Assembly: GCA_903902315.1 (NCBI GenBank)
Contig: CAIUUK010000013.1
Span: forward strand, 1-62,089
Direction: 5' to 3'
From: an uncultured bacterium
GTDB lineage: Bacteria > Patescibacteriota > Minisyncoccia > Phycocordibacterales > PALSA-1337
Length of the DNA stretch: 62,089 bases
In this document: one piece after another, positions 1 through 62,089 of the stretch
Layout: every line of letters begins with the position of its first letter
How positions within the stretch are numbered: position 1 is the stretch's first letter
Position numbers and translations under genes: made by a program
The notes under the pieces: generated by a model
The model's input: the letters and a program-made list of their open reading frames with translations, nothing else
What the model was told of the DNA's origin: nothing
The model's database searches: none

Positions 1-342
1 ACTTGTGATAGCCATCTTGATTTCCATTGGGGCATATTCAAAAACTGGTACACCAACTTTGAGAGCTTGATATATGATAATTCCGCGCACTTCCGAAACA
101 CGCATAGCAGTCTTTTGGTTTTTTGTAATAAAGAGAGTCTCTATCGCCAAAGCATCAGGCTTATGTTTGGCGAGTATTTTCGTCACTTCATCGCCAAGTA
201 TCTTGAAACGATCATATATGGTGTCTTTCGCAGATGTGGTTATGCAATCAGAAAAAAGAACAGAATCTTTTCCTTTGGCTGATTTTTCTATGATGGCTAC
301 ACCAAGGCGGTCATAGCCTGGATCAATGCCGAGGATGATCAT
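1..342 (-). CDS. ruvC: Crossover junction endodeoxyribonuclease RuvC, N-terminal 114 codons; the 3' end runs off the window edge
   Basis: Not in the ORF track because there is no stop in the window. A reverse-strand ATG at 342-340 opens MIILGIDPGYDRLGVAIIEK...DALAIETLFITKNQKTAMRVSEVRG, a RuvC-type N-terminus with the GIDPG and IE motifs. The frame stays open to base 1. Confidence 0.85.
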   Translation of the reverse strand, partial: MIILGIDPGYDRLGVAIIEKSAKGKDSVLFSDCITTSAKDTIYDRFKILGDEVTKILAKHKPDALAIETLFITKNQKTAMRVSEVRGIIIYQALKVGVPVFEYAPMEIKMAITS

Positions 343-389
343 AGACTAATAGTAAACGGTAAATAGTAATCAGTAAACAGAGGGAGTGA

Positions 390-920
390 TTACTCCGCAT
401 TTGTGAAGACTTCCTGTACCTCGTCGTTATTTTCAAGCTCTTCAACCATCTTTGTGAGCAATTCAATATCAGCATCTTCGAGAGGCATGGTCGTCGTCGC
501 AATCCATTTACCAGATTCTTTTTTGAATGCCCACGATGCACTGCCAGGAGAGGCTAGTTCGAAACCATTGAGCGAAAGAATATGTTTAATTTCCTGGGCG
601 GCTTTGTTGCGGTTATCGGTAAGAGCTTCTATAAGTATTGCGATGCCACCGGGTCCATATGTTTCGTAAACGATCGACTCCATTTCGGCACTGTTATCTG
701 TCGTCGCTTTTTTTATTGCACGATCAATCGTGTCGTTTGGCATATTTTCACCGCGAGCTTTCTCGACAGCAGCCATGAGGCCTGGGGAGGTGAGGGCACC
801 ATGAGCCTTTTTTGCTTCTACTGTTATGAGACGGACCAGCTTGCCGAAATTCTTGCTCTTTTGAGCGTCGTTTTTGGCTTTGATATGTTTGATTTTTGAG
901 TATTTATTGTGGCCGGACAT
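390..920 (-). CDS. yebC: YebC/PmpR-family protein, compact form
   Basis: MSGHNKYSKIKHIKAKNDAQKSK...YETYGPGGIAILIEALTDNRNK...DEVQEVFTNAE matches the YebC pattern MAGHSKW...YEGYGPGG...DNRNR...DVQEV. The start was moved to the MSGH Met at 920; the ORF track begins at 938. Confidence 0.85.
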   Translation of the reverse strand: MSGHNKYSKIKHIKAKNDAQKSKNFGKLVRLITVEAKKAHGALTSPGLMAAVEKARGENMPNDTIDRAIKKATTDNSAEMESIVYETYGPGGIAILIEALTDNRNKAAQEIKHILSLNGFELASPGSASWAFKKESGKWIATTTMPLEDADIELLTKMVEELENNDEVQEVFTNAE

Positions 921-959
921 GGTGGTTAAACTGTACACCCAAGGGCGTATTAAATCAAT

Positions 960-1820
960 TTACTTCAATTTCATTCTTACAGCTTTAATCTCATCGTTTT
1001 GCCTCTTTTTCAGTTCACGCATTTCTTTTTTGTGTCTTGATTGCATCTTTTTAATATCCTCGGCAGGAGGAAGTGATTCCGGATAGATGTTTGACTTAAC
1101 CAAAACACCTCTAACGTTCGTGTTATTTGTAACATGTTCGTTCAATATAGGGCCTTTTCCTTGAAGATTCTTCTTTCTAGTATTCTCTGATGTTATCGCA
1201 GCCGCAAACTCTTTGGCTGAAATAGTTACTTTTGGTAATACGTCCGCCAAAGGGGTATTTTTACCTGCACCTAACTTCCTCTTCATATCGTCTGTTGATT
1301 TGCCTCCAAAAAGTGCTTTATCACCGAAGCTTCTAATCTCTGATAGTCCGCGGCCATCCACACCCCTGCCAAAGACAAGTGCCGCAAAATCTTTTTCAGT
1401 TACGCTTAACTTTTCTCTAGCCGTGAGTCTCTCCAATTCAGTCATTCTCTGTTCAATAAGCTCCATTTTTCTGGTTTGTGTAGCAAAGTATGCTTGAGCG
1501 AAGGCAATCTCAGTCTTTCGGGGGTCGCCATTTAATGTAATTAAATAACAAGCATACCGAGTTAATTTTATGTCATCTATTTCTTTTTCTGCTCCACTGC
1601 CTATACTGACCATCTTCCTGACGCCAGGAAAATGGTCTACAACTGAACCTTTAGATTTTTCACATGCCTCCTTTGCTCTATCAATGGCGGTCTGAAAATT
1701 TTCCCATTTGGTATAACCTAGTAATGGATATAAATCCCTTGCATACCAGTATTCAACACCGTTTTGGCGACGGTTATCATCAAAGGTCTTGTACAAAGTT
1801 TGTAACTGATTAGATTCCAT
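960..1820 (-). CDS. dinD: DNA-damage-inducible protein D-like (DinD, BRO-N-type N-terminal domain)
   Basis: WYARDLYPLLGYTKWENFQTAIDRAKEACEKS...LTRYACYLITLNGDPRK...AQAYFATQTRK is colinear with E. coli DinD as I recall it (WSARQLGKLLGY...RAKEACENS...LSRYACYLVVQNGDP...GQTYFAIQTR). Confidence 0.75.
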   Translation of the reverse strand: MESNQLQTLYKTFDDNRRQNGVEYWYARDLYPLLGYTKWENFQTAIDRAKEACEKSKGSVVDHFPGVRKMVSIGSGAEKEIDDIKLTRYACYLITLNGDPRKTEIAFAQAYFATQTRKMELIEQRMTELERLTAREKLSVTEKDFAALVFGRGVDGRGLSEIRSFGDKALFGGKSTDDMKRKLGAGKNTPLADVLPKVTISAKEFAAAITSENTRKKNLQGKGPILNEHVTNNTNVRGVLVKSNIYPESLPPAEDIKKMQSRHKKEMRELKKRQNDEIKAVRMKLK

Positions 1821-2044
1821 GCAGATAATTTTATCACTACAAAAAAGCTTGGGAACTTACCAAGAGGAATTATTTATTCTGTAGTTTTATGGTAGTATTA
1901 AGGAATGGAAAAGTTTAATGGAATACAACTGAAACCTCCTATATTACAGAAAAAGAAAGAGAAGCTTTTGATAAAGCAGAGAAAAGAACAAAGAATGATC
2001 TTGAGAGAAGACTGGTTTCTGATATAGAATCGACAGGGTCGTAT

Positions 2045-2458
2045 TTGCTTGCAGTTTTAAATAATAAAGAAAAATATTCCGAATCAATGATCATTAATAG
2101 TGATGGAGAGATCGAACGCCACACTTTTATGGATAATGCCAATAGAAATATACTTGAAGGTGCAAAAAGCTTTGATGTAAGCCGGGAAGGATTGAATAAA
2201 TTGATAGAAGGCGTTGAGAAAAGATTTAAACACCTTAGATTCGAGATCGATGAAGCTGATGGCGAGATAACTCTAACGGTTGAGAATTTGATCAAGAAAG
2301 GAGCCTTTGTTAATTGGATTAATCAGGGCGCCAATCAATGGTCTGAACCAAGGCAGATTGTTCATATAAGTGAGGATGGCAAATATGCTTTTTTTGACGG
2401 AAGCATGTCCGGAATCCCTGTTAGTCAGTTGGAATTACCAGAGGCAGAGTTTGTTTAG
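2045..2458 (+). CDS. Hypothetical protein; the 5' end is uncertain
   Basis: ORF-track ORF with a TTG start. The same frame is open and protein-like back to 1919 without a canonical start. An ATG at 1905 lies in another frame. Confidence 0.4.
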   Translation: MLAVLNNKEKYSESMIINSDGEIERHTFMDNANRNILEGAKSFDVSREGLNKLIEGVEKRFKHLRFEIDEADGEITLTVENLIKKGAFVNWINQGANQWSEPRQIVHISEDGKYAFFDGSMSGIPVSQLELPEAEFV

Positions 2459-2489
2459 TAGGAAATAATTCTTGTATAAGAACTTTTAA

Positions 2490-3521
2490 TTATAGTAACT
2501 TCGCGTGACCCTTTTCACCCAAATGCGCATATGCTTTATCTGTTGCAATACGTCCACGAGGCGTCCTTTCAAGCAAACCCAACTGAATCAAGTAAGGTTC
2601 ATAAACCTCTTCTATAGTAGCCATCTCCTCTGATAGGGCAGCGGCAACGGTATTCAACCCAACAGGACCTCCGCCAAATTTATGGATGATGACTTTGAGA
2701 ATATCACGATCGGCGGCAGTGAGTCCGAGAATATCGACACCAAGCATGGTTAACGCTTTCTCGACAGACGCGCGATCGAGGTCGGTTTTGTGAATTTGGG
2801 CGAAATCACGACATCTTTTGAGATGATAGTTGGCTGTTCGTGGAGTAAAGCGTGAACGAACAGCTATTTCGCGAACAGCATCGTCGTGAATGGTGATACC
2901 GAGTATTTTGGCGGACCTTTTTATAATCTCACCAATTTCTTCGTTTGAGTAAAATTCGAGTTTGAAAACACCACCTGAAAAACGGCTACGTAGGGGGCTG
3001 GAAATCATGGCTATCCGAGTGGTAGCTGCGATGAGGGTAAAAGGAGGTAAATCGAGTTGTATTGTCCTTGCTGATGGACCTTTGCCTATGATAATATCTA
3101 ATACTCCGGACTCCATTGCAGGGTATAGAACTTCCTCTATAGCTTTGTTGAGTCTATGTATTTCGTCAATAAAAAGTATATCTCCGGCAGAAAGATTCGT
3201 GAGGACCGACGCTAGATCGCCGACCTTGAGAATTGCGGGGCCGGAAGTTACTTTCATTTGAGCACCGTTCTCTTTGGCTATGAGATGAGCCAGAGTTGTC
3301 TTGCCGAGACCTGGAGGTCCATAAAAAAGGATATGTTCAGGTGGGTGAGCTCGTTCGCGAGCAGCGGTTAGAAGAATATGGAGGTTATCCTTGATGTTTT
3401 TTTGACCGATATAATCGTCCCAACGGGAAGGACGGAGGGTTTGGTCGAGAAAACCCACCTCTTTATCGTCGACATGAGAGTCGCTAGGGGAACCGTGTGA
3501 TTGTTGAGAAGTACTTGACAT
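2490..3521 (-). CDS. ruvB: Holliday junction branch-migration ATPase RuvB
   Basis: Walker A GPPGLGKTTLA, FIDEIHRL and the TRxxxxSxPLRSRF sensor region. The length is typical at 343 aa. Confidence 0.95.
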   Translation of the reverse strand: MSSTSQQSHGSPSDSHVDDKEVGFLDQTLRPSRWDDYIGQKNIKDNLHILLTAARERAHPPEHILFYGPPGLGKTTLAHLIAKENGAQMKVTSGPAILKVGDLASVLTNLSAGDILFIDEIHRLNKAIEEVLYPAMESGVLDIIIGKGPSARTIQLDLPPFTLIAATTRIAMISSPLRSRFSGGVFKLEFYSNEEIGEIIKRSAKILGITIHDDAVREIAVRSRFTPRTANYHLKRCRDFAQIHKTDLDRASVEKALTMLGVDILGLTAADRDILKVIIHKFGGGPVGLNTVAAALSEEMATIEEVYEPYLIQLGLLERTPRGRIATDKAYAHLGEKGHAKLL

Positions 3522-3587
3522 TTAAATAGTTATATGCTAGTGTTATGAGGTCGTTGAAATAACGTTTGATTCCAGCAGGTTTTCATT

Positions 3588-3749
3588 CGAACCCATAATT
3601 CTCTAAGCAATGGCCTTCCCAGGTTTGGGTATAGTGCTAAGGACATTTTGGTTGCAATACTCCGGTATCGCGTACTGAAATTATCCTCGGGACTCTACCT
3701 CGCTTGACTCATCACGAGACAAGATTTTGCTTAGAGAATTCTGTGTTCG
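3588..3749. ncRNA. Unclassified structured element: a 22-position long-range stem enclosing about 118 nt with local hairpins
   Basis: 3588-3609 (cgaacccataattctctaagca) pairs with 3728-3749 (tgcttagagaattctgtgttcg) at 20 of 22 positions, 13 of them contiguous. Inner hairpins include CCCA-GGTT-TGGG at 3618-3629. It lies in a 361-nt gap with no ORF. Confidence 0.3.
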
Positions 3750-3882
3750 ATCTCATTTAAGGAACTTGACTCAAAGTTCGAATTTGCTGATTCCTCTATT
3801 TTTTATCCTAGCGCTATGCACAGGAAAAAAGCAATTGACACCACACAGCATTTTCTGTTTTAACGATATTTTTAAGGAGTAA

Positions 3883-5556
3883 CTAATCTGTGAGTGTAAT
3901 AACGCGTTCGAGTTCTGCAAGGGAAGTGACACCGGCGAGGATTTTTAGAACACCATCTTGTTTCATTGTCAGGATTCCTTGACCTTTTGCTGCATCCCAA
4001 ATCTCGCGTTCACTGGAGCTTTTTTGCACAGCTAATTCAACTTTTTTATTCATTAATATAGCTTCATAAATACCAATACGCCCTTTATAACCAGTGTGGT
4101 TACATTTGTCACAGCCAACTGGTTCCCACATCTTGCTTCTATCTGTAGGAATTACAGACTTATCTTCTATACCATTTACTATTGTTTCTATTTCGTTTTG
4201 GTTTTGTCCATCAAGCATGACTTCTTTTTTACAGTCATTACAAAGACGACGAACGAGACGCTGTGCCATAGAGACACGAAGAGCAGAAGGAATGATTGTT
4301 GGATTTGCACCAAGATCAATCAAACGAGGGAATGTTCCGGCTGCGTCGTTGGTGTGGAGAGTAGAGAAGACGAGGTGACCAGTGAGAGCTGAGTTGATGG
4401 CGATGTTGGCAGTATCACCATCTCGGATTTCACCGACCATGATGATGTCAGGGTCTTGGCGAACTGCAGCACGCAATCCTTCGGCGAAAGTATAACCTTT
4501 GTCATTGACTTGAGTTTGAACAATACCAGGCATGTGATATTCGATAGGGTCTTCGAGTGTAATTATCTTTACTTCTGAATTGTGAACTTTTTGTAGAAAA
4601 GCATACAAGGTTGTAGTTTTACCTGAACCAGTTGGACCAGTCGTGAGAATCATACCGTCCGGACGATTGATTTCTTCATTTAATATTGCAAGCAATTTTG
4701 GATTTATACCCATACTATCGAGAGAGACACGGATTGATCGTGGGTCGAGGAGACGCATGACGATTGATTCATTATAAGCACCTGGGAGAATAGACACACG
4801 AACTTCTATATCACCGGTTGCCAAACGAATACTGAAACGACCATCCTGTGAGTCTTTTTTTATATTTAGCTTCATGCCAGAGATAAGCTTGATACGAGAA
4901 AGTAGAAGCCCGTAAGTCTCAATGTCGATACGCATAAGTTCTTGGAGAACACCATCTAAACGATAACGAAGTAAAATATAACCTTCTTCTGGTTCAAGGT
5001 GCACATCAGATGCTCCGACAGCCAAAGCTCCAGCCACAATTGTTTCTAAAATTCGAGAAACACGATAACTTTTCTTTGCAGACATTGTGTTTCCAAGAAT
5101 AGAAATAACGGTTGGAAGACTTTTGGCTTGATTGATTATTTCTGTGATTTCGTCACTTGAAATTTCAAGTGAACCGGCTCGACTTTCATAAGCGAAAGAC
5201 AGGTCTTTGTACATTTTCCAGGCTTTTTCGAGGCCCTGAGTCGAAGTTATATGGATTTCAGGTTCATAACCTTTCTCTTTTAATCCAGCAACTACATCAG
5301 CGGTTTTCTGATCCTCAGGATTTCTTGCTGCTACTTTTATTTTTTTATTTACCATTGCAAATCCAGCAACCAAAGCGGCTCTGGCGGTTTGTTCATCAAT
5401 CAGACGAAGGGCGTCTGTGTTAACCGGAGTATTTAACAAGTTTACATAATCAACACCGTATTTTGCGGACATGATCTGCACCATCTCCTCTTCCTCTTGA
5501 TGGAGAAGGTTGCCAATTCTTTGCTTCTGCTTGTCTTCATCAAATTGGATAGTCAT
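3883..5556 (-). CDS. pilB: Type IV pilus assembly ATPase PilB (GspE family)
   Basis: GPTGSGKTTTLY Walker A, the GEIRD motif, the TGHLVFSTLHTN His box and a tetracysteine cluster (CNDC...CDKC). The start was set at the MTIQFDEDK Met at 5556. Confidence 0.9.
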   Translation of the reverse strand: MTIQFDEDKQKQRIGNLLHQEEEEMVQIMSAKYGVDYVNLLNTPVNTDALRLIDEQTARAALVAGFAMVNKKIKVAARNPEDQKTADVVAGLKEKGYEPEIHITSTQGLEKAWKMYKDLSFAYESRAGSLEISSDEITEIINQAKSLPTVISILGNTMSAKKSYRVSRILETIVAGALAVGASDVHLEPEEGYILLRYRLDGVLQELMRIDIETYGLLLSRIKLISGMKLNIKKDSQDGRFSIRLATGDIEVRVSILPGAYNESIVMRLLDPRSIRVSLDSMGINPKLLAILNEEINRPDGMILTTGPTGSGKTTTLYAFLQKVHNSEVKIITLEDPIEYHMPGIVQTQVNDKGYTFAEGLRAAVRQDPDIIMVGEIRDGDTANIAINSALTGHLVFSTLHTNDAAGTFPRLIDLGANPTIIPSALRVSMAQRLVRRLCNDCKKEVMLDGQNQNEIETIVNGIEDKSVIPTDRSKMWEPVGCDKCNHTGYKGRIGIYEAILMNKKVELAVQKSSSEREIWDAAKGQGILTMKQDGVLKILAGVTSLAELERVITLTD

Positions 5557-5581
5557 GAGAACATTATAGTATACTTTGAGT

Positions 5582-6070
5582 ATGAAATCTCTCACTTCAC
5601 ATTCGCTTGCTGAAACCAAACAGATAGCCAAAAACTGGTTATTTTCAATTTCAAATACTTATGCCAATCACGACGGAGCACTCGTTGTTGGTCTTTCTGG
5701 TCACCTCGGTGCAGGTAAGACAGCTTTTACAAAGGCCGTTGCGACTTTGCTGGGTGTTGAAGAAGAGATAACAAGTCCAACTTTTGTGATTATGAAGATG
5801 TACAGCATTAATGATCAAGTCTCAATTATCAATGATCAAAAGGGCGCACAAACAGTTGAAACGCCATGGAAAAGATTGGTCCACATAGACGCTTATCGAT
5901 TGGAAAAGAGGGAAGAGTTGGTTGCGCTTGATTGGGAAAAGTTAGTTGCTGATAAAAATAATTTGATTTTAATGGAGTGGCCAGAAAATGTTGGTCTAAA
6001 AGAGTTTGGACCGTTGGCACATCTTTCTTTTGATTCTATTGATGGGACTTATAAGATAACGATTGAATAA
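5582..6070 (+). CDS. tsaE: tRNA t6A37 biosynthesis protein TsaE
   Basis: GLSGHLGAGKTAFTKAV...TSPTF...HIDAYRL, the signature of the TsaE/YjeE P-loop family. Confidence 0.85.
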   Translation: MKSLTSHSLAETKQIAKNWLFSISNTYANHDGALVVGLSGHLGAGKTAFTKAVATLLGVEEEITSPTFVIMKMYSINDQVSIINDQKGAQTVETPWKRLVHIDAYRLEKREELVALDWEKLVADKNNLILMEWPENVGLKEFGPLAHLSFDSIDGTYKITIE

Positions 6071-6088
6071 ATAGTGTACAATTGAGCC

Positions 6089-8482
6089 ATGAAAAGACTT
6101 ATTCTCCTAGATGCTCACGCTATACTTCATCGCGCGTATCATGCGTTGCCAGATTTTGCGACATCAAAAGGCGAACCGACTGGTGCGTTGTATGGCCTTT
6201 CGACTATGCTCATAAAGATCATCGAGGATTTGAAACCAGACTATATAGTAGCTTGTTACGACTTGAAAGGACCAACCTATCGTCATGAAATATATAAAGA
6301 GTACAAAGCTGGTCGCCAGAAGACAGATGATGATTTGATTAAACAAATAAACAGATCTCGCGATGTTTTTCATGCACTGAATATTCCTATTTATGATAAA
6401 GCGGGATTCGAGGCCGATGATATTATTGGGACGATTGTTGAAAAGGTTCAAGGTCAAAGGTTAAAGGTTAAAGAAAACGGAGGAGACAAGATTGAGACTA
6501 TTATCGCTTCTGGTGATATGGATACGATGCAGCTCATCAGCGGAGAGGACGTGAAAGTCTATACGCTCAAGAAGGGGATCAAGGACACAATTATGTATGA
6601 CGAAGATGCTATAAAAGAGCGTTTTGGTTTTGGACCGGAATTAATTCCAGATTACAAAGGTCTTCGTGGCGACCCTTCTGATAATATTCCAGGAATAAAA
6701 GGAATTGGAGAAAAAAGTGGCACAGCTTTGATAACAGCTTTTGGCACGATTGAGAACATGTACAAAGAGCTTGAAGCTGGGCATGAGGTAAAGTTTACCA
6801 AGGCTGGTATGACACCCAGATTAATACAACTGTTGAAGGATAATAAAGAAGAAGCCGAATTCAGCAAGATGTTGGCCACGATTCGTCGTGATGCACCTAT
6901 AGATTTTGTATTACCAGAGAAGTTGTTCAAGGAAGGCTTGGATGTAAAAAAGGCTGGTGCTTTTTGGACAGAACTTGAATTTAGGACTTTGTTACCACGA
7001 CTTGAAAAAGCAGTAAATGGAAAACCATCAGAGTTATTCGATAGTATACAAAAGCCTGCAGAAATAATCGATCCTACAGAGCTTGAGAAAACTGCTTTGG
7101 CACTCTGGGTTGTTACATCAAATATAACCAATCCAAAAATCGAGGACATATATGCTTTTGCAAATAAAGATGGAAGTAGTACCAACGATTTTGCTGCAGC
7201 AACAAAAATAATTTTTGCTGAGCTTGATAGGCGCGGTTTGCGAAAGGTTTATGAGACGATTGAGCTTCCTTTAATCCCTATAATTCATGGCATGGAAAAG
7301 AGGGGAATCAAGATAGATAAAAAAATGCTTGTTGATTTATCGAAGAAATATAGCGCAGTTTTAGCTGGACTTGAGAAAAATATTTGGAAGGAGGCTGGTG
7401 TGGAATTTAATATTGCTTCGCCGAAACAATTGGGCGAGATTCTTTTTGATAAACTTAATCTCAAACCAAAGAATGCCAAGAAGACAGAAGGGGGAGCTCG
7501 TTCGACCAAAGAATCAGAACTAGAAAAGATGCGTGGTATGCACCCTATAGTTCCTTATATATTTGAATATCGCGAGATTTCAAAGTTACTTTCAACATAT
7601 ATAGATGCTATTCCGCCCTTACTTGATGAGAATAATCGTTTGCATACTCATTTTGTCCAAACAGGAACAACGACTGGTCGCATGGCTTCTGTTGAACCAA
7701 ATCTCCAGAACATTCCAATCAAATCAGAACTTGGAAAAAATATTCGCTATGCATTTATTCCAGAGAGAGGTTTCAAACTTGTTTCTTTTGATTATTCTCA
7801 GATGGAATTACGCATTGCAGCTTTCATGTCTCATGATGAAAAGCTAATTGAAATCTTTAGGAAAGGGGACGATGTTCACACGGCCGTAGCATCTTCGGTT
7901 TTCAAGGTGCCGTCGACCGAGGTAACTTCAGAAATGCGTCGTAGAGCAAAGGTAATTAACTTTGGCATCATATATGGCATGGGTGTAAATGCACTTAAAC
8001 AAAACCTTGATTCAACTCGTGAAGAAGCGCAGACTTTTTTAAATGAATATTTTGCTACATTTTCGACACTTGCTAGTTATTTGGATAATGTAAAAGCTGA
8101 AACAGCTCGTCGTGGTTATACAGAGACTTTTTATGGTCGTCGCCGTTATTTTGAAGGCATAAAATCCAAGATTCCTTTTGTTCGCGCGGCCGCTGAACGC
8201 ATGGCAATCAATGCGCCGATTCAAGGAACTGAAGCTGATGTTATCAAATTAGCCATGATTAAGATTGACGAGTATGTTCGCGCCGAGAAGTTGGAGGAAA
8301 TTGTTTATCTTTTATTACAAGTCCACGACGAACTTGTCTGTGAGATTCGCGAAGATAAAGCCGAAGAAATTTCAAAGAAAATAACGAAAATCATGCAAGA
8401 GGTTATGGATCCAAAAGATATTGAAGGTATTGTTTTGACTGCACAAGCAAATGTCGGAAATAGTTGGGGTGAGTTGAAATAA
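6089..8482 (+). CDS. polA: DNA polymerase I
   Basis: N-terminal 5'-nuclease region (LLDAHAILHRAYHA, GIKGIGEKSG). Pol A motifs DYSQMELRI, RRRAKVINFGIIYG and QVHDELV. Confidence 0.95.
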   Translation: MKRLILLDAHAILHRAYHALPDFATSKGEPTGALYGLSTMLIKIIEDLKPDYIVACYDLKGPTYRHEIYKEYKAGRQKTDDDLIKQINRSRDVFHALNIPIYDKAGFEADDIIGTIVEKVQGQRLKVKENGGDKIETIIASGDMDTMQLISGEDVKVYTLKKGIKDTIMYDEDAIKERFGFGPELIPDYKGLRGDPSDNIPGIKGIGEKSGTALITAFGTIENMYKELEAGHEVKFTKAGMTPRLIQLLKDNKEEAEFSKMLATIRRDAPIDFVLPEKLFKEGLDVKKAGAFWTELEFRTLLPRLEKAVNGKPSELFDSIQKPAEIIDPTELEKTALALWVVTSNITNPKIEDIYAFANKDGSSTNDFAAATKIIFAELDRRGLRKVYETIELPLIPIIHGMEKRGIKIDKKMLVDLSKKYSAVLAGLEKNIWKEAGVEFNIASPKQLGEILFDKLNLKPKNAKKTEGGARSTKESELEKMRGMHPIVPYIFEYREISKLLSTYIDAIPPLLDENNRLHTHFVQTGTTTGRMASVEPNLQNIPIKSELGKNIRYAFIPERGFKLVSFDYSQMELRIAAFMSHDEKLIEIFRKGDDVHTAVASSVFKVPSTEVTSEMRRRAKVINFGIIYGMGVNALKQNLDSTREEAQTFLNEYFATFSTLASYLDNVKAETARRGYTETFYGRRRYFEGIKSKIPFVRAAAERMAINAPIQGTEADVIKLAMIKIDEYVRAEKLEEIVYLLLQVHDELVCEIREDKAEEISKKITKIMQEVMDPKDIEGIVLTAQANVGNSWGELK

Positions 8483-8518
8483 AAATTCTAAATTCAAAAT
8501 AATAATTTCCAAACTATT

Positions 8519-9217
8519 ATGTTATATGTATATCACGGACCAGATATAAATAAGTCTCTAGATAAAGCACGAACGCTGGCTAATTCTCTGCGAACAAAGA
8601 GGCCAGATGCTACATATATCGAAGTTGAAAAGGATTCATGGTCACCGTCGATTGTTGAAGAAAATATCGGAGGACAAGGTCTGTTTTCGAGTAAATACAT
8701 CGTCTTTTTAAATCGCGTGACAGAGAGCGCTGATGCAAAAGAATCATTGCCAGATTTGATACAAGTGATGAATGAGTCGACGAATATCTTTATCTTACTG
8801 GAAGCGAAATTAAATACAGATCTAAAAAAAGCAGTTGAGAAATATGCGGAGAAAATCGTGGAGACGGGTGATAAAGGGGAAGGACGACCAGTAAGTCGGG
8901 CCGATGGAGGCCAGGGGTCAGGCAAAGATGAGTTTAATATTTTCGCTTTAGCAGATGCGGTTGGATCTCGAAACACGCTCAAATCCTGGACACTCTACCG
9001 ACAAGCGGTCGACAGCGGTCTTGAAGCCGAGAATATCATCGGTGTACTTTTTTGGAAGGTTAAGTCAATGATTACTGCGACAAATACAAGTAATTATTCA
9101 AACAATGAATTACACACGCTTTTGACTGATTTGATTACCATTTACCATGATGGTCATAGGGGAATAATTAATTCTGAACTGGCACTGGAGAAAAGGATGT
9201 TATCGCTTAAGAATTAG
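8519..9217 (+). CDS. holA: DNA polymerase III delta subunit-like protein
   Basis: Weak call. It rests on size, an N-terminal YVYHGPD-type start, position after polA and general delta-subunit-like helical composition. No strong motif was recognised. Confidence 0.4.
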   Translation: MLYVYHGPDINKSLDKARTLANSLRTKRPDATYIEVEKDSWSPSIVEENIGGQGLFSSKYIVFLNRVTESADAKESLPDLIQVMNESTNIFILLEAKLNTDLKKAVEKYAEKIVETGDKGEGRPVSRADGGQGSGKDEFNIFALADAVGSRNTLKSWTLYRQAVDSGLEAENIIGVLFWKVKSMITATNTSNYSNNELHTLLTDLITIYHDGHRGIINSELALEKRMLSLKN

Positions 9218-9294
9218 AAACAGATATAACTGTGCGGGTTGTGGTACGAAGTTGGAACTATTCTAGCACAAAGCCTATTATGAACATAAGTTAT

Positions 9295-9969
9295 TTATTT
9301 AAGATAATTAATGAAATCTTTACCAAGCTTTGTCAGTCGGTATGACGAGAATCCTCCATCGTAGGTTGCCTCCATGGAACCATTCATTAGGCCGACACTA
9401 TTAAACGTCGAATAGTGTTCAGCGATTTCGTACATTCCGTATGTTTCATTCCTTAACTTCAGAATCATTTCAACTTGGTGTAAATTGAAAAAATTACCTA
9501 ATTTTATATTAGCTGCTCCATCAGGTTGCGACGCAACCCATCTATCAAAAGTTCCGTCAGAATAGATAGAAAGAATGTGCAAATTTTCCTCTGAAAGCTG
9601 ACTAAGAATAAAGTTGAACTTCTCTAGCTCAAATGAACGTTTGTCTTCTGATTTTGTAAATCCACAAAAAATGTCTCGTGCTATTTTTCTTTTATTTTCG
9701 CTTCGCTCGACAATATATTTTTCAAGCATATACACAAATCCGTCTTGAAATTCTTCGGTATTAATAATTTCATCAACAAATATATCAGGTTTGTTTTTAA
9801 CCATTTCGATGAATTCGAGTGCCCTATTTTCTCTAAGTTTCATACCTGCGCCAAATAAAGCCTTACACAAAGCCCAGGCAGCTGCAACACCGGGATGAAT
9901 TGTAGCTGCTATAACATCAGCAGTGCCTAGCGCACTTGCTTTAAGTATTTCCTTATCTACACCGTTCAT
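9295..9969 (-). CDS. Hypothetical protein, 224 aa (element cargo)
   Basis: Clean ORF with its own upstream region. It has a Gly/Ala-rich amphipathic N-terminus (GTADVIAATIHPGVAAAWALCKALFGAG). No family was recognised. Confidence 0.5.
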   Translation of the reverse strand: MNGVDKEILKASALGTADVIAATIHPGVAAAWALCKALFGAGMKLRENRALEFIEMVKNKPDIFVDEIINTEEFQDGFVYMLEKYIVERSENKRKIARDIFCGFTKSEDKRSFELEKFNFILSQLSEENLHILSIYSDGTFDRWVASQPDGAANIKLGNFFNLHQVEMILKLRNETYGMYEIAEHYSTFNSVGLMNGSMEATYDGGFSSYRLTKLGKDFINYLK

Positions 9970-10010
9970 GAAAGTTTGTGGTTACTTTAAGTAATATGTC
10001 ATAGTTTACC

Positions 10011-10044
10011 ATTAAAAAGAACCGCCAGAATTAAATTCTAGCGG
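10011..10044 (-). terminator. Rho-independent terminator of the 10065-11336 gene
   Basis: CCGCCAGAAT / ATTCTAGCGG stem with 9 of 10 bp paired, followed on the reverse strand by TTCTTTTT. Confidence 0.5.
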
Positions 10045-10064
10045 CTCGTGAGAACTAAATGTGA

Positions 10065-11336
10065 TCAATGCCTTGGGAAGGGCTTGCACACTTTCGCTTT
10101 TGCAGCATTGAAGCTGAGGCGAAATTTGTGAACCAATGGCTGTTTGAATGCCACAGGCACCGTAGACAGGTCAACTTTTTTGGGAAGTCGGTCTGTATTC
10201 AGTGTATCCCTCAACCATTGGAAGTAGAGTGGCTTTTGTTTACCAACACTAATTTGCCGACGTTGAGTTGTTTCCGTATCCCACTGTGTTCGGATATAAT
10301 CACCTGTTTTTTCAACGAAGTGAAGACGGATCAAACTTCGCAGAAGTGTGCAACCACAAAAGATTACAATTACACCGACGGCAAACACCACAATCCACAG
10401 TCCTTTATCCTTCCAAAATGCCTCCAAGATTATATCGAGAAGTGTATAAAACAATAGACCAAAGACTGCAATCATCAAAACCGCGGAGCCAGTAATCGGA
10501 TAATATTTTTCTTTTCCGTGTTCACGGTCCCAAACACCGTAGTCGTAACCACGAGTTATATCCCAGTCAACCTGACCAGGATTCCAACTGTGCCAATCCC
10601 AAATGATGTCGAAATCATTGAAGATAGGTTCGGATCGCCAACCAAGGAAGTTTGCCGTCGTTTTTGCTGTGATTAACCAAATGGACGACATTGTTGCCCA
10701 GAGGTATTTTGCAATCACCGCCACAACAAACCAAATAATTGGTTTGAGGCTGAATGCAAAAAACAGCCGTTTTCGGTAGCTGCATTGGTCAGTGGGTTCG
10801 TAACGATGCCAAAGATTAGCCCAGTTCCAGACCCACGATTTCGGTTTCGTTGCAAAGAGTTCTTTTGGTAGACTGATAGTTTTGGTGAAAACCGCAACCA
10901 CATAGCAAGCATCATCTCCATGTTCGAATGATATGCCATGTGTATCGGTATTTCCATTGAGGTCAACATAGTAACAGTAACACCCCGGACGATGTTCCTT
11001 GAGATAGACTTCCATCTTATTCTCGATCACTTGAGAACCGAGACTTGACTTGAGTGCAATGAAAGTCACCGTATGCTTCCCAGCCGAATCGAAACAAATA
11101 AAATCTGAACCGCGGGAAAGCGGAATCAGTTTACGAATTCCATAGCAAGGCTTAGTCTCCGATTCATGCTGGATAATGACCAGAACATGCGTCGGTTGGA
11201 TTTCAGCCAGAGCGTTGTTCACACCGAATTGAATCGGAATGCGTGCAGATTCCAGCACGTCGCTACCACCGTTGAGGATTACTGACAGCTTAGGCTCAGT
11301 AGCCAAAGCACTATTAGTTGTAGTGTTTTTGTTCAT
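10065..11336 (-). CDS. Multi-pass membrane protein with an N-terminal soluble domain, 423 aa (element cargo)
   Basis: The start was set at the MNKNTTTNS Met at 11336, which has AAGGA 8 nt upstream. It has several hydrophobic segments and a Trp-rich loop (DIIWDWHSWNPGQVDWD). No family was recognised. Confidence 0.6.
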   Translation of the reverse strand: MNKNTTTNSALATEPKLSVILNGGSDVLESARIPIQFGVNNALAEIQPTHVLVIIQHESETKPCYGIRKLIPLSRGSDFICFDSAGKHTVTFIALKSSLGSQVIENKMEVYLKEHRPGCYCYYVDLNGNTDTHGISFEHGDDACYVVAVFTKTISLPKELFATKPKSWVWNWANLWHRYEPTDQCSYRKRLFFAFSLKPIIWFVVAVIAKYLWATMSSIWLITAKTTANFLGWRSEPIFNDFDIIWDWHSWNPGQVDWDITRGYDYGVWDREHGKEKYYPITGSAVLMIAVFGLLFYTLLDIILEAFWKDKGLWIVVFAVGVIVIFCGCTLLRSLIRLHFVEKTGDYIRTQWDTETTQRRQISVGKQKPLYFQWLRDTLNTDRLPKKVDLSTVPVAFKQPLVHKFRLSFNAAKAKVCKPFPRH

Positions 11337-11439
11337 AATTATTCCTTTTTCAAATGCTGATATACGATACCAGCTTACAATTTTGCTAAATACTAGCATA
11401 TAATACATAGCTTTGTCAAGTTTGTGCGGTTCAGTCAAG

Positions 11440-11760
11440 TACGTGTCATTTGTGGCTCAATGTGGCTGTATATATGGTTCGTCATTCGCGTCCAAGCGGT
11501 GCATGGTCGCGGTCACGGAAGCGCGGGGATGTCCGCTTCTTCTATAGCGGTTTGTTCGCGCTTAGCGCATATTGACATGATGTAGCGCACACGATTGCGA
11601 AGCAATGGTGGAAAGCGCGAAGTCATGTGGATATGCGCGTTAAAAGCGCGCCACATACTCTCTTGGAAGCGGACATGCAAAGCGCTTCCATTGTCTGTTC
11701 AACACTACAGGATATATACGCGACCACGCTCGGCTTGGCGCGCCACTCACTCAAAATCCC
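11440..11760. other. G+C-rich, hairpin-dense non-coding hub; candidate origin or single-strand origin
   Basis: No credible ORF. There are many AGCGC/GCGCG motifs. Hairpins include GAAGCG...CGCTTC at 11518-11540 and TGGAAGCG...CGCTTCCA at 11664-11690. ATGTCCGCTTC at 11529-11539 is an inverted repeat of GAAGCGGACAT at 11666-11676. Confidence 0.35.
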
Positions 11761-11788
11761 TTGACTTCATTTTAGACAGGAATATAAT
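11761..11788 (+). promoter_or_regulatory. Near-consensus sigma70-type promoter facing the Rep and recombinase genes
   Basis: TTGACT at 11761-11766, a 16-nt spacer, then TATAAT at 11783-11788. Confidence 0.5.
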
Positions 11789-12057
11789 TGTGACAGGTAC
11801 AGAGCTCTCTGATTTGAACTGCACAACTTAATCTAAATAAATTTAATAATAAATAAGTCCTTTTTTAGGCACTAGCAGCATCGGTAGCCATCATTGAATG
11901 GCATCCCTCTTTTTCAAATACCGGCTAGATACATACATAATATAAATAATCATAATAAATATCAGTGCTTTAAAATAGGAACTTCGTAAAAGGGTTCTTT
12001 TTTCGTTTGTTTCTTTTTTGTCCATCTCACAGTCTTTTCCTGTACCTAATTACTTAG

Positions 12058-12279
12058 GTGCCTTTTACATTCTCCAAAAGTTTAATACAAGACTGCATCA
12101 AGAACTTCAAAGAAGAAAATGAGGTCGACATTTCTGCTGAAACAGCCAATGAATATTTGAACAATATGGCTGGTTTGTATTTGGCATTTACGGAAAAGCG
12201 TACCGACCCGACCGCTTTAGCGGTGGGCGGGACGCTTCCGATCGACGGTGACTTAACCCTAGGTGTTAGTAACACCTAG
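12058..12279 (+). CDS. Small hypothetical protein, 73 aa, GTG start
   Basis: ORF-track ORF immediately upstream of Rep. Its stop lies inside the 12257-12281 palindrome. Coding status is uncertain. Confidence 0.3.
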   Translation: MPFTFSKSLIQDCIKNFKEENEVDISAETANEYLNNMAGLYLAFTEKRTDPTALAVGGTLPIDGDLTLGVSNT

Positions 12280-12281
12280 GG
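12257..12281 (+). promoter_or_regulatory. Perfect 12+12 inverted repeat just upstream of Rep; candidate nick-site/double-strand-origin hairpin or terminator
   Basis: CCCTAGGTGTTA g TAACACCTAGGG, 19 nt before the Rep ATG. It is followed by the small palindrome GCAAATTGC at 12288-12296. Confidence 0.4.
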
Positions 12282-12299
12282 TACGTTGCAAATTGCACC

Positions 12300-13343
12300 A
12301 TGATAGACACTATTAAATTCTTAATACCGATGACTGACATCGATCTTGTCGAGCAGTTAAAGAGTAACCTTCAGAGGTTTCGAAAGGATGATCTTCGCAC
12401 TGGCAAAATGGAGTTTGAATTTTTCAGTAGTAATATTGAGCTCGGTTCATATCGTAGGACGGTAGCCATAAAATCGACCAATGTCCCACAAGGATTCTTT
12501 ATTGAATTTTCTGTGCCAAAGTATGCCAAAGGAAATAACGTGGAGATGATATATCCGCATGAGCTTCCAGATATCATAGCGCGACTATACGATGAACTAT
12601 GCACCCACATGAATTACAAACTCCTCCATTATTCAGAGTGGCCAATATATCGTCTGGACGTCTGCTACAACTGGCTTTTCAAGAATGAGAATGAAGCCGT
12701 ATATGCCATGGACTTCTTGAGACGTATCGATTTTCCTCGAAAGAAAAAATACACTTACGACACTTCGGTCATGTTCAAAGGCAGTGTGTACACGGTGAAA
12801 TTCTATGCCAAAGGTTCTGAATTCAAAGCACATGATTTTGACAAGATTGAGCTCAATCGGGCTATGACATTACAGATGTGGGCTGATCGAATAGTTAGAT
12901 TCGAAGTCAATTTGAAAAGGGTTTACCTTCAAGATTTTTTTGGATTGGATACAGTATATTTGAAAGATGTTACTGATGATCAGACCATAGAAGACATATT
13001 GAAATACTTTCTAGAAGAAAAGGTCTTCTTTTACCTCAACGCCAACAGTATGACCGATGAAAACATCAAGCAGATCCTATTCGAGAACTTCACCAAGACC
13101 AAGGCGACTAGACTTTACCAATTTTACAAGGATTATTACTTCAATGAGGAGATGAAAAATATGTTTGTGCGGGGTGGCCTCAACCGAAGTACGATTTATA
13201 GATATTCAAAAGATTTGAAAGAGGTTGGCATAGGTATTTCAATCGAAAAAACATCTAACAATAAAAATATTTTAGAGCAATTGATCATCCCATCACCCAC
13301 TTCCAAATTTGATTTATTTGATTATTCGTTAGGGCAGGTATAA
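12300..13343 (+). CDS. Rolling-circle replication initiator, filamentous-phage gene II / CRI-like
   Basis: MIDTIKFLIPM... N-terminus and RIVRFEVNLKRVYLQDFFGL resemble f1 gene II as I recall it (MIDMLVLRLPF..., GLVRFEARIKTRYLKSFGL). The size is consistent at 347 aa. Confidence 0.6.
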   Translation: MIDTIKFLIPMTDIDLVEQLKSNLQRFRKDDLRTGKMEFEFFSSNIELGSYRRTVAIKSTNVPQGFFIEFSVPKYAKGNNVEMIYPHELPDIIARLYDELCTHMNYKLLHYSEWPIYRLDVCYNWLFKNENEAVYAMDFLRRIDFPRKKKYTYDTSVMFKGSVYTVKFYAKGSEFKAHDFDKIELNRAMTLQMWADRIVRFEVNLKRVYLQDFFGLDTVYLKDVTDDQTIEDILKYFLEEKVFFYLNANSMTDENIKQILFENFTKTKATRLYQFYKDYYFNEEMKNMFVRGGLNRSTIYRYSKDLKEVGIGISIEKTSNNKNILEQLIIPSPTSKFDLFDYSLGQV

Positions 13344-13354
13344 AATTATCCATC

Positions 13355-14842
13355 ATGAAATATATTGCGTACTACAGAAAATCCACAGAAGCAGAAGATA
13401 GACAACTTCTGTCATTGGACTCGCAAGAACGAGAGGCTCTTTCACTTGCTGAAAAACACAATCTACTCATCACCAAAACATTCAAAGAGAGCATGTCTGC
13501 CAAGTCATCTGGTCGTCCTCTATTCAACGAAATGATGAAAATGATTCAATCTGGTAAAGCTGATAGCATTGTCTGCTGGAAACTTGATCGCCTCGCCAGA
13601 AACTTCATTGATGGTGGTCTCATCATTGATCTACTTCAAAGAGGTATCATCAAGGAGATACAGACTTCAGAGGGCGTGCACAAACAAGGTGATGACGTCA
13701 TGCTCATGGCTATCAAATTTGGTATGGCTAATCAATACAGCAGGAATCTAAGCGTCGACGTCAAACGAGGCAACAGAGAAAAGCTATCTCGCGGAGGATG
13801 GCCAAATCGTGCTCCTCTTGGATTCTTAAACGACAAAGCGAACAGGACATTGGTTATTGATCCAACACGCGCAAAATATATACCACGGGCTTTTGAGCTT
13901 TACCTCACTGGCTCTCATGGCTTTAAAGATATTTCAATTATTCTTTACAATGAAGGATTTAGAACCAGAACAGATAAAATTGTCGACAAAAGCTATATTC
14001 AAAGGATTCTTTCATCTATTTTCTACACTGGTATCATGGAACGCGAGGGCAAATTCTATCAAGGTAACCACACGCCACTCATCTCAAAAGAAACATTCGA
14101 AAGGGCTCAGGACGTCATGAATAACCGCTCACATCCGAAACCACAACGACTATTCTTTCCACTTCGTGGATTCATGAAATGTGAAAACTGTGGTTGTGCT
14201 TTAACTGCTTCACTTAAAAAAGGTCATCACTATTACTACTGCACCGGTAATAGAAAAGAATGTGAGGAACACAAAAGCTACATGCGAGAAAATTATCTAT
14301 ATGAAAAAGTATCCGACATTTTTGAGGGGATTGCATTTAGTGAAAGTAAAATTGAACTCATGTATCAAGCCGCCAAGGAAAAGAGTAACAATGATAGCGC
14401 ATACAGTGATCACGTATTACAGAGGCTTCAGACACAGCTAAACTCGCTCAAGACGAAAGAATCTCTCTTACTCGATACTTTCCTCGCTGAACAAATTTCA
14501 AAGGAATTATATGACAGTAAAATGCTTAGACTGCACAATGAGAAAATCGTACTTGAAAAGCAGATTTCAGAAGCCAGATCCAAACAACCAGTCAATGTGT
14601 TGGAACCGACAAAGAAAGTATTTCTAGAAGCCAGTAGAGCCAGGAATGAGTTTCTCACTGGTAATGATCTCAAAAAACGAAATGTTCTAGAAAATCTCTG
14701 TTGGAACCTTTCCATCAAAGAGAAAAATATTCATACAGTTAGCCTCAAAAGTCCTTTTGACCTTATGCTAAAAACACCTAAATACGCCTCTTTCGAACTA
14801 TTGTGCGCCCAGTTGGATTCGAACCAACGACCCACTCCTTAA
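13355..14842 (+). CDS. Large serine recombinase
   Basis: Resolvase-type N-terminus YYRKSTEAEDRQLLSLDSQ...WKLDRLARN, a recombinase domain, and a Cys-rich zinc ribbon CENCGC...YYYC followed by a coiled coil. The last 39 nt overlap tRNA-Lys antisense. Confidence 0.9.
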   Translation: MKYIAYYRKSTEAEDRQLLSLDSQEREALSLAEKHNLLITKTFKESMSAKSSGRPLFNEMMKMIQSGKADSIVCWKLDRLARNFIDGGLIIDLLQRGIIKEIQTSEGVHKQGDDVMLMAIKFGMANQYSRNLSVDVKRGNREKLSRGGWPNRAPLGFLNDKANRTLVIDPTRAKYIPRAFELYLTGSHGFKDISIILYNEGFRTRTDKIVDKSYIQRILSSIFYTGIMEREGKFYQGNHTPLISKETFERAQDVMNNRSHPKPQRLFFPLRGFMKCENCGCALTASLKKGHHYYYCTGNRKECEEHKSYMRENYLYEKVSDIFEGIAFSESKIELMYQAAKEKSNNDSAYSDHVLQRLQTQLNSLKTKESLLLDTFLAEQISKELYDSKMLRLHNEKIVLEKQISEARSKQPVNVLEPTKKVFLEASRARNEFLTGNDLKKRNVLENLCWNLSIKEKNIHTVSLKSPFDLMLKTPKYASFELLCAQLDSNQRPTP

Positions 14843-14876
14843 AAGGGAGTTGCTCTACCAGCTGAGCTATGGGCGC
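14804..14876 (-). tRNA. tRNA-Lys (anticodon TTT)
   Basis: Hand fold: GCGCCCA/TGGGCGC acceptor, GCTC/GAGC D stem, ACTCC/GGAGT anticodon stem with loop CTTTTAA, GTTGG-TTCGAAT-CCAAC T arm. CCA is not encoded. Confidence 0.9.
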
Positions 14877-14904
14877 GAAAACTAATTATTGATACCTACC
14901 AAAA

Positions 14905-14991
14905 CAGCTATGGGCGCAAGCGAGGAAAAATCACGAGCGTCATACGCTCGTAGTTATTCCGAGCGTAGCGCCTATATGGATATATGGGCGC
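14905..14991 (-). repeat. Degenerate copies of the tRNA-Lys 5' end upstream of the tRNA
   Basis: AGCTATGGGCGC at 14906-14917 is identical to 14865-14876. Similarity extends through TGGTAG of the D arm. A third copy, ATGGGCGC, lies at 14984-14991. The hairpin ACGAGCGT-cat-ACGCTCGT lies between them. Confidence 0.6.
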
Positions 14992-15052
14992 AAAGACGAT
15001 GCATGAAACTATACTTATTTTTCTGACTTAAAGCAAGTGGATGTGCAAGTTT

Positions 15053-15421
15053 TTAAATATGCAAATCATAAGCAAGCAATCCTGGTCCCATAAAGATAAC
15101 CGCAACTGCCATTGTCAAAAGGAGAATATAATAGTTGATACCATCTGTTAAAAATGCTCCATCACGAATTTTGAATCCAAGTTTGATTACGAGGATGACT
15201 GCATTGAGGAGAGCCGCGAGTTGAGTGAAGAGACCTATTACGAGGAAGATGCCTACAATTATTTCTACAAAACCATAAGCTTTGGCATTACTGCCAGAAC
15301 TGTTACCTTTCATTAAAGTTTTACGATAACCGAAATATACAAGAGTAATACCGAGCAAGAGACGGATGAGCAAAGGACCGACTTGTTCATACGCGAGAAG
15401 TGATGGAAATAAAGAAAGCAT
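15053..15421 (-). CDS. DoxX-family membrane protein
   Basis: Four-TM 122-aa protein with LIRLLLGITLVYFGYRK, typical of DoxX. Confidence 0.75.
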   Translation of the reverse strand: MLSLFPSLLAYEQVGPLLIRLLLGITLVYFGYRKTLMKGNSSGSNAKAYGFVEIIVGIFLVIGLFTQLAALLNAVILVIKLGFKIRDGAFLTDGINYYILLLTMAVAVIFMGPGLLAYDLHI

Positions 15422-15457
15422 GTTGATTGTTGTATTAGGTTAAGTTACTGTAATGTC

Positions 15458-15970
15458 ATGATAGCAGAAAAGATGTCAAAAAAGCGAGAAGCATATTTGT
15501 TACTAGATAACATTCGTAGCGTTCACAATGTTGGATCTATATTTAGAACGGCCGAAACTCTAGGTATTTCAAAGATATATTGTGTCGGTACAACACCTAC
15601 ACCGCTTGATCGTTTTAATAATAAAAGACCTGATTTTGCAAAAGTGTCACTTGGTGCAGAAGATAGTGTTGTTTGGGAATATGTCGAAGTTGGCGATGAA
15701 TTGTCTTTGCTTAAAAAACTAAAAAAGACAGGTGCAAAAATTGTTGCTTTGGAACAATCGACTGGATCTATGGATTATAAACAAATAAGTCTTTCCTCGT
15801 CTTCAAAAAATAAAGTTGTAATCATTCTTGGTAATGAAGTCGAAGGTGTTTCAAAACCAATTCTAGAATTGGTTGATGTAATTGCAGAGATTCCAATGAG
15901 AGGAGAGAAGGAGTCTTTAAATGTATCTGTTTCTGCTGGAATATTTCTCTATAGGCTATTAGATAATTAG
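15458..15970 (+). CDS. SpoU/TrmH-family RNA 2'-O-methyltransferase
   Basis: SPOUT motifs NVGSIFRTAE, ILGNEVEGVS and IPMRGEKESLNVSVSAGIFLY. Confidence 0.85.
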   Translation: MIAEKMSKKREAYLLLDNIRSVHNVGSIFRTAETLGISKIYCVGTTPTPLDRFNNKRPDFAKVSLGAEDSVVWEYVEVGDELSLLKKLKKTGAKIVALEQSTGSMDYKQISLSSSSKNKVVIILGNEVEGVSKPILELVDVIAEIPMRGEKESLNVSVSAGIFLYRLLDN

Positions 15971-16990
15971 AACACTAGATTTAGTGGTTTTAGAGGTCTG
16001 ACCTCTTAGTTTCTGATGAACTGGACAGAAGTGAGCACTTCTACCACCGACTATCTTTCTCTGAATTATTCCCACACAAGTTCTGGCAGATTTTCCTGAA
16101 TCAGCTATAAATGAGCACGCCTGACCCTTTTTTCTATAAACTTGGTGATGTTCCTGAAATTTACCTTTCTCACCGTCAACATTTCTATAATCAGACATAG
16201 AATCTCCACCAAAATCTATGCCTTTTTTGAGAACTTTTAAGATTTCAGCGTAAAGTTTTTTCAGTGATAATTCAGAGATATTTCGCACTTTTTCTTCTGG
16301 ATGAATACTGCTACGCCAGAGAGCTTCATCACTATAAATATTTCCAATTCCCGAAATAATAGTCTGATCCATTAATACAGTCTTTATTTTTCCATTTGGT
16401 TTTTGACTGAGCTGGGTTTTGAAAACAGAGAAAGTAAACTTATTATCTAGCGGTTCAGGACCAAGGTTTTTTAGGTGAATTGATTGCTCGTCAACTAATG
16501 TCACTTTGGCAAATTTTCTTGTATCAGAAAGGACAAGGTTCTGGCCATCCGAGAGTGTCAGTACAAAATGGATAAATCGATTGTAAGGATCATGAAGAGC
16601 CTTTCTCTCGTCTGGAACAGGTGACCAGTGTTCTTTGGTGCTCCCATTTTTATTGCCACTTTTCTTATTCAAAACATATTTTCCAATCATGACATGACCA
16701 GTCATTTTCATGTGAATAAGAACGGTATTTCTAGACACACCTTTTGTGTAGAGAGTATTTTTTGTTGGTTCTAGATGAATCAGTATATTTTTTGCGCGTC
16801 TAGAGACCCTGATAATTTTTCTGTTGAGGACCTCTTTTTTGAAATACTTAAAATACTCAGGATCTTTGATAGTGTCAGAGCCTTTGAAATAGGGGCTATT
16901 ATAATCAGTCCAAACATCAGCGATAGTTAAGCCGACGATTGTTCTGGTTAGTCCAGTAACGGTTGTTTGAACTTCTGGTAATTCAGGCAT
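15959..16990 (-). CDS. mutM: Formamidopyrimidine-DNA glycosylase (Fpg/MutM), with insertions
   Basis: MPELPEVQT N-terminus with catalytic Pro2, an H2TH region (GIGNIYSDEALW) and a C-terminal zinc-finger region. Confidence 0.9.
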   Translation of the reverse strand: MPELPEVQTTVTGLTRTIVGLTIADVWTDYNSPYFKGSDTIKDPEYFKYFKKEVLNRKIIRVSRRAKNILIHLEPTKNTLYTKGVSRNTVLIHMKMTGHVMIGKYVLNKKSGNKNGSTKEHWSPVPDERKALHDPYNRFIHFVLTLSDGQNLVLSDTRKFAKVTLVDEQSIHLKNLGPEPLDNKFTFSVFKTQLSQKPNGKIKTVLMDQTIISGIGNIYSDEALWRSSIHPEEKVRNISELSLKKLYAEILKVLKKGIDFGGDSMSDYRNVDGEKGKFQEHHQVYRKKGQACSFIADSGKSARTCVGIIQRKIVGGRSAHFCPVHQKLRGQTSKTTKSSVLII

Positions 16991-17046
16991 AAGGGAATAG
17001 TAAACTGTAAATAGTAATCAGTAAACAGGGAAATGGGTTATAATAT

Positions 17047-18381
17047 ATGCGTATGGTTTCTCTCAAATATTATTTATTAACTATTTTGGCATTGATGGTC
17101 TTTGGTGTACCAGCAATTTCCTCACGATTTTCCAGCCAGGTAGGCGAGATTGCAAATGTTTTTTCAAACGCAACCAATCAATTAGCAACCGTTATTTTGA
17201 GTCATAATCCAAAATCTGTTGCAGATATTCAGGCTGATTATTTATCAGCAAATTCAACCATTTTCTCGACAACTTCAACCGTAACAACAGATTCCGCTAA
17301 TTCTACTACTACAAATAAAGTTAGAATTTTGCTAGTTCCAGGACATGAGCCGAATTATGGAGGAGCAGAGTATGCAAATATAAAAGAAAGAAATATGACA
17401 GTGGAACTTGCCCAGAATCTGTCTGATTTTCTAGGGAATGATAGTCACTATCAAGTCTTTGTAACTCGGGATAGTTCAGATTGGTCACCTGTTTTTGTAG
17501 ATTATTTTAAAAATGATTGGCAAAGTATTGTAGATTGGGAGAATGTATCAATTAGAGATATGGCACAGCGTATTTCTATAGGTTCAAGTACTAAACCTAT
17601 TCAAACAGTTTCACATAATCGTGTACCAAATGATGTAGCTACGCGTCTATACGGCATTACCAAATGGGCCAATGAAAATAACATAGACATTACCATTCAT
17701 ATTCATTTTAATGATGATACTGAACATCCAGCTAATCAAGCAGGAAAACATACAGGTTTTGCTATTTATATTCCTCAACATCAGTATGCAAACGGCACAA
17801 CTAGTCGTGATATAGCAGAAACTGTTTTTAAAAGATTAAGTAAATACAATCCTGTTAGTGATTTAGCAGGTGAATCAACTGGAATAATCGAAGATTCTGA
17901 TCTGATAGCAATAGGTGCAAACAATACAGCAGATTCTGCAAGTATGTTGATTGAATACGGTTATATTTACGAATCACAATTCAACAATCTAGATACCAGT
18001 AGTATCGCTCTGAAAGATTTAGCATATCAGACATACCTAGGTTTACAGGACTTCTTTGATCCGACAGACTCTGTGGCGACAGGTTCTGTAGCAACTGTAC
18101 GCGCATATGACACTGTAGCTTTACCTCATTCATGGATTAGAGTTGTCTCTGATAAAAATACTCAGAACGCAGATGTCTTTTCTTTGCAATCAGCTTTACT
18201 TGCTGATGGAGAATATCCACCAGCATCAAAAAATATCAGTCAGTGTCCTAGAACAGGTTCGTTTGGTGCGTGTACAAGATCAGCATTACAGGTCTTTCAA
18301 AAGAAAAATAATATAACTGGCGAAAAGGGAATAGTTGGCGAAAAGACTTTAGAAGCTTTAAATAGAAATTACGGGTTTTAG
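17047..18381 (+). CDS. N-acetylmuramoyl-L-alanine amidase with a C-terminal peptidoglycan-binding domain
   Basis: Signal/TM N-terminus, an Amidase_3-like region (LLVPGHEPNYGGAEY ... HIHFND ... IEYGY) and a PG_binding_1-like end (ALQVFQKKNNITGEKGIVGEKTLEAL). Confidence 0.75.
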   Translation: MRMVSLKYYLLTILALMVFGVPAISSRFSSQVGEIANVFSNATNQLATVILSHNPKSVADIQADYLSANSTIFSTTSTVTTDSANSTTTNKVRILLVPGHEPNYGGAEYANIKERNMTVELAQNLSDFLGNDSHYQVFVTRDSSDWSPVFVDYFKNDWQSIVDWENVSIRDMAQRISIGSSTKPIQTVSHNRVPNDVATRLYGITKWANENNIDITIHIHFNDDTEHPANQAGKHTGFAIYIPQHQYANGTTSRDIAETVFKRLSKYNPVSDLAGESTGIIEDSDLIAIGANNTADSASMLIEYGYIYESQFNNLDTSSIALKDLAYQTYLGLQDFFDPTDSVATGSVATVRAYDTVALPHSWIRVVSDKNTQNADVFSLQSALLADGEYPPASKNISQCPRTGSFGACTRSALQVFQKKNNITGEKGIVGEKTLEALNRNYGF

Positions 18382-18387
18382 TTTTAG

Positions 18388-19662
18388 CTACAAAATACTA
18401 TTTTTTTTGAGCTCTTCTTTAGCTACTCTAGCATCACTCCAAGGCGTTTTTGATCCATTTGGTCCCATGATATATGGATCAGTACCTTTTCCTGTGATGA
18501 TGACTGCATCACCTGTGGTTGCTCGTTTTATACCTTCTCTGATAGCTAGTCTTCTATCCATGATAATTGTTGGAGGACTAGACATTCCTTTTGCAACATC
18601 ATCGACAATAGATCGTGGATCTTCATCATAAGGATCCTCGTTGGTCAGAATTACCTCATCACAATATTCGTCAGCAAGCCGCCCCATTTCTTTACGCTTC
18701 CAACTATCTCGCCCACCACCTGTTCCACCTAGAATACAGATCATTCGTGATGACTGGAATACCTGATAAACTTTTTCAAGTGAATCAGCTGTGTGTGCAT
18801 AATCAACTATGACTTTGAAATCTTGACCAGCGTCAATATTTTCAAGACGTCCAGCTATTCCTGTGAATTTTTCTATTGCGCGAATAATTGCCCCATCTTC
18901 AATTTTCTGGCTTTTGGCTGTGGTGATAGCTGCGAGAAGGTTGTAAAGGTTAAATAGTCCGGAAAGATGAGTTGAGACTTTTTTGTCATTGATGGTAAAT
19001 TCTATGCCTTCTTTTTTTAGAGTATATGGTTCGAGCGAATTTATTTTGAAAGGTATTTTCTCATCCGCGTCACAAGCTAGGAATTTATCACCTTCTTTAT
19101 CATCGGCGTTTGCAATCATGATACGGTTCTTTTTGTGAGAAAGGATGAGACGTTTTGCTATGGATAGCTTGGCATCGCGATAATTTTCATACGAACCATG
19201 TGCTTCTATGTGTTCAGGTGAAAGGTTTGTAAATACGAAAACATCGAAGTCTATAAAGAGATGTCTGTAAGTGATGGCACCTTGAGATGTCATTTCTAGT
19301 ATTGCGTAATTACAACCAGCTTTGACGGCACTGCGTAAGAATTTGTGCATAAAGAAACGACCAGGCATACTCATTTTGTAAAGGTTGTCAGAAGAAATGT
19401 TGCCAATTTTGAAACGAATAGTGTTGGTGATTGCGGTTTTGAAGCCAGCTTCTTCAAGGATTGCGCTGATAATTTCAACAGTTGAGCTTTTTCCTTTTGT
19501 GCCAGTAACAGCGATGATCTTTATGTGTCTAGAAGGGAAACGATAAATGCAGGCTGCTATGGCAGAGAGAATCCAGTGATAAATCGGGCTAAGGATTTTA
19601 TAGAGAGCATCAGGAATAAGTTTACGGACTTTTGCGAGAATTGAGTCAATCATACGGCTCAT
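18388..19662 (-). CDS. murE: Mur ligase family protein (MurE-like)
   Basis: VTGTKGKSST P-loop, the central Mur ligase domain and the C-terminal DYAHTADSLEKV motif. Confidence 0.8.
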   Translation of the reverse strand: MSRMIDSILAKVRKLIPDALYKILSPIYHWILSAIAACIYRFPSRHIKIIAVTGTKGKSSTVEIISAILEEAGFKTAITNTIRFKIGNISSDNLYKMSMPGRFFMHKFLRSAVKAGCNYAILEMTSQGAITYRHLFIDFDVFVFTNLSPEHIEAHGSYENYRDAKLSIAKRLILSHKKNRIMIANADDKEGDKFLACDADEKIPFKINSLEPYTLKKEGIEFTINDKKVSTHLSGLFNLYNLLAAITTAKSQKIEDGAIIRAIEKFTGIAGRLENIDAGQDFKVIVDYAHTADSLEKVYQVFQSSRMICILGGTGGGRDSWKRKEMGRLADEYCDEVILTNEDPYDEDPRSIVDDVAKGMSSPPTIIMDRRLAIREGIKRATTGDAVIITGKGTDPYIMGPNGSKTPWSDARVAKEELKKNSIL

Positions 19663-19772
19663 TATGGCTTATTTATGGGGTTTAGCGCTACTTGACAGTA
19701 TGTATTAATAATGCTATCATTCAAGTAGGCCTGACAAATCATCAATCAAGGTGATGTCAGGAATTGATAACT

Positions 19773-20111
19773 ATGAAAACTAAATTATGTTTGTTGCTCG
19801 TTGCGGTGTTCGCGGTGTTAATCATCACTCCTGCCGTCTTGGCAGAAGGGAGTTCGTCCAAATCCTCGCCTCCTTCTCCTTTCGTGAGTGAGAAGGTTGG
19901 GGTCAGCCCGTTTTGGCTAACGCAAGCCGAGATCGGTGCTGGGATACGGTATTACCAACAAGGGGTATATTACTTCCCGATGGTTGGGGAAGAATACCGG
20001 ATTAACCTGGCCATGTTTCTCAAGGGTCATCAAGGGCTAGAGTTGGTCACCTCAACCCCTGACGGCACAAATAGTTATACCGTCATCCTCCGGTTACGGG
20101 AGAAGAAATAA
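19773..20111 (+). CDS. Small secreted hypothetical protein; the gene is visibly G+C-richer than its neighbours
   Basis: Signal peptide MKTKLCLLLVAVFAVLIITPAVLA, its own terminator and no recognised family. Confidence 0.5.
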   Translation: MKTKLCLLLVAVFAVLIITPAVLAEGSSSKSSPPSPFVSEKVGVSPFWLTQAEIGAGIRYYQQGVYYFPMVGEEYRINLAMFLKGHQGLELVTSTPDGTNSYTVILRLREKK

Positions 20112-20130
20112 ATAACCAAAACCTTCGCAA

Positions 20131-20166
20131 CCCTCGCATGATTCGTTTCGTGCGAGGGATTTTTTA
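20131..20166. terminator. Hairpin terminator between convergent genes
   Basis: CCCTCGCA ... TGCGAGGG stem followed by a T run. Confidence 0.6.
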
Positions 20167-20178
20167 TTATGATCATCT

Positions 20179-20775
20179 TTAACTGAGCATCTTGAGGGCT
20201 GCTTTAACTTTTGCTCCAGTAGCTGTAATACTTTTGTCGATTTTTTTGAGAGCTTCACGAGATTCATCAACACTAAAGCCGAGTGCTTTCAATGTTTCGA
20301 CAGCATCCATGTCACTTGAAATTTCAGCAGAATATTCTGTATCACCGTGGGTGTGGGCGAATGGTGCAAGTTTATCTTTGAGTTCGAGGACAATTTTTTC
20401 AGCGGTTTTTCTGCCAATGCCGGAAACTTTAACTAGATGAGAAGTGGAGCCAGAACGAATAGCAGAGACCAAAGTATCACTAGCTACGAGAGAAAGAATG
20501 TTGAGTGCACTTTTTGGACCAATACCAGAAATGCCGATCAACAGTTCAAAAAAATCGCGTTCTTTTTTGTTTATAAAACCGTATAAATCGTTAGTATCTT
20601 CACGAATGACATTATATATAGAAAGTCGTGTTTCTTCACCAATCTTAATTGATTGGATTGAATCATCAGTCAAAAAAACTTTATAGCCAATAGCACCACG
20701 CCCAGGCTCGCCAATTTCAATAATTGTATATCGGTTGCCAATTTCGGTGATTTGTCCACGAAGGGAGGCGATCAT
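20179..20775 (-). CDS. ruvA: Holliday junction DNA-binding protein RuvA
   Basis: MIASLRGQI... OB-fold N-terminus, HhH motifs (ISGIGPKSALNIL, VSGIGRKTAEKIV) and a C-terminal domain III. Confidence 0.9.
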   Translation of the reverse strand: MIASLRGQITEIGNRYTIIEIGEPGRGAIGYKVFLTDDSIQSIKIGEETRLSIYNVIREDTNDLYGFINKKERDFFELLIGISGIGPKSALNILSLVASDTLVSAIRSGSTSHLVKVSGIGRKTAEKIVLELKDKLAPFAHTHGDTEYSAEISSDMDAVETLKALGFSVDESREALKKIDKSITATGAKVKAALKMLS

Positions 20776-20884
20776 GTGTATAAGTATATAGTATAGGGTA
20801 TTAAAGTATATAGTATGATGAATTGCTTTTGGATTCTTGCCATTTTTTAAGCGATATGTTACCTTTCAAGGACATTTAAATCAT

Positions 20885-21148
20885 ATGGCTATCACTTCAT
20901 CAGCAAAAAAGGCTCTCCGTGCTTCAAAAAAGAAGCGTGTTTTCAATCTTCGTAGTAAGGCTGCTATTGAAAAAAACATAAAAGCTTTTCGTAAACTTGT
21001 TCTTGCAAAGAACAAAGTCGAAGCTACTAAACTTGTTCCTGTTATCTATCAAGCTCTTGATAAGGCTGTTAAAACTGGTTATATCAAAGCGAATGCTGGC
21101 TCACGCAGTAAGTCTCGCGTGATGAAGGCGCTCGCAAAGATCGCTTAG
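20885..21148 (+). CDS. rpsT: 30S ribosomal protein S20
   Basis: MAITSSAKKALRASKKKRVFNLRSK... is a typical S20 N-terminus. The start was set at the ATG at 20885. Confidence 0.9.
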   Translation: MAITSSAKKALRASKKKRVFNLRSKAAIEKNIKAFRKLVLAKNKVEATKLVPVIYQALDKAVKTGYIKANAGSRSKSRVMKALAKIA

Positions 21149-21175
21149 TTTGGATTTGTCGGGGTGGTTCGGTAT

Positions 21176-21247
21176 GCCCTCGTCGTTCAATGGATAGGAC
21201 GCAAGATTGCGGATCTTGCAATGTAGGTTCGATTCCTACCGGGGGCA
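21176..21247 (+). tRNA. tRNA-Arg (anticodon GCG)
   Basis: Hand fold: GCCCTCG/CGGGGGC acceptor (one G-T pair), GTTC/GGAC D stem, CAAGA/TCTTG anticodon stem with loop TTGCGGA, GTAGG-TTCGATT-CCTAC T arm. Confidence 0.85.
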
Positions 21248-21251
21248 CAAA

Positions 21252-22055
21252 ATGTTTGTGATACAAAAAGAAGAAGGAAAGACTCCTCTGGAAGCTCTCG
21301 AGGAACTTCGTCGTGAGAAAGGTTTAACAGATGACGTTCCAATGACTTATGCTGGCAGACTTGATCCGATGGCTGAAGGCCGACTCCTAATACTCGTTGG
21401 TGATGAATGTAAAAAGAAAGAAGAATATCTGGGACTTGATAAAGAATATGAAATTGAAGTTTTACTGGGAATTGGAAGCGATACAGGTGACGTGTTAGGT
21501 GTAATTGAAATTGATAATAGAAAAGTTAATAGAGAAGTACAAATAGGTTCGAAAATAGGTGCAGATATAATTAATGAAAAAATTATTGCCGAGAGAATTA
21601 AATTTTTAACAGGAAAGCGTAGTGAAAAATACCCGTCATTTTCATCAAAGACCGTGAATGGAAAACCCTTATTTGTTCATATGAGGGAAGGTGGCATAAA
21701 AAATGGATTAATAAATGACGGTAACACAGATGCTGTGGAAATTCCAGAAAAAATTATTGAAATATATGAAATTGACCTTCTGGGAATAGAGTTGATTGGA
21801 ATTGAAGATTTAATCAAAATTTCTATTGAACGAATAAAAAAAGTTAAAGGAGATTTTAGACAAAACGAGATAATCCAATCGTGGCAAAAAAATGATTCTT
21901 CATCTTTAAGGTTTCAGATAATCAAACTGCGAGTTAAATCTTCTTCGGGTGCGTACATGAGAACTTTGGCTCAAAAATTTGGTGAATTGTGTGACACAAA
22001 GGCTATTGCTTGGAAAATTAAGCGAACAAAAATAGGTGACTACTCAATAAATTAG
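21252..22055 (+). CDS. truB: tRNA pseudouridine-55 synthase TruB-like
   Basis: YAGRLDPMAEGRLLILVG matches the TruB catalytic-Asp motif (GTLDPxAxGxL). The start was set at the MFVIQKEEG Met at 21252, 5 nt after the tRNA. The ORF-track start at 21207 would overlap the tRNA. Confidence 0.75.
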   Translation: MFVIQKEEGKTPLEALEELRREKGLTDDVPMTYAGRLDPMAEGRLLILVGDECKKKEEYLGLDKEYEIEVLLGIGSDTGDVLGVIEIDNRKVNREVQIGSKIGADIINEKIIAERIKFLTGKRSEKYPSFSSKTVNGKPLFVHMREGGIKNGLINDGNTDAVEIPEKIIEIYEIDLLGIELIGIEDLIKISIERIKKVKGDFRQNEIIQSWQKNDSSSLRFQIIKLRVKSSSGAYMRTLAQKFGELCDTKAIAWKIKRTKIGDYSIN

Positions 22056-22519
22056 AAACCAAATCCTTCTAGGAAGTGTTTCAAGAAAGGTTCGTGGTGT
22101 TCAGTTTCAGCAATGTATTTAAGTAAGACTTCTCGAACTGATTCAGGGTCTATCTCTTCAATATAAATAATAAAGAGAGGCATGAGCAACTTGCGAGATT
22201 TCAATATAAGTTTTGGTTTATTTATTTCATCGTGTGGAATCCAAAATGAATCCAAAGTTAGAAAAGGGTAGAGGGTATTATCAAATATGATTCCTCGGTC
22301 GTTGACTTCACAGTAGACACGCTTTGGTGGACGAGATGCATGAAGTACTAGTGCAACTGCGGCGACGATTATAAATATACCCGTGATAATTTGACCAAAA
22401 ATAAGTGCTACGGCTGAAAGAGCCAAAGTGATTATGCCTACAACCCAGAACCAATCTGGTTTTTTTTCAACATAGAAATGTGCAGGTGCATTCCAAGAGA
22501 TGAGAGCTTCGGTTGCCAT
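22052..22519 (-). CDS. Membrane hypothetical protein, 155 aa
   Basis: Two TM helices followed by a soluble C-terminal domain. No family was recognised. Confidence 0.5.
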   Translation of the reverse strand: MATEALISWNAPAHFYVEKKPDWFWVVGIITLALSAVALIFGQIITGIFIIVAAVALVLHASRPPKRVYCEVNDRGIIFDNTLYPFLTLDSFWIPHDEINKPKLILKSRKLLMPLFIIYIEEIDPESVREVLLKYIAETEHHEPFLKHFLEGFGF

Positions 22520-22571
22520 GTTGAAATTATAGCATTAATACAGTTGAGAAAGATGTGAATAACACCAGTTG

Positions 22572-22659
22572 CGGAGGAGGTGAGATTCGAACTCACGGTC
22601 CAGTTGCCCGGACTCCGCTTTTCAAGAGCGGTGCCTTAAACCACTCGAGCCACTCCTCC
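22572..22659 (-). tRNA. tRNA-Ser (anticodon TGA), class II with a long variable arm
   Basis: Hand fold: GGAGGAG/CTCCTCC acceptor, CCGCT/AGCGG anticodon stem with loop CTTGAAA, variable arm GTCC...GGAC, GTGAG-TTCGAAT-CTCAC T arm. CCA is not encoded. Confidence 0.9.
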
Positions 22660-22715
22660 ATGTTTTCAGACACAAAATACCGTGCTGAATACACTAGATA
22701 CTCTCATATTTTTGT

Positions 22716-23186
22716 TTAATTTTCAAGACCCTTTTCTTTCAGGTGTTTTTCGTAGTGACAGTTTGGACACACTAGCTCAAGGTTACTGAAATTATTATTT
22801 GATCGGTTTCTGTCTATGTGGTGTATGTGTAAAATCTCATACTTATTGTAACTACATATTTCACATTTCATTCCTCGCATTTTTATGAGTCTTTTCTTTA
22901 TAATTTCTTGTGTTCGAACTTTATCATTAGGCCTTTTGATTCCATATTTTATACCAGATCTGTTTTTGTTTGAACATGTTCTGCTGCAAGTTTTTTTGTG
23001 TAAACCAGACAAAATCATTTTTCCACAAACAACACAAGGTTTTTCGTCCCGACAAAATTTACCATAACAGGCATTACTACAAAAAATATTACCACCATTT
23101 AGTTGAATTTGAGAAGGTCTTTTGTATATACGTTTGCTACATATTTTACAGTTTGTATTCGGGTTTCTTTTATATTGCTCAGCCAT
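22716..23186 (-). CDS. HNH endonuclease with multiple CxxC zinc knuckles
   Basis: The C-terminal ILHIHHIDRNRSNNNFSNLELVCPNCHYEKH is an HNH motif. Upstream there are repeated CxxC...CSxxC units. Confidence 0.7.
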   Translation of the reverse strand: MAEQYKRNPNTNCKICSKRIYKRPSQIQLNGGNIFCSNACYGKFCRDEKPCVVCGKMILSGLHKKTCSRTCSNKNRSGIKYGIKRPNDKVRTQEIIKKRLIKMRGMKCEICSYNKYEILHIHHIDRNRSNNNFSNLELVCPNCHYEKHLKEKGLEN

Positions 23187-23237
23187 TAATCCAGTATACC
23201 ACAAGACAATCTAGAGGAATTATTCTAATATAAAAGC

Positions 23238-23639
23238 ATGAGAATTCTAGGTATAGACTATGGAACTAAACGCATCGGCATAGCGGTTTCTGACCTGGAT
23301 GCGCAATTCGCGTTACCTCATTCGGTTATTCAAAATTCAAATGCTGAATCAAAAAGACAAGCTATTCTTGATGAAATTGTTTTGATCGCTCAGACAAACG
23401 AAATAAAAACCGTTGTTATTGGTGAGTCGCGTGATTATAAAGGTCAGCCAAATAAAATTTTGCCAGTTGTGTTGAATCTGAAAAAAGATTTAGAAGGGCA
23501 GGGGTTTGAAGTCCATCTGGAACTAGAATTTATGACCAGCCAACAAGCAGAAAGATTTCAAGGTAAAACAGATAAATCAGATTCAGCAGCAGCAGCACTT
23601 ATTTTGCAGTCATATTTAGATAGCTACAAAAACAAGTAA
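23238..23639 (+). CDS. ruvX: Putative pre-16S rRNA nuclease / Holliday junction resolvase-like RuvX (YqgF)
   Basis: MRILGIDYGTKRIGIAVSD N-terminus, typical of YqgF. Confidence 0.9.
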   Translation: MRILGIDYGTKRIGIAVSDLDAQFALPHSVIQNSNAESKRQAILDEIVLIAQTNEIKTVVIGESRDYKGQPNKILPVVLNLKKDLEGQGFEVHLELEFMTSQQAERFQGKTDKSDSAAAALILQSYLDSYKNK

Positions 23640-23675
23640 TTATACTTCTGGACACCTATAGAATATACTTTCATC

Positions 23676-24269
23676 ATGTTTTCATTTCTAAACCCTCATA
23701 TAATAATTGCTACACTCGGACTTGTCGGAGTTATCAGTATTGTTTTTGCTGAGACAGGTTTATTTTTTGGTTTCTTTTTACCGGGTGATTCATTGCTTTT
23801 TACTGCTGGATTTTTGGCTTCACAACATCAAATTTCTTTTGCATGGTTACTCATTGGAGCTTTTCTTGCCGCGGTTATAGGAGACAGTGTTGGTTACGCT
23901 TTTGGAAAAAAAGTTGGGCCAGCTATTTTTGTAAAAGAAAATTCTGTTTTTTTCGATAAAAAACACATAGCTAGATCACAGTATTTTTATGAAAAATATG
24001 GAAAGAAAACTATTATTTTGGCACGATTTATACCAATCATTCGAACATTTGCACCAATAGTTGCTGGTATTGGAAATATGACTTACAAGACCTTTGTTAG
24101 TTTCAATGTCATCGGCGCGTTTGCTTGGACATGGGTTATGTTGTGGTTGGGCTATGGTTTTGGGTCTATTATTCCAAACCCAGATAGATATGTAATCCCC
24201 GCGGTGATTGTTATTGTCATAATTTCGGCGACTCCGGCATTGAGAGAAATATTTAGGAAAAGAACCTAG
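23676..24269 (+). CDS. DedA-family membrane protein
   Basis: FFLPGDSLLFTAG and ARFIPIIRTFAPIVAG motifs. Confidence 0.85.
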   Translation: MFSFLNPHIIIATLGLVGVISIVFAETGLFFGFFLPGDSLLFTAGFLASQHQISFAWLLIGAFLAAVIGDSVGYAFGKKVGPAIFVKENSVFFDKKHIARSQYFYEKYGKKTIILARFIPIIRTFAPIVAGIGNMTYKTFVSFNVIGAFAWTWVMLWLGYGFGSIIPNPDRYVIPAVIVIVIISATPALREIFRKRT

Positions 24270-24315
24270 AAAAGTTGATTATTGGTCGCCAGTTATTTGT
24301 GCTAAAATATTACTG

Positions 24316-25266
24316 ATGCATCAATCGCTTTTCTTTAAACTTTTTCCTCCACCAAAATTCCTCTTGATGCCACATGTTGGCATCGATATCTCTGACGACG
24401 CTATTTCTTTTATCGAATACTCTAGACCAGTAGGGGATAGAACGATTACCAAACACGGAACTGTTAATTTGGATGTCGGAATTATTGAAGGTGGTGATAT
24501 AAAAGACGAGGCTAAATTACTCGAAATACTGAGTACTATTGTTCGTGATAACAATTTGTTGTATGCAAAATTATCCATACCAGAAGAGAAAGCTTATTTG
24601 TTTGAGACAGAAATTCCTTATGGTGATTTGAAATTAATTAGTCAAAATATTGAATTTAAGCTCGAAGAAAATATACCTCTTTCTGCTGCTGATGTAATTT
24701 TCACTTTCGATTTATTACCAAATGAACACAATAAACCATGGAGAGCTAGTGTTTTTGCTGTTCCTAGAACTTACATTGAACACATGGTGGAGATGTTCAG
24801 AAAAGTCGGTATTATTCCTGTGGCATTTGAAACTGCACCAAGAGCCATTGCACGAGTAGTCTCCGGTCTTGGACAAGGAAATGTTATTGTTATTCATGTT
24901 TTACATAGAAAAACTGGTGTATATGTCATTACAGATAACGCTGTAGGTTTTACTTCAACAATTTCTATTGGTTATAGTGAAGCAAATATTGGATTATATA
25001 CTGATTCACTGGCTACAGAAATTCATCGTGTTTGTTCGTTTTGGTTAAACCAAAATCAAGATGAATTTTCGGCCATACACAAGGTTGTGGTGGTAGGACA
25101 TGATGCAGAAAATGTAGTACTTAACCTTCGAGATAAAGTTTCTGATACAGTATCTGTTGAAGTAATTGATGTTTGGCATTCTGTTTTGGATATGACGAAA
25201 TATGTTCCACCAATCGATCGTGATGGCTCGTTTGAATATGCACCAGCGGCTGGTCTCGCTCTATAA
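24316..25266 (+). CDS. pilM: Type IV pilus assembly protein PilM
   Basis: Actin-like ATPase fold start (VGIDISDDAISFIEY) and position ahead of PilN/PilO-like bitopic proteins. Confidence 0.75.
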   Translation: MHQSLFFKLFPPPKFLLMPHVGIDISDDAISFIEYSRPVGDRTITKHGTVNLDVGIIEGGDIKDEAKLLEILSTIVRDNNLLYAKLSIPEEKAYLFETEIPYGDLKLISQNIEFKLEENIPLSAADVIFTFDLLPNEHNKPWRASVFAVPRTYIEHMVEMFRKVGIIPVAFETAPRAIARVVSGLGQGNVIVIHVLHRKTGVYVITDNAVGFTSTISIGYSEANIGLYTDSLATEIHRVCSFWLNQNQDEFSAIHKVVVVGHDAENVVLNLRDKVSDTVSVEVIDVWHSVLDMTKYVPPIDRDGSFEYAPAAGLAL

Positions 25267-25272
25267 AATTAT

Positions 25273-25812
25273 ATGAGTTACACATTTCTTCCACCTGCAG
25301 AACGATTGAAAATGAAACGCGAATATCGCGTTCGTGTAGCGGTTGTATTTTTATTTTTTATTTCAACAGCTTTTATTGTAGGTGTTGGGTCATTGTTTCC
25401 GGCTTATATATATTCAGCACTTGAAGAGCGTTTACATCTAAATCAAGTTGCAGCGTTTAAAAAAACAGTTGATGCTTCAGCTATAACAGTGATACAGAAT
25501 AAATTATCGAACAGCTCTGTGTTACTCGGTGCGGTGAGTGATACACTTCAACAGAATATTTTTTCAACGATGATTAATTCTGTAGTAGCTTTGAAAGGAA
25601 ATGTCATGATTAATTCTTTGGGTTTGGAACAGCCAACTCCTGATGTTATGACTATAGATATAGTTGGTGTAGCGCCTACACGATCAGACCTACTTTCTTT
25701 TAAAGGTCGTTTACAGGGTCTGTCATCAAAAGAAACGGTGGATTTACCAATATCAACATTGGCAAAAGATAAGGATGTAGTTTTTTCAATTCAAGTAAAC
25801 GAAAAATTATAA
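25273..25812 (+). CDS. pilN: PilN-like bitopic membrane protein
   Basis: Basic N-terminus, a single TM and a coiled region. The call rests on synteny after pilM. Confidence 0.55.
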   Translation: MSYTFLPPAERLKMKREYRVRVAVVFLFFISTAFIVGVGSLFPAYIYSALEERLHLNQVAAFKKTVDASAITVIQNKLSNSSVLLGAVSDTLQQNIFSTMINSVVALKGNVMINSLGLEQPTPDVMTIDIVGVAPTRSDLLSFKGRLQGLSSKETVDLPISTLAKDKDVVFSIQVNEKL

Positions 25813-26381
25813 TGAAACATACGCATAGTCACATACCGTTACTTATACTCGCTACCACTATCACGCTTTTGGTGCTTGCTCTGTATATGTATATGTTTGG
25901 AGCTACACAAAATGCTGCTACACAGGCTGGTTTGGCTCGTGACATTGTTGCTACTGAACAGAATGATCAAACACAAGCAAAAAACTTGGCACAGATTGCT
26001 TCATCAACGACCGGGGATCGCTCAGAATTATCCTCACTTTTTATTTCATCTGATAATGTTGTATCACTCATAACTATGATGGAATATTTTGGCTCACAAT
26101 CAGGTAGTAAAGTCACGATAACATCGATTGATGCGGATCCTTTAACAAATCCTGCGCCTGGAAGTTTAAGTCATGCTCATATACATATAGACGACCAGGG
26201 AAGTTGGATTTCTGTTATGACGATGTTGTCGTTAACTGAACGAATGCCTTATGCTGGATCCATAAGTCATGTAAAAATGAATATAAATAGTTCTGATCCA
26301 AAATTGCGTACATGGGATCTTTCTTTCGATGTTCAGGTTCCATTGCTGGTTCCAATAACAGCCACGACCACAACGACTTAA
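25812..26381 (+). CDS. pilO: PilO-like bitopic membrane protein
   Basis: Single N-terminal TM, translationally coupled to the preceding gene. The call rests on synteny only. Confidence 0.45.
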   Translation: MKHTHSHIPLLILATTITLLVLALYMYMFGATQNAATQAGLARDIVATEQNDQTQAKNLAQIASSTTGDRSELSSLFISSDNVVSLITMMEYFGSQSGSKVTITSIDADPLTNPAPGSLSHAHIHIDDQGSWISVMTMLSLTERMPYAGSISHVKMNINSSDPKLRTWDLSFDVQVPLLVPITATTTTT

Positions 26382-26390
26382 TATATCTAT

Positions 26391-26744
26391 ATGTTTTCTT
26401 TCATATCAAAAAATAAATTATTTTCTAAACATAAGGCAAAAGCAAAGCCTGGTTATACTCGCTATATTAATTTAATTGGTAGTGATGCTTTTGCTGATTG
26501 GGTTATTATATTATCTATATCATGTGTTATTGCATTGTTTCTGATCGGTGTTGGTTCGTATGTATATGTTGATACAGAAGCTCAATTATCTGCACAAGCA
26601 AATATTTCTGTCACATCGAGTAAGGCATCACATTTCGATGTAAAAAAACTAACTTCAGTCATCACCACATTTGACGCTCGTGCCAATGAGAGGGTATTGT
26701 TAAGTAAAGGCTATGTTGGGCCTAAGGATCCATCCCTCCCGTAG
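26391..26744 (+). CDS. Bitopic membrane hypothetical protein in the pilus operon
   Basis: One TM segment. It is the last gene of the pilMNO cluster and its 3' end overlaps the tRNA-Arg start by 10 nt. Confidence 0.4.
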   Translation: MFSFISKNKLFSKHKAKAKPGYTRYINLIGSDAFADWVIILSISCVIALFLIGVGSYVYVDTEAQLSAQANISVTSSKASHFDVKKLTSVITTFDARANERVLLSKGYVGPKDPSLP

Positions 26745-26809
26745 TTCAATGGATAGAACAGGAGACTTCTAAGCTCTTGATGTAGGTTCGATTCCTACCG
26801 GGAGGACCA
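26735..26809 (+). tRNA. tRNA-Arg (anticodon TCT), CCA encoded
   Basis: Hand fold: CCTCCCG/CGGGAGG acceptor, GTTC/GAAC D stem, anticodon loop CTTCTAA, GTAGG-TTCGATT-CCTAC T arm, A-CCA end. Confidence 0.85.
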
Positions 26810-26941
26810 AAATGAACGTAGTGAATTTTGCGGACTCCCGAACAAGATGCCTTCGCATCTTGTGTGTAGGAATCGAAAAGGCTGAATATATAGCGCGGAA
26901 CGTAGTGAGCACTATATGAAGCCTCTACTGAAGCTGTAAGC

Positions 26942-26964
26942 TTCGATTCCTACCGGGAGGACCA
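26942..26964 (+). repeat. Perfect 23-nt direct copy of the tRNA-Arg(TCT) 3' end
   Basis: TTCGATTCCTACCGGGAGGACCA occurs at 26787-26809 and again at 26942-26964. An inverted T-arm copy, GTAGGAATCGAA, lies at 26866-26877. Confidence 0.85.
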
Positions 26965-27016
26965 TATGATATAATTATAGAGGTCATTAACCATTATTAG
27001 CTATTAATTTCATAAT

Positions 27017-27238
27017 ATGAAATCACTTCATGCTATTGCGTTTATTCTCGTCATTGTTGGTGGTTTGAACTGGCTCCTCGTTGGCCTCTTCAACCTCGAT
27101 GTAGTTATGTATCTAGGTGTTGCTCTAGCAAAGATCGTCTATGTTCTCGTCGGTCTTTCAGCGATCTACCTTATCGTTACACACAAAAAGGATTGCAAAT
27201 GTTGCGACAAGTCAGTAGCTACTCCTGCACAGATGTAA
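27017..27238 (+). CDS. DUF378-family small membrane protein
   Basis: ILVIVGGLNWLLVGLFNLDVV is the characteristic GGLNW motif. Confidence 0.75.
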   Translation: MKSLHAIAFILVIVGGLNWLLVGLFNLDVVMYLGVALAKIVYVLVGLSAIYLIVTHKKDCKCCDKSVATPAQM

Positions 27239-27272
27239 GTTTGAGTAATTTTTTACTTAATTTATATTCAAC

Positions 27273-27300
27273 AAAAAATCACCACTGTGGTGATTTTTTG
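27273..27300. terminator. Bidirectional hairpin terminator
   Basis: AAAAAATCACCAC tgt GGTGATTTTTT. Confidence 0.65.
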
Positions 27301-27315
27301 TTTCTGTCTATTTGA

Positions 27316-27391
27316 TGGTGGGCGATACAGGACTCGAACCTGTGACCTTCTCTGTGTAAAAGAGTTGCTCTACCAACTGAGCTAATCGCCC
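27316..27391 (-). tRNA. tRNA-Val (anticodon TAC), CCA encoded
   Basis: Hand fold: GGGCGAT/ATCGCCC acceptor, GCTC/GAGC D stem, ACTCT/AGAGA anticodon stem with loop TTTACAC, ACAGG-TTCGAGT-CCTGT T arm. Confidence 0.9.
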
Positions 27392-27453
27392 GCGAATTTC
27401 GACCAGAACCTCGAATCTTTGCCTTACCCGATACAATAGCGTATATTCATGCT

Positions 27454-28314
27454 ATGAGCAATAAGTCATCATCAAAAACCAAGAAGAACCATAGGCCTAG
27501 CACCAAAGCACGGCCTACGAAATTACCGAAAATCAATGTTCTATATGAGGACAGTGATATTGTTGCTATCAACAAACCTGCTGGCATCATGGTTCACCCA
27601 GATGGTAGAGCAAAAGGACCATTCATAACTGATTGGGTTATGGAACATTATCCACGTGCTGCCAAGGTTGGCGAGCCAGCTCGAGCCGTCGACGGAACTG
27701 AGATTCTTCGTCCTGGTATCGTTCATCGTCTCGATCGTGAGACATCTGGAGTTTTGCTAATTGCTAAAACTGTAAAAGGTCACGCTTTTCTAAAAAAACA
27801 GTTTCAGGACCGCACTATAAAAAAGAAATATATCGCTTTTGTTTGGGGTGATCTCAAAGAAGAATTCGGAACAATTACTCGACCAATCGGTCGTAGTGGT
27901 TCAGATTTTCGTAGATATTCTGCAAGTCGTGGTTCGCGCGGAGTAGAGCGTGAAGCTGAAACATATTGGACTAAACTTGCCACAGTTATTGTGCCAATGA
28001 AACTTGAAAATGTTTCTTCTGGACGCAATAAAGATAGCACTGAAAGTAAACAGAGATTTACACTTATGGAAGCTGAGCCAAAGACTGGAAGAACGCATCA
28101 GATCCGTGTGCATTTTTCAGCAATACAGCATCCTGTCGTAGGGGACACTCTGTATGCCCCAAATCGTCCAATGGAGCTTGGATTTAAACGAACAGCACTC
28201 CATGCACGATCCATCGAGTTTGATACTGTTAAAGGCGAGCATGTAAAGATTGAAGCACCTTTACCAAATGACTTTAAAGCCGCATGCAAAGCAACAGGAA
28301 TTGAGATACAATAG
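27454..28314 (+). CDS. RluA-family pseudouridine synthase (RluD-like, no S4 domain evident)
   Basis: HRLDRETSGVLLIAK catalytic motif and GRTHQIRVH. Confidence 0.85.
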   Translation: MSNKSSSKTKKNHRPSTKARPTKLPKINVLYEDSDIVAINKPAGIMVHPDGRAKGPFITDWVMEHYPRAAKVGEPARAVDGTEILRPGIVHRLDRETSGVLLIAKTVKGHAFLKKQFQDRTIKKKYIAFVWGDLKEEFGTITRPIGRSGSDFRRYSASRGSRGVEREAETYWTKLATVIVPMKLENVSSGRNKDSTESKQRFTLMEAEPKTGRTHQIRVHFSAIQHPVVGDTLYAPNRPMELGFKRTALHARSIEFDTVKGEHVKIEAPLPNDFKAACKATGIEIQ

Positions 28315-28321
28315 AATTATT

Positions 28322-28567
28322 ATGATTCCAATGATTGGAAGGATACTACCAAGTGCTCTAGCACTTTTGGGTGTAGTTGATACGCTTAAACTTTGGCCTA
28401 CGCATATTTTCTGGAGTATTGTGACAGGAATCATTACTATTTATTTGCTTCACCTTGTGTTTAAGGACTTTGAATCATCGACACCGAAACATTCTCTGCA
28501 TTTCTTTTTGAGTCACTTGTTCGCAATGCTCTATGTTTTGTTTGTGGCTTATTTGATTTTCTTTTAA
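28322..28567 (+). CDS. Small membrane hypothetical protein
   Basis: Three hydrophobic segments. The ATG at 28322 was preferred over the ORF-track start that overlaps rluD. Confidence 0.4.
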   Translation: MIPMIGRILPSALALLGVVDTLKLWPTHIFWSIVTGIITIYLLHLVFKDFESSTPKHSLHFFLSHLFAMLYVLFVAYLIFF

Positions 28568-28676
28568 TAAACTCCACACTCAGTTCTAAGTGCTTGACTA
28601 TCGCGCCATTTTTTGTTTAAATTATCCCTCAACTCTGGCATAGCAATAATAACCTTACTAACCCTTCATTTAACAT

Positions 28677-30500
28677 ATGGATAAGCAAGAAATCAGAAAC
28701 ATAGCCATCATTGCACACGTGGACCACGGTAAGACTACACTCACGGATGCCATCATGACTCAGTGTGGTCACGGCGATGAGGGAAGTATGGATAGTAACG
28801 CCCTTGAACAAGAGCGCGGTATCACTATTTATGCCAAGAACACCTCTGTCATATATAAAGGCACAAAGATCAACATTGTCGACACACCAGGTCACGCGGA
28901 CTTCGGTTCAGAGGTTGAGCGTGTCCTCCGTTCTATCGACACGGTTCTTCTCGTAGTCGATGCTCAAGAAGGTCCTATGCCACAGACTCGTTTCGTCCTC
29001 AAAAAATCTCTAGAACTTGGTCTTAAACCAATCGTCATCATAAACAAGATCGACAAACCAGCTGCTAACCCAAACCTCGTTCACGAACAAGTCCTCGAAC
29101 TTTTCATAGAGCTTGGTGCACATGATGCTCAGATCGATTTCCCAACAGTCTATGCTATCGGCCGTCAGGGTATAGCAAAAATGAATCTAGCTGATGATTC
29201 AAAAGATCTCACACCACTTCTCGACTGTATTTTGAGTCATGTTGCTCCAGCTAATACAGCAGAACAGGCTAGTTTGCCACTCAAAGCTCAAGTATTTAAC
29301 CTTGGTTATGATAATTTCCTCGGACGTCTTGGTGTATGCCGTATTTATGATGGTTCTATAAAAGATGGTCAGAATATTTGGGTCAAAGATATCAACGGTA
29401 AGACATTTACTGGCAAGGTGACAAAACTCTTTACATTTGAAGGAAAGAAGCGCGTCGAAGTCAAAGAAGCTTTTGCGGGCGACATTATCACTGTTGCTGG
29501 TTTGCCGGACATTTATATTGGCGAGACACTTATAGACAACGAAGCAACTCCAGCGCTCCCAACGATCAAGATCGATGAACCAACTATCAGTCTAAGTTTC
29601 CTCGTTAACAATTCTCCTTTTGCTGGCAGAGAAGGTAAGTTCGTCACGGGTCGTCAGATTCGCGAGCGTTTAGAAAAAGAACTCGAGATCAATGTCGGTT
29701 TGAAGGTGGACTTTTCTCCAAATGAATATTTCAAAGTCTACGGTCGTGGAGAGCTCCACATCGCGGTTCTCCTAGAAAACATGCGCCGTGAAGGTTATGA
29801 ACTTCAGGTTTCTCAGCCACAGGTTATTGTTAAAGAAGTAAAGAATGAAGATGGAAAAATGGAAAAAGTTGAGCCGTTTGAGGAATTGACGGTCGATATT
29901 CCAGAAGAATTTACTGGTGCCATCATCGACAAGCTCGGCAAGCGCAAGGCTATTATGACAGACATGAAGACGAAGGATGGTTTGTCACGAATCCTTTTTG
30001 AAATCCCAACTCGTGGTCTTCTCGGTTATAGAAACGTTTTCGTTATTGATACAAAAGGTGAAGGAATTCTCGCTAGTCGTTTTATAGATTTCAAACCATA
30101 TGCTGGCACCATCGAAAAGCGTGAGACTGGTTCAATGACTTCTATGGTTTCTGGTAAATCTCTCGGTTTCTCACTTTGGAATCTTCAGGATCGCGGCCGT
30201 CTCTTTATCGGTCCTGCCGTCGAAGTTTATGAAGGTATGGTTGTTGGTGATACTTCAAAAGGTGATGATATGGACGTTAACCCATGTAAGGGCAAGGCCA
30301 TGTCAAACATGCGTTCATCTGGTAAAGACGAAGCTCTCATGCTCGTGCCTCACTATGAGCTCAGTATCGAACGTGGTCTCGAACTCATGCGTGAAGATGA
30401 ATATCTCGAAATCACTCCTATCAATGTTCGTTTGCGCAAGAAGTTTCTCACTCCGACTGATCGCTCAAAGGCGTCAAGAAAGGACGGGGTAGTGGCGTAG
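28677..30500 (+). CDS. typA: Translational GTPase TypA/BipA
   Basis: IRNIAIIAHVDHGKTTL, DTPGHADF, NKID and a full EF-G-like domain layout over 607 aa. Confidence 0.95.
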   Translation: MDKQEIRNIAIIAHVDHGKTTLTDAIMTQCGHGDEGSMDSNALEQERGITIYAKNTSVIYKGTKINIVDTPGHADFGSEVERVLRSIDTVLLVVDAQEGPMPQTRFVLKKSLELGLKPIVIINKIDKPAANPNLVHEQVLELFIELGAHDAQIDFPTVYAIGRQGIAKMNLADDSKDLTPLLDCILSHVAPANTAEQASLPLKAQVFNLGYDNFLGRLGVCRIYDGSIKDGQNIWVKDINGKTFTGKVTKLFTFEGKKRVEVKEAFAGDIITVAGLPDIYIGETLIDNEATPALPTIKIDEPTISLSFLVNNSPFAGREGKFVTGRQIRERLEKELEINVGLKVDFSPNEYFKVYGRGELHIAVLLENMRREGYELQVSQPQVIVKEVKNEDGKMEKVEPFEELTVDIPEEFTGAIIDKLGKRKAIMTDMKTKDGLSRILFEIPTRGLLGYRNVFVIDTKGEGILASRFIDFKPYAGTIEKRETGSMTSMVSGKSLGFSLWNLQDRGRLFIGPAVEVYEGMVVGDTSKGDDMDVNPCKGKAMSNMRSSGKDEALMLVPHYELSIERGLELMREDEYLEITPINVRLRKKFLTPTDRSKASRKDGVVA

Positions 30501-30884
30501 GGAAAGGAGTGTAATTTTTTTGTTACGTTTTGCTAGGTCAAATTTTGATTTGACGGTTTTTCTTATTAAATAGGAGGGTGCGGACATTTCTCCTTAAGTG
30601 CCATTTTAGAAACCGTACGATTGTACGACCCTCGTCTCGCTTCTCCCGATTTATAGCCATACAAAAATTATTTGAATGTAACAATCGTATAATTATACGG
30701 ATTTAAAATAGGGGTCACGGAAAAGACACAGTGGCCCAGGCTAAAATGGTAATTTTGATAAATAAAAAAATACCCTGGGCGATTTTACTTGCTTCGTGGT
30801 TTATCCACCTTTGTCTATTGCGGTGTGGGTAGGTGGAGTTACAATGAAGCCTGCAGTTAAAACTTTTGAGGAAAGGTCATTCTT

Positions 30885-31067
30885 ATGGCAAAACTATGTG
30901 AAGAGTGTCAGCATCAATATTGTTGTAAACTTACAGCAATTGGGGAAAATTGCCCAGCGATTCATCCTCTTTTGCGACAATCTGTGGAAGTTTCAGATGA
31001 AGATTCGCAACCAACCGAGAATACATCCATGATTCCGTGTGATGCCTTGGAGGGTTTAAATCTGTAA
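30885..31067 (+). CDS. Small acidic Cys-rich protein, 60 aa
   Basis: GAGGAAAGG Shine-Dalgarno about 8 nt upstream and a strong terminator directly downstream. Seven Cys residues (CEECQHQYCC...C...C). Confidence 0.5.
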   Translation: MAKLCEECQHQYCCKLTAIGENCPAIHPLLRQSVEVSDEDSQPTENTSMIPCDALEGLNL

Positions 31068-31087
31068 AACTTTATTTGTTTTTTCCA

Positions 31088-31117
31088 AGCCAGACTCCTC
31101 CAGTCTGGCTCTTTTCT
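31088..31117 (+). terminator. Rho-independent terminator
   Basis: AGCCAGACT cctcc AGTCTGGCT followed by CTTTTCTT. Confidence 0.7.
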
Positions 31118-31154
31118 TGATTATTTATTATCCATATGATAAGCTCTCTCCACT

Positions 31155-31607
31155 ATGGCAATCAAGGCAAATTCCAAAATCGTCACTACTATCAACGCAG
31201 AAACACGCAAGAACCTCGATATTCACGCAGGTGATTTGGTTCGTGTTTGGCAGAAGATCGAAGAGGCAAAGGGTAAGTTCCGTCTTCAGGCTTTCGAAGG
31301 TCTCGTTTTGTCACACAAACATGGCTCAGAAGCCGGCGCTACTTTCACAGTTCGCAAAGTTATCGATGGTATCGGTGTTGAACGTATTTTTCCACTTTAC
31401 TCACCAATGATTGATGAGATCGAACTCGTTCGTCGTTCAAAGGTTCGCCGTGCAAAACTCTATTTCGTCCGCGAACAAGCTGCAAAGGAGATCCGCAAAA
31501 AGATGCGTCGCGTTATGGATACAAAATATCCAGACGAAGTTGTTGCAACAGATGTAGTCAAGAAAGGAACAAAGGTAGACGCTCCAAAGGAAGAAAAGAC
31601 CGCTTAA
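31155..31607 (+). CDS. rplS: 50S ribosomal protein L19 with a C-terminal extension
   Basis: GDLVRVWQKIEE...RLQAFEGLVLS...TFTVRKV..GIGVERIFPLYSP.I..IELVRR is the L19 core. Confidence 0.95.
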   Translation: MAIKANSKIVTTINAETRKNLDIHAGDLVRVWQKIEEAKGKFRLQAFEGLVLSHKHGSEAGATFTVRKVIDGIGVERIFPLYSPMIDEIELVRRSKVRRAKLYFVREQAAKEIRKKMRRVMDTKYPDEVVATDVVKKGTKVDAPKEEKTA

Positions 31608-31620
31608 GCGGTCTTTTTGT
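31595..31620 (+). terminator. Rho-independent terminator of rplS
   Basis: AAGACCGC ttaa GCGGTCTT followed by TTTG. The stop codon sits in the loop. Confidence 0.7.
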
Positions 31621-31669
31621 TGATTAAGTGGCGCATTTCAGCTATAGTGTGCAAGTTCTTTTGAAACAA

Positions 31670-31753
31670 GCGCGGGTGGCGAAATTGGTAGACGCACTAC
31701 CTTGAGGTGGTAGCGCCCATATGGGCATGGAAGTTCGAGTCTTCTCCCGCGCA
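31670..31753 (+). tRNA. tRNA-Leu (anticodon GAG), class II
   Basis: Hand fold: GCGCGGG/CCCGCGC acceptor, CTACC/GGTAG anticodon stem with loop TTGAGGT, variable arm GCCCATATGGGC, GGAAG-TTCGAGT-CTTCT T arm. Confidence 0.9.
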
Positions 31754-31762
31754 CAATTTAGT

Positions 31763-32416
31763 ATGAAAGAAAAAAGTATTCTCAAGCAAACCAAAGTCTT
31801 TGTCCAGGAACGCCTCGGTACCGAAGGCACTGGTCATGATTGGTGGCACATTGAACGTGTGTTAAATAATGTACATCTCATAAATAAATCAGAAAAGGCA
31901 AATCAATTCATCATTGATTTGGCGGTATTATTGCATGATGTTGGAGATAGGAAAGTTCTCAATACGATAGAGGATGATTATTCCATTGCCGAGATTTTCT
32001 TGAAGGAAATAAAAGTATCAGCTGAAGTGGTTGATAAAGTTATGTTTATTATCAAAAATATGTCTTTCAGCAAGTCTTTGAATAATAAAAATGCCTCTGC
32101 ACCAATTGAATTTTTTGTTGTTCAGGATGCCGATAGGCTTGATGCCTTAGGGGCAATTGGTATCGCTAGACTATTTGCCTATGGCGGAAGCAAGTCTCGT
32201 CCACTATATGATCCAACCAAGAAGCCTCAGTTATTCAGTACAACAAAAAGCTATAAAAAATTGAACACATCATCGTTTCATCACTTTGAGGAGAAAATCT
32301 TTCTATTGAAGGATTTAATGAATACAAAAGGGGCAAGAAAGATTGCTCAAAAAAGACATGATTATGTGAGGAAATACACTGATCAGTTCTTAGCAGAGTG
32401 GTATGGTAAGAAATAA
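31763..32416 (+). CDS. HD-domain phosphohydrolase
   Basis: GHDWWHIERV and LLHDVGD motifs. The start was set at the MKEKSIL Met after the tRNA. Confidence 0.8.
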   Translation: MKEKSILKQTKVFVQERLGTEGTGHDWWHIERVLNNVHLINKSEKANQFIIDLAVLLHDVGDRKVLNTIEDDYSIAEIFLKEIKVSAEVVDKVMFIIKNMSFSKSLNNKNASAPIEFFVVQDADRLDALGAIGIARLFAYGGSKSRPLYDPTKKPQLFSTTKSYKKLNTSSFHHFEEKIFLLKDLMNTKGARKIAQKRHDYVRKYTDQFLAEWYGKK

Positions 32417-32430
32417 TATATAATTATTAC

Positions 32431-32988
32431 ATGCTCTACACACGAAAAGGCGACGCAGGTACCACCAAGGATTTCAATTCGAAACCTGGTGAAAGAAAAT
32501 CAAAGAGCTCATGCCAGACAGAGTCGCTCGGGGCACTGGACGAGCTAGGTGCTTTCTTGGGTCTGGCTAAGCTGAAGTCAGTTGAGGTTTCGTGGACGGT
32601 TGATGGTGTGAAGCTGGCCGACATCGTCGCTTGGACGCAAGATAATTTGTTCACGGTTCAGGCTGAGGTGGCCGGGGCTGATAAGAGAGTTGGCCAAGAC
32701 AAAGTTATCCAAATGGAAAATTGGATCGATTGGATAGAAAAAGAATTGCCGCCAATAAAAACTTTTTTTATCTCTGGCGGTACCGAGCTTGCGGCTTTAT
32801 TTGATGTGTCACGTACACTTGCACGCAAAGCAGAACGACGAGTTGTGGCAGGAACAGAAGCGGGGGAGTTCGTCTTGGATTCGGCAACACTGGCATTTCT
32901 CAATCGACTTTCCTCATTATTCTACGCTTTAGCTAGACTTACTAACCACAAATCTGGTATAACTGAGCAACCCCCAAGTTATAAGTAA
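32431..32988 (+). CDS. ATP:cob(I)alamin adenosyltransferase, PduO type
   Basis: MLYTRKGDAGTT N-terminus and helical-bundle length typical of the PduO/MMAB family. Confidence 0.8.
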   Translation: MLYTRKGDAGTTKDFNSKPGERKSKSSCQTESLGALDELGAFLGLAKLKSVEVSWTVDGVKLADIVAWTQDNLFTVQAEVAGADKRVGQDKVIQMENWIDWIEKELPPIKTFFISGGTELAALFDVSRTLARKAERRVVAGTEAGEFVLDSATLAFLNRLSSLFYALARLTNHKSGITEQPPSYK

Positions 32989-33039
32989 TCGCTAGATGGG
33001 GGGATTGTATACGGTTCTGATCGTTTAGGTTCGTAATAT

Positions 33040-33113
33040 GGTGGCTATAGTTTAGTGGTAAAACTTCGGTTTGTGGAGCCGATATCGAGAGTTCGATTCT
33101 CTCTAGCCACCCA
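33040..33113 (+). tRNA. tRNA-His (anticodon GTG) with encoded G-1
   Basis: Hand fold: G-1 plus GTGGCTA/TAGCCAC acceptor, TCGGT/GCCGA anticodon stem with loop TTGTGGA, GAGAG-TTCGATT-CTCTC T arm, discriminator C. Confidence 0.9.
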
Positions 33114-33293
33114 TTAGAGTGCTTAATATAACCTGTGAATCTAGCTTGATATCTAGGGATTTTTTAGTTTTTGTGTTTGCCTAGCAGATGGTTTTTTGAT
33201 GCAATAATTTGCTTTTGGATAGGGGCTATCGCTCAGTTAATATAACTTTATGTTTTATTTATGAGTTTAGGTCTAAAGCTATGTAACCCCATT

Positions 33294-33331
33294 CTATTCC
33301 AATTTGTGGTAGAAGTTGTATAGTATATAAG
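33294..33331 (+). promoter_or_regulatory. Promoter-like motif shared with 43248-43285
   Basis: CTATTCCAATTTG-n6-AAGTTGTATAGT occurs upstream of both 33352 and 43320. TTCCAA and TATAGT are spaced like -35 and -10 elements. Confidence 0.45.
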
Positions 33332-33351
33332 TCTAAAGCCTCCATATTATT

Positions 33352-33543
33352 ATGAATAAAATGATTCTCGCTTCTCTTTGTATATTGGTTGTACTAACAA
33401 CTTTCACCTTTCAAGCGGAGGCTCGTGCAAGGTACAGTAGCATTAGGGTCGGCGGCTACAATAGTCACGGTAAGGCTAGTCATTATATAGGTGGATATGT
33501 GCGTAGTACGCATACGATTAAATATTATTTGAAACACTATTAA
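33352..33543 (+). CDS. Small secreted protein, 63 aa
   Basis: Signal peptide followed by a GGY..HGK.SHYIGGYVRS motif related to the N-terminus of the 43320 product (SGYYRSNGTYVNGYERT). Confidence 0.45.
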   Translation: MNKMILASLCILVVLTTFTFQAEARARYSSIRVGGYNSHGKASHYIGGYVRSTHTIKYYLKHY

Positions 33544-33548
33544 AATTT

Positions 33549-34016
33549 ATGACTATTTTTTGTCATCAATGTGGTAAAAAGATTGACAGTGATGCTAGAT
33601 TTTGTGAATCATGTGGAGCTACAATTAAAAGCAATGTTTCTAAAAGTAATGAATCAGAACACGAATTAAAGACGCCAGTAGTTAGTATGTCTTCCGGTTC
33701 GTTGATTAAATGTGGAAGTTGTCACTATGAGGGTCAGGGAGAACCTGCTAGAAGTATTGCCGGTATTATCCTCGCTTGTCTTTGTATATTTATAGCATGG
33801 CCAATTACTCTTATATATTTTCTTGTTACTTATAAGCATCAGTGTCCTAAATGTAAATCGACTTTTGTTAGTGTAAAAAATATTGCAGGTGAATTTATTC
33901 CACAAAGTAAATCTACATCTAGAACAATATTGAAGATAATCGGATGGGGACTATTTGGAATAGCGTTATTAATTATTGTATCAATGGTTTTGTTGTATTT
34001 TCCAGTCTGGAAGTAA
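33549..34016 (+). CDS. Zinc-ribbon protein with a LITAF-like membrane-inserted second zinc ribbon
   Basis: N-terminal CHQCG...FCESCG. It is followed by CGSC...hydrophobic stretch...CPKC, then a C-terminal TM. Confidence 0.55.
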   Translation: MTIFCHQCGKKIDSDARFCESCGATIKSNVSKSNESEHELKTPVVSMSSGSLIKCGSCHYEGQGEPARSIAGIILACLCIFIAWPITLIYFLVTYKHQCPKCKSTFVSVKNIAGEFIPQSKSTSRTILKIIGWGLFGIALLIIVSMVLLYFPVWK

Positions 34017-34049
34017 TAGGTAATACTTAAATATATAAAAAATAATAAA

Positions 34050-34931
34050 ATGCATTGCACAAATTGCGGTAAACAAGTAAATACAAATGAAAAGTTTTGC
34101 ACTGGTTGTGGAAAACCTTTATCGCACAAGTCAAAGTCATCTAATTTTAAATTCAGGGGACGTCCTTTAAATATTCCAGGGTTGGTAGTCATCCTTATTA
34201 TTATTGTCCTCGTGATATATGGTGCTTATGCAAGTTCACAGGATGATACGGCTCGACAGTCAAATGATCAGGGTCTAAGTAGTATGAATAATGGCAACAC
34301 TCAGTTAGCTACTCAGCAACTTCAAAGTGCATCGCAAACTGCATCAGATGATAATATAAAGAGAGCCACTTTAATTAATTTGGCTTATGTTTATGAGTCA
34401 GACAATAAAGATTTGCAAGCATTAACTACTTTTAAACAAGCGTTACAGCTCGCTCAATCTAATACATCAGATTATTATTTAATTTTGGCCGAGATTGCCG
34501 ATCTTCAAGGAGATCAATATTCTGCCTATACTAATTTTAATAATGCAGATCAGATTAATCCGAATAATTACCAAATTACTAATTCACTCGGATTGTTCTA
34601 CCTCGATTTAGATAATACCTCTACCAACTACGAGAATTATCCTAAAGCACTTATTCTCTTAAAGAAGGCGTACTCCATAGCACCTGTGGTTAATGGCGAA
34701 ATTGCAAAACAGAACTTAGCTATAGCATATTGTCTTAATGATAATTACGCTCAAACTATTAGCCTTTTATTGAATGAAAATTTTAATAACTTCCCATATT
34801 CTGCATATTGGTTGGGTCTGGCTTATTTGGGTGAGGGTGATTCAATAAACGGTAGATTTTATTTGCAAAAGGCAGTTAATCTAGGTGCAAATGTACCGCA
34901 AAAGATTAAAGATTTTCTTAATTCAAACTAA
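34050..34931 (+). CDS. Zinc-ribbon / TM / TPR-repeat protein
   Basis: CTNCG...FCTGCG, one TM, then TPR-like repeats (ATLINLAYVYESDNKDLQALTTFKQAL..., YWLGLAYLGEGDSINGRFYLQKA). Confidence 0.6.
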   Translation: MHCTNCGKQVNTNEKFCTGCGKPLSHKSKSSNFKFRGRPLNIPGLVVILIIIVLVIYGAYASSQDDTARQSNDQGLSSMNNGNTQLATQQLQSASQTASDDNIKRATLINLAYVYESDNKDLQALTTFKQALQLAQSNTSDYYLILAEIADLQGDQYSAYTNFNNADQINPNNYQITNSLGLFYLDLDNTSTNYENYPKALILLKKAYSIAPVVNGEIAKQNLAIAYCLNDNYAQTISLLLNENFNNFPYSAYWLGLAYLGEGDSINGRFYLQKAVNLGANVPQKIKDFLNSN

Positions 34932-35389
34932 TGATTATATTTGGCTGGCGTACAATTGTCACAAAACTAGGCATAGTTTTTAAAAGGTTATGTGATCATT
35001 GTCACAATGAAGAATATTGGATTCTAAATAGAGTAACCAAATGGTTTACATTATTTTTTATACCAGTAATTCCTTATGACTCAAATTATTTTTTTAGTTG
35101 TCCAATTTGTAAGTACGGTTTTAATTTAAACACAGATCAGATTAAGGCATTTAAACCAATAGCAGAAATTAATCAATTGTTGATGGAAGGAAAGATAAAT
35201 CAAGATCAATATCAAGTGAAATTAAACGAGATTAATGGGGCGGTACAAAATCCTCTACAGTCAAATAAATCTGATGAGGCGGAATCGAGCATAAAACCAG
35301 AATTACAATATTGTGCGAATTGTGGCACTTTGGTTGCTAAAGAGATAAAATTTTGTGGTAATTGTGGGGTTAATGTAATTCCGAATTAA
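34931..35389 (+). CDS. Zinc-ribbon membrane protein
   Basis: CDHC...CPIC flank a hydrophobic segment. The C-terminal CANCG...FCGNCG is a further zinc ribbon. TAATG overlap with the upstream gene. Confidence 0.5.
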   Translation: MIIFGWRTIVTKLGIVFKRLCDHCHNEEYWILNRVTKWFTLFFIPVIPYDSNYFFSCPICKYGFNLNTDQIKAFKPIAEINQLLMEGKINQDQYQVKLNEINGAVQNPLQSNKSDEAESSIKPELQYCANCGTLVAKEIKFCGNCGVNVIPN

Positions 35390-35393
35390 ACAT

Positions 35394-36800
35394 ATGTTTT
35401 GTAAAAGTTGTGGAAAACAATTAGGTGATAGTGCAAAGTTCTGTACAGGTTGTGGCATAAAGACAGCAAGCAAAGTTGTTGTACATAAACAGATCCTTGC
35501 CCGGTCTAAATCTTATAAAGGATTATTGATTTTGGTTGGCGCTTTAGTCCTTGTTGTAATTATAATTTTATCGTTTGTTACTAATACAGGTTCAATTTCT
35601 AAGAACACCAATATTCGAGATGATAATACAAAAGCGGTTGTGGATATCCTTTGTGATAATAATAAGGGCGGTTCGGGAACTATCTTCACAAATGACGGCA
35701 CAATATTAACCAACAACCATGTTATCGCTGGTGCTTTATCATGTAAAATAACCATCCCGAATCCTTCTACGGGAGGTATTTCAGAAGTTTACGAAGCGGC
35801 TCCTGTAATAGCTTCAGGATTAAGCAAAAAATATGATGTTGCAACTTTGAAAATCAATTCAGCCTATACAGATAGTGACGGAAAAGTTTGGGGCATTTAT
35901 CCTAGAGAATTTCCAACTTTTGTTTTACCAAGTACCTGTAATGTGAGTGTTGCCTCTAAGTTAGGTGATTTTGTGAGGGTATACGGGTATCCAGTGACTA
36001 GTGGCGGTTACAATCTAACTATTACCGATGGAGTCGTAAGTAGCTTTTCTGATGATGGGGATATACTTACATCAGCACAAATTGATAGTGGTAATTCGGG
36101 AGGTCTTGCTATTGATCAGAATGGTTGTTGGTTAGGAATACCTTCAGCGGTGGTTTCTGGTAATTATCAAAACCTTGGTGTCATAATTCCTGGTAATGTT
36201 GTTAAAGCTTTTCTCGATAATGTCCCAGCTAAATTAAGTCCTACCGAAAATACGAATTCGGTTTCAGACACTGTGGTTGCACCCCAAGAGTCGAATGATC
36301 AGATATGTCAGGATAGTTATGGTACTTATAGCGAATGGAGCGGGAAATTAAACAGTAAAGAAAAACCAACTTGTACATGTCAGACTGGTTATTCTTGGGA
36401 CAGTAGTGGAAATTCTTGTGCGGTCCAGACAACACTACAACAAGAATGTATCAATTCTTATGGAACTGGCAGTTATTCATATCCACAAAACGGAAAGGCT
36501 GTTTGTGGATGTTCGTCTGGCTATATTTGGAATTCAGATCAAACTGCGTGTGTGGTTCCTCAGGTTACAAAAGACCAACAATGCCAGAATAGTTACGGTG
36601 CAAGTAATTGGACGGGTGAATTAAATGGTCAGGGAGGACCAGTGTGTTCATGTAATACGGGTTATACATGGAATTATGGTCAGACTCAGTGTGTGGCACT
36701 TTCTCCTGATCAGGTATGTCAAAGAGATGTTGGGGCAGGAAGTTCTTATTTAGGATATAAAAATTCTGATGGAACATATGCTTGCAGTTCAGCCTATTAA
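35394..36800 (+). CDS. Zinc-ribbon / TM / trypsin-like serine protease with four C-terminal Cys-rich repeats
   Basis: CKSCG...FCTGCG, a TM, then the S1-type triad context TNNHVIAG, YDVATLKI and DSGNSGGLAI. Four repeats of C..SYG...G.LN....P.C.C..GY.W....C follow. Confidence 0.7.
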   Translation: MFCKSCGKQLGDSAKFCTGCGIKTASKVVVHKQILARSKSYKGLLILVGALVLVVIIILSFVTNTGSISKNTNIRDDNTKAVVDILCDNNKGGSGTIFTNDGTILTNNHVIAGALSCKITIPNPSTGGISEVYEAAPVIASGLSKKYDVATLKINSAYTDSDGKVWGIYPREFPTFVLPSTCNVSVASKLGDFVRVYGYPVTSGGYNLTITDGVVSSFSDDGDILTSAQIDSGNSGGLAIDQNGCWLGIPSAVVSGNYQNLGVIIPGNVVKAFLDNVPAKLSPTENTNSVSDTVVAPQESNDQICQDSYGTYSEWSGKLNSKEKPTCTCQTGYSWDSSGNSCAVQTTLQQECINSYGTGSYSYPQNGKAVCGCSSGYIWNSDQTACVVPQVTKDQQCQNSYGASNWTGELNGQGGPVCSCNTGYTWNYGQTQCVALSPDQVCQRDVGAGSSYLGYKNSDGTYACSSAY

Positions 36801-36812
36801 ATTTATTAATCT

Positions 36813-37031
36813 ATGAAATTTGGTCTTAGAAAATTTTCGTTAAACAAAAGAATCGCAGCGCGTACTTCATGGAAGAGGGTGGTTAGACATTCTATAGGTT
36901 TAAAAGCTCCACGGGGTTTTGGTTGGTTCACGGACCCTAAGAGAGCGCTTTATAACAGAGTCTATAATCGTACAAGTGTAAGTGTGGATAAATTGGTTAT
37001 TAGTATTTTCAAGCTATTTTTTCCTAGGTAG
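36813..37031 (+). CDS. Small basic hypothetical protein, 72 aa
   Basis: ORF-track ORF whose 3' end overlaps the recombinase stop region. Coding status is uncertain. Confidence 0.3.
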   Translation: MKFGLRKFSLNKRIAARTSWKRVVRHSIGLKAPRGFGWFTDPKRALYNRVYNRTSVSVDKLVISIFKLFFPR

Positions 37032-38604
37032 TTTGAGGATTATAAAGTTCTCTTGCGAAACTGAAGTCTTTGATATTTCCAGTCATAATCTCTGGGCTGA
37101 CACTGCTCAAATTGATTGTCTTTTGATGTAATAGCTCCTGAAATAGCGGGGAATAATGTTCAGCTATGATGATTCCGTCTTTTACTTCAAATTTATCAAA
37201 GAAAAAGTCGATTAAGCGTTTTTGTATCCTCTCTGGTGCTTTAAGATATGTCTGATAAATATCTCTCGTGAAGTTGAGGATCTCAGCAAGTGCATCGACA
37301 TTGATTTCCTTTGTTTTCTTGAGTTCACTGATCTTATGGTTAATTCTGTCTATATGACCTGATATCTCGTCTCTAATACGCGTATAGTCGGGTTTAGACA
37401 GTGTCTCATCGAGAAGTCTATCCTCAGCAGTCTTGAGTTTTGCTTCCCACGCATTCTTTTGGTTTAACAAGCCTCGAATATTTGTATCGTAAGATTGCTT
37501 CCTTGTTTCATATGTCTCTTTCACTTTAGCGATGATTGAGTCTATAAATCCTCGGTCGAGTTGGACATTTTTGAACTTATTAGCTACCTGTTTTTCGAGG
37601 TCTGACTTTTCAATATACTTACCACATCCAGTTGGGTTAGAGCAGTGATAGTATGCTTTGCCTTTTGCGAGGTGCCATTCTGCTGTGTATCTCCGCTTAT
37701 GAATGGCACAGAAGATGTAACCAGTAAGGAGCCAGAAGTATTTTCTTCGTCTGCAACGATTGTTAGTATTTCCATCTATGATGTTTTTCACTTGATTGAA
37801 AGTGGTTTCATCGATGAGGTGTTCGTGTTTACCGTCTTTCACATTGATATCTCGCCAGTGTATCTCTCCGAGATAGATTCGATTTCTCAGCATATCGTAA
37901 AACATGCTTGGCGCTAACTTCTTATTTGTATGAGAAACAAGACCTTTCTCATACATCATATCGTTTAATTCGAGGGCATTATATTGACCAGTCGCATAGA
38001 GTTTAAATGCTTCGGTTACAAGGGGTCCAACTTTTGGATGGGGGACAATAATTTTTTTAGCTACTTTCTCACAGAACTGATCTGGATTTTTACAATTTGT
38101 GAAGCCTATCGGAGCATGCGTTGGATAGTACCCAGCCAGAGCTTTTGCGTCTGTGGCTTGTCTGGTTTTTTCTCTAGTGTTGTCTGAGTGATATTGATTG
38201 ATTGTGGCAAACATATTGTCAGCCATGATCGAGCAGGCGTCTTCACCAGAGGATTGTCCGTTTAGATATTTTAGCTGAACTCCATTTGAAAGAAATGTGT
38301 GTCTCAAGAATGAGTGGTCAACAATATTTCGTGCTAGTCGATCCGAATGAGTAACGTATATTATCGATATCTCTCTATTCTTGGCGAGTTCAATGACTTC
38401 CTGAATACCTTTTCGGTTTAGGTTCTTTCCACTTTTACCCTCATCTTTAATAATCTTGATGTCAGTATAGCCATCACGAATAGCCGCCGTACGGCACTGT
38501 TGTTCTTGGTAGTCGAGAGAAATTCCATTGTCCGCCTGATCGTCAGTGGAAACTCTATTGTACCCAAGTGCAGTATTTTTATTTTTAGGGATTTTCCGTT
38601 CCAT
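37024..38604 (-). CDS. Large serine recombinase
   Basis: GYNRVSTDDQ catalytic Ser context, THSDRLARN, a recombinase domain, a Cys cluster (C...YHCSNPTGCGKY) and a coiled-coil tail. Confidence 0.9.
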   Translation of the reverse strand: MERKIPKNKNTALGYNRVSTDDQADNGISLDYQEQQCRTAAIRDGYTDIKIIKDEGKSGKNLNRKGIQEVIELAKNREISIIYVTHSDRLARNIVDHSFLRHTFLSNGVQLKYLNGQSSGEDACSIMADNMFATINQYHSDNTREKTRQATDAKALAGYYPTHAPIGFTNCKNPDQFCEKVAKKIIVPHPKVGPLVTEAFKLYATGQYNALELNDMMYEKGLVSHTNKKLAPSMFYDMLRNRIYLGEIHWRDINVKDGKHEHLIDETTFNQVKNIIDGNTNNRCRRRKYFWLLTGYIFCAIHKRRYTAEWHLAKGKAYYHCSNPTGCGKYIEKSDLEKQVANKFKNVQLDRGFIDSIIAKVKETYETRKQSYDTNIRGLLNQKNAWEAKLKTAEDRLLDETLSKPDYTRIRDEISGHIDRINHKISELKKTKEINVDALAEILNFTRDIYQTYLKAPERIQKRLIDFFFDKFEVKDGIIIAEHYSPLFQELLHQKTINLSSVSPEIMTGNIKDFSFARELYNPQTT

Positions 38605-38694
38605 TTGTGGGTATATTAAGCGTCCTTTCCTTTATGTGTGAAGGCAACTCTAGTTATGAACCTTTGTACACATGGGTTGGATTTCTTTTATTTA

Positions 38695-40056
38695 TTAATT
38701 AATAAAGTGAATCGGTCCCGTGTGTGGGTCACTTGGTTTTTCTGTGGTTGTAGAAGGTAGAGGTGACAGTCCACGTATTTCTCGACACTCGTTACTAATA
38801 AACCACTCAAACTCTTTCTTCAAATGAATTTCTTCTTCTGGTTGTCCGACACCTCCACGACTTTCTTTTGCAATGTTGCATATACCGAGTATTTCAAGAG
38901 TATTCATCTCTTTGAGAGCTGTAGGTTTTGATTGGTTTAATTTTTTTTCAACCTCGTTCGTCTTCATAATGCCGTTGTAGTCAATTAATGCTCTGAAAAG
39001 ACTTGAACGGCTTGTATAACCACTATCAAAACAAAGTTCTATAGTTGCCTTGAGATCACTTCGTTCAATCTGTTTTCTTCCGTGTACGAGAGCGTAACCA
39101 CGACACTGGTTATATAAGAGTTGGTTGATGCGGTCAGATTTTTCAATAGTAGGAGTTGCATAGCTATATTTTGTCTCACCCCAATCATCTGAGGACCACA
39201 CATTAACTGCACCTCTCAATTTAGCTAGTAGCCCAGAACAACGCGCAATGATTGTCATAACATCTTCTGGATCATTCTCGTTATTCCAAATAATGCCGTT
39301 TGGATTTTCTGACCACAAAGTTTTAACGAAAGCGTTAGTTATCTCCCTACAAGCAGTTTCTTTTCCTTTGTAAGCCTTACTCTTTAATTGTTTAACGAGT
39401 TCTTCGTCCGTTTTGTTACGTGAATTCATTCGAAGAAAGAAAAGCCTTGAGCCTAGATTTCCCATGATCTTGAAGATCTTTGGTGATATGGGTGTTGAAG
39501 CTCCTAACATCATAAATAGGTATTCGCCTTTATATCCTCTTTGACCATGAACTCCCGATTCCGTGTCCAGTCCCTCGCCGTCGAGCACACGGGTGAGGAG
39601 ACCGAGCAGTTCAGTCAAATGTTCTTCTTTCTTAGAAAACATTGTTGCCATATCTCTAAGTAAGAACATTTTATATCTGATACGTGGTAAAAGGTCGACT
39701 TTTTCAATCTGATCTCTTGAGACACTTGGAGAGTTGGTTACAAATGATGCTGGTGTAAATTTGTCTGTTGCATAGGTGAGACCCTCAATTCCATCAAAGA
39801 AGTTCACTACGATGGTCTTTCCAGCCGCTGGTACATCTACAAGAACTAATGCAAATGGATTAGTGATCTCTTTGATAAGAATTTGAGCGATGATTGAGAG
39901 CCCTATTTCGGCAGGAAAGAGAAGGTCTGGAAAGTTGTTCTTGATAACCTTCTGCCACTCATTAAAATAAACTGGCTTCTCTGGTTTCTCAAACTGTTTG
40001 ATACGCCCGATTTTTTCTGGTCCGTCTTGTGGAAGCATGGTGCTAATGTGTTCCAT
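38695..40056 (-). CDS. P-loop NTPase-like protein with a C-terminal winged-helix-like region; putative replication or helicase-loader function
   Basis: Walker A-like VDVPAAGKT and Walker B-like KMFLLRDMATMF. Its operon position lies between a DNA-binding protein and the recombinase. Family not identified. Confidence 0.45.
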   Translation of the reverse strand: MEHISTMLPQDGPEKIGRIKQFEKPEKPVYFNEWQKVIKNNFPDLLFPAEIGLSIIAQILIKEITNPFALVLVDVPAAGKTIVVNFFDGIEGLTYATDKFTPASFVTNSPSVSRDQIEKVDLLPRIRYKMFLLRDMATMFSKKEEHLTELLGLLTRVLDGEGLDTESGVHGQRGYKGEYLFMMLGASTPISPKIFKIMGNLGSRLFFLRMNSRNKTDEELVKQLKSKAYKGKETACREITNAFVKTLWSENPNGIIWNNENDPEDVMTIIARCSGLLAKLRGAVNVWSSDDWGETKYSYATPTIEKSDRINQLLYNQCRGYALVHGRKQIERSDLKATIELCFDSGYTSRSSLFRALIDYNGIMKTNEVEKKLNQSKPTALKEMNTLEILGICNIAKESRGGVGQPEEEIHLKKEFEWFISNECREIRGLSPLPSTTTEKPSDPHTGPIHFIN

Positions 40057-40064
40057 GTAATTGT

Positions 40065-40190
40065 TTAATTAATTTGTAATGACTTGTCGCTAGCTTTGTC
40101 TTTTATCTTCATATCGATTAGTTGTAAGAAAATGGTTGCAAGTAGTTCGACTGCTTCTTGGTTTTGCCCATGATCGTTTTGCTTAATCAT
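40065..40190 (-). CDS. Unannotated 41-codon ORF (MIKQNDHGQNQEAVELLATIFLQLIDMKIKDKASDKSLQIN)
   Basis: Below the ORF-track length cut-off. Its stop lies 9 nt upstream of the ATG of the P-loop gene, consistent with operon coupling. Confidence 0.3.
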   Translation of the reverse strand: MIKQNDHGQNQEAVELLATIFLQLIDMKIKDKASDKSLQIN

Positions 40191-40299
40191 GGGTGCAGTT
40201 TAGAATGCACAAAAAATACCCGAAATTGGGCTTTTTAGGATCTTTCCATTTTGTGGCTAGCCAGCTAGATTTTTTAGGGCTGAAAAGTCCTACTTGGTT

Positions 40300-41001
40300 T
40301 TATTCATCCACTTTCTTTATCTGAATGATGTATTTATTTGTAGTGAAATTTTCAATAGTTATTGGCATACCACTGTCTTTAAGCTTTCTTCGTAGTTTTT
40401 TCAACGCTGATCGGAATGAGCCCTCGTCTCTATAGGGGACAGATTGTTCAAGTTCTTCTCTATTGATTTCCACTCCTTTTTTTGTAGTTTTTCCATCTGG
40501 TGAGATAATCCTTGGATTTTCAAGAAATATTCCCATCATCGTATAGTGACCTCTTTCAATCGGAAGTACGACGTCTCCCCAGACAATAGTCTTATTCAAT
40601 AGTTTAGGTGTGCCACGCAGACGATAAAATTTTTTCAAGAATAGATCTAGTTGCTTTGGAGAATCAATCAGTTCTTTAAGTCTAATCTCGTCTGTTTGGA
40701 TATCCGACTTCTTTTTCCATTCCAAGTCAATATTACCAATTGTAAATCCGCCTGTTCTTCTCTCAATCATTTCTTTCGTTGGAGCTATGTCATAATCCTC
40801 ATCACCTGGATCCCAAGGCATAATCTGATACTCAAATATCTCAGCTTTTCGAAAAAGATCCAAGATTTCGATAATTTTTGGCTTTGGAATATCCAACTCC
40901 TCCTCTAGCGATTTGAAGCTCCAGACGGGTCCAATCTTTTGAGCGCGAATCGCGAAATTAGCTAATTTCTTTATATCCTCTTTTACGTTTCTTGTTTCCA
41001 T
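40300..41001 (-). CDS. Putative DNA-binding protein with an OmpR/PhoB-type winged-helix-like C-terminus
   Basis: The C-terminal EELEQSVPYRDEGSFRSALKKLRRKLKDSGMPITIENF resembles the trans_reg_C pattern. It is the first gene of the reverse-strand operon. Confidence 0.4.
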   Translation of the reverse strand: METRNVKEDIKKLANFAIRAQKIGPVWSFKSLEEELDIPKPKIIEILDLFRKAEIFEYQIMPWDPGDEDYDIAPTKEMIERRTGGFTIGNIDLEWKKKSDIQTDEIRLKELIDSPKQLDLFLKKFYRLRGTPKLLNKTIVWGDVVLPIERGHYTMMGIFLENPRIISPDGKTTKKGVEINREELEQSVPYRDEGSFRSALKKLRRKLKDSGMPITIENFTTNKYIIQIKKVDE

Positions 41002-41086
41002 ATCAAATTAAATTTACCGTGTATAAGCTTTTCATTCAAGTCCTAATCTAATCGACAGCGCCAGTCTACAGTGATATATTTGTAGT

Positions 41087-41243
41087 ACAACTGAATACCG
41101 AAAGTAGCCTAAACCACTAACGTGGCATGGTGAATAACCCAGTCAAGGACAAAGAACCCATCGTGTGGGATTGCCTTGACTGGTCATATCGGGAAACCGG
41201 TATGGGGGACTTCGGTCCTCACCCCGCGGTGGGCTTTTTGTTT
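41087..41243 (+). ncRNA. Highly structured RNA leader or sRNA ending in a terminator 10 nt before the 41253 ATG
   Basis: Putative promoter: TCGACA at 41052-41057 and TG-n-TATATT at 41072-41080. Perfect 10-bp stem 41139-41148/41174-41183. GAAA-capped 8-bp hairpin at 41185-41204. UUCG-capped 6-bp hairpin at 41205-41220. CACC-ccgc-GGTG followed by GGCTTTTT. Confidence 0.45.
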
Positions 41244-41252
41244 ACCTAATCT

Positions 41253-41795
41253 ATGCAGTTCAAGATTCCAAAACTTGTTATAACTGATAAAAAAGATTTT
41301 TTGGAATTTTGGGCTAGACGATACACGTACTCGTTGGATGGACTATATGAAGAAAATATCAATCAGCCTTTAAATGAGAGTTGTGTTATAGAACTCTATC
41401 GTTGGAAGAATGGAACTGACCTATCGGAGAAGAAATTAGATTTGGTGAAGAGAGTATACATTCCTGAACTGAATCATTTACCGAAAATTGAGACTGTTGA
41501 GCAGGGTAGAGAGTATTTATTAAAACTCAATCGTGGGCAGATTTGGGATTTCTTCTGGCTTCATTGTTTGAACCCAAAGTTATTTCCAATATTTGATCAG
41601 CATACTTACAGAGCCATGGCTGAAATGGAAGGGCTAGCTGTACCAGAGATCCCATACTCGACAGAGAAGAAACTTGATATGTATTTTTCTCGCTACATAC
41701 CTTTTGTCTCAAAGATCGGTGGTGATATGCGTCTTTTGGATAAGGCACTTTTTGCGTATGGAAAGGAATTAAAGACAGGACCCTTTTCTCCATAG
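41253..41795 (+). CDS. Hypothetical protein, 180 aa
   Basis: Clean ORF with no recognisable motif and no obvious Shine-Dalgarno sequence. Confidence 0.5.
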   Translation: MQFKIPKLVITDKKDFLEFWARRYTYSLDGLYEENINQPLNESCVIELYRWKNGTDLSEKKLDLVKRVYIPELNHLPKIETVEQGREYLLKLNRGQIWDFFWLHCLNPKLFPIFDQHTYRAMAEMEGLAVPEIPYSTEKKLDMYFSRYIPFVSKIGGDMRLLDKALFAYGKELKTGPFSP

Positions 41796-41845
41796 ATAGG
41801 GGAATATGAGGAGGTATACCTTTATCAATCATTTAATTTAAAACT

Positions 41846-42352
41846 ATGTCTGAACAAAATAACAAAGTGTGGAAGAGTGCATTGAAAGTAGTTGGCATCG
41901 TATTAATTACCGTAGTCGTTATTTGCGGTATCTTGGTATTCATAGGTATTAGGGATGCTGTTAATTATAGATCATCAACAACATACACTCAGCCAGTATC
42001 TCAACAGACTATACAAACACAAGAAACCAATGATATGACTTGGCATACTGTATTCTCGTTGAGTAATAGCAATAAATTTTACAATACATCTGCTTTTGCT
42101 ATGAAAGGAAGTCAGTGGCGTATTTCATGGAGGTGTAGACTTACTGATCAATCTATTGGTGGTGAGGGAGGCTTTGCTGGAAGCATAGATTCCGTTGTCG
42201 ATAATACTGGACATACTTTTGCTCTTGATGACGGTTGTAAGTTGGCTACTACCACGACCACCAATTATTATGGAGAAAAACCTGGGCAATATTATCTCAA
42301 ATTTGGTCCGTCATACTCGATTTACAGTGTTATGGTAGAGGATTACTACTAA
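41846..42352 (+). CDS. N-terminally anchored extracytoplasmic hypothetical protein, 168 aa
   Basis: Single N-terminal TM (VVGIVLITVVVICGILVFIGI). Confidence 0.5.
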   Translation: MSEQNNKVWKSALKVVGIVLITVVVICGILVFIGIRDAVNYRSSTTYTQPVSQQTIQTQETNDMTWHTVFSLSNSNKFYNTSAFAMKGSQWRISWRCRLTDQSIGGEGGFAGSIDSVVDNTGHTFALDDGCKLATTTTTNYYGEKPGQYYLKFGPSYSIYSVMVEDYY

Positions 42353-42358
42353 TCAGTA

Positions 42359-42631
42359 ATGAAAAAGAAACATACAGCCAGATACATAGAAAGACACAAG
42401 AACTTTTATTGTATCGATTGCAAGAAAGACACATGGTATGAATACTACACAGTCAATAATCGGCTGTGGAAAAAGATCAATCCAAAAATAAGTGGAATGC
42501 TCTGTATTGGCTGTGTTGAAACACGATTAGGAAGAAAGCTGAAAAAGGCAGATTTTGCGGATAAACCTATTAATACAAAGAAGTTTACTCGAACACCAAG
42601 GCTGATCAATAGGTTACAGAGAGAAGTTTGA
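42359..42631 (+). CDS. Small basic zinc-finger protein, 90 aa
   Basis: CIDC...CIGC four-Cys arrangement. It starts 7 nt after the preceding stop. Confidence 0.45.
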   Translation: MKKKHTARYIERHKNFYCIDCKKDTWYEYYTVNNRLWKKINPKISGMLCIGCVETRLGRKLKKADFADKPINTKKFTRTPRLINRLQREV

Positions 42632-42801
42632 AGAATTTGGCTAAAATAAATCACCTAAAAATTAGGGAAAACTGTCATAAAACTCATTTTCGTGTTTTTA
42701 TTATTTTTTAGAGAATGCCGTAGTTAAAAGGGTAGTTTGAAAACTGTCGTTGACCTCGCTTGTGGTTATGTGGCTGTCACTTTACCATCACGGGAATATC
42801 G

Positions 42802-43035
42802 TTATTTGATCAGACCTAGCATCAATAATCGAATAGTGAGTGCCTGTTCGCTTACATCAAACTTAGTTGCTAGCTCCTTTAGGTTTAATGTCTTTCCTTC
42901 AGTTTCTTTTCGTATCATCTGTTCTGGTACGGGGAGATGTATATAGATAAAGATGTATCGGTTACATTTGATCAAAGACCTCCGTACCCTCGGTATTTCA
43001 CTACTGATGAAAAGATTGAGGGTGATCTTATGCAT
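42802..43035 (-). pseudogene. Possible remnant of an HTH or ImmA/IrrE-type regulator
   Basis: Only the C-terminal LNLKELATKFDVSEQALTIRLLMLGLI looks protein-like. The upstream part is low quality. Confidence 0.25.
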
Positions 43036-43236
43036 AGATACGGTTATATAGAAATGCCTATTTTCCCATTAGATAAGGTTCCTTTTGTACACGAAATTAA
43101 GTTGAGATTAAAAGAAAAAAGAGAGGTACGAATCTATTATTACTTTAGAACCGATTTAGGTGATTCCCCAATCTGGTCATGGATAGCGATGTCTCGTGGA
43201 AAGTATACTTGGCTGAAATGTCTGAAGGTCAGTTAG
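42937..43236 (+). CDS. Hypothetical protein, 99 aa
   Basis: ORF-track ORF that overlaps the antisense remnant. Coding status is uncertain. Confidence 0.3.
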   Translation: MYIDKDVSVTFDQRPPYPRYFTTDEKIEGDLMHRYGYIEMPIFPLDKVPFVHEIKLRLKEKREVRIYYYFRTDLGDSPIWSWIAMSRGKYTWLKCLKVS

Positions 43237-43319
43237 ATTACGTACTCTCTATTCCAATTTGCGTAATAAGTTGTATAGTTAATACACAAGCGCTGGTTTA
43301 AATAATCAGTCTAACTAAA

Positions 43320-44252
43320 ATGAGAAAACTACTTATAACAAGTGTGTTATTCCTATTTATTCTAGTAGTTCAAATTTCAACTGCTCATGCGGTATATGTA
43401 AGTGGATATTATAGAAGTAACGGCACTTACGTTAATGGATATGAACGAACAGCTCCTGACGGTAATCCGTATAATAATTATAGTTATCCGGGAAATTACA
43501 ATCCAAATACAGGAAGCATTACAGGCGGAAGTGATAGCACATATTTAAATAATTATTATAGTAGCGGGTCTTCGGGTAGTACTTACTATTCTTCTCCTAC
43601 ATCGTATAGTAGTTACTCTTACCCAACTACACCGACATGCCCATTAAATTCATATTATGATGGTATTTCTACTTGTAAGTGTAATTATGGGTATGTTGTT
43701 AGTGGGGGAAGTTGTGTTTCCGCAAATAGTATTTGTTACAACCAGCTTGGCTATAGTTCTAGTTATGATTCAACAAGTAATACCTGTAAGTGTGACTATG
43801 GCTATGTGATAGGATCCTCTGGTCAATGTACTAGTGGTACAAATTACTGTTATTCTAAAACAGGTTATGAGTCCACCTATGATTCAAGTAGTAATACATG
43901 TAAGTGTAATAGTGGTTATGTGTTAAATACTTTAGGACAGTGTGTCGCACAAGCGCCATTGGTACCACAAATAAGCACAACAAATCTCACGTCTAAATCG
44001 GCTGTGGTGGTCTATGAAAAATATAGTTGTGACTATTTTATCGTTAAAGATAGTGGTGGTGATTATGATTTATTAGAGTGGTATAGCGGTTATGATCCAA
44101 GTTCGGGCGATATTTTAAAAGGGAACTTCCATACATACGGTTTTCATGATTTTTATAATTCCTCATATACTAGAAAGACCCATGTCTGGATTGAGGATTG
44201 GTTGTTAACTTGGGATGATGCAATTAGTCAGTATAAAGATAAATGTAATTAA
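43320..44252 (+). CDS. Secreted Cys-rich repeat protein, 310 aa
   Basis: Signal peptide, a YVSGYYRSNGTYVNGYERTAPDGNPYNNYS motif, and repeated C.C.YGYV....G.C units similar to those in the 35394-36800 protease. Confidence 0.6.
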   Translation: MRKLLITSVLFLFILVVQISTAHAVYVSGYYRSNGTYVNGYERTAPDGNPYNNYSYPGNYNPNTGSITGGSDSTYLNNYYSSGSSGSTYYSSPTSYSSYSYPTTPTCPLNSYYDGISTCKCNYGYVVSGGSCVSANSICYNQLGYSSSYDSTSNTCKCDYGYVIGSSGQCTSGTNYCYSKTGYESTYDSSSNTCKCNSGYVLNTLGQCVAQAPLVPQISTTNLTSKSAVVVYEKYSCDYFIVKDSGGDYDLLEWYSGYDPSSGDILKGNFHTYGFHDFYNSSYTRKTHVWIEDWLLTWDDAISQYKDKCN

Positions 44253-44254
44253 TT

Positions 44255-44545
44255 ATGAATGAGGAAGAAACAATCGGTGGTATAGGTTTCTTGCTACTTA
44301 TAGCAGTGATTTGGCTTGGTGTTACTGTTCATAGTCAAAATAAACAAATTGATCAACTCAAAGGAGTTATTAATGATTGTGATTCGGCAGTTACTGATGC
44401 AAATCAGAATATTAGTGATCTTAATGATCAAATCGATAATGCTAAGAATGATGCATGGAGTGATTATGACACTATGGGACAATCGCTTGAGAATTTAACT
44501 AGTGGAGATCAAGTTGAAAATCCTTGTTATGTTCCACAACAGTAG
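44255..44545 (+). CDS. Bitopic coiled-coil hypothetical protein, 96 aa
   Basis: One TM then an Asn/Asp/Gln-rich helix. It starts 2 nt after the upstream stop. Confidence 0.45.
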   Translation: MNEEETIGGIGFLLLIAVIWLGVTVHSQNKQIDQLKGVINDCDSAVTDANQNISDLNDQIDNAKNDAWSDYDTMGQSLENLTSGDQVENPCYVPQQ

Positions 44546-44610
44546 TTATATTACCTTTTGGATAGTGACAAAAAACCGATCGTATCACTTAAATATTCGA
44601 GTTTCATTTT

Positions 44611-44729
44611 GGGCTAGCCAGAATCGAACTTTTGATATGGTTGAGCTGTGATATTACAAATTTGTTGAATTAGGCTATAGGGAATTGAACTTTGGAAAAT
44701 TGAGTTAGTTCGATTCTCGGTAGGCCTAC
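44611..44729. repeat. Degenerate tRNA-His 3'-end copies, one inverted and one direct
   Basis: The reverse complement of 44611-44630 is GTTCGATTCTGGCTAGCCC. 44707-44729 reads AGTTCGATTCTCGGTAGGCCTAC. The tRNA-His end is GAGTTCGATTCTCTCTAGCCACC. Confidence 0.5.
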
Positions 44730-44818
44730 TATTGACAGATATACATTAAATATGCTATAAAATTAGCGTAGGTGATTTTTTGCAAAAAAACAACAATCAA
44801 CCAAATAGAACTTTGAAT

Positions 44819-45112
44819 ATGAAACTATCGAATGAAGAAATGGCCGAAGCGATTAATTTGCTCGGAATCCTCCATGAAGGTGGCTCAATTCGCTACTTCG
44901 CTGTGGCTGGTGGGCAAGCGGTGCACGGAAAAGATGGCAAACCAATGCCTTCAGAAAAATGCTCAATCACAGTCTTCCTTGATTTACGGGAGAATGGGAT
45001 GATCGAAATGACTGAACGAAACGTCATGGGGTATCCATACTATGCCGATAATCATCGGTCTGATGTCTACAGGATGACCGATGTAGGTCGTGCATTTCTG
45101 GAGAACAAATGA
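44819..45112 (+). CDS. Hypothetical protein
   Basis: ORF-track ORF 44780-45112 with a TTG start. The ATG at 44819 (MKLSNEEMAEA) was preferred. A strong terminator follows. Confidence 0.45.
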   Translation: MKLSNEEMAEAINLLGILHEGGSIRYFAVAGGQAVHGKDGKPMPSEKCSITVFLDLRENGMIEMTERNVMGYPYYADNHRSDVYRMTDVGRAFLENK

Positions 45113-45185
45113 TTCGGGACATCCCTATTTAGCAGGAAGGGAAGTAGGTTTTAATAGAGTTGAAGAACTCTCCAAAATCTCTCAG

Positions 45186-45214
45186 GTCACACTTCGATCA
45201 GTGTGACTTTTTTA
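45186..45214 (+). terminator. Rho-independent terminator
   Basis: GTCACACT tcgatc AGTGTGAC followed by TTTTTT. Confidence 0.7.
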
Positions 45215-45366
45215 TTTTATACATTGTATTCAATGGTGGGGTAGAGTGATGGAATATACACCGTCGCATTACCCCTATCCCTAAACCTAGTTAAAGTAAC
45301 TTCTAAATCTTTCTCAACTAAGCCATCCTATACCACAGTTATAATAACGTTTGGATAGCCACCCCA

Positions 45367-46539
45367 TCAATGTGTATGCTCGAATTCCTCGACTTTGCGC
45401 ATCTCGCCGGCGACGACAGTTGTATCGGCTTGGACAGCTTCTTTTTTCTTCATCAAAAAGAAAATAGCGATCACTGTTGTTATTGGCACAGCGAGAATTA
45501 GTCCGATTGATCCGACCATGGCCCGAATAATCTCGGTGGCGAAGATCTCACGGTTAACGGTCAAGGCAAAGTCGGCACCAGACTGATAGAAAAGCAAAAG
45601 CAGGGGCAAGGAGGCTCCGACATAGGCGATAGCCAGAATATTTACAAGCGCTCCGATATGTTCGCGACCAATGCGCAAAGCACGTTTGAAAATAATAGTG
45701 CGAGGCAGGTGCGGACCGATATGGTGAAGCTCGTCGACGGCAACAGCTTGGCCTATGGCGGCATCATAGAGTACGCCAAGGAGACCGATGAGAATGCCGC
45801 CCATCAAGAGGCCGGCAAAGTCTATGGTCCCGTTGGTATTCATATTTAGATAGACTGATTCATCGCTTGAGAAGCCAGTGAGTTTCGCGCCGTGGATCGA
45901 TATGTACGCCAATACGCCGGTGAATATGATCGTCGCAACCATGCCGACCACGGCCGAGGTGGTCACTCTATTGAATCCGTGTGTGATATACGATCCGAGA
46001 ATGATCATGAGGGACGCTACGCCAATCGACATGAGGATTGGAGAGAATCCGTGAAGTATTCCGGGGAAGAGTACGTATGCGATGACAACAAAACTTAATG
46101 CCAAGGCGATCAATCCTCTGAACCCTTGCTTGCCGCCGAATATGAGTACGCAAAGCACAAATAATCCGACGAGACCATAAAGCCACGGCAGGCGATACGG
46201 ATCAGAGACAGCGTACATATCGAAGCTCTCAAGTGAATCGACGGTGTGCGTAAGGTATACAACGTCACCGGCCTTGAGTTCGATGTAATCATTTTCGACG
46301 CTGACTTCTTTTCCTTGCTCATTGCCGTCGAGAATCTTGACCTGGAGCATCTGATCGAGACTGTTCACATTCGTGCCGGGCACATTTTGACGCTTGGCAC
46401 TCGTGACCTCAACTACCACTGCCTTCATTGTTGTTATCTGGTCAGGGACCAACTGCTGGGCGTGAGTAGTGTTGAATACGAGAAAACTTCCAAATACGAG
46501 AATGGCTAAGGAAAAAATCTGTTTGAATCGGCCTGTCAT
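45367..46539 (-). CDS. YibE/F-family membrane protein
   Basis: Signal/TM, an extracytoplasmic N-terminal domain, then multi-pass YibE/F-like helices (GKQGFRGLIALALSF..., LYDAAIGQAVAVDEL). Confidence 0.75.
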   Translation of the reverse strand: MTGRFKQIFSLAILVFGSFLVFNTTHAQQLVPDQITTMKAVVVEVTSAKRQNVPGTNVNSLDQMLQVKILDGNEQGKEVSVENDYIELKAGDVVYLTHTVDSLESFDMYAVSDPYRLPWLYGLVGLFVLCVLIFGGKQGFRGLIALALSFVVIAYVLFPGILHGFSPILMSIGVASLMIILGSYITHGFNRVTTSAVVGMVATIIFTGVLAYISIHGAKLTGFSSDESVYLNMNTNGTIDFAGLLMGGILIGLLGVLYDAAIGQAVAVDELHHIGPHLPRTIIFKRALRIGREHIGALVNILAIAYVGASLPLLLLFYQSGADFALTVNREIFATEIIRAMVGSIGLILAVPITTVIAIFFLMKKKEAVQADTTVVAGEMRKVEEFEHTH

Positions 46540-46617
46540 AATGTCAAGTATACCAGAGAATTTTCATTAAAAAACTCTGCAACCCATAAAATGAATTGCA
46601 GAGTGCGAACGTGTCTT

Positions 46618-48150
46618 TCAGACAGCCTCCCATCGTACTAACCAGGTACTGTTTCCCGATGCCAACTGACGGCAGTGAGCGAGAGTCTGATCAGCTTCGA
46701 TCTGACTAATCTCTCCGCGACTGAGACCCCAATCAAGAGATTCCTTGACGAGTTCAGGCCGTTCCTCGGCTAGCTCATCATTGAATCCGAACTTGGTAAG
46801 TCCAAGCAGTCCCTCGACAAGAATCTCCACCGGCCTTACCCGAATGGCTTGGCCAAGCAGATCATCGCCGACTAGCTCTGGATAGTGGATAGAGAAGTAA
46901 AAGAGCGTAATCCCCAACCTCCGTTTCCAATAGGCCAGGTCCTCAGCGGGGACGTCCCATTGCCGTGCCCGAAGGAGCAGGAAAGATTTGATACGCCATG
47001 ATACGAAGCTTCGGACCGCTTCAGCTTTGACCTCGATCGGAACATGGTCCCGCAAGGAAAGCTGAAAAGCGGCATCGGCCTCCCAGTCAACACGCAATCG
47101 GCCTGATGATGACACTGTTCCCGCTTCATTATACAGACCAAGGAGCCACTGTATGGCTTTGAGTGTGTCATCGAGAGGTGCCTCATGCTTTCGCATGAGT
47201 CCCTTTTTCGTCTCGTCGCTTGGCGTTACATCAATTGCGATGCCAGCGAATGCCGATTGATCCCATTCTTCCGTGGCGATGAAGTTGCCATAAGGTTCTT
47301 CCGGCGTTGATTCTCCGAGCTCGAAAGAACCTTGAACAAGATCGAACCTTTGTCCGTCGACCACACCCTTAGCTCTTACGAGCTTGTCGAGGTATGGTGC
47401 AATGGCTTCGGCCAACTGCTCAAGCTTCGCATCTTTCCGTATTCGGATGGTCGTCGTGTGGACGCCGTGGTCCGTATGCGTATGGACGTGGTGCTCATGG
47501 TTATGGCCGTGATGACTTCCGCAGTTGCAGCGCGGCTTGATTAATACAGTGAGCGTTTCTTCTTGGCGGACTGCGAGCAGAGAATCGACGACTTCCTCTG
47601 GCAACGAGTCTCTCGTTATGAGTGACACTTTTCTGCCACGGGCATTCCCGATGTGGCGAAGATCTTCCGCCAATCGTTCATCCAGGATATTCACGAGAGC
47701 TGGCATGTGGTCATACCACGTGAGACCGATAATGTCTGCCACGGCAATCTGGCTCTCCATCACTCCGAGCGCATGATTGCGTGCGGCGTGTCGTATGTCG
47801 TAGAGGCACAGAATCTTTCCGGGAATCTCCGCTCTCGCAAGCGCGTCCCTGATTTCCTTGCCGTCAGCGATGCCGGTTGGCTCGATAATGACTGTGTCGA
47901 CCTGCTTAGTCTTCGCCTCGTTCAAGATGGCGAGAAATGACGGCAGGTCACTGCATCCGATGCATCCGGCAGTGAGCGGACGAATCTCTCCTACGGTTTT
48001 GATCCTTGTAGCATCGACATTGACGTTGCCGACATCGTTCACCACGACGAGCGTAGTGCCGAGGTCGACGCCGCTCGCGAGCAAGTTATTGACTACGGTT
48101 GTTTTGCCGGACCCTAACGATCCGATGACGGCTATGGCTTTCGTTTTCAA
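46618..48150 (-). CDS. COG0523/CobW-family G3E GTPase metallochaperone with a His-rich tract and a C-terminal extension of about 200 aa
   Basis: GSLGSGKTT P-loop, GCIGCS in place of the CxCC metal motif, EPTGIADG, CNCGSHHGHNHEHHVHTHTDHGVH, a CobW_C-like segment, and then an unassigned domain. Confidence 0.85.
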   Translation of the reverse strand: MKTKAIAVIGSLGSGKTTVVNNLLASGVDLGTTLVVVNDVGNVNVDATRIKTVGEIRPLTAGCIGCSDLPSFLAILNEAKTKQVDTVIIEPTGIADGKEIRDALARAEIPGKILCLYDIRHAARNHALGVMESQIAVADIIGLTWYDHMPALVNILDERLAEDLRHIGNARGRKVSLITRDSLPEEVVDSLLAVRQEETLTVLIKPRCNCGSHHGHNHEHHVHTHTDHGVHTTTIRIRKDAKLEQLAEAIAPYLDKLVRAKGVVDGQRFDLVQGSFELGESTPEEPYGNFIATEEWDQSAFAGIAIDVTPSDETKKGLMRKHEAPLDDTLKAIQWLLGLYNEAGTVSSSGRLRVDWEADAAFQLSLRDHVPIEVKAEAVRSFVSWRIKSFLLLRARQWDVPAEDLAYWKRRLGITLFYFSIHYPELVGDDLLGQAIRVRPVEILVEGLLGLTKFGFNDELAEERPELVKESLDWGLSRGEISQIEADQTLAHCRQLASGNSTWLVRWEAV

Positions 48151-48250
48151 ATCACACCTCCGTTTGTTGTTGGTTTGTTAAAGAGCACAGTTGAAAGAAC
48201 AATGTAGGGCGACACATATCACCCTTGTAAGCGGACAATTGTTTACCCGC

Positions 48251-49564
48251 TTACAAGGAAGATATGACCTTCTCGTATTCCTTTTCCAATCCTTGAGGCA
48301 AAGGCATGTCTCCGCAAATTCCGGCCTTCCTGAATCTTTTTATGACTTCGCGGATATTCTTCTCTGGCTGGCCGAGAACGAAACGGACCCAGTGATTCAG
48401 GCGATGTCCGTGGTTCGATCCTGGACGGAGGAGCACGTGTGCATTCTTGAGCACATGATATGTGAATATGTGGTCAGGGAGCACTCGCTTCGATGCGGCG
48501 AAGCTTTCCGGAACATGCAGGAAGAAGTTAACGCCGGATGGTGGGACCTGCACTTTGAAGCCAAGAGAGCTCAAACCGTCGGTGAGCGTCTTCATCCTCT
48601 TTTGCAGAGTCTTTCTTGCCATATCCATATCGATGCGCGGCAATGTAAGCTCGGCAAGGAATCGGGTGACTGGAGAGCTCATTTCCAGACTCAAGCGCTG
48701 GAATCTTTTCAAGCCGCCAACGATGTTCTCCTGACCAACAATGAAGCCTATGCGCAATCCAGGCGCTCCAATCTCCTTTGTCATGGTGAAAAGGAAAAGA
48801 CAGTGCTTTCGTAAAAGGGGGATCGTGAGCGGCAGCCAAGGCTTCGAATCCAATCCGTAGCTTGTATACCAGGAATCGATGTCGATGACGCCAAGCACGT
48901 CATATTTTTGAAGAAGCCGAGCAAGCTTTAGATAATATGAATGTGGGATCTGCTTCACAGGCTTGGTGTGATAGATGTAAACGCAGGAGATATCTCCGGC
49001 GTGCCGCTTGAGCTGTCGGTCCAACGTTTCGAGATTGAGCAGGCCAGTCTCAAGTATCGCAGGGATTTCGATTACTTTCTTACCGAGGCTGGCGAAGCAT
49101 GCCTTATTGATCTGATGTATCAGTTCTGGCGCAAGGACATATTTTCCTTGCCGTGAGAGCAGGATTGTCTTATATGATCCGTACACTCCGCTCGGTGATA
49201 CCGCTACCTCATCAAGCCTGATCGATATACCGGTCCAGCGTTTCAGGAAGGCTGAGAATGCTTTCTCCAGGCCGAAATCGCGCTGGATGAGATACGGATA
49301 TGAATGGAATTTTTCCAAGAGATGAGCCAGTTCTTTCTTCACGACGGCTCCAAGCTTCCGTTCAGTGGTATCGTGGAAAAGGTTCATTGAAGTGGCCGAG
49401 CTTATATCGATGACCTCCTTGCCTCGTCCGAGGCGCTCGATCAATTTCCGCTCTTTAATATTTCCAGTGAGAAAATCCGACTCGATAGCATCCAATACGG
49501 CCGTCATCTTATCAGACGCGGTGGCTTTGCGGACATGTGGGGTGTTAGTGAGTAGGTGACTCAT
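48251..49564 (-). CDS. PLP-dependent aminotransferase-fold protein (class I/II-like)
   Basis: FTMTKEIGAPGLRIGF matches the S-x-S-K....G.R.G Schiff-base lysine context. The start was set at the MSHLLTN Met at 49564. Confidence 0.6.
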   Translation of the reverse strand: MSHLLTNTPHVRKATASDKMTAVLDAIESDFLTGNIKERKLIERLGRGKEVIDISSATSMNLFHDTTERKLGAVVKKELAHLLEKFHSYPYLIQRDFGLEKAFSAFLKRWTGISIRLDEVAVSPSGVYGSYKTILLSRQGKYVLAPELIHQINKACFASLGKKVIEIPAILETGLLNLETLDRQLKRHAGDISCVYIYHTKPVKQIPHSYYLKLARLLQKYDVLGVIDIDSWYTSYGLDSKPWLPLTIPLLRKHCLFLFTMTKEIGAPGLRIGFIVGQENIVGGLKRFQRLSLEMSSPVTRFLAELTLPRIDMDMARKTLQKRMKTLTDGLSSLGFKVQVPPSGVNFFLHVPESFAASKRVLPDHIFTYHVLKNAHVLLRPGSNHGHRLNHWVRFVLGQPEKNIREVIKRFRKAGICGDMPLPQGLEKEYEKVISSL

Positions 49565-49647
49565 AGGTGCAATATACTTGCATTTGCATAGTACACAAAA
49601 TACGTTCTTGTTGCAAATTATTAACATTTAGCTTATGATACTTCTAT

Positions 49648-50061
49648 ATGTCAAAAGACTTTCCTGGCTTACTTAAAGAGAAGGGGCTGAAGAATACACC
49701 TACGAGAAGGGCGATTCTTGATGTCTTTTCGGCCGACTGCAAGCCGATCAATGCCGAATATATTCACGAGAAGCTGAAGAAATCCGATATTAATCTAGTG
49801 ACTATTTACCGTACCCTCGAATCTTTTGAGGAGGCTGGTATTTTGAAGCGTGTCAGTTTAAACAAAGCATCATCATATTACGAGCTTGCCGCAAATCATC
49901 ACCATCACCTGATCTGTACGAATTGTGGGACCGTCGAAGGTTTTAAGGAATGCGACATTGGCGATGTCTCGCGCAAAGCTTTGAAGGATTCAAAATTTCA
50001 GACCGTTAGCGGTCATTCACTGGAGCTTTTCGGAAAGTGCAAGAAGTGTGCGAAGGCATGA
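49648..50061 (+). CDS. zur: Fur-family metalloregulator, probably Zur
   Basis: TPTRRAILDVF wHTH, HHHHLICTNCG and CKKC structural Zn site. It is divergent from the COG0523 operon. Confidence 0.8.
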   Translation: MSKDFPGLLKEKGLKNTPTRRAILDVFSADCKPINAEYIHEKLKKSDINLVTIYRTLESFEEAGILKRVSLNKASSYYELAANHHHHLICTNCGTVEGFKECDIGDVSRKALKDSKFQTVSGHSLELFGKCKKCAKA

Positions 50062-50114
50062 AGTTCGCAAAATGGGGAAGTATGATCAAAAGTGTTTTTT
50101 TGACATTTTTTCGC

Positions 50115-50233
50115 TCAAACTGCAGCCACTTTTTCGGCATCCTGAAACTGCTGAATAAGCCTTAGTTTTTCTCGTATTCCGCACAAATATTCGTGGTCAC
50201 AAAGTACCGTCATAAATGCATACCTATCATGAC
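50115..50233 (-). repeat. Repeat segment A: 32-codon ORF plus a conserved 20-mer, paralogous to 51792-51935
   Basis: The reverse-strand ORF MTVLCDHEYLCGIREKLRLIQQF... aligns with LTTLADHEYMRGIQEKVALIKAF... of segment B. AAATGCATACCTATCATGAC at 50214-50233 differs from AAATGCGTACCTATCATGAC at 51912-51931 at one position. Confidence 0.5.
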
Positions 50234-50305
50234 ACTGAAGTTAGTATTTATGACATAAGTTTACAGTATAGTGTAAACTGTAAACTTTCGTGATATGATA
50301 ATTTC

Positions 50306-51283
50306 ATGAAGAAAATAAGAATGAAGCAGAGGATAATCGATTATATCAAGGAAAAAGGTCAATCGAGTGCGGATGAGATGACTAATTTTTTTGGCATATC
50401 CAGACAGATCATTCATCGCCACCTCTCTCAGTTGGTAAAAGCCGACTTCATCTATAGGATCGGCAAACCGCCTAAAGTTTATTATTTGATCAGCAAAGAG
50501 GGGACGGTTAAAAATGACGACACCGTGTCTGACAGTCTAAAAAAGATTATCAACGAAAATTACTTGGTGATCACCCCTTCTGGGGAACAAAAAGAAGGGT
50601 GGGATGGTTTCGTATATTGGTGTGACAAACAGAAATTGCCCGTAGAAAAGACCGCTATTGAATACGAACGGACTCTGAAGAAATATGCGCCGTACAAAAA
50701 AGATGGACTTATCGACGGCATGTACAAGATAAAACATACGTTCGATCATATCTATCTCGACAAAGTTTTCTACCTCGATTTCTACAGCATAGAGCGTTTT
50801 GGTAAGACGAGACTTGGTCAGTTGCTTCTCTATGCAAAGCAAAGCCAGAATAAAGATCTGATTCGCGAGCTTGTTGTACAGATAAAACCGAAGATCGATA
50901 CGCTGCTCAAAAAGTTCGCCATAGACGCCGTTGGGTATATTCCGCCGACTGTGCGGCGTGAGGTCCAGCTCATGAAAGAGCTTGAGAGGCAACTCAATCT
51001 TTCCGTGCCGAGTGTCAATCTCGTGAAGGTGAAAACGCCTATTGCCGTGCCACAGAAAACCCTGACAAAACTTGAGGATCGCGTCGAAAATGCGAAGAAT
51101 ACTATAGTCGTTGATGATACCCATACCTATGAGACATTGCTTTTGATAGATGACGCGCTCGGTTCCGGTTCGACATTGAACGAGACGGCGCAAAAGATAA
51201 AAAAGCAGGGATTGGCAAAAACGATTATAGGTTTGGCGATCACTGGAAGTTTCAGCGGATTCGAAGTGATAAGCGAAGTGTAA
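50306..51283 (+). CDS. Winged-helix HTH fused to a ComF-type phosphoribosyltransferase domain
   Basis: N-terminal SADEMTNFFGISRQIIHRHLSQLVKADFIYRIGKPPKVYY. The C-terminal PRPP loop is LLLIDDALGSGSTLNE, preceded by the ComF-like R..N region. Confidence 0.65.
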   Translation: MKKIRMKQRIIDYIKEKGQSSADEMTNFFGISRQIIHRHLSQLVKADFIYRIGKPPKVYYLISKEGTVKNDDTVSDSLKKIINENYLVITPSGEQKEGWDGFVYWCDKQKLPVEKTAIEYERTLKKYAPYKKDGLIDGMYKIKHTFDHIYLDKVFYLDFYSIERFGKTRLGQLLLYAKQSQNKDLIRELVVQIKPKIDTLLKKFAIDAVGYIPPTVRREVQLMKELERQLNLSVPSVNLVKVKTPIAVPQKTLTKLEDRVENAKNTIVVDDTHTYETLLLIDDALGSGSTLNETAQKIKKQGLAKTIIGLAITGSFSGFEVISEV

Positions 51284-51314
51284 AATTGATTGCTGTTAAC
51301 TTCTTAGTAATATC

Positions 51315-51797
51315 ATGATCGGTAAGGAATTATTTGTTATAAAAAATGGAAGGTTTGGCAAGCTCGTTTGTGCGAACAAATTTTTCGAGAAAGGCCAAAA
51401 GATTTTGGATTTCTCGGGCCCAGTTCTTTTGCGTTCTGAGTTACCAGAAAATATAGCGACTCCAGAAGACGACAGATTTCTACAGGTTGGCATAAATTTA
51501 TTTATAGGTCCTTCTGGTGGCGTAGATGATCTTATAAATCACTCTTGTGAGCCGAACTCGGCGGTGATGATAAAAGACAAAAATGCATCATTATTCGCAA
51601 TAAAAGATATACAATCGGGAGATGAGATAACATACGATTATTCACTCCAGATGAATGACGAGCAGTGGACAATGCAATGTCGATGCGGTGCTAAATGCTG
51701 CAGACTTGTCATCAAGGAATACAGATTCATTCCTGAATCACTGAAAGACCATTATCTAAAACTAGGTTTTGTTCCTGACTACAATCGAGGTTTATAG
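51315..51797 (+). CDS. SET-domain protein, putative lysine methyltransferase
   Basis: NHSCEPN, GDEITYDY and a post-SET Cys cluster CRCGAKCC. Confidence 0.8.
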   Translation: MIGKELFVIKNGRFGKLVCANKFFEKGQKILDFSGPVLLRSELPENIATPEDDRFLQVGINLFIGPSGGVDDLINHSCEPNSAVMIKDKNASLFAIKDIQSGDEITYDYSLQMNDEQWTMQCRCGAKCCRLVIKEYRFIPESLKDHYLKLGFVPDYNRGL

Positions 51798-51935
51798 TTG
51801 GCAGCCTGGATGGCCTGAAGTGAGTTGTTTACCGTCTCGGATAAAAGCCTTGATCAGAGCCACTTTTTCCTGAATTCCCCGCATGTATTCATGGTCTGCA
51901 AGCGTGGTAAGAAATGCGTACCTATCATGACCCCA
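51792..51935 (-). repeat. Repeat segment B, paralog of segment A; it lacks the equivalent start codon
   Basis: See segment A. The ATG of A corresponds to CTT here. The frame is open from 51935 to the stop at 51792-51794. Confidence 0.5.
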
Positions 51936-51990
51936 CTAAATCTAGAGTAGTTAGTTCAACAATAGTTATAATTTGTGTATACTACAGGAT

Positions 51991-52290
51991 ATGAAAAAAC
52001 TTATTCAAGAATTCCTTATATTTTTACACGAATACAAAATAGTTTCGCTCGCTATAGCCTTTGTTATGGGTACAGCAGCAACAGGTTTAGTCAATTCTTT
52101 TGTGAATGATGTTTTTATGCCACTTATTTCACCGCTCATTGGCACCTCTGGTTCGTGGCGAGGTGCAGTGCTTCGAATGGGTCATATCCAAGTAATGTAT
52201 GGTAATTTTATCGGCCAATTGGTTAATTTCGTAGTTATTGCGGCAGTTATTTTTCTGGTAGTAAAGTATTTCTTTGCTGAGAGAAAATAA
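51991..52290 (+). CDS. mscL: Large-conductance mechanosensitive channel MscL
   Basis: MKKLIQEFLIFLHEYKIVSLAIAFVMGTAATGLVNSFVNDVFMPLI is the MscL N-terminus/TM1 signature. Confidence 0.9.
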   Translation: MKKLIQEFLIFLHEYKIVSLAIAFVMGTAATGLVNSFVNDVFMPLISPLIGTSGSWRGAVLRMGHIQVMYGNFIGQLVNFVVIAAVIFLVVKYFFAERK

Positions 52291-52343
52291 AACCACTTAC
52301 TCTAGGTTGTTTTTTGTTCGTTTTTGCGTGATATAATACAAAC

Positions 52344-53012
52344 ATGTTACAAATTGGAAAAGCGCAAAACATGGGCAAAAAAACATTTATGCTGATTTTG
52401 ACCAGGAGAACCACTCTTGGGTTTGTTTTGCTTTTGACAACAATTATAATAGCTTCGCTAGAATCAGCCATTTCTTCTGGAATAGTCGGCATGATGTCAC
52501 TCGGAGGCTCACCAAGTCATGGTGCTGTAGCAAGTATTGCCGGAGCAGTTTCGACTCTATGTGTTATGGCTTTGCTTGCAAGTATTATTTTGATTATGGT
52601 CGGTATAATCATTGCTTTGATTCAATATCGTAATCATGTATTTCTTTTAGATGAATTTAGTCTGAAATTCCGCCGAGGAATTATAGACAAAATGGAAGTG
52701 TCTATACCTTATAGACAGATCCAAGACATGAACATCGTTCGCACACTTCAACATAGATTGTTTGGTGTTAGTCGACTCATTATGATTACGGCTGGTCGAG
52801 AAGATTCACAAGATCATAACGAAGCCGATACAGTATTTGATCCTATAGATGCTGAGCTGGCTGTTGAAATAAGGGTCTATCTAGAAAGAAAAATAGGTGT
52901 TCAGGTTATTGAGAGAATGGTACAAGCTGATAAAGAAGAAAAAGTTGAAGAACAGGTGACAAATCCTATAAGTTCAGTGAGTGCAACACCAGATCAACAA
53001 AGCCATGCGTAA
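52344..53012 (+). CDS. Membrane protein with a bacterial PH (bPH_2/YdbT-like) domain
   Basis: TM segments followed by FSLKFRRGIIDKMEVSIPYRQIQDMNIVRTLQHRLFGVSRLIMITAG. Confidence 0.6.
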   Translation: MLQIGKAQNMGKKTFMLILTRRTTLGFVLLLTTIIIASLESAISSGIVGMMSLGGSPSHGAVASIAGAVSTLCVMALLASIILIMVGIIIALIQYRNHVFLLDEFSLKFRRGIIDKMEVSIPYRQIQDMNIVRTLQHRLFGVSRLIMITAGREDSQDHNEADTVFDPIDAELAVEIRVYLERKIGVQVIERMVQADKEEKVEEQVTNPISSVSATPDQQSHA

Positions 53013-53559
53013 AATAGTTGCTCGGCGCGAACTAGTCAAAGATATTGCATTTATAATTATCGGAGTATTTATTGCTCTAGCTTTGTCTCGAGCTGGTGTG
53101 ATCGATGAGATAATTGCTCTATTTGGAAATAGTGAAGTTGCTAGTTTTGTATCTGGTATGTTTTTTACTTCTGTTTTCACGATAGCACCAGCATCAGTTG
53201 CTTTGGGACACATAGCAATGCACACACCTGCCTATATTGTAGCTTTGTGGGGTGCGTGTGGAGCCGTCTGCGGTGATTTGATTCTGTTTTATTTTATAAA
53301 AGATCGCTTTGCTCTAGATGTTATGAATTCTTTTGGTTCAACTTTCACTAGACATTTACTAGCATCTTTTCATGTTGGTTTTTATAAATGGATGGCACCA
53401 ATTCTGGGTGCATTGATTATTGCTTCACCATTGCCAGATGAGTTTGGCATAACTCTACTTGGATTTTCTAAAACAAAAACCCTAGTTTTAATACCAGTAT
53501 CATTTATTGGAAATATTTTAGGTATTTATCTAATAGTTTGGTTTGGTAGTTTGTTGTAA
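53005..53559 (+). CDS. Multi-pass membrane hypothetical protein
   Basis: Five or six hydrophobic helices. The ATG at 53005 overlaps the upstream stop region. Confidence 0.5.
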   Translation: MRKIVARRELVKDIAFIIIGVFIALALSRAGVIDEIIALFGNSEVASFVSGMFFTSVFTIAPASVALGHIAMHTPAYIVALWGACGAVCGDLILFYFIKDRFALDVMNSFGSTFTRHLLASFHVGFYKWMAPILGALIIASPLPDEFGITLLGFSKTKTLVLIPVSFIGNILGIYLIVWFGSLL

Positions 53560-53587
53560 TTAGGTTCATGTTACTACTACGCATAAA

Positions 53588-54055
53588 ATGAAAATAACAA
53601 TTTTAGTGATTGGTAAAGAAAAGGATTTTGGTGGTCAAGATCTAGTTCGTGAATATACAGAAAGAATTTCACATTATTGTTCTTGCGAATGGAAATATAT
53701 TTCCAGCACTGGTCGTGATGAAGATAATAAAAAAGTCATCGAAATACTTGAAAAAGAAAAGTCAGGCGGGTCTGGTTCGTCAGGGTTGTATGTCGTTGCC
53801 TTAGATGAAATAGGGAAGGAGTATAATTCAAAAGACTTCGCTAGTCGCATCCAATCGTGTATGAATGAAAGTGTACGAACACTTATTTTTGTTATTGGTG
53901 GAGCATACGGTCTATCGAATGAGGTTAGAAATCAAGCCAATGTAACCATCGCTTTGTCCAAATTAACTTTTCCTCATCAACTCGTCCGTTTGATTTTGGC
54001 AGAGCAATTATATAGAGCTTTTACAATCATACGAGGTGAGAAATATCATCATTAA
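53588..54055 (+). CDS. rlmH: 23S rRNA (pseudouridine1915-N3)-methyltransferase RlmH
   Basis: SPOUT fold with FVIGGAYGLS and LSKLTFPHQLVRLILAEQLYRAF. Confidence 0.9.
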   Translation: MKITILVIGKEKDFGGQDLVREYTERISHYCSCEWKYISSTGRDEDNKKVIEILEKEKSGGSGSSGLYVVALDEIGKEYNSKDFASRIQSCMNESVRTLIFVIGGAYGLSNEVRNQANVTIALSKLTFPHQLVRLILAEQLYRAFTIIRGEKYHH

Positions 54056-54079
54056 TATTAAGTGCAGAGTTAAAATTAA

Positions 54080-55144
54080 ATGAATCCTGAACAATATAAT
54101 TATCATCTGCCAGAGAACTTAATCGCGCATGAGCCGGCTGAACCGCGCGATTCTGCCAAACTTTTGGTTTATAGTACAAAAACAGATGAAATTGTCATAG
54201 ATACTTTTGCACATTTGTCTCGATATATTCCAGCACAATCATTGCTTGTTTTTAATGATACACAAGTCGTACCTGCTCGTCTCGAACTTATGAAATTAAC
54301 TGGTGGAACAGTGCGGGTATTGTTTTTGGTAAATGAATGGCGAACAATAGCTCGAGCCGACGGAGGCCAGCGCGGACCAATCAAAGGTTTGCCAGATCGA
54401 AAACTTACAGTTGGTGACATGTTATTTTTTAATCACAAAGGAATATTGGAGGTTATTGCTCAAAAAAATGAAGAGTTTACATTTCGTTTGCATATTTCTG
54501 CAGATGAATTTGATAAATTATGTCAGCTACATGGACAGACGCCTTTGCCACCATATATACACACTAGCTTAAATGAAGAAGATGCTCGTCTAAAATATCA
54601 AACAGTTTTTGCTTCAAAACCAGCATCAGTTGCCGCGCCAACAGCGTCACTGCATTTTACGGCAGGTGTTTTGGAGTCTTTGATTACAAAGGGAATAGAT
54701 AGAACATCAGTTACTTTGCATGTCGGTCGAGGAACGTTTTCACCAATGACCGCAGAATTTATACAAGAAAAGCGTTTACATAGTGAACCGATTGAAATTA
54801 GCCGAGCTTCTGCTGAAAAAATTTGTAATGCAAAAAAAGAAAAAAGGATAATAATATCTGCCGGTACAACCGCAACACGAACACTTGAAGCTACTTCCAG
54901 TAGTATTTTCAAAAAAGAAGGGTATACAGGAGAAACATCGCTTATGATCACGCCTGGCTTTGATTTTAAAATTGTTGATGCAATGATTACGAATTTTCAT
55001 TTGCCAAATACATCGCTCATTATGTTGGTTGACGCTTTTCTTCAGTACAAAGGTTCAAAAAAGACATGGCGAGAGCTTTATGAAAGAGCTATCAGTGAGA
55101 AATTTAGATTTTATTCTTTTGGTGACGCTATGCTCATTATCTAG
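54080..55144 (+). CDS. queA: S-adenosylmethionine:tRNA ribosyltransferase-isomerase QueA
   Basis: YNYHLPENLIAHEPAEPRDSAKLL, PLPPYI, GTTATRTLE, TNFHLPNTSLIMLV and FYSFGDAMLI. Confidence 0.95.
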   Translation: MNPEQYNYHLPENLIAHEPAEPRDSAKLLVYSTKTDEIVIDTFAHLSRYIPAQSLLVFNDTQVVPARLELMKLTGGTVRVLFLVNEWRTIARADGGQRGPIKGLPDRKLTVGDMLFFNHKGILEVIAQKNEEFTFRLHISADEFDKLCQLHGQTPLPPYIHTSLNEEDARLKYQTVFASKPASVAAPTASLHFTAGVLESLITKGIDRTSVTLHVGRGTFSPMTAEFIQEKRLHSEPIEISRASAEKICNAKKEKRIIISAGTTATRTLEATSSSIFKKEGYTGETSLMITPGFDFKIVDAMITNFHLPNTSLIMLVDAFLQYKGSKKTWRELYERAISEKFRFYSFGDAMLII

Positions 55145-55156
55145 TATACTGATTCC

Positions 55157-55807
55157 ATGAATACAAAACGCGTAATCTTTTGGGCTTCTTTTATCATCAT
55201 TTTAGGTCTAATTTTCTGGGGTTTGGTCGTAGCTATGAATAAAACTGATACAGGATCGGCTGTTGGTGCACCTGCTCCAGTTACAAACAGTGATCATATC
55301 CTGGGTCCAAAAAATGCTTCTGTCACTATGATTGAGTACGGAGATTTTCAGTGTCCAGCTTGTGGAGCTTATTATCCTCTAGTCAAAAGACTTACGACTG
55401 AAGCCTCAACAACACTTCGTCTTGTTTTTCGTCATTTCCCATTACCTCAACATGCCAACGCTATGATAACTGCACAAGCTTCTGAAGCTGCTGGATTACA
55501 AGGTAAATTCTGGGAGATGTTTGACCTAATCTATTCGAATCAAAATGACTGGAATACTTTACCAGATGCTCATCTTGTACTGGATGGATATGCACAAAAG
55601 ATTGGATTGGATATGATTAAATTTAAAGCTGATATAGATAGCAGTGCTGTAAAAGCTGTAGTTGATACTGATTCTGCTGAAGGTGTCAAAATTGGTATTG
55701 ATTCAACGCCAACATTCTTCGTAAATGGAAAAATAATTAAAAACCCACAAAGTTATGATACATTTAAAGTACTTATTGAAGCGGCCTCTTTTGGCAGTTC
55801 CAAATAA
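55157..55807 (+). CDS. DsbA-family thiol:disulfide oxidoreductase
   Basis: N-terminal TM and a CPAC active site in a thioredoxin fold (EYGDFQCPACG). Confidence 0.85.
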   Translation: MNTKRVIFWASFIIILGLIFWGLVVAMNKTDTGSAVGAPAPVTNSDHILGPKNASVTMIEYGDFQCPACGAYYPLVKRLTTEASTTLRLVFRHFPLPQHANAMITAQASEAAGLQGKFWEMFDLIYSNQNDWNTLPDAHLVLDGYAQKIGLDMIKFKADIDSSAVKAVVDTDSAEGVKIGIDSTPTFFVNGKIIKNPQSYDTFKVLIEAASFGSSK

Positions 55808-56213
55808 AGTCGTAGTCGTACTGTTCATCATTGCCATTCTCGGCTTTTCAGATGCTTCTTTTTTGACGATTGAACATTATCAAAATCGTATTCCTCCTTG
55901 TACTACTGCCGGTTGTGAGACTGTTCTTACGAGTCAGTATGCAACAGTATTTGGTGTACCAGTTGCTTTACTTGGCATGATATATTATTTAATTATATCT
56001 TTAGGATTGTTTGCACATATTGAAGGAAAACATGAGCCATCATTACGAGCAGTTCTGTTAATGACAGTTTGCGGTTTCATTATGTCGATCTGGTTTGTTG
56101 GTGTACAGGCGTTTTTGATTCATTCATATTGTTTATATTGTCTTGGATCAGCAACTATTTCTACGGTTCTTTTTGGAAGCTCAGTTTATGTCCTTAAAAG
56201 ATATCGTGCTTAA
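55755..56213 (+). CDS. Vitamin K epoxide reductase (VKOR) family protein
   Basis: A C...C loop pair (CTTAGCETVL) and a CLYC active site in TM4. The true start may be the TTG at 55791. Confidence 0.8.
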   Translation: MIHLKYLLKRPLLAVPNKVVVVLFIIAILGFSDASFLTIEHYQNRIPPCTTAGCETVLTSQYATVFGVPVALLGMIYYLIISLGLFAHIEGKHEPSLRAVLLMTVCGFIMSIWFVGVQAFLIHSYCLYCLGSATISTVLFGSSVYVLKRYRA

Positions 56214-56223
56214 TAAACATATA

Positions 56224-57159
56224 ATGAACACCTCAAAAATTCTTACAACTAAAGTTTCGGTTGACTATGAACTCTTGGATTCTGGAGAAGGCGAAAAGCT
56301 GGAACGAATTGGTAAAGTACTTTTGTCTCGACCTGATCCTCAAGCCTTATGGAAAAAACGCCTGTCGTCAGCTGATTGGAAAAAGGCTGATGCGCACTTT
56401 GGTAAAAGTGGGCTAGTTCTGGTTGGTCAAGAGGAAAGGGGTAACTGGAGTTTCAAAAAAGAATTACCAAATCGTTGGGAGATTTCATTTGCTGATTTGA
56501 AATTTTATATCAAGCCTACAGCTTTTAAACATATAGGTCTTTTTCCTGAACAAGCACCAAACTGGGATTGGATGAGAGAAAAAATAAAGGAAGAAGGAAA
56601 TAAAAATAAAGAGACAAAGAAGGAGGGTGAGATAGAAGTGTTAAATCTCTTTGCTTATACAGGTGGTGCAACTATTGCTTGCGCACAAGCTGGAGCGAAA
56701 GTTGTGCATGTAGACGGATCAAAAGTTGCTCTAACTTGGGCTCGCGATAATGCTGAATTGTCTGGTCTTAAAGATAAACCTATTCGTTGGATACTCGATG
56801 ATGTAAGAGCTTTTGTAAAAAGAGAAATAAAAAGAGGCCGAAAATATCATGGAATAATCATGGATCCACCTGCATTTGGTCATGGTGCAGAAAATGAGGT
56901 GTGGAAGATTGAGGATGATTTTATGGCTTTGGTAGAACTTTGTACTGAGCTACTTACTCCAGAACCTCTGTTCTTTTTGGTAAATGGTTATTCGGCTGGT
57001 TATTCAGCAATTGCATATAGAAATAATCTGCTCCCTCTAAAGGAAAAATTTGGTGGTGACATAGAGATAGGCGAGTTGACGCTTGAAGAGTCTGTAAATG
57101 GTGGCACTTCTGAAGTCCGACTTTTGCCTTGTGGCATTTTCGCTAGGTGGTCAAAGTAG
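56224..57159 (+). CDS. Class I SAM-dependent (RlmI/RlmK-like) methyltransferase
   Basis: LNLFAYTGGATIACAQAGAKVVHVDGS and IIMDPPAFG motifs. Confidence 0.8.
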   Translation: MNTSKILTTKVSVDYELLDSGEGEKLERIGKVLLSRPDPQALWKKRLSSADWKKADAHFGKSGLVLVGQEERGNWSFKKELPNRWEISFADLKFYIKPTAFKHIGLFPEQAPNWDWMREKIKEEGNKNKETKKEGEIEVLNLFAYTGGATIACAQAGAKVVHVDGSKVALTWARDNAELSGLKDKPIRWILDDVRAFVKREIKRGRKYHGIIMDPPAFGHGAENEVWKIEDDFMALVELCTELLTPEPLFFLVNGYSAGYSAIAYRNNLLPLKEKFGGDIEIGELTLEESVNGGTSEVRLLPCGIFARWSK

Positions 57160-57180
57160 TTATGTGGTGAGGTTGCCTCC

Positions 57181-57241
57181 TTTTTAACTCACTTCAGTTA
57201 ACTGAAGTGAGTTAAAAAGCGCGACAGTGTAAGTGTCGCGC
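57181..57241. terminator. Tandem hairpins between convergent genes
   Basis: Perfect 38-nt palindrome TTTTTAACTCACTTCAGTT/AACTGAAGTGAGTTAAAAA at 57181-57218, followed by GCGCGACA gtgtaag TGTCGCGC at 57219-57241. Confidence 0.7.
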
Positions 57242-57260
57242 TTGAGATTGTCGGCTTTGT

Positions 57261-57806
57261 TTAGCCTAGAATCGTGTCGACCTCCGAAATAATATTTTCG
57301 AGAGGGATTTTAAGTTGATCTTCGACATAACTTGCAAAATTTTCTTTGAAACTAAAATGATAACCAATCCCGAGTAACATTCTTGGATCGTCATTTGGAC
57401 GAGAGGCATAAACAACTGGGAGATAGAGAATAGTTGCATATGTGATCATGTGCATCAAATTGAAGAATTCGCTCGGAATAGCCCCGGTTTCCTCTATTTG
57501 CTCAATAATATGAATTCCAATCAGTCTCGGATCTTCATATTTGAAATCAATGTTGAAGCTTAAAAAACAGTATTCAAAACTACGATCTGTATAAAGTGAC
57601 AAATGGTATTTCGTTTCTTTTAGACTTAGACCATCCAACATGAAGCACATTCGTAATTTTGAATTTGCCTTTAAAAGTGAAATTTCTCCCCAAAAAGCCG
57701 GATTTTTTTCTTGTGGATTGAATGAGTAGATCAAGATATAACCGTGTGGAAAATTTGTTGCATCAAGACGTTTGATTGAGTTTTCATCAATTTCCATGAC
57801 ATTCAT
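57261..57806 (-). CDS. Hypothetical protein, 181 aa
   Basis: Clean ORF with no recognised motif. Confidence 0.5.
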   Translation of the reverse strand: MNVMEIDENSIKRLDATNFPHGYILIYSFNPQEKNPAFWGEISLLKANSKLRMCFMLDGLSLKETKYHLSLYTDRSFEYCFLSFNIDFKYEDPRLIGIHIIEQIEETGAIPSEFFNLMHMITYATILYLPVVYASRPNDDPRMLLGIGYHFSFKENFASYVEDQLKIPLENIISEVDTILG

Positions 57807-57899
57807 AGTATCTCCGTGGTTAGTTGTTAAGTTTCAGAAGTTCATTTTATAGCTTACTCCTAGGTTCAATTAAATCAAGGTATATGCTACCTTATAACT

Positions 57900-58781
57900 A
57901 TGCTAGAAAATGCTTCTCCAATTAAAACTCTCAATCCAAAAATCCTTTCAGGAATTGTTGTTCGTGATGTATGCACGGTTGAATTAATTGAAAGATTTAA
58001 AAAAAATAAACATACTCCAGAGATAGCTATTATCCAGGTTGGAAGTAGATCAGATTCTACGGCTTATATAAAAGCCAAAATCACTTTTGCGGAAAAAGTT
58101 GGTGTGATTGCTCGCCACATTCATCTTTTTAAAAATGATAATGAAAAAGTCACACCAGAAATAATGCAGAAAATGCAAGATGAAATTATTGGTGAAGTAA
58201 AAAAATGTAATGCAAATAAAGCTATCCGTGGAATTATCGTTCAACTACCATTACCAGAATTTCTAAATAAAGACGAAATAATTGAAATTATAGATCCAAA
58301 AAAAGATATTGATGGTCTGACTTCGGCTAATACGAAATTGTTTTTTGAAAATAATTCGCACGCCATTGTACCAGCCACTGCTAGAGGTGTTATGGATTTG
58401 TTGGCGTATTATAAAATTGTTTTAAAAAATAAAAAAGTGACCGTGATTGGTAGGTCTGCTTTGGTCGGTAAACCAATTGTGAAGTTATGTGAGGAAGCCG
58501 GTGCAGCTGTAACTGTTGCTCATAGTAAAACTATTGATTTGATTAAAGAAACCAAATCAGCGGATATAATAATTAGTGCAGTTGGAAAAAAGAATTTGAT
58601 AGGTGTAGAGAATGTAAGATCTGGTCAGATAATTGTTGATATTGGTAGAGATGTAGACTTTGAAGCGGTATCAAAGGTTATTGGTCCAACTGGAGCAATT
58701 ACACCTGCAATTGGCGGTGTTGGACCTATGACAGTGTTTGCATTGTTTGAAAATCTGTTAGACTTACTAAGTGTTTATTAG
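57900..58781 (+). CDS. folD: Bifunctional methylenetetrahydrofolate dehydrogenase/cyclohydrolase FolD
   Basis: DSTAYIKAK, GIIVQLPLP, VIGRSALVGKP and GGVGPMTV motifs. Confidence 0.95.
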   Translation: MLENASPIKTLNPKILSGIVVRDVCTVELIERFKKNKHTPEIAIIQVGSRSDSTAYIKAKITFAEKVGVIARHIHLFKNDNEKVTPEIMQKMQDEIIGEVKKCNANKAIRGIIVQLPLPEFLNKDEIIEIIDPKKDIDGLTSANTKLFFENNSHAIVPATARGVMDLLAYYKIVLKNKKVTVIGRSALVGKPIVKLCEEAGAAVTVAHSKTIDLIKETKSADIIISAVGKKNLIGVENVRSGQIIVDIGRDVDFEAVSKVIGPTGAITPAIGGVGPMTVFALFENLLDLLSVY

Positions 58782-58797
58782 TCCTAATCTAAACAAT

Positions 58798-59556
58798 ATG
58801 AATTTACAAAAAAGAGCATGGCAGGTTGGAATATTTGTAGGGATAATGTTGAGCATTTATCTCATAGCTTTGGCAGTCGGACAATTTAAATCAGTAGCTT
58901 TTGTTGGATCTGGAATTCCTGCAACAAATACGATTACTGTCACTGGAACAGGTGATGCGTATGCCATACCTGATGTAGCAACTTTTTCATTTTCTGTAAC
59001 TGAGAATGCAAAAACTGTTTCTGATGCACAAACACAAGCAACCACAAAAATTAATTTAGCCTTAAAAACAGTTAGAGATGCTGGAATAGAGGATAAGGAT
59101 ATTCAAACAACGAACTATTCTATTAACCCTCACTATGATTATCAAAAAAATAATCCAGTTCTAACTGGTTATGATGTAAGTGAAACTATTACTGTTAAGA
59201 TTCGTAATCTAGATAATGCTGGAACACTTTTCGCTTCTATCGGATCACTTCAAGTTGAAAATATAAATGGTTTGGATTTTTCAGTTGATAAACCTGATAC
59301 AATCCAAACACAAGCTCGTGCTATAGCTATCACTGATGCAAAATCAAAAGCAGACACTCTTGCCAATCAGTTAGGTGTTCATCTGGTACGAGTCGTAAAT
59401 TTTTCTGAAGATAATGGTTCAGTTTATCCTCGTCCCATGATGTATGGAGTTGCTGACGCTGTTTCTGCAAGTAGTAAAATGATGGTTGCTCCAGAAGTGC
59501 CTGTTGGTCAGCAAAAAGTTACTGATAATGTATCTGTAACCTACGAAATTCAGTAG
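58798..59556 (+). CDS. SIMPL (DUF541) family periplasmic protein
   Basis: TM anchor then ITVTGTGDAYAIPDVATFSFSV...Y.V.N.I.V...D, typical of SIMPL. The start was set at the MNLQKRAW Met. Confidence 0.75.
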   Translation: MNLQKRAWQVGIFVGIMLSIYLIALAVGQFKSVAFVGSGIPATNTITVTGTGDAYAIPDVATFSFSVTENAKTVSDAQTQATTKINLALKTVRDAGIEDKDIQTTNYSINPHYDYQKNNPVLTGYDVSETITVKIRNLDNAGTLFASIGSLQVENINGLDFSVDKPDTIQTQARAIAITDAKSKADTLANQLGVHLVRVVNFSEDNGSVYPRPMMYGVADAVSASSKMMVAPEVPVGQQKVTDNVSVTYEIQ

Positions 59557-59614
59557 AAATTCAGCGCCGATTCAATGGTGGAAAAAGTGGTGTAGAAATG
59601 ATATTATACCTCAT

Positions 59615-60127
59615 ATGTTTAAAAAACCTCTCTCAGTATCTTTATTAGTGATCTGTGCACTTATTGTTACAAATGGTGTGTCAAACGCCAGTGTTTTGTC
59701 AGTTAAAAATTTTAGTCTCTTAGGATCAGTTGATAATATTATGTCAGAGTCAAAAAACATTTCAGTAGGTGGATCAGTTTTTGATCTAAGCATAGCTAAC
59801 AAAATTCAAAGTAAAAATTACTCAAAGCTTTCTCTGGATGATATAAGTATAAATGACAAAGTGATTCTTCAGGGTATAGAAAAAGGGGGAGTGGTCACAA
59901 TTTCTAGATTGATTGATTTGTCGTGGAGCGCAGCATTGACCAATGTAACTGCTACAAGTACGGATATTGCAACTACAACTGAGATAACTTCATTGGTCGC
60001 TACTTCTACGGATGTAATTGCTTCGAGTACTGATGTCGTGGCATCGACTACAGATGTTGTACCGTCAACAACCGAGGCGACCTCGACTGAAGCTACTTCA
60101 ACAGACGCCACCTCTACACCAGAATAG
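59615..60127 (+). CDS. Secreted protein with a Thr/Ser/Asp-rich repetitive tail
   Basis: Signal peptide and a C-terminal ATSTD/SSTDVV-type low-complexity region. Confidence 0.5.
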   Translation: MFKKPLSVSLLVICALIVTNGVSNASVLSVKNFSLLGSVDNIMSESKNISVGGSVFDLSIANKIQSKNYSKLSLDDISINDKVILQGIEKGGVVTISRLIDLSWSAALTNVTATSTDIATTTEITSLVATSTDVIASSTDVVASTTDVVPSTTEATSTEATSTDATSTPE

Positions 60128-60135
60128 CTACCAAC

Positions 60136-62089
60136 ATGATTCGTAAGACTGATACAATTTTCTTAAATAAATATTTACTGATTGTAATCGGTTTTGTTTT
60201 TTTATTTACGACGAAAAGTGCTTTTGCTGATGTGTTGGTACCAGGCACAGTCTATGGTTGTGGAGAGATTGCTAGTATTGGCACATATACCCTGAGTTCA
60301 ACAAGTACTTTCTCGGTTGCACCAGGTAGTGACTGTTTTGTGATTACTGCCGGAGGAACTTCAACTGAAACCATAATCAATGGTAATGGTATGACAGTTG
60401 ACGGCAACATAAATGGCGATGCTTCAAATCCTGGTGATCCTGGCCATAGTTTCACTTTAGAAAATATAAATGTAACTGGAACTACAACAGCAAATGGTTC
60501 ATATTTTTACGATAATATAAATGACCTGGATGTGGTTGGTGATGGTGGTTCTGTGGCGATTATAAATTCAACTACGACAGCTGTACTGGCTGAGGATGGA
60601 AACTTGAATGGAGATGTGGGTAATACAGATGCTTTGGCGGGTAATATTTCAATAGTTAATTCGACCACCACAACGCTAACCACCCTTGGTTCATATGGAG
60701 GTATAACAATCAACAATTCGAGTACCACAGATGTTTCAATTAATGGTGAATTTGGTACAACTACAATTTTAAATTCAATTACAGGTAACGTTTCTGCGAA
60801 TAATGATGGCGCTCAAACCTATGGTGATGCTGGAAATATAATCATTTCAACTTCTACTGTGGGGTCTATTTCAGCAAATGCGCATCTTTACGGTTTTCAT
60901 TGTGGTTTATGTGATTACAACAGTGGACATGCTGGAACGATCGTTATAAATAGCTCAAATATAGGTTCGATTACTGCAAATAGTCCTGGCGGTATAAATA
61001 GTGTTGGTGGAAATATTACAGTTTCTGGTTTGGATGTTGATTTATCAAACCATACGATATCAGCAACAGGGAGTGTTAATGGTATACTCACTATTAATTA
61101 CTCGACATTTGAGTACGCCTCTCTGACACTTTCTGCTTTGAGTGATTTAATTTTAAATGGACCATCTAATTCCCCGGGAGATATGGGTGTATTTGGGGGA
61201 GGTTCATTTACATTTAGTAATGTCATCACTGATTCTTCAGAATGTAATTTAAATTTACCAAAAACATATGTTCTCGGTAATGATATTACTGGTGATTGTC
61301 ATATATCAAGTAACGGCGTAACCATCGATGGTCTAGGAAAATATACAATCAATGGAAATGTGATAGGTGATGCAACACTTGGTACAGGAAATAATGGTTA
61401 CAATTTTTCACTAAAAAATATTACGGTTACTGGTTCAATAAGTTCACTCGGTTCAATATATTGGATATGGGGAAATTCATTTGGTGGTTCTGGTGGAAAT
61501 ATAACTATAGAAAATTCTACAACGACTGACATTTCATCTAACGCGCAACTTTGTACGCATTTCGTCAATAATTCATCTTGTGGTTCTGGTGGAGTAATTA
61601 CAGTTCTAGATTCAACGACTACAAATATAACTGCGAATAGCGGAAGTAATCAGTATACTTTCAGTAATATTGCTGGTCATGGTGGAACTATCAATGTTTC
61701 AACTTCAACAACAGGAACACTTACAGCAAATGTTGGTTCTGGTGAGGAAAATGGTAGTAAAGGTGGAACGATTTCGGTACTTTCTTCTATCGAAGCTATT
61801 GCCAGTAGTACTATAAGTGCTAATGGAGGAGATGCAGTAATATGTGGATATGGTGGTGATGGAGGATCTGTAACTCTTTTAAATTCAACATATACTGGAG
61901 TAGTAAGTTTCGTACAAGGAAATGATCAGTTGGTACAAGGTCCGAATCTCTGTGGGGGTTGGTCATTTAGCGGCTCCTCCGGCTCCTCAGGCTCATATCA
62001 GAGTGTTGGTACATACAACAACCCAGTTGCACCAACACCAGTAAATAATCCAACACCTCCAATTCCAGTAACACAACCAGTCCCACAAT
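60136..62089 (+). CDS. Large secreted repeat (beta-helix-like) surface protein, N-terminal 651 codons; continues past the window end
   Basis: Not in the ORF track because there is no stop. ATG at 60136, signal peptide ...FLFTTKSAFA, then periodic N.S/T.T..I.AN...GG repeats. I read the frame as open to 62089. Confidence 0.7.
   Translation, partial: MIRKTDTIFLNKYLLIVIGFVFLFTTKSAFADVLVPGTVYGCGEIASIGTYTLSSTSTFSVAPGSDCFVITAGGTSTETIINGNGMTVDGNINGDASNPGDPGHSFTLENINVTGTTTANGSYFYDNINDLDVVGDGGSVAIINSTTTAVLAEDGNLNGDVGNTDALAGNISIVNSTTTTLTTLGSYGGITINNSSTTDVSINGEFGTTTILNSITGNVSANNDGAQTYGDAGNIIISTSTVGSISANAHLYGFHCGLCDYNSGHAGTIVINSSNIGSITANSPGGINSVGGNITVSGLDVDLSNHTISATGSVNGILTINYSTFEYASLTLSALSDLILNGPSNSPGDMGVFGGGSFTFSNVITDSSECNLNLPKTYVLGNDITGDCHISSNGVTIDGLGKYTINGNVIGDATLGTGNNGYNFSLKNITVTGSISSLGSIYWIWGNSFGGSGGNITIENSTTTDISSNAQLCTHFVNNSSCGSGGVITVLDSTTTNITANSGSNQYTFSNIAGHGGTINVSTSTTGTLTANVGSGEENGSKGGTISVLSSIEAIASSTISANGGDAVICGYGGDGGSVTLLNSTYTGVVSFVQGNDQLVQGPNLCGGWSFSGSSGSSGSYQSVGTYNNPVAPTPVNNPTPPIPVTQPVPQ

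What the first reader, a model, noticed from the sequence alone, without database searches (positions are those of the whole stretch)
9255..14876. Integrated rolling-circle replicon (gene II/CRI-like Rep plus large serine recombinase) docked against tRNA-Lys
Between the holA-like gene and tRNA-Lys lies a self-contained module of about 5.5 kb.
- Two unknown genes on the reverse strand have their own promoter and terminator.
- A G+C-rich hairpin-dense non-coding hub sits between divergent promoters.
- A small ORF, a Rep resembling filamentous-phage gene II (MIDTIKFLIPM..., VRFEVNLKRVYL) and a large serine recombinase follow. The recombinase reading frame runs into the tRNA.

No morphogenesis genes are present (no Zot-like ATPase, no coat proteins). 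It therefore looks like an integrative plasmid-like ssDNA replicon rather than an inovirus prophage. If the host is a Patescibacteria-type organism, as gene content suggests, autonomous replicons are poorly documented there. A serine-recombinase-integrated RCR element would be an unusual combination.
Basis: partly seen in the sequence, partly recalled or inferred. Interest (0 to 1): 0.7.

Follow-up and report, generated by a model that had tools for sequence, protein, structure and literature searches.

The report
Integrative rolling-circle element at tRNA-Lys
A 5.6-kb mobile element carrying a filamentous-phage-type replication gene and a large serine integrase, but no virus-particle genes, is inserted at the 3' end of a tRNA-Lys gene in a Patescibacteria genome; it belongs to an apparently undescribed family whose integrase seems to read the universal tRNA T-loop and so can land at many different tRNA genes.

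Summary
Between a holA-like gene and tRNA-Lys(UUU) lies a 5,571-bp insertion with att cores TGTGCG at 9231 and 14802. It encodes a small conserved protein (p73), a gene-II/Cri-type Rep (above the Pfam and NCBIfam cut-offs, with an RCR-initiator fold) and a three-domain large serine recombinase whose ORF runs 40 nt into the tRNA.

About 40 Patescibacteria loci carry the same p73-Rep-Int core, and 18 were delimited. Each sits at a tRNA 3' end, across at least 11 tRNA species, with a 4-9-nt core matching that tRNA and a conserved 16-mer inside the left end. In 18/18, a T-loop-like heptamer lies 5 bp further from the core in attP than in the tRNA, which is the canonical serine-integrase signature.

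A 94%-identical Rep sits at tRNA-Ile elsewhere, and a close host relative (L176) has the same tRNA-Lys without the element.

Cargo is hypervariable and often defence-like. No Zot or coat genes were found, although Rep relatives at ~30% identity are true inoviruses. A ~260-nt hairpin with strong covariation is a candidate single-strand origin.

Not shown: excision, circles, the Rep nick site, or replication. Integrative RCR elements and phiRSM phages are precedents, so this is a new variant of a known kind.

The parts
9218..9230 (.). attL, host-side arm (B): 13 nt between the holA stop codon and the core
   Evidence: Window/L176/L174 homology ends at the holA stop codon, 9215-9217.
9231..9236 (.). 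attL core TGTGCG, identical to the attR core; the crossover is presumed to lie within it
   Evidence: Longest shared run between the left and right junctions. The core co-varies with the target tRNA in 18 elements.
9237..9275 (.). attL element-side arm (P'): GGTTGT + conserved 16-mer GGTACGAAGTTGGAAC (9243-9258) + TATTCTAGCAC
   Evidence: The 16-mer (<=3 mismatches) occurs at the left end of nearly all related elements and only once in the 62-kb window. Consensus from 38 distinct sites. The heptamer TTGGAAC lies 5 bp further from the core than the tRNA T-loop heptamer.
9295..9969 (-). Cargo gene p224, function unknown (weak Abi_alpha-like C-terminus)
   Evidence: ORF. Pfam Abi_alpha E = 0.074, sub-threshold. 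Family of 257 representative clusters without a consistent domain. Found next to Rep/Int only in this strain.
10019..10047 (-). Terminator-like hairpin (13-bp stem + T run) between the two cargo genes
10065..11336 (-). Cargo gene p457 (423 aa from M35): integral membrane protein with a beta-rich N-domain, 3-4 TM helices and a Trp-rich loop; function unknown
   Evidence: ORF. The promoter at 11419-11390 lies inside the long ORF version, so the start is probably 11336. TM analysis. Only 9 homologues, some in non-element contexts. Low-confidence model, no fold match.
11390..11419 (-). Promoter-like site for the cargo genes (TTGACA-18-TAGTAT with TG)
11487..11745 (.). Long imperfect hairpin (~260 nt), G+C-rich; candidate single-strand origin (or packaging signal)
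   Evidence: DNA fold -75 kcal/mol, z = -5.5. Equivalent 300-340-nt hairpins in L093, L008, L010, L095 and L096 despite sequence divergence. Alifold: 72 pairs, 33 with compensatory double changes. No Rfam match.
11761..11788 (+). Promoter-like site for the p73-Rep-Int operon (TTGACT-16-TATAAT)
   Evidence: Best hit of the scan, 11/12. Conserved in L093, L008, L010 and L095.
11891..12025 (-). 44-aa ORF with one hydrophobic segment; coding status uncertain
   Evidence: ORF. 88% aa identity in L093 only. Absent from L008/L010. One TM-like segment.
12058..12279 (+). p73, small acidic protein conserved with Rep and Int throughout the family; candidate directionality factor or replication/regulatory accessory (inferred)
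   Evidence: tblastn hits immediately upstream of Rep in >30 loci. No family assignment.
12300..13343 (+). Rep, gene-II/Cri (Phage_CRI, rep_II_X) rolling-circle initiator
   Evidence: AF2 model pLDDT 89. The only significant PDB fold hit is 4cij, RCR initiator RepSTK1, E = 3.4e-5. Best viral matches are Inoviridae G2P. Invariant Y164/Y169/K171/E174 in the motif YTVKFYAKGSEF.
13355..14842 (+). Large serine recombinase (integrase); the last 40 nt overlap the tRNA
   Evidence: Resolvase + Recombinase + Zn_ribbon_recom above cut-offs, PHROG 95 integrase 2e-79. YYRKST with Ser10, Cys276/279/296/303. Overlap with the tRNA.
14770..14801 (.). attR element-side arm (P), which also encodes the Int C-terminus
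   Evidence: Conserved pattern AAAGCACCnAAAAAnGnTnCTTTTTCAnnAnT abutting the tRNA 3' end in 18 loci.
14802..14807 (.). attR core TGTGCG
   Evidence: Window/L176 homology resumes at 14800.
14803..14876 (-). tRNA-Lys(UUU), intact host gene. Its 3' acceptor/T-arm (14808-14830 on the + strand) is the attB right half-site (B')
   Evidence: ARAGORN. Rfam tRNA 75.3 bits. Near-identical tRNA (two mismatches in the D-arm region) in L176 without the element. T-loop heptamer TTCGAAC 16 nt from the core start.

Best explanation
Window 9231-14807 is an integrated copy of a small (5,571 bp core-to-core) mobile element. It belongs to an apparently undescribed Patescibacteria family whose invariant core is the operon p73 - Rep (gene-II/Cri type) - large serine recombinase.

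Shown by comparison:
- The element is an insertion at the 3' end of tRNA-Lys(UUU).
- attL and attR share a short core (TGTGCG) that matches the tRNA 3' end.
- Related elements sit in the same geometry at >=11 other tRNA species.

Inferred mechanism:
1. The serine integrase recombines a ~60-90-bp attP (P arm = its own 3' coding end; P' arm = tRNA-acceptor-like bases plus GGTACGAAGTTGGAAC) with an attB whose right half is the tRNA acceptor/T-arm. Its zinc-ribbon domain reads the T-loop heptamer (TTCGAAC) in attB and the look-alike TTGGAAC 5 bp further out in attP.
2. Because the T-loop is universal, changing the few core-proximal bases retargets the element to another tRNA.
3. Integration leaves the tRNA intact and swaps the last ~12-16 codons of Int (the model predicts 495 aa integrated and 499 aa circular).
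4. After excision, which probably needs a directionality factor (p73 is a candidate), the circle is replicated by rolling-circle replication started by Rep.
5. The ~260-nt conserved hairpin serves as the single-strand origin for complementary-strand synthesis.
6. The variable region carries accessory, often defence-type, genes. Here that is a two-gene module of unknown function (p224 plus membrane protein p457).

The element lacks all virion genes, so it behaves as an integrative plasmid-like replicon. How it moves between cells is unknown.
For: Gene identities.

Insertion status:
- L176 (PolA 87%, holA 86%) keeps the whole backbone and a near-identical tRNA-Lys but has no Rep/Int. Homology breaks at the holA stop and resumes at ATTGTGCGCCC.
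- Four related hosts (W, L174, L176, L171) each have different content at this junction.

Mobility:
- L093 has Rep 94% / Int 90% and the identical 27-nt P' site, but lies at tRNA-Ile(gat) with different cargo.

Family-wide att architecture:
- P arm plus tRNA 3' end in all loci.
- Conserved 16-mer at left ends.
- 18 delimited elements of 4.5-7.6 kb with a 4-9-nt core starting -3 to +2 from the tRNA 3' end.
- Exactly 5-bp outward shift of the heptamer in P' vs B' in 18/18, matching the attP/attB ZD-motif rule of Rutherford et al. (PMC3783163).
- The motif is absent from integrase-less inovirus relatives.

No morphogenesis genes:
-, versus Zot present in 28-33%-identity Rep relatives.

Hairpin:
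- (33 of 72 pairs with compensatory changes). It lies between divergent promoters.

Host phylum.
Against: - There is no direct evidence of excision or a free circle. All 8 contigs carrying the end gene p224 are integrated, the degenerate attB/attP/attL/attR pattern found nothing in JGI metagenomes, and no related contig with this Rep clade is circular.
- No exact empty site exists. L176 has three other small genes (1.28 kb) where the element sits, so the left half of attB is unverified.
- Element G+C equals the host's, so it may be long-resident.
- The left half-sites (P and B arms) show no inverted copy of the heptamer expected for a symmetric serine-integrase site.
- The Rep nick site / double-strand origin was not found.
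- The hairpin exists only in the subclade with Rep >=76% identity. Other members carry a ~290-aa putative DNA-binding protein instead.
- The role of p73 is a guess.
Confidence: 0.7

Rival explanations
1. Satellite of a filamentous phage. The element supplies only Rep, an origin and integration functions. It is packaged as ssDNA by a helper inovirus of the same host, with the long hairpin acting as packaging signal, as RS1 and TLC-Knphi1 do in Vibrio cholerae.
For: - The Rep's nearest non-family relatives (28-33% identity) are genuine small inoviruses of 4.6-6.2 kb with Zot. That is the same size range as the elements, 4.5-7.6 kb.
- A long orientation-specific hairpin is what packaging signals look like.
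- No other transfer function is encoded.
- Roux et al. report inoviruses in CPR (PMC6813254).
Against: - No helper (Zot) was found in the 62-kb window or next to any family member.
- The hairpin is missing from most of the family.
- The hosts of the small inovirus contigs are unknown.
- IMG/VR contains no close relative of this Rep clade (best 28%). Packaged satellites would be expected to appear in viromes.
Confidence: 0.2
2. The element is no longer active in this strain. It is a fixed remnant whose Rep and Int are retained or decaying, and the locus is simply a variable genomic islet at a tRNA hotspot.
For: - Every contig of this strain shows the integrated state.
- Composition is fully ameliorated.
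- The tRNA-Lys junction is a general hotspot, holding unrelated islands in L171 and L174.
Against: - All core ORFs are intact and full length.
- attL and attR are both intact, with the canonical geometry.
- The promoter and hairpin are conserved.
- A 94%-identical Rep module is at another tRNA in another genome, which implies recent activity of this lineage.
Confidence: 0.15
3. Rep is not a vegetative replication initiator. It acts as a relaxase-like nickase that mobilises the excised element for transfer, as MobT/Rep_trans proteins do in ICEs and IMEs of Firmicutes.
For: - The Rep model's only PDB fold match is a Rep_trans-family protein (4cij).
- Rep_trans relatives act as relaxases in Tn916/ICEBs1-type elements (PMC5704250).
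Against: - No coupling protein, T4SS or FtsK-like Tra gene is present in the element or recurrent in the family. One FtsK_gamma hit occurred among 92 cargo proteins.
- In ICEs the same proteins also drive RCR of the excised form (PMC5704250), so this is not exclusive.
- By sequence the protein falls in the phage gene-II/X family, not MobT.
Confidence: 0.07
4. Degraded inovirus prophage that has lost its structural and assembly genes.
For: Rep is of the inovirus type. A 44-aa ORF with one hydrophobic segment (11891-12025) loosely resembles a coat protein.
Against: - The same gene-poor architecture, bounded by intact att sites and of consistent size, recurs in >=18 independent elements at different tRNAs.
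- None has Zot, although Pfam detects Zot in the distant relatives.
- The 44-aa ORF is conserved only in the nearest relative.
Confidence: 0.03

Closest known systems
phiRSM1/phiRSM3 filamentous phages of Ralstonia (Inoviridae) with serine-recombinase integration
   Same: They combine a gene-II-type Rep with an element-encoded serine recombinase. attP/attB share a short core at the 3' end of a tRNA gene (13 nt of tRNA-Ser) (PMC4471427).
   Different: - phiRSM is a complete inovirus with coat and Zot-type genes, and its recombinase is a small resolvase/invertase-type enzyme.
- The element here has no virion genes.
- The enzyme here is a three-domain large serine recombinase.
- The family here uses >=11 tRNA species.
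Filamentous-phage satellites RS1 and TLC-Knphi1 of Vibrio cholerae (own knowledge; Pfam Phage_CRI is named after the TLC Cri protein)
   Same: They are small (~3-5 kb) integrated elements with a phage-type RCR initiator and no morphogenesis genes.
   Different: The satellites integrate at dif using host XerCD and depend on known helper phages. This element brings its own serine integrase, targets tRNA genes, and has no identified helper.
AICEs (actinomycete integrative and conjugative elements, e.g. pSAM2)
   Same: They are integrated elements at tRNA genes that excise and replicate by rolling circle from their own Rep. A minority use serine recombinases, including a Mycobacterium group at tRNA-Leu (PMC3218068).
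   Different: - AICEs are larger (~9-24 kb).
- They carry FtsK-like Tra transfer genes and HUH-type RepSA.
- They are confined to Actinobacteria.
- This element has a gene-II/Rep_trans-fold Rep and no transfer gene, and its host is a Patescibacterium.
Phage large serine integrases (A118/LI, Bxb1, phiC31, TP901-1, SPbeta) and SCCmec Ccr recombinases
   Same: Domain architecture is the same, and CcrA/CcrB/XisF are the best NCBIfam neighbours. The short crossover core and the 5-bp inward shift of the ZD motif in attB relative to attP also match (PMC3783163).
   Different: - NCBIfam scores are far below the equivalog cut-offs, so this is a separate clade.
- attB is a tRNA 3' end, with the T-loop apparently serving as the ZD motif.
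- attP overlaps the integrase's own stop region.
- The left half-sites lack the expected symmetry.
Integrons (only as an analogy, for the multi-site arrays seen in relatives)
   Same: They are directly repeated recombination sites separating one-gene cassettes next to a recombinase gene (L011: 10 sites).
   Different: Integrons use a tyrosine recombinase, attI, and folded attC sites. Here the repeat is a 35-nt O-P' half-att site of a serine integrase, cassettes lie in both orientations, and the window itself has a single unit.

Membership tests
Large serine recombinase (serine integrase) | N-terminal resolvase catalytic domain with the nucleophilic Ser in a YxRxS motif | tested here: met
   PF00239 70 bits vs cut-off 23.3. 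N-terminus MKYIAYYRKST with Ser10.
Large serine recombinase (serine integrase) | Recombinase domain plus zinc-ribbon domain C-terminal to the catalytic domain | tested here: met
   PF07508 46.6 bits (cut-off 21.1); PF13408 28.3 bits (cut-off 25.3). Cys276/279/296/303.
Large serine recombinase (serine integrase) | Coiled-coil motif inserted in the zinc-ribbon domain that controls directionality | not tested
   Residues ~335-440 read as a long heptad-rich helical stretch, but no coiled-coil prediction or structure was made.
Large serine recombinase (serine integrase) | Short att sites with a minimal identical core, and the ZD motif 5 bp closer to the centre in attB than in attP | tested here: met
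   For the right half-sites: cores of 4-9 nt and a heptamer shift of exactly 5 bp in 18/18 (rule from PMC3783163).
Large serine recombinase (serine integrase) | Imperfect dyad symmetry of each att site (left half-site mirrors the right) | tested here: not met
   No inverted copy of the P' motif was found in P or B arms. This lowers confidence in the detailed binding model, not in family membership of the protein.
Gene-II/Cri (Phage_CRI, rep_II_X) rolling-circle initiators | Match to the family models above curated thresholds | tested here: met
   PF05144 57.9 bits (cut-off 21.7), positions 1-213 of 232. TIGR01629 40.1 bits (cut-off 29). PHROG 702.
Gene-II/Cri (Phage_CRI, rep_II_X) rolling-circle initiators | RCR-initiator fold | tested here: met
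   AF2 model pLDDT 89. The only significant PDB hit is 4cij (RepSTK1), E = 3.4e-5, prob 1.0, though TM is only 0.29-0.36. Inoviridae G2P models give TM 0.54-0.65.
Gene-II/Cri (Phage_CRI, rep_II_X) rolling-circle initiators | Catalytic tyrosine | tested here: inconclusive
   Y51, Y164 and Y169 are invariant in 27 sequences, and Y169 lies in KFYxKGxEF. Assignment as the nucleophile rests on resemblance recalled from Rep_trans proteins and was not tested.
Gene-II/Cri (Phage_CRI, rep_II_X) rolling-circle initiators | Cognate double-strand origin with a nick site | tested here: inconclusive
   No conserved nick-site candidate was identified. Hairpin apical loops are not conserved, and the conserved 16-mer tracks Int, not Rep.
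Inovirus (filamentous phage) prophage | pI/Zot-type morphogenesis ATPase | tested here: not met
   No Pfam or PHROG hit in the element. No tblastn hit in the window with four Zot queries. None among the families listed for 92 cargo proteins of relatives. Positive control: Zot was found in L065 and L127-L129.
Inovirus (filamentous phage) prophage | Major and minor coat proteins and an ssDNA-binding protein | tested here: not met
   Only one 44-aa ORF with a hydrophobic segment, conserved in a single relative. There is no set of small TM ORFs and no pIII-like gene, unlike L127-L129.
Filamentous-phage satellite (RS1 / TLC type) | Phage-type Rep without morphogenesis genes, integrated in the chromosome | tested here: met
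Filamentous-phage satellite (RS1 / TLC type) | Packaging and transfer by a helper filamentous phage | not testable with these tools
   No helper in the window. Testing this would need virome or experimental data.
AICE / ICE / IME (integrative elements with RCR-type Rep) | Site-specific integrase with attB at a tRNA 3' end, plus own RCR initiator | tested here: met
   Definition from PMC3218068.
AICE / ICE / IME (integrative elements with RCR-type Rep) | Conjugative transfer or mobilisation functions (Tra/FtsK-like, T4SS, relaxase/oriT) | tested here: not met
   None in the element and none recurrent in the family.

The most novel reading that the evidence does not exclude
The p73-Rep-Int unit is the shuttle of a serine-integrase-based cassette-accretion system specific to Patescibacteria.
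- The integrase uses the universal tRNA T-loop as its attB zinc-ribbon motif, so it can retarget to essentially any tRNA by changing a few core bases.
- Successive visits, or trans-mobilised mini-circles, deposit single-gene (often defence) cassettes. Each is tagged by a 35-nt O-P' half-site, and together they build integron-like arrays at tRNA genes (10 sites in L011, 3 in L008, 2 in five other distinct loci).
- The conserved P' block, which is longer than a canonical half-site, would then have a second role, for example in cassette excision or as a Rep-related signal.
Probability: 0.2. Interest if true: 0.85.

Novelty: new variant of a known kind. Interest (0 to 1): 0.66.

Why it matters
Patescibacteria (CPR) form a very large, mostly uncultured part of bacterial diversity. 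They have almost no documented plasmids and no genetic tools.

What this family offers:
- A compact, sequence-defined replicon candidate: Rep plus a structured origin-like hairpin.
- A serine integrase with explicit attP and attB sequences. These are the parts needed for integration or shuttle vectors in these organisms.
- Elements that carry restriction, abortive-infection-like and other conflict genes, so they are probably a main route by which these tiny genomes exchange defence functions.

For recombinase biology, an integrase whose attB motif is the universal tRNA T-loop would explain how one integrase lineage hops among at least 11 tRNA species. It would also be a natural example of retargeting by changing only core-proximal bases, which is relevant to engineering serine integrases.

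If the cassette arrays in relatives are made by this enzyme, they would be a serine-recombinase counterpart of integrons.

Tried and rejected
1. I first took the 8-mer GAACTATT (9255-9262 and 14795-14802) as the att core. I rejected this once the family comparison showed the conserved P' block starts at 9231 and the shared core is TGTGCG.
2. A Smith-Waterman search for a P' arm as the inverted repeat of the P arm gave only background scores.
3. Strain-level empty site or circular form: exact-protein look-ups of holA, DoxX and p224 returned only integrated contigs. The full 347-aa Rep is not on record because gene callers start it at M11.
5. Rfam at permissive threshold gave nothing for the hairpin or elsewhere in the element except the tRNA.
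6. A PDB sequence search with the Rep profile gave no hit.
7. PADLOC and NCBIfam gave nothing for p224, p457, p44 or p73, apart from a meaningless 15-bit hit.
8. The p457 structure model was low-confidence, and the fold search gave only generic FN3-like matches, E >= 0.07.
9. The idea that the 16-mer doubles as the Rep origin was not supported, because the motif is absent from the integrase-less inovirus relatives.
10. A P-arm weight matrix on internal array sites gave background scores except at L008:2011, so the simple 'stack of complete attP sites' model was not supported.
The phylum is inferred from relatives.

Full report
**1. What is in the sequence**

- The 347-aa protein matches Pfam Phage_CRI over essentially the whole N-terminal domain model (57.9 bits; cut-off 21.7). 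It also has a weak G2P_X_C tail, PHROG 702 'replication protein' (1.5e-28) and NCBIfam rep_II_X (40.1 bits; cut-off 29).
- An AlphaFold model built on 27 homologues is confident (pLDDT 89, pTM 0.84). Its only significant PDB neighbour is 4cij, a rolling-circle initiator of the Rep_trans family (E = 3.4e-5). Its best viral neighbours are Inoviridae G2P proteins (TM up to 0.65).
- The 495-aa protein has all three large-serine-recombinase domains above cut-off. It also has the YYRKS(10)T catalytic motif and four zinc-ribbon cysteines.
- Its ORF overlaps tRNA-Lys(UUU) by 40 nt.
- The flanks are a holA-like gene and DoxX.
- Element G+C (0.402) equals the window's (0.395).

**2. The non-coding hub**

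Positions ~11487-11745 fold into one long imperfect hairpin (DNA parameters: -75 kcal/mol, z = -5.5 against shuffles).

- It sits between the two best promoter-like sites of the region. These are 11419-11390 on the minus strand (inside the long version of the 457-aa ORF, so that gene probably starts at 11336) and 11761-11788 on the plus strand.
- The plus-strand promoter and the hairpin are conserved in the closest relatives.
- Six elements with Rep >=76% identity each have a 300-340-nt hairpin at this position, even where the primary sequence is unrelated.
- A five-sequence consensus fold has 72 pairs, 33 of them maintained by changes on both sides.
- No Rfam family matches.
- Apical loops are not conserved, so the hairpin is unlikely to present the Rep nick site.
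- It lies outside both predicted transcription units.

I therefore read it as a single-strand DNA signal, most likely a single-strand origin (inference). More distant family members lack it and instead carry a ~290-aa protein with a sub-threshold OmpR-type winged-helix C-terminus.

**3. The family**

The Rep has 174 homologues at 47-100% identity. Where sources name them, the names are Patescibacteria, Taylorbacteria or Paceibacterota.

- In one-genome-per-species contigs, all hits >=45% identical are Patescibacteria MAGs. The next tier (20-28%) is Burkholderiales, Bacilli and Clostridia.
- IMG/VR has nothing closer than 28%.
- tblastn shows the invariant module p73-Rep-Int in about 40 loci. 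The two cargo genes of the window occur with it only in this strain.
- Homologues of the holA-like flank gene are likewise named Patescibacteria/Paceibacterota.

**4. Attachment sites**

In every locus the last ~32 nt of the Int gene follow a common pattern and abut the 3' end of a minus-strand tRNA, but the tRNA differs. Those seen are Lys-UUU, Ile-GAU, Val-CAC, Gln-CUG, Gln-UUG, Ser-GGA, Ser-UGA, Ser-CGA, Trp, Ala-UGC and Gly-CCC, and Leu-UAG for a distant Int.

- Upstream, a conserved 16-mer GGTACGAAGTTGGAAC (<=3 mismatches) marks the left end. It occurs once in the 62-kb window, at 9243.
- The 11-14 nt before it begin with 4-9 nt identical to the 3' end of that element's own tRNA. Examples are TGTGCG for the window, GTGGGCGGT for the tRNA-Val element and TGCGGGCC for the tRNA-Trp element.
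- This is the attL = B-O-P', attR = P-O-B' pattern.
- Eighteen elements delimited this way are 4.5-7.6 kb long. The window's is 5,571 bp core to core.
- In 18 of 18, the heptamer TT(G/C)GAAC lies exactly 5 bp further from the core in P' than the tRNA T-loop heptamer ((T/C)TCGAAC on this strand) does in B'.
- Rutherford et al. showed that the zinc-ribbon-domain motif occupies positions 16-24 in attP half-sites and 11-19 in attB half-sites, a 5-bp shift (PMC3783163).

I therefore propose that the T-loop is the attB-side ZD motif, which would explain the breadth of tRNA targets.

- The 16-mer is absent from integrase-less inovirus relatives, so it belongs to Int rather than Rep.
- What does not fit is that the left half-sites show no inverted copy of the motif.
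- Reconstructed attP and attB are given. The model predicts that Int changes its last residues on integration (…FELLCAQLDSNQRPTP integrated; …FELLCGLWYEVGTILAQSLL circular).

**5. Is it an insertion, and is it mobile?**

- L176 has PolA 87% and holA 86% identical and complete synteny on both sides. It has a near-identical tRNA-Lys (two mismatches in the D-arm region) but no Rep, Int or P' motif. The window/L176 alignment breaks directly after the holA stop codon and resumes at ATTGTGCGCCC, at the attR core.
- L176 is not a clean empty site. It has three small genes (1.28 kb) in the interval.
- L174/L175 (holA 94%) have a degenerate P'-like relic right after the holA stop, followed by a different island with another serine recombinase, ParB, HTH and a reverse transcriptase.
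- L171 (PolA 62%) has a p457 homologue, Fic and a YafQ/RelB pair around the same tRNA-Lys.

The junction is therefore a hotspot with different content in each of four related genomes.

- L093 carries Rep 94%, Int 90% and an identical 27-nt P' site, but at tRNA-Ile(GAU) in another genomic context and with other cargo. tRNA-Lys, tRNA-Ile and tRNA-Gly all begin GTGCG on this strand, which fits core-directed targeting.
- No free circle was seen. All contigs carrying p224 are integrated. A degenerate junction pattern found nothing in JGI metagenomes, where this strain seems absent.

**6. Not an inovirus**

- The element and the whole window lack Zot.
- A Pfam and PHROG scan of 92 cargo proteins from about 24 elements and arrays listed several defence-type and other families: DUF2726 (5), DUF559 (4), ResIII helicases, EcoRI-type and C5 DNA methylases, GmrSD, Mrr, a DncV-like nucleotidyltransferase, AbiEii-type AAA_21, HepT, Fic, a TOTE primase domain, IS200 and others.
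- No Zot or coat family appeared in those lists. Only the 25 most frequent of 65 Pfam and 107 PHROG families are shown, so the absence is not exhaustive.
- As a positive control, the Rep relatives at 28-33% identity (L065, L127, L128 and the circular L129) are 4.6-6.2-kb inoviruses. They have Zot next to Rep, several tiny single-TM ORFs and a ~500-aa secreted protein.

The integrative family thus shares ancestry with inovirus Reps but has consistently dispensed with virion genes. Decay of a single prophage cannot explain that.

**7. Cargo of the window's element**

- p457 is an integral membrane protein. It has a beta-rich N-domain, 3-4 TM helices and a Trp-rich loop.
- It has only nine homologues, some of them in plain chromosomal contexts.
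- Its model is poor and gives no fold match.
- p224 belongs to a family of 257 representative clusters. The N-terminal 135 residues are conserved and the C-termini vary.
- Its only hints are weak Abi_alpha matches and one Mrr fusion.
- A defence role is a guess by association with the cargo of sister elements.

**8. How it most likely works**

Shown:
- Gene identities.
- Insertion at the tRNA 3' end.
- The family-wide att architecture.
- Different tRNA targets for near-identical cores.
- A conserved structured non-coding element.
- Absence of morphogenesis genes.

Inferred:
- Int-mediated attP x attB integration with the T-loop as ZD motif.
- Excision with help of a directionality factor (p73 is a candidate because it is the only other invariant gene).
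- Rolling-circle replication of the excised circle from an unidentified nick site.
- The hairpin as complementary-strand origin.

Unknown: the route between cells. The main rival is a helper-dependent satellite lifestyle. The element size equals that of the small inoviruses, and the hairpin could be a packaging signal.

**9. Comparison with what is known**

- phiRSM inoviruses combine a gene-II Rep with a small serine recombinase at the 3' end of tRNA-Ser (PMC4471427).
- AICEs such as pSAM2 are integrative rolling-circle replicons at tRNA genes. A Mycobacterium group uses serine recombinases at tRNA-Leu. The same paper calls serine-recombinase integration into tRNA genes 'rare' (PMC3218068).
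- Rep_trans-type proteins serve as relaxases and RCR initiators in ICEs and IMEs (PMC5704250).
- RS1 and TLC satellites are the closest in gene content but use XerCD at dif (own knowledge).
- Roux et al. found inoviruses in CPR by searching for pI/Zot, a screen that would miss these elements (PMC6813254).
- I found no paper describing this family or a T-loop-reading serine integrase. The library searched is incomplete.

I rate it a new variant of a known kind.

**10. Arrays in relatives (not in the window)**

- Seven distinct loci have two or more O-P' sites.
- L011 has ten direct copies of a sharply bounded ~35-nt block. They are 360-1,400 bp apart, each spacer holds one to three small ORFs in either orientation, and the array lies upstream of one complete unit.
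- L008 has a second Int whose P arm is fused to a P' site. After it come a HepT/MNT-like cassette and a Fic + TOTE-primase cassette, then the complete unit.
- Internal sites other than L008:2011 lack an Int-type P arm.

Whether these arrays arise by repeated visits, trans-mobilised cassettes, or accretion and deletion is unresolved. This is the most novel reading left open.

Noticed in passing
L011:1105-6631 (JADGRH010000002.1, Paceibacterota MAG); L008:2011-6225; two sites each in L012, L013/L119 (same sequence), L017, L026, L105: There are direct arrays of the 27-35-nt O-P' half-att site separating one-to-three-gene cassettes: 10 copies in L011 and 3 in L008. They lie upstream of a complete p73-Rep-Int unit. 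The layout is integron-like but uses a serine integrase. Internal sites lack an Int-type P arm, except one that follows a second Int gene.
   Followed up: partly
window 37024-38604 (-): A second large serine recombinase ORF (526 aa), only 25% identical to the element's Int, is followed by a 453-aa ORF at 38695-40056(-). It is not next to a tRNA and may mark another mobile element in the window.
   Followed up: no
window 41106-41220 (+): Rfam LOOT RNA (RF03000) matches at 80.1 bits (gathering score 46.4). This is a structured sRNA of unknown function.
   Followed up: no
window 14877-14917: Relative to L176 the window has a ~35-nt insertion just 5' of tRNA-Lys. It contains an 82%-identical duplicate of the tRNA's first 22 nt (14896-14917 vs 14855-14876). 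This may be a scar of another recombination event at this tRNA.
   Followed up: partly
L008:12505-12680; L109:12492-12665; L011:12503-12525: In these relatives the Int P arm is followed by only the first 19-22 nt of the tRNA 3' end (up to the T-loop). About 140 nt of unrelated DNA follows, and then the complete tRNA. In L011 no tRNA follows at all. This suggests later insertions into the same tRNA end, or carry-over of the B' half-site.
   Followed up: partly
L174:3969-12968 (ERZ27254250 k141_338663; holA 94% identical to the window's): At the position of the window's attL, the closest host relative has a degenerate P'-like relic (GGGAGTGTGGAACGATATTAGAAC). It is followed by a different island with another serine recombinase (452 aa), ParB, an HTH protein and a reverse transcriptase (RVT_1).
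   Followed up: partly
window 9255-9262 and 14795-14802: The 8-mer GAACTATT occurs in direct orientation inside the P' arm and at the end of the P arm. It was first mistaken for the att core. It may be chance (roughly 4% for windows of this size) or part of integrase or accessory-factor recognition.
   Followed up: partly
window ~960-1820 (-) (by offset): According to precomputed Pfam hits, a Bro-N domain protein (a domain common in phages and mobile elements) lies between the YebC-like and RuvB genes in the host backbone.
   Followed up: no
L127, L128, L129 (JGI/ENA metagenome contigs, 5.5-6.2 kb, G+C 0.32-0.35): These are very small complete-looking inoviruses. L129 has a 127-nt terminal overlap, and L128 has the Rep gene at both ends. 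Zot is directly upstream of Rep. They are the nearest non-integrative relatives of the element's Rep, and their host is unknown.
   Followed up: partly

Follow-up and report, generated by a model that had tools for sequence, protein, structure and literature searches.

The 423-aa protein (P0001) and the 224-aa protein (P0002) encoded side by side in the window, that is, the whole stretch of 62,089 nucleotides that was analysed, are very probably not the two parts of one system: their genes would be two separate single-gene cassettes that lie within a small integrative element inserted at a tRNA-Lys gene. The explanation that we favour for the locus as a whole, with moderate confidence, is an integrative rolling-circle element that carries an Abi-alpha-like cassette (P0002) and a separate membrane-protein cassette (P0001), for which a conflict role is a guess. 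The features on which this explanation is built are collected in Table 1.

Table 1. Features of the tRNA-Lys element and its junctions (window coordinates; a dot marks features given without a strand).
Feature	Position	Strand	Remarks
Left junction, attL core CTGTGCG	9230..9236	.	Remnant of tRNA-Lys 3' end, 13 nt past holA stop
224-aa protein P0002, divergent Abi-alpha/DUF4393-like	9295..9969	-	Predicted helical with C-terminal winged helix
Intrinsic terminator between the genes	10009..10047	-	13-bp stem 10047->10019, then U-run UUCUUUUU
423-aa membrane protein P0001, large unannotated family	10065..11336	-	
Putative sigma-70-type promoter for the 423-aa gene (TTGACA-18-TG-TAGTAT)	11390..11419	-	Consensus match only, 10/12
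GC-rich long imperfect hairpin, candidate single-strand origin	11487..11740	.	ssDNA fold -82 kcal/mol, z = -6.7; inverted repeats I3 and I7
44-aa ORF (orf44), one membrane helix	11891-12025		Counterpart absent from three siblings
orf73 (73 aa), conserved core gene of the element family	12058..12279	+	47-55% identical copies directly upstream of Rep in 3/3 siblings
Rolling-circle Rep, filamentous-phage gene II / Phage_CRI type	12300..13343	+	PF05144 1.6e-15, phrog_702 1.5e-28, TIGR01629 2.1e-10
Large serine recombinase	13355..14842	+	Resolvase, Recombinase and Zn_ribbon_recom domains; phrog_95 2.3e-79
Right junction, attR core TGTGCG	14802..14807	.	At tRNA-Lys 3' end
tRNA-Lys(UUU), integration target	14803..14876	-	

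The borders of the element were established by comparison with an empty site. In genome G178, from the same family, tRNA-Lys directly follows holA with nothing inserted: 25 nt after the holA stop comes ...CTGTGCGCC, which is the 3' end of tRNA-Lys. The window has CTGTGCG after holA as G178 does, its sequence diverges beyond this point, and an insertion of ~5.57 kb (9237-14801) that contains both cargo genes occupies the 3' end of tRNA-Lys. The cores at the two ends, CTGTGCG at 9230 and TTGTGCG at 14801, have only (C/T)TGTGCG in common, the left border being defined by its 7-nt match and its position, and an imperfect inverted repeat (CTTTCGAAC / GTACGAAG) is placed symmetrically around the core. 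An insertion that is sharply delimited against an empty site and has no long direct repeats is typical of the integrative elements of large serine recombinases, and in the mechanism that we propose a recombinase of this class would have inserted the ~5.57-kb element at the extreme 3' end of tRNA-Lys(UUU). In G249, a genome of the same genus, another TGTGCGCC is found within holA; we discarded it as a chance match. An Rfam scan of the element returned the tRNA only, and our literature search found no description of serine-recombinase integrative elements in Patescibacteria.

Three sibling elements, in genomes G164, G019 and G280, separate the core of the element from its cargo. All share with it orf73, Rep (58-81% identity) and the recombinase (54-59%), which would make up the conserved core. 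The 423-aa and 224-aa genes count as its variable cargo, since none of the three siblings contains a homologue of P0001, P0002 or orf44. What the siblings carry instead includes Trypsin_2 together with a Zn-ribbon protein, DUF4352 and DUF6941. Two of them adjoin other tRNAs (Ser and Ile), and no tRNA was found beside the one in G164. These observations uphold the view of the earlier note that an integrative replicon at tRNA-Lys carries both genes as cargo. The recombinase has the domains of its class (PF00239, 3e-19; PF07508, 4.3e-12; PF13408, 2.3e-6) and its last codons cross attR into the antisense of the tRNA, while Rep is 24.5% identical to that of the filamentous phage WC36-1. No nucleotide-level conservation of the hairpin between orf73 and the 423-aa gene was detected in the sibling elements. 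The locus offers a clean example of a family of very small integrative rolling-circle elements that shuttle variable cargo to tRNA genes.

The gene II-type Rep, weakly similar to that of a filamentous phage, might also hint at a viral origin, in which the element would be a degenerate or minimal inovirus-type prophage with P0001 as an assembly or adsorption protein and orf44 as the coat protein. The size of the element falls in the inovirus range, it contains a long ssDNA hairpin and the 44-aa ORF has a charged-hydrophobic-basic layout. We consider this origin extremely improbable, because besides the gene II-type rolling-circle Rep an inovirus should encode a pI/Zot-like morphogenesis ATPase, and no protein of the element gave a Zot or P-loop match in the Pfam, PHROGs, PADLOC and NCBIfam searches. 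P0001 itself has no GxxxxGK[ST] motif (in the SPGxH motif of its family the conserved residues are Gly86 and His88, with no Walker lysine) and no signal peptide, and its large parts are predicted to be cytoplasmic. Moreover, the siblings lack both the 423-aa gene and orf44, the homologues of P0001 are lone chromosomal genes without Rep, and searches of viral collections returned no relatives: tblastn of P0001 and of P0002 against 50,697 phage genomes found nothing, and neither did pattern scans of IMG/VR for the 423-aa family, the 224-aa family and Rep.

A second alternative concerns the history of the insertion. Two units could be stacked in the slot, an older integrase-less island with both genes (9237-11422) and a later 3.4-kb Rep-recombinase element (11429-14801), in which case the two genes would not be cargo of the present element. 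This is suggested by a third TTGTGCG core at 11422, exactly at the boundary of the two blocks, and by two genomes in which the same tRNA-Lys slot holds P0001 relatives without recombinase and Rep. However, TGTGCG is a 6-mer of which ~1.4 copies are expected by chance in the element, and a fourth copy lies inside the Rep ORF; the symmetry of the inverted repeat fits the outer junction pair; the intact attB would be gone for a serine recombinase once the first insertion had been made; and in GC3 the 423-aa gene (0.44) agrees with Rep (0.45) and orf73 (0.50). We therefore regard stacking as unlikely and treat the insertion as a single element.

The two open reading frames within the element are real, and the earlier note had described them as a compact reverse-strand unit and a candidate for a novel system. 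Compact they are, on the same strand and 95 nt apart, but an intrinsic terminator separates them. This terminator, which had been noticed in the sequence together with the TTGACA-type promoter, is strong (-19.7 kcal/mol, z = -5.4), none of 200 shuffles being as stable. The promoter was recovered as well; promoter-like sites are not enriched as a class in the region (23 found against 17.6 expected). The 423-aa gene would accordingly be expected to have a transcript of its own, running from its promoter to its terminator. For the 224-aa gene we detected no site resembling a promoter, so that read-through from the 423-aa gene is possible, and no conserved leader or RNA was found upstream of P0001 homologues.

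The reading as one system fails because, beyond the window, members of the two families were never found together, the strong terminator stands between the genes and their codon composition differs (GC3 of 0.443 for the 423-aa gene and 0.302 for the 224-aa gene). The lack of co-occurrence is one of the two observations that the earlier note had jointly named as counting against its proposal. Among 300 other genomes of the order, 8 were matched by the P0001 profile and none by that of P0002. HMM searches found no P0002 relative in 17 loci of the P0001 family (245 kb) and no P0001 relative in 16 loci of the P0002 family (120 kb), and the nearest relative of P0002, 89% identical, lies in a different setting with no P0001 relative. 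A looser form of cooperation can still be formulated, in which P0002 would be an Abi-alpha-like winged-helix sensor or regulator and P0001 its upstream membrane effector, within a modular system whose upstream gene (nuclease, methylase or membrane protein) is swapped. Besides the shared strand, the short gap and the missing promoter-like site, a local functional pairing draws on the position of 224-aa relatives in other loci, immediately downstream of, and often overlapping, a larger gene that varies from locus to locus (SNase, NOV_C, Mod methylase or DUF2188). Against it stand the same terminator, GC3 difference and absence of co-occurrence, as well as the fact that the Abi-alpha of Enterococcus faecalis functions as a single gene, and we consider cooperation highly unlikely. 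We thus discuss each protein as a cassette in its own right.

The earlier note recognised neither protein, which holds for P0001 but not for P0002, a remote relative of Abi-alpha/DUF4393. The PF14337 match of P0002 alone (residues 170-221, 13.5 bits, E = 0.074) does not reach the gathering score of 29 bits, weak matches to the same family occur in 4 of 18 members of the 224-aa family (best E = 0.051), and PADLOC gave no match. In profile-profile comparison with hhalign, the alignment of the 224-aa family (A2) matched 23 PF14337-annotated proteins with 80.7% probability (E = 1.3e-5, 121 columns), five Patescibacteria Abi-alpha proteins, three above the Pfam cut-off and two just below, with 96.8% (E = 2.6e-10), and the bridging protein of locus L051 with 95.9%; against just three strict Abi-alpha sequences the probability dropped to 47% (E = 1.9e-4). 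These comparisons point, with moderate confidence, to homology between P0002 and Abi-alpha, and would make the 224-aa family a sub-threshold branch of this defence family that current Pfam/PADLOC annotation misses.

The predicted model of P0002 (pLDDT 77.5) ends in a C-terminal winged helix, and the Gly/Ala-rich N-terminus that had been remarked on is indeed there and is kept across the family; judging from its sequence and model, the protein would start with an amphipathic helical hairpin rich in Gly and Ala, continue with a helical core and close with the winged helix. A profile search of PDB sequences with the 224-aa family found nothing, and Foldseek searches of PDB and BFVD with the model returned only generic winged-helix regulators, for which reason P0002 could instead be a DNA-binding regulator. 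The genomic settings of the family link it to mobile elements and to neighbours of the defence type. Members lie on serine-recombinase elements (L008, L010/11 and L066; L005 has a fragment of a recombinase), immediately behind nucleases of the NOV_C or SNase type, next to Dcm/Vsr (L060) and between Mod and Res in an operon whose genes they overlap (L061), and a bona fide Abi-alpha sits between hsdM and hsdS in L049. With a family found on such elements, beside nucleases and in a restriction-modification operon, P0002 is probably a single-gene abortive-infection protein. By analogy with E. faecalis it would act alone, killing or prematurely lysing the infected cell and so protecting the element and the host population: ef2833, the Abi-alpha of prophage 6 of E. 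faecalis V583, is a single-gene Abi for which premature lysis has been shown experimentally (PMC6356687).

For P0001, the start of the gene and the layout of the protein agree with what had been read from the sequence. The gene starts at the ATG at 11336, given that homologues align from it and that AAGGA lies 8 nt upstream, and given that the longer TTG ORF (to 11438) would begin upstream of the promoter. AlphaFold2 returned the expected beta-rich N-terminal domain (pLDDT 70-84 over residues 50-160) within a model that is weak as a whole (pLDDT 60); hydropathy identified four helices (~191-209, 212-231, 283-305 and 312-334); and the Trp-rich loop corresponds to residues 242-258 (DIIWDWHSWNPGQVDWD). 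Hydropathy and charge counts, the latter fitting an N-in/C-in topology family-wide (K+R), indicate that P0001 probably crosses the membrane with four helices and keeps all its large parts in the cytoplasm. The protein would then comprise a beta-sandwich domain in the cytoplasm, two tight transmembrane hairpins, a Trp-rich loop that is cytoplasmic or lies at the membrane interface, and a basic tail, also cytoplasmic. Across the family His88 and Asp183 are 95-96% conserved, Cys185 and Cys417 are invariant, and conserved Arg and Lys residues accompany this set; the four positions suggest a metal site or an active site on the inner face of the membrane.

No database assigned P0001 to a family. Searched alone, it gave no match in Pfam, PHROGs, PADLOC or NCBIfam, ten members of its family gave none in Pfam at E <= 0.01, and a profile search of PDB sequences found nothing. 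When 62 members were searched against Pfam and PADLOC with E up to 1, the matches were weak and scattered, mostly to membrane families (DUF2207_C, Tetraspanin, PrgI and SieB); SieB was matched by 1 of the 62 (E = 0.017), which we dismissed as noise. Foldseek against PDB returned weak fibronectin-type/monobody matches only, and this fold was set aside because the model is too poor to trust. Neither P0001 nor P0002 falls in a housekeeping family.

The family of P0001 is large: at E <= 1e-3 it counts at least 1,444 representative clusters, 263 of which reach E <= 1e-30, and all its named relatives are Patescibacteria. Its profile matched, besides the genomes of the order given above, 7 of 400 genomes of the phylum, so that ~2-3% of species-level genomes, in many families, have a homologue. 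This is a lone gene at a position that differs in almost every genome, inserted between different housekeeping genes each time. Next to P0001 homologues there are for the most part housekeeping genes rather than defence islands. The presence of a type IV secretion ATPase within 7 kb in 4 of 18 P0001 loci was judged to reflect in part the shared synteny of related genomes, with no functional link.

Three genomes hold a P0001 family gene in the holA/tRNA-Lys/DoxD slot, and no DNA common to the window element and the islands of L001 and L042 was found besides the P0001 gene and the tRNA. P0001 is 52% identical to its counterpart in L001 and 33% in L042, and PolA shows the opposite trend (62% and 70%), which indicates that the gene was acquired independently in the three genomes. 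Vertical inheritance in the slot was discarded, as the identities are incongruent with those of the flanking genes.

Two readings of P0001 function were weighed against this distribution. It could be a membrane enzyme or an envelope factor with an ordinary accessory task, acting for example on a lipid-linked or membrane-proximal substrate, that hitch-hikes without any role in conflict. The near-invariant His/Asp/Cys/Cys set with its Arg and Lys resembles a catalytic or metal site, several neighbours of the homologues are cell-envelope genes (murJ, murB, murD, secA and a DedA/VTT protein) and the family gives no signal in defence databases. But its scarcity, its lone and shifting position, its incongruence with flanking genes and its decaying copies with stop codons (G045) form a pattern typical of dispensable, horizontally moved genes, and we rate the accessory role as possible though doubtful. 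From the patchy, horizontally moved, single-gene distribution, our best guess, and it is only a guess, is a self-sufficient conflict function, either exclusion or abortive infection through the membrane. Stated in full, P0001 would found an undescribed family, specific to Patescibacteria, of proteins that act as single genes from the membrane against phages or mobile elements, join a cytoplasmic sensor with a Cys/His/Asp metal site to two transmembrane hairpins and are delivered repeatedly to tRNA sites by small rolling-circle/serine-recombinase elements; in this specific form we hold the idea very tentatively and find it rather doubtful.

Patescibacteria (CPR) represent a large share of bacterial diversity and have tiny genomes, and, to our knowledge, little has been established about their resistance to phages and mobile elements. 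As they reportedly lack CRISPR-Cas for the most part, an anti-phage 423-aa family would, if real, be part of the immunity that they use instead. The locus is no breakthrough. Experimental work on the 423-aa family would be reasonable: it comprises at least 1,400 clusters of membrane proteins, shows what seems to be a metal or active site and is wholly without annotation.

Among known systems, Abi-alpha (PF14337 / DUF4393) is the closest to P0002, both being single small helical proteins, found on mobile elements and in restriction-modification operons. The 224-aa family is shorter (~200-225 aa compared with ~270-290 aa), its homology spans the C-terminal two-thirds, the N-terminal third being unaligned to strict Abi-alpha, and it falls below the Pfam threshold as a subfamily of its own (20 clusters found, with one named member, from Candidatus Nomurabacteria). 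For P0001, lactococcal AbiZ and SieB of phage P22 serve as a working analogy only: they too are lone, mobile and patchy membrane proteins with their own promoter and terminator, whereas P0001 showed no similarity to them in sequence or fold, is much larger, and has a conserved cytoplasmic domain and the near-invariant His/Asp/Cys/Cys set. The element shares its Rep family with the gene II replicons (Phage_CRI, PF05144; TIGR01629 rep_II_X) and has a hairpin-rich non-coding region as a possible origin, but neither a morphogenesis ATPase nor conserved coat genes were identified in it, and it would be an integrative replicon rather than a virus. Finally, like the elements of large serine recombinases (for example the phiC31, Bxb1 and A118 prophages, and SCCmec with CcrA/B), it encodes Resolvase, Recombinase and Zn-ribbon domains, inserts site-specifically with a very short shared core and carries variable cargo; unlike them, it measures only 5.6 kb, targets tRNA gene 3' ends and pairs its recombinase with a filamentous-phage-type rolling-circle Rep instead of phage or conjugation genes.

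The 423-aa membrane protein (P0001) and the 224-aa protein (P0002) are encoded in a Patescibacteria (CPR)-type genome of 0.77 Mb and 97% completeness, inside an insertion whose borders were read by comparison with G178, a genome of the same family in which 25 nt separate holA from ...CTGTGCGCC, where tRNA-Lys has its 3' end. The window has CTGTGCG after holA at 9230, as in G178, and diverges from there, while its right end has TTGTGCG at 14801 followed by the remainder of the tRNA, which defines an insertion of ~5.57 kb (9237-14801). A repeat scan found no long direct repeats at the element, and an imperfect inverted repeat, CTTTCGAAC ... GTACGAAG, is symmetric about the core, as would fit the attP of a serine recombinase. 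The element encodes a large serine recombinase with Resolvase, Recombinase and Zn-ribbon domains (phrog_95, 2.3e-79) and a rolling-circle replication protein (Rep) of the filamentous-phage gene II/Phage_CRI family (PF05144, 1.6e-15; phrog_702, 1.5e-28; TIGR01629, 2.1e-10). TTGTGCG is also present at 11422, which could mark the border between two stacked islands, but we consider this rather unlikely; such a border rests on a 6-mer of which another copy lies inside the Rep gene.

Features of the element and of its sibling elements
Feature	Position	Strand	Basis or remark
224-aa protein gene (P0002)	9295-9969	-	ORF
423-aa protein gene (P0001)	10065-11336	-	ORF, ATG at 11336
Terminator, 13-bp stem and T-run	10047->10019	-	Terminator scan
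Promoter-like site, TTGACA-18-TAGTAT with TG extension	11419->11390	-	Promoter scan
GC-rich non-coding hairpin	11487-11740
orf44 (44-aa ORF)	11891-12025	-
orf73 (73-aa ORF)	12058-12279	+	Adjoins Rep
Partial tRNA-Lys copy	14896-14917
Sibling element L057 (G164)			No tRNA detected alongside
Sibling element L058 (G019)			Adjoins tRNA-Ser(GGA)
Sibling element L059 (G280)			Adjoins tRNA-Ile(GAU)

The recombinase ORF extends, over 14788-14842, across the right junction attR into the antisense of tRNA-Lys(UUU), so that its last ~13 codons are tRNA antisense; in the excised circle, the frame would run into the left end of the element (9237-9285) and stop ~20 codons later (...FELLCGLWYEVGTILAQSLL*), and the C-termini of the two forms would therefore differ. 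The partial tRNA-Lys copy is degenerate, matches the first 22 nt of the gene at 82% identity and lies 20 nt ahead of the tRNA's 5' end; an earlier rearrangement at the hotspot may have left it behind as a scar. As single-stranded DNA, the GC-rich non-coding stretch folds up as a single long, imperfect hairpin (-82 kcal/mol, z = -6.7; 0/100 shuffles equally stable); it is a candidate for the single-strand origin of this rolling-circle element and shows no nucleotide-level conservation in three sibling elements. The small orf44 runs from a charged N-terminus through a single hydrophobic helix to a basic C-terminus (MDKKETNEKRTLLRSSYFKALIFIMIIYIMYVSSRYLKKRDAIQ), a coat-protein-like layout, and may be spurious.

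Rep, used as the query against 300 same-order genomes, retrieved three sibling elements, whose Rep is 81, 73 and 58% identical. The gene order orf73 (47-55% identity), Rep, recombinase (54-59%) is kept in all three, with orf73 in the same position directly upstream of Rep; this ORF, for which Pfam gave no match, shows itself to be a real core gene of the element family. Relatives of the 423-aa protein, the 224-aa protein and orf44 are absent from the three siblings, which at the corresponding position carry a Trypsin_2 protease and a zinc-ribbon protein, or DUF4352 and DUF6941 proteins. The 423-aa and 224-aa genes are therefore variable cargo, in line with the earlier note, which had taken them for cargo.

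That note had further described two reverse-strand ORFs with a TTGACA-type promoter and a terminator, a Trp-rich stretch and hydrophobic helices in the longer product and a Gly/Ala-rich N-terminus in the shorter one, and all of these were recovered. Homologues of the 423-aa protein align from its ATG, 8 nt upstream of which lies AAGGA, and a longer frame starting with TTG was therefore discarded. The terminator (RNA fold of -19.7 kcal/mol, z = -5.4) is placed between the two genes, and the promoter scan found no promoter-like site ahead of the 224-aa gene.

The proposal that both genes form one system found no supporting evidence. Of 300 other genomes in the order, eight, each from a different taxonomic family, matched the 423-aa family profile and none the 224-aa one; six-frame translations of 245 kb from 17 P0001-family loci and of 120 kb from 16 P0002-family loci, searched with HMMs, gave no cross-matches. 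The closest 224-aa relative (89% amino-acid and 83% nucleotide identity, over the gene only) lies between DUF642 and NYN genes with no P0001 relative nearby. Third-position GC is 0.443 in the 423-aa gene and 0.302 in the 224-aa gene, compared with 0.451 in Rep, 0.50 in orf73 and 0.33 in the host polA. The lack of co-occurrence, this other context, the GC gap and the intervening terminator point to two independently acquired cassettes, and a local sensor-effector pairing of the adjacent products is improbable. The best-supported reading is a small integrative rolling-circle element with two unrelated single-gene cassettes.

A word-indexed search with the 423-aa protein returned only nine relatives, and an exhaustive profile search 1,444 representative clusters at E <= 1e-3 (1,140 at <= 1e-10 and 263 at <= 1e-30), the named records being all from Patescibacteria (Paceibacterota, Saccharibacteria, Staskawiczbacteria). 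Prevalence is low and patchy (8/300 genomes in the order, 7/400 in the phylum), and broken copies exist (G045). Ten members scanned alone gave no Pfam match at E <= 0.01, and 62 members, scanned with E up to 1, no more than weak, scattered ones, mostly to membrane-protein families. Searches of PADLOC, PHROGs, NCBIfam, PDB sequences, phage genomes and IMG/VR gave no match to the family. Alignments of 147 and 62 sequences showed Gly86, Cys185, Gly232 and Cys417 to be invariant and Asn22-Gly-Gly24, Arg68, His88, Asp183, Arg190, Trp269, Lys413 and Pro419 near-invariant. Hydropathy indicates two tight helical hairpins (191-231 and 283-334), and family-wide K+R counts (~4 ahead of helix 1, 8.9 for the loop at 232-282, 20 for the tail, <1 per short turn) would fit an N-in/C-in topology with all large parts cytoplasmic, in which case the Trp-rich loop would lie in the cytoplasm or at the membrane interface rather than be exposed. 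The structure model, built ahead of the deep family alignment, is poor (pLDDT 60) except for a predicted beta-sandwich, which agrees with the beta-rich N-terminal domain noticed earlier; a fold search with it came back empty.

In 17 loci the P0001-family gene is solitary and its housekeeping flanks vary (gyrB/pheS, murJ/RNase H, L20/RNase J, murB/secA, murD, alaS, tmRNA-smpB, a GGDEF protein). It ends 70 nt before the tmRNA gene in L046 (7905-9826) and starts ~345 nt after tRNA-Lys in L042 (7580-9287), positions that fit delivery by elements targeting small-RNA genes; over all 17 loci, tRNA genes are not clearly closer than chance would place them. In 4/18 loci (L004, L033, L036, L038) the homologue has a VirD4/VirB4-like type IV secretion ATPase no more than ~7 kb away; as at least two of the four have further synteny in common, they do not count as independent cases. 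The slot between holA and tRNA-Lys/DoxD holds the gene in three genomes (the window, L001 and L042), with neither Rep nor recombinase in the slot of L001 and L042. Flanking proteins of the window are closer to L042 (PolA 70%, SpoU 62%, TsaE 58%) than to L001 (62%, 56% and 49%), whereas P0001 is closer to L001 (52%) than to L042 (33%), a contradiction that rules out inheritance within the slot and argues for independent entry into this hotspot. In L001 the slot (9250-13022) holds the homologue in opposite orientation and a Fic-domain gene, with a YafQ/RelB toxin-antitoxin pair just beyond the tRNA.

Because its distribution is rare, patchy and horizontally moved and its transcription unit apparently self-contained, we tentatively favour for the 423-aa protein a conflict function that it would carry out at the membrane on its own. 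Nearly as likely, if itself doubtful, is an accessory membrane enzyme or envelope factor. A role in filamentous-phage assembly is very unlikely.

The neighbourhoods of the 224-aa family are largely those of mobile elements and defence-type genes. Large serine recombinases occur in 4/7 distinct contexts (L008, L010/11, L066 and, as a fragment, L005), and relatives directly follow or overlap an SNase-domain gene (L010-13) or a NOV_C nuclease gene (L008/9). Another lies beside Dcm/Vsr and a toxin-antitoxin component (L060), and a further one (L061, 3919-4524) between a Mod methylase and a ResIII helicase gene, overlapping both, in an island that additionally holds PDDEXK, Mrr and PLD nucleases.

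The earlier note recognised no family for this protein, which holds insofar as its sole family-search match, to Abi_alpha (PF14337), is weak (E = 0.074, recurring in 4/18 family members) and falls short of Pfam's own threshold; profile-profile comparison nevertheless points to remote homology. PF14337 proteins occur in 5/300 other Patescibacteria genomes, three of them above the Pfam cut-off, and against these five the 224-aa family scored 96.8% (E = 2.6e-10, 151 columns), with 95.9% against the sub-threshold bridging protein of L051, 47% against the three strict members only and 80.7% (E = 1.3e-5, 121 columns) against 23 proteins with precomputed PF14337 annotation. We read the homology, over the C-terminal two-thirds, as real but remote. 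The AlphaFold2 model (pLDDT 77.5, pTM 0.66) consists of helices throughout, with a winged helix at the C-terminus, and its fold matches are PadR/MarR-type regulators (E ~1e-2). One of the five, a bona fide Abi-alpha gene (L049, 1336-2190), is flanked by hsdM and hsdS of a type I system and, together with the Mod-ResIII relative, it makes Abi-alpha-type genes seem repeatedly inserted into restriction-modification operons in Patescibacteria. Abi-alpha itself is an Enterococcus faecalis prophage gene that alone aborts podophage infection, with lysis ~10 min early (PMC6356687). An Abi-alpha-like role in abortive infection is the probable one for the 224-aa protein, which by analogy would act as a single-gene system of the same kind.

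Follow-up and report, generated by a model that had tools for sequence, protein, structure and literature searches.

Probable accretion of serine-recombinase integrative elements with a LOOT RNA at the tRNA-His gene of an uncultured patescibacterium

Introduction

The stretch of DNA analysed here (62,089 nucleotides, hereafter the window) raises the question of what has been inserted behind its tRNA-His gene, and whether this happened once or repeatedly. A preliminary description, made from the sequence alone, had proposed a possibly composite island that ends at 44,730 in degenerate tRNA-His copies. In our view the region 33113-45366 probably arose by accretion at tRNA-His, where two or three integrative elements belonging to a single family have accumulated. 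This element family of Patescibacteria (CPR) has apparently not been described before.

Results

The integration target is the tRNA-His(gtg) gene at 33041-33112 on the plus strand (ARAGORN; Rfam, 67 bits). The genes upstream of it are housekeeping ones (BipA, L19, an HD protein and a Cob_adeno_trans protein), while zinc-ribbon proteins, a recombinase and unknowns follow downstream, in agreement with the preliminary description. Homology to the window ends at 33112/33113, the exact 3′ end of the tRNA, in all relatives, which supports an insertion at this point. The suggested synteny comparison also supports an insert, as the two closest relatives with conserved synteny (L005 and L040) have only 3.5-5 kb between tRNA-His and the genes that match the window at 52.3 kb; relative to them, the variable region extends to about 52.3 kb. 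Neither an excised circle nor an empty site was found for the strain among its 20-odd contigs, all colinear with the window, and the same island arrangement is present in every contig of the population.

The left junction (attL) is located at 33107-33132 on the plus strand and consists of the core CCACCCA (33107-33113), which forms the last bases of the tRNA and is common to the tRNA-His end and attP, a 9-nt spacer and the P′ motif TTAATATAAC. The layout of tRNA end, 9-10 nt and T(T/A)AT(A/T)ATAAC is repeated in L019, L025/L053, L026, L051, L054 and L057, and more loosely in L059. All loci with this layout carry the recombinase and the layout is absent in recombinase-less relatives, the spacing between the tRNA end and the P′ motif being constant and the motif confined to occupied sites. 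Additionally, TAATATAAC occurs four times in the window against one expected, with three of the four at island junctions. No repeat of the last 8-10 nt of the tRNA was detected at the far end of the element in the available flank of the relatives.

The serine recombinase reported at 37024-38604 (minus strand, 526 aa) is indeed a large serine recombinase (LSR), harboring the Pfam domains Resolvase, Recombinase and Zn_ribbon_recom and matching the phrog_95 integrase (PHROG, E-value = 3e-66). Its best NCBIfam matches are XisF and CcrB/C, and it is apparently intact, with the catalytic motif YNRVSTDDQ. In its final codons (..ELYNPQTT*), the protein is homologous to the tail that encodes the attP arm in the relatives (..SSVIINPQLGG..). 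Ten homologous loci with LSRs of 32-67% identity were identified (L019, L025/L052/L053, L026, L051, L054, L057, L059 and L060; one element is represented by three copies, L025, L052 and L053), and in all ten the recombinase abuts the tRNA without cargo between them. For all homologues of at least 32% identity with an available 3′ flank, a convergent tRNA-His is found at a distance of about 75-120 nt. Where the same ATPase is accompanied by a more distant recombinase, the latter overlaps tRNA-Val(cac), tRNA-Gln(ctg) or tRNA-Glu(ctc), so that the tRNA targets of the family are His, Val, Gln or Glu, and the recombinase ORFs of the family extend 7-52 nt into the tRNA on its antisense strand.

A relic of an LSR, comprising the last ~50 codons, is located at 33109-33258 on the minus strand and reads IKHKVILTER*PLSKSKLLHQKTIC*ANTKTKKSLDIKLDSQVILSTLMGG*, with two in-frame stops. 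BlastX aligned it colinearly with the extreme C-termini of the LSRs of L055 (E-value = 2e-4), L054 (E-value = 0.002) and L053, the E-values coming from a tiny database. The relic and the intact LSR have LLHQKTI in common and present about 69% DNA identity. Since the relic duplicates about 50 C-terminal codons of the intact LSR, there are two recombinase 3′ ends here and not one split gene. The tRNA 5′-end-like fragment noticed earlier at 33222-33238 (GGGGCTATCGCTCAGTT) is present, but it lies within this minus-strand pseudogene, where it encodes ..TER*P.., and is not a tRNA remnant.

An MCM-like AAA+ ATPase with a C-terminal winged helix and the Walker A motif VPAAGKT is encoded at 38695-40056 on the minus strand. 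Its homologues number more than 1200 (52-62% identity) and in many cases have an N-terminal Toprim or Prim-Pol primase fusion, while the protein of the window has no primase domain. Foldseek comparison of its AF2 model (pLDDT 81) returned MCM2-7, MCM8/9, BchI and RavA as top matches (E-value about 1e-5), with TM-scores of only about 0.4. No match was found in Pfam (including the MCM family), PDB sequences, phages or plasmids, and neither 50,697 phage records nor, at close range, IMG/VR contained a relative. The ATPase is a candidate for the replicative helicase of the element. The 233-aa protein at 40300-41001 (minus strand) has no family match in Pfam, PHROG or NCBIfam; it takes the position of HTH/MerR-like, DnaA_N-containing or DUF5659 proteins in the relatives, a position that suggests a regulator or initiator.

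A full-length match to the orphan LOOT RNA (RF03000) was detected at 41106-41220 on the plus strand, with an Rfam score of 80.1 bits (gathering score 46.4). Scans for promoters and terminators showed a promoter-like TCGACA-17-TATATT upstream of it (41052-41080) and a terminator-like hairpin with a T-tract after it (41218-41243, plus strand), and a gap of 32 nt separates the RNA from the first cargo gene downstream. LOOT is found at the same position in L025/L053, L051, L054, L059, L045 and L050 by Rfam, and in L069 and, more weakly, L068 by nhmmer, being equally placed in 9 of 11 distinct elements. Among IMG/VR contigs, three of the four true LOOT matches are near serine recombinases. In a defined type of mobile element, LOOT keeps a constant place, and the family has one architecture: the LSR reads into the convergent 3′ end of a tRNA, the ATPase is located upstream of it and LOOT heads a divergent cargo operon. 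The 3′ extension of LOOT is conserved and could re-pair with the long hairpin of the RNA. The reference for the motif is Weinberg et al. (2017; PMC5737381), and the text available to us of that paper and of PMC7657543 gives no function or genomic association for it, the latter mentioning only the helices and covariation.

Cargo is found on both sides of the recombinase and ATPase. The left cargo (33352-37031, plus strand; GC 0.35, tetranucleotide distance from the backbone z = 3.5) begins with a 63-aa secreted protein and continues, by Pfam, with a zinc-ribbon membrane protein (33549-34016), a zinc-ribbon/TPR protein (34050-34931), a Zn_ribbon_15 protein (34931-35389), a zinc-ribbon/Trypsin_2/Cys-repeat protein (35394-36800) and a 72-aa basic protein (36813-37031), all on the plus strand. 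Zn_Ribbon_1 and Trypsin_2 proteins are also cargo of the related elements L050 and L045, and related elements elsewhere carry restriction-modification systems. The right cargo operon (41253-44545, plus strand; z = 3.3) encodes proteins of 180 aa, 168 aa (TM), 90 aa (phrog_6053) and 99 aa, a 310-aa secreted Cys-repeat protein (43320-44252, plus strand) and, at its end, a 96-aa TM/coiled-coil protein with weak matches to Rz-like spanins (PHROG). The Cys repeats C-x-C-x-x-G-Y are common to the right cargo and the C-terminus of the trypsin-like protein (BLASTP, E-value = 0.005). A promoter-like repeat on the plus strand links the two halves, as had been suggested, with one copy upstream of the 63-aa secreted protein (33293-33329) and another within the right operon (43248-43284). 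The copies are identical in 31 of 37 positions, and a 30-nt pattern matches twice against 0.00 expected. DNA identity drops to about 50% after the repeat; the duplication of an N-terminal motif that had been proposed along with the promoter is weak, as BLASTP gave no alignment between the N-termini of the 63-aa and 310-aa proteins.

Two attP-type P arms are found towards the right end of the island. Arm (c), GTTATATTACCTTTTGGATAG at 44545-44565 (plus strand), contains the inverted P′ motif, and its CTTTTGGATAG has exact matches only there and at 33212. It abuts an old tRNA flank directly and the CCACCCA core is missing, contrary to what the attP model predicts. Arm (d), GTTATAATAACGTTTGGATAG and then CCACCCCA (45338-45366, plus strand; arm itself 45338-45358), forms an attR-type junction and is identical to arm (c) in 18 of 21 positions, other arm-like matches in about 1 Mb of loci and the window being only chance-level (4-5 mismatches). 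Within the window, TAGCCACCC is restricted to tRNA-His and the position after arm (d). Arm (d) followed by TAGCCACCCCA moves the outer right boundary from the proposed 44730 to 45366, against the yibE/F stop codon. The island abuts there a 4.9-kb high-GC zinc-starvation cassette, itself recently transferred. The edge of this cassette coincides with the 9-mer after arm (d), and in L075 that edge reads GCGACCCCA, which makes the origin of the 9-mer ambiguous. The architecture of arm (d) agrees with the attP read from L055 (GTTCTAACAT-N10-GGCACCCA-N9-TTATTATACC), where the gene order is circularly permuted and the recombinase tail is joined to the cargo end. We looked for far-end arms in the canonical relatives and did not locate them, and the attP model therefore rests on L055 and the window. 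Between the two arms, a 110-aa ORF (44780-45112, plus strand) has no family matches and is followed by a terminator-like hairpin with a T-tract (45184-45219, plus strand); the region 44780-45219 is possibly the remnant cargo of a third element.

The degenerate tRNA-His copies belong to a decayed tRNA-His 3′-flank module at 44567-44730 (plus strand), which comprises a terminator remnant, inverted tRNA 3′-end copies at 44611-44630 and 44671-44690 and a direct copy at 44707-44729. Local alignment of the last 26 nt of tRNA-His to both strands of the 62-kb window gave as best three non-self matches 44611 (inverted, score 28), 44701 (direct, 24) and 44671 (inverted, 23), followed by matches scoring 23-21 scattered over the window, and a repeat search recovered the same pairs (I3, I13, D16). 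In insert-less relatives, a module of terminator, inverted copy, spacer and direct copy is established directly after tRNA-His, and the same module follows tRNA-Arg(tct) in the window. Colinear homology of the window with the tRNA-His flank of L004 begins at 44567, and the alignment to positions +2 to +166 after that tRNA scores 48 against 23.5 ± 4.7 for shuffles (0 of 500 reach it). The alignment is significant with L004 only and not with L006, and an nhmmer profile of flank modules did not recover the 44.6 kb site. Judging from these alignments, the copies are a displaced version of the old tRNA flank, a module found beside many tRNAs of the relatives. The two copies described earlier are real and not due to chance, being top matches of the window with a third at 44671. 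A role as att sites made by integration was rejected, as no far-end repeat was detected for the family in the available flank and the copies match, colinearly, the flank module of insert-less relatives.

Discussion

The sequences directly show the junctions, the architecture of the family, its targeting of tRNAs and the pseudogene. In the model that we propose, attP measures about 50 bp and has two inverted 10-nt motifs (GTTATAATAA ... TTATTATAAC) on either side of a spacer in which the final ~8 nt of the tRNA are contained; the LSR would recombine it with the tRNA gene at its 3′ end, and integration would leave the tRNA intact. As the LSR gene lies at the border of the element and is read across attP, its C-terminal tail would differ between the free and the integrated form. 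The MCM-like AAA+ ATPase, often primase-fused, presumably replicates the excised circle, and LOOT with its terminator heads a divergent operon of variable cargo, here surface or secreted proteins. The near-canonical unit would occupy about 37030-44566 (recombinase, ATPase, 233-aa protein, LOOT, cargo and P arm), which upholds the earlier view of a recombinase element at about 37.0-44.6 kb and of a composite island with an internal seam close to 37.0 kb. To its left, 33113-37030 would represent sibling remains with attL, the recombinase pseudogene and distal cargo under a promoter homologous to one in the unit; to its right would follow the displaced tRNA flank and a 0.8-kb remnant ending in arm (d) against a tRNA-His-like core. 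The zinc-ribbon genes had been taken for a simple older operon. They do form a separate block, but on its tRNA side it is bounded by a canonical attL and a decayed LSR 3′ end and is for this reason best read as what is left of a second element of the family. Against this model, an attL or attR is not an expected target for a serine recombinase, and for the tandem arrangement a dimer integration or a later rearrangement has to be assumed; likewise, the seam at about 37030 shows no clean P-core-P′ junction. The element is presumably immobile today, because arm (c) has no crossover core.

It is rather unlikely that a single element of 11.5-12 kb was integrated whole, with the zinc-ribbon operon as a second cargo bay between LSR and attL and the relic as conserved attP-proximal sequence of that same element. 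The arrangement shared by all contigs of the population, the promoter and Cys-repeat motif common to both halves and the core kept by attL (33107-33132) and arm (d), which could be both ends, are in line with it. However, it has to accommodate the two recombinase 3′ ends, an extra P arm (c) inside and an LSR separated from its tRNA by cargo, a situation found in none of the ten homologous loci.

A defective prophage or phage satellite, with a phage integrase, a phage replication ATPase and lysis or moron cargo, is improbable as well. It would account for the phrog_95 integrase, for matches to phrog_6053 and phrog_29674 (function unknown), for the spanin-like 96-aa protein and for a few LOOT-bearing contigs filed in IMG/VR, and the layout of integrase, primase-helicase and small RNA resembles satellite P4. 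Yet no capsid, terminase, portal or tail family was found among 14 island ORFs searched against Pfam (8 also against PHROGs) or in the precomputed Pfam labels of related elements, the ATPase has no relative in the phage collections searched and the elements measure only 7-14 kb. Least credible, and very improbable indeed, is that the tRNA-His copies are att duplications of a tyrosine-integrase island inside which a serine element landed later. A direct tRNA 3′-end copy across an insert is the classical signature of such islands, and 19 of 161 tRNAs in relatives have a direct copy 110-270 nt downstream. The island ORFs scanned, though, contain no Phage_integrase-type family, and in relatives the inverted and direct copies stand only about 170 nt from the tRNA; since they occur beside insert-less tRNAs as well as at the tRNA-Arg of the window, the arrangement pre-dates the insert and is independent of it.

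The accretion proposed here can be compared with several known systems. The prophages phiC31, Bxb1, A118 and TP901-1, SCCmec (CcrAB/CcrC) and Anabaena XisF have the same three-domain recombinase (Resolvase, Recombinase, zinc ribbon), and as in our elements the recombinase gene lies at the element edge adjoining att and attP and attB have only a short core in common. Here, in contrast, the target is a tRNA 3′ end, attP is inside the recombinase ORF and phage or SCC-type genes are absent. tRNA 3′ ends are classically targets of tyrosine integrases, and the serine integrases characterised so far are, to our knowledge, directed at ORFs or intergenic sites; our literature search, which was not exhaustive, gave no counter-example of a serine integrase characterised as targeting a tRNA 3′ end.

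tRNA-anchored islands and satellite P4 likewise use the tRNA 3′ end as anchor, and in such islands successive elements accrete and decay at one tRNA, as here. P4 has a tyrosine integrase, the alpha primase-helicase and the CI immunity RNA, a compact set of integrase, primase/helicase and structured RNA in front of an operon, to which ours bears a functional likeness only: the recombinase is serine instead of tyrosine, the ATPase is MCM-like AAA+ instead of an SF3 helicase and no 15-50-nt direct repeat of the tRNA is generated. The prophage MCM-primase fusions of bacteria (such as Bacillus cereus BcMCM) contain an AAA+ ATPase of the MCM/Mg-chelatase/MoxR clade, which the ATPase of the window resembles by predicted fold; like many of its homologues, they are fused to a primase (Prim-Pol or Toprim) and located on an integrated mobile element, whereas the protein of the window has neither primase nor a Pfam MCM or PDB sequence match, at the low TM-scores given above. 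Finally, in the integration-dependent immunity of mycobacteriophages such as BPs attP also lies inside a coding sequence and integration alters the encoded C-terminus, although the gene concerned there is the repressor, and here it is the recombinase itself.

Setting of the insertion site

The window genome belongs to the Patescibacteria (CPR), Paceibacterota group: Paceibacterota/Patescibacteria MAGs encode the nearest relatives (89-92% identity) of the protein encoded just upstream of tRNA-His(gtg), a gene located at 33041-33112. The linkage of pseudouridine synthase, (BipA), L19, tRNA-Leu, Cob_adeno_trans and tRNA-His is shared by about 40 relatives. Seven relatives were compared with the window by blastn, and the alignments reaching the tRNA gene all stop at window position 33112 or 33113. 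For two of the compared loci (L005 and L040), homology returns only at about 52.5-53.0 kb, their interval downstream of tRNA-His being 3.5-5 kb long and holding unrelated genes. This marks the stretch after tRNA-His as a hypervariable spot. The preliminary description had placed an 11.6-kb island here (33114-44730); synteny with these two loci agrees with the insertion region and enlarges it to a variable region of about 19 kb. The account it gave of the gene content agrees with the annotation of the window ORFs. The compositional check of the island separates it only in part: GC is 39% in the backbone and 0.35-0.38 in the island, so that GC alone is no island marker, and the tetranucleotides of the recombinase/ATPase half are backbone-like (z = -0.3).

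A genomic island at a tRNA is an ordinary occurrence. The classical island or prophage carries a 15-50 nt direct repeat of the tRNA 3' end made at its distal junction. Such a repeat is absent here: the direct copy (44707-44729) belongs to a tRNA 3'-flank module also present at empty sites. No repeat of the last 8-10 nt of the tRNA was found at the far end of family members in the flank available. No Phage_integrase-type family was found among the island ORFs scanned, which leaves no tyrosine integrase beside the tRNA among them. Virion structural or packaging genes were found neither among the window ORFs scanned nor among the precomputed Pfam labels on related elements.

The tRNA 3'-flank module

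The cluster of tRNA-His 3'-end copies reported previously is real. When the final 26 nt of tRNA-His were aligned (Smith-Waterman) to the complete window on both strands, the three best non-self matches fell at 44611 (inverted), 44701 (direct) and 44671 (inverted), and this clustering is not due to chance. A substitution-only search with the 18-nt tRNA 3' end (≤4 mismatches) gave no match in the window, as the copies need indels. The copies had been read as att sites of the island; this reading does not hold, since the same module occurs at empty sites of relatives and is pre-existing. Among 161 tRNAs in non-redundant loci, 19 (His, Leu, Val, Arg, Ser and Met) have their own final 16-20 nt repeated in direct orientation 50-272 nt downstream (110-272 nt in 17 of the 19), usually with an inverted T-arm copy in between. 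The inner part of the module is kept between tRNA types: the tRNA-His module of L006, one of the compared loci, is 74.5% identical over 102 nt to the window's tRNA-Arg(tct) module at 26810-26960 (nhmmer, E-value = 1e-15). The inverted and direct copies can, by reading the sequence, form an acceptor/T-arm-like helix ending in CCA. The module explains the two tRNA copies of the preliminary description, and their decay fits the lost adjacency to the tRNA.

Four parts make up the module: a terminator, the acceptor/T-arm 3' strand of the tRNA in inverted orientation and in many cases interrupted by a GC hairpin, about 75 nt of spacer, and the direct copy. It was observed in the window at 26810-26960 and 44567-44730, in L004 at 10659-10833, and in L006, L013, L017, L018, L038, L039 and other loci. 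Its ends match the neighbouring tRNA while the inner sequence is kept across tRNA types, and both L013 and L038 have tandem copies of it. It may represent a tRNA-like minihelix RNA, or else a miniature mobile element or an integration scar.

The large serine recombinase

The ORF at 37024-38604 on the minus strand encodes a 526-aa protein. Its catalytic domain (PF00239, residues 12-158, E-value = 2.5e-28, Pfam) is a nucleophilic-serine resolvase domain with the YNRVSTDDQ motif visible in the translation. Recombinase and zinc beta-ribbon domains are both present (PF07508, E-value = 5.8e-10; PF13408 at its cut-off, 25.3 bits), and the protein matches the phrog_95 integrases (E-value = 3.2e-66). 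Judged by its sequence, it is a large serine recombinase with all three domains, predicted to catalyse attP × attB recombination through a 2-bp crossover; the comparison on this point covered junction sequences. Genome and metagenome scans returned homologues of 32-67% identity; close relatives were not found in IMG/VR. Wherever the 3' flank is available (L019, L025/L052/L053, which are copies of one element, L026, L051, L054, L057, L059 and L060), the homologues lie about 75-120 nt from a convergent tRNA-His. In L019, L025/L053, L026, L051, L054, L057, L059 and L060 their ORFs extend 7-52 nt into its antisense strand, with tails such as ..SSVIINPQLGGYWELNPD*. As these ORFs end inside tRNA-His, their last residues (e.g., ..LGGYWELNPD, ..LGAYRDSNSN) are set by the tRNA sequence, unlike the tail of the free form. 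Occupied sites show the tRNA end, a 9-10-nt spacer and then T(T/A)AT(A/T)ATAAC, an arm absent from relatives without the recombinase.

A further locus (L055) provides what is probably a direct read of attP. Its order is recombinase tail, cargo on the minus strand, a 429-aa protein and DUF5659, and the distal end of the cargo is fused to the 3' end of the recombinase gene, fitting an excised circle or a tandem copy. The junction reads GTTCTAACAT-CCTCTACGAC-GGCACCCA-ATTCACTAC-TTATTATACC, and the attP comprises two inverted 10-nt motifs around a spacer with the last 8 nt of tRNA-His. The recombinase ORF runs past the core into non-tRNA sequence, which indicates that the free and integrated forms would encode different recombinase tails. 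The order of this stretch (1100-1330 of JACCDN010702271.1) is circularly permuted and its cargo is a type III R-M system; the contig is probably an excised or tandem form. No terminal overlap was found when L068, L069, L051 and L055 were inspected as possible circular contigs.

In a distant relative (L041, 10631-10660), an attL-type motif, TAGTAAATGC-TAATATAAC, directly follows tRNA-His. No recombinase was detected in this locus by tblastn, and a YibE/F homologue lies 4 kb downstream. The site is possibly another decayed insertion.

The putative MCM-like ATPase and the common plan of the family

Upstream of the recombinase and on the same strand, the ORF at 38695-40056 (minus strand) encodes a 453-aa protein with more than 1200 homologues at E ≤ 0.001; the best 120 are 54-62% identical, and many homologues carry a Toprim or Prim-Pol primase domain at their N terminus. 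The alignment contains Walker A and invariant acidic and arginine residues, and the protein carries a C-terminal winged helix. An AlphaFold model built from 39 sequences (pLDDT 81) gave MCM subunits as the best Foldseek matches (E-value about 1e-5, TM about 0.4), with BchI and RavA scoring equally. No match was found in Pfam (MCM included), PDB sequences, 50,697 phage records or 72,556 plasmids, and close relatives were not found in IMG/VR. We infer a putative MCM-like AAA+ replication ATPase from the model.

The contexts of five ATPase homologues follow a common plan, with a cargo operon on one strand. The opposite strand carries an HTH/MerR-like or DnaA_N protein followed by DUF5659, a small ORF, the (primase-)ATPase, 0-4 small ORFs and, last, the recombinase. 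Three of these loci have flank past the recombinase, and in each of them the gene overlaps a tRNA at its 3' end, namely tRNA-Val(cac), tRNA-Gln(ctg) or tRNA-Glu(ctc). The cargo differs among elements: L050 carries zinc-ribbon membrane proteins, L045 a Trypsin_2 protein and L048 metal resistance, and type I, II and III restriction-modification systems occur in L068, L069 and L055. The window follows the family order, with 37024-38604, 38695-40056 and 40300-41001 on the minus strand, and a LOOT RNA (41106-41220) and the cargo on the plus strand. The same gene order is found in L025/53, L051, L059, L045, L050, L068 and L069. The 233-aa protein at 40300-41001 has no similarity to the same-position proteins of relatives. 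The far-end P arms and core repeats of the canonical relatives were not located by inverted-repeat or exact-core searches, nor were their right ends placed by tblastx synteny.

The LOOT RNA

LOOT has been an orphan structured RNA since 2017, and the literature consulted says little about it. The Rfam match in the window (RF03000, 41106-41220, plus strand) covers model positions 1-121, the full model, and scores 80.1 bits vs. a gathering threshold of 46.4. The RNA sits in the divergent intergenic region and faces the cargo operon, whose first gene starts 17-50 nt further on. It holds that position by Rfam in the window, L025/53, L051, L054, L059, L045 and L050, and by an nhmmer profile in L069 and weakly in L068; it was not detected in L048 or L055. 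Nine of the 11 distinct elements thus have it. In IMG/VR, a pattern scan refined by the profile yielded four true matches, three of them with a serine recombinase within about 3 kb.

The window LOOT is preceded by a promoter-like site and followed by a terminator-like hairpin and T-tract. In all six elements compared, strong pairing is possible between about 20 nt on its 3' side and the long LOOT hairpin (5' strand and apex), with duplex energies of -24 to -34 kcal/mol (z = -4.4 to -6.8 in five of the six). This pairing suggests that LOOT has alternative folds and hence may be an attenuator-like or processed regulatory RNA. The conserved 3' segment was observed at 41221-41243 in the window and as the 20-30 nt that follow LOOT in L025, L045, L050, L051 and L059. 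Its sequences covary between elements and CUUU(U)G comes next; it could be a terminator/antiterminator switch or a pseudoknot absent from the Rfam model.

A broader reading, which we advance tentatively and consider rather doubtful at present, is that LOOT is the regulatory RNA of a widespread family of Patescibacteria episomes that integrate at tRNA 3' ends by a serine recombinase and replicate by an MCM-like ATPase/primase. LOOT would then switch between the Rfam fold and a long-range helix with the conserved 3' segment, and would in this way control whether transcription started at its own promoter continues into the cargo operon; a role as an RNA of immunity or copy control would be the alternative. 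Under the regulatory reading, the C-terminal tail of the recombinase would report whether the element is free or integrated, because attP lies within the recombinase ORF.

Probable composite structure of the island

The preliminary description had suggested that the island may be composite, and this proves largely right. An attL at 33107-33132 comprises the core CCACCCA, a spacer and the P' motif; the window thus carries the arm of occupied sites (33114-33132), yet the intact recombinase lies 3.9 kb away. In the family, the recombinase 3' end lies within about 120 nt of a convergent tRNA 3' end or overlaps it. The intact copy departs from this, and the canonical tRNA-adjacent position is held only by a relic at 33109-33258 (minus strand), for which reasons the island is read as composite. 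The relic translates as IKHKVILTER*PLSKSKLLHQKTIC*ANTKTKKSLDIKLDSQVILSTLMGG*. It is colinear with the last ~50 residues of the L055, L054 and L053 recombinases (blastx E-value = 2e-4 to 0.03, small database) and also aligns with the intact window recombinase (LLHQKTI in common, about 69% DNA identity). It is a second, decayed recombinase 3' end in canonical position. The supposed tRNA 5' fragment at 33222-33238 is located inside it, and reading that fragment as an att piece is wrong. Likewise, 33207-33247 was considered as an internal attP-like palindrome, with a three-element model built on it, and was rejected as its translation is the recombinase pseudogene.

Beyond the relic, a promoter-like 37-mer starting at 33293 is 84% identical to 43248-43284 and lies upstream of a 63-aa protein and the zinc-ribbon/TPR/trypsin operon, for which it is the putative promoter. 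The trypsin-like protein and a 310-aa protein of the right half share C-x-C-x-x-G-Y repeats.

The repeated module, C-x-C-(N/D/S/Q)-x-G-Y-x-(W/V/L)...C, of about 37 residues, is found at the C-terminus of 35394-36800 and in 43320-44252 (BLASTP E-value = 0.005), with weak EGF/TIL-like Pfam hints only. Population contigs from other samples (L002, L003, L071-L074, L077-L080) end repeatedly at the same places, namely window ~33042, 33254, 34574-34594, 36659 and 44204-44241, some of which fall within sequence coding for Cys repeats. At the start of L071 and of L003, 161 nt and 38 nt, respectively, have no window match. These recurrent breaks may reflect repeats or strain variants.

The intact recombinase ends in ..ELYNPQTT*, homologous to ..VIINPQLGG.. 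tails, and on this ground the right unit's own P'-type end is tentatively placed at about 37024-37052. From there through 44565 the order is that canonical for the family. At 44545-44565, arm (c), an attP-type P arm, presents the inverted motif at the right distance (GTTATATTACCTTTTGGATAG). The adjoining 44567-44723 is colinear with the 166 nt after the L004 tRNA-His (score 48 vs. 23.5 ± 4.7 for shuffles, reached by 0 of 500), an alignment that takes in what is left of the terminator together with the inverted and direct copies. A pairwise comparison tested against shuffles was chosen here because the copy at 44.6 kb is too decayed for nhmmer, which, with the relatives' tRNA-His flank modules, matched the 26.8-kb tRNA-Arg(tct) module instead. 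The CCACCCA core expected between arm (c) and the flank is missing. A second arm of the same type, arm (d), is found at 45338-45358 (GTTATAATAACGTTTGGATAG) and is identical to arm (c) at 18 of 21 positions; it is followed by CCACCCCA and then by the yibE/F stop codon. Given this arrangement, the outer boundary moves from 44730 to 45366. The interval between the two arms contains the flank module as well as a 110-aa ORF that has a terminator-like hairpin of its own. In the window, TAGCCACCC occurs only at tRNA-His and after arm (d). The outer pair, attL and arm (d), still carries cores.

The window tRNA-His ends in TAGCCACCC-A (33107-33113), with CCA not fully encoded; the copy after arm (d) (45356-45366) and the L005 tRNA-His (10650-10661) read TAGCCACCCCA, with the full CCA. 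This difference fits a present tRNA-His end supplied by an element.

We propose that at least two, and probably three, family elements inserted at tRNA-His or at the tRNA-like direct copy in its flank module. The leftmost element (33113-37030) would have lost everything between the recombinase tail and the distal-cargo promoter. The middle one (about 37030-44566) would be nearly complete, with a right junction devoid of the crossover core and a recombinase no longer beside the tRNA, and the rightmost would be a 0.8-kb remnant. The order of events and the origin of the tandem are the weakest part of this model, attL or attR not being normal substrates of serine recombinases. Exact-protein look-ups (recombinase, trypsin-like protein, 110-aa protein, Cob_adeno_trans and YibE/F), a weak test limited to assembled contigs, returned no excised form or empty site of this strain; all contigs with identical proteins are colinear with the window.

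The neighbouring high-GC cassette

A cassette at 45358-50233 encodes a Fur-family regulator, an aminotransferase, CobW and YibE/F, has a GC of 0.50 (tetranucleotide z = 11.6) and resembles a zinc-limitation module. Over 4876 bp it shares 99.8% identity with L076 and with L075 (6307-11182), where its neighbours are altogether different, with NUDIX/ArsP/thioredoxin on one side and a KAP NTPase and type I R-M on the other. Such identity in a different context marks it as recently transferred. The core after arm (d) falls on the edge of the cassette; 30 nt beyond this edge, L075 has a T-arm fragment resembling that of tRNA-His.

The cassette edges read ...GC(C/G)ACCCCA and ...CCTATCATGAC. Downstream of yibE/F in L075 (11180-11900) there are about five imperfect repeats, roughly TTACCCCAC-N10-15-CACTAT(A/T)T, which could be iterons or a promoter array.

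Significance and comparison with known systems

Little is known about the mobile elements of the Candidate Phyla Radiation, bacteria whose genomes are so tiny that each accessory gene matters. The compact family described here is easy to spot by its tRNA-adjacent serine recombinase, MCM-like ATPase and LOOT RNA, the ATPase alone providing a large set of relatives. It ferries surface or secreted proteins as well as restriction-modification systems. In this lineage, tRNA-His appears to serve as a stacking site where elements decay into cargo retained by the host. The orphan LOOT RNA gains a genomic home and a testable role, and the candidate attP/attB pairs of defined sequence may be of interest as genome-engineering tools. 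We found no description of this element family in the literature. Its features, as far as sequence can tell, form an uncommon combination: tRNA targeting by a serine recombinase, an attP inside the recombinase ORF, an MCM-like ATPase and a fixed LOOT RNA. Targeting of tRNA genes is normally a hallmark of tyrosine integrases, and the family would extend it to serine recombinases.
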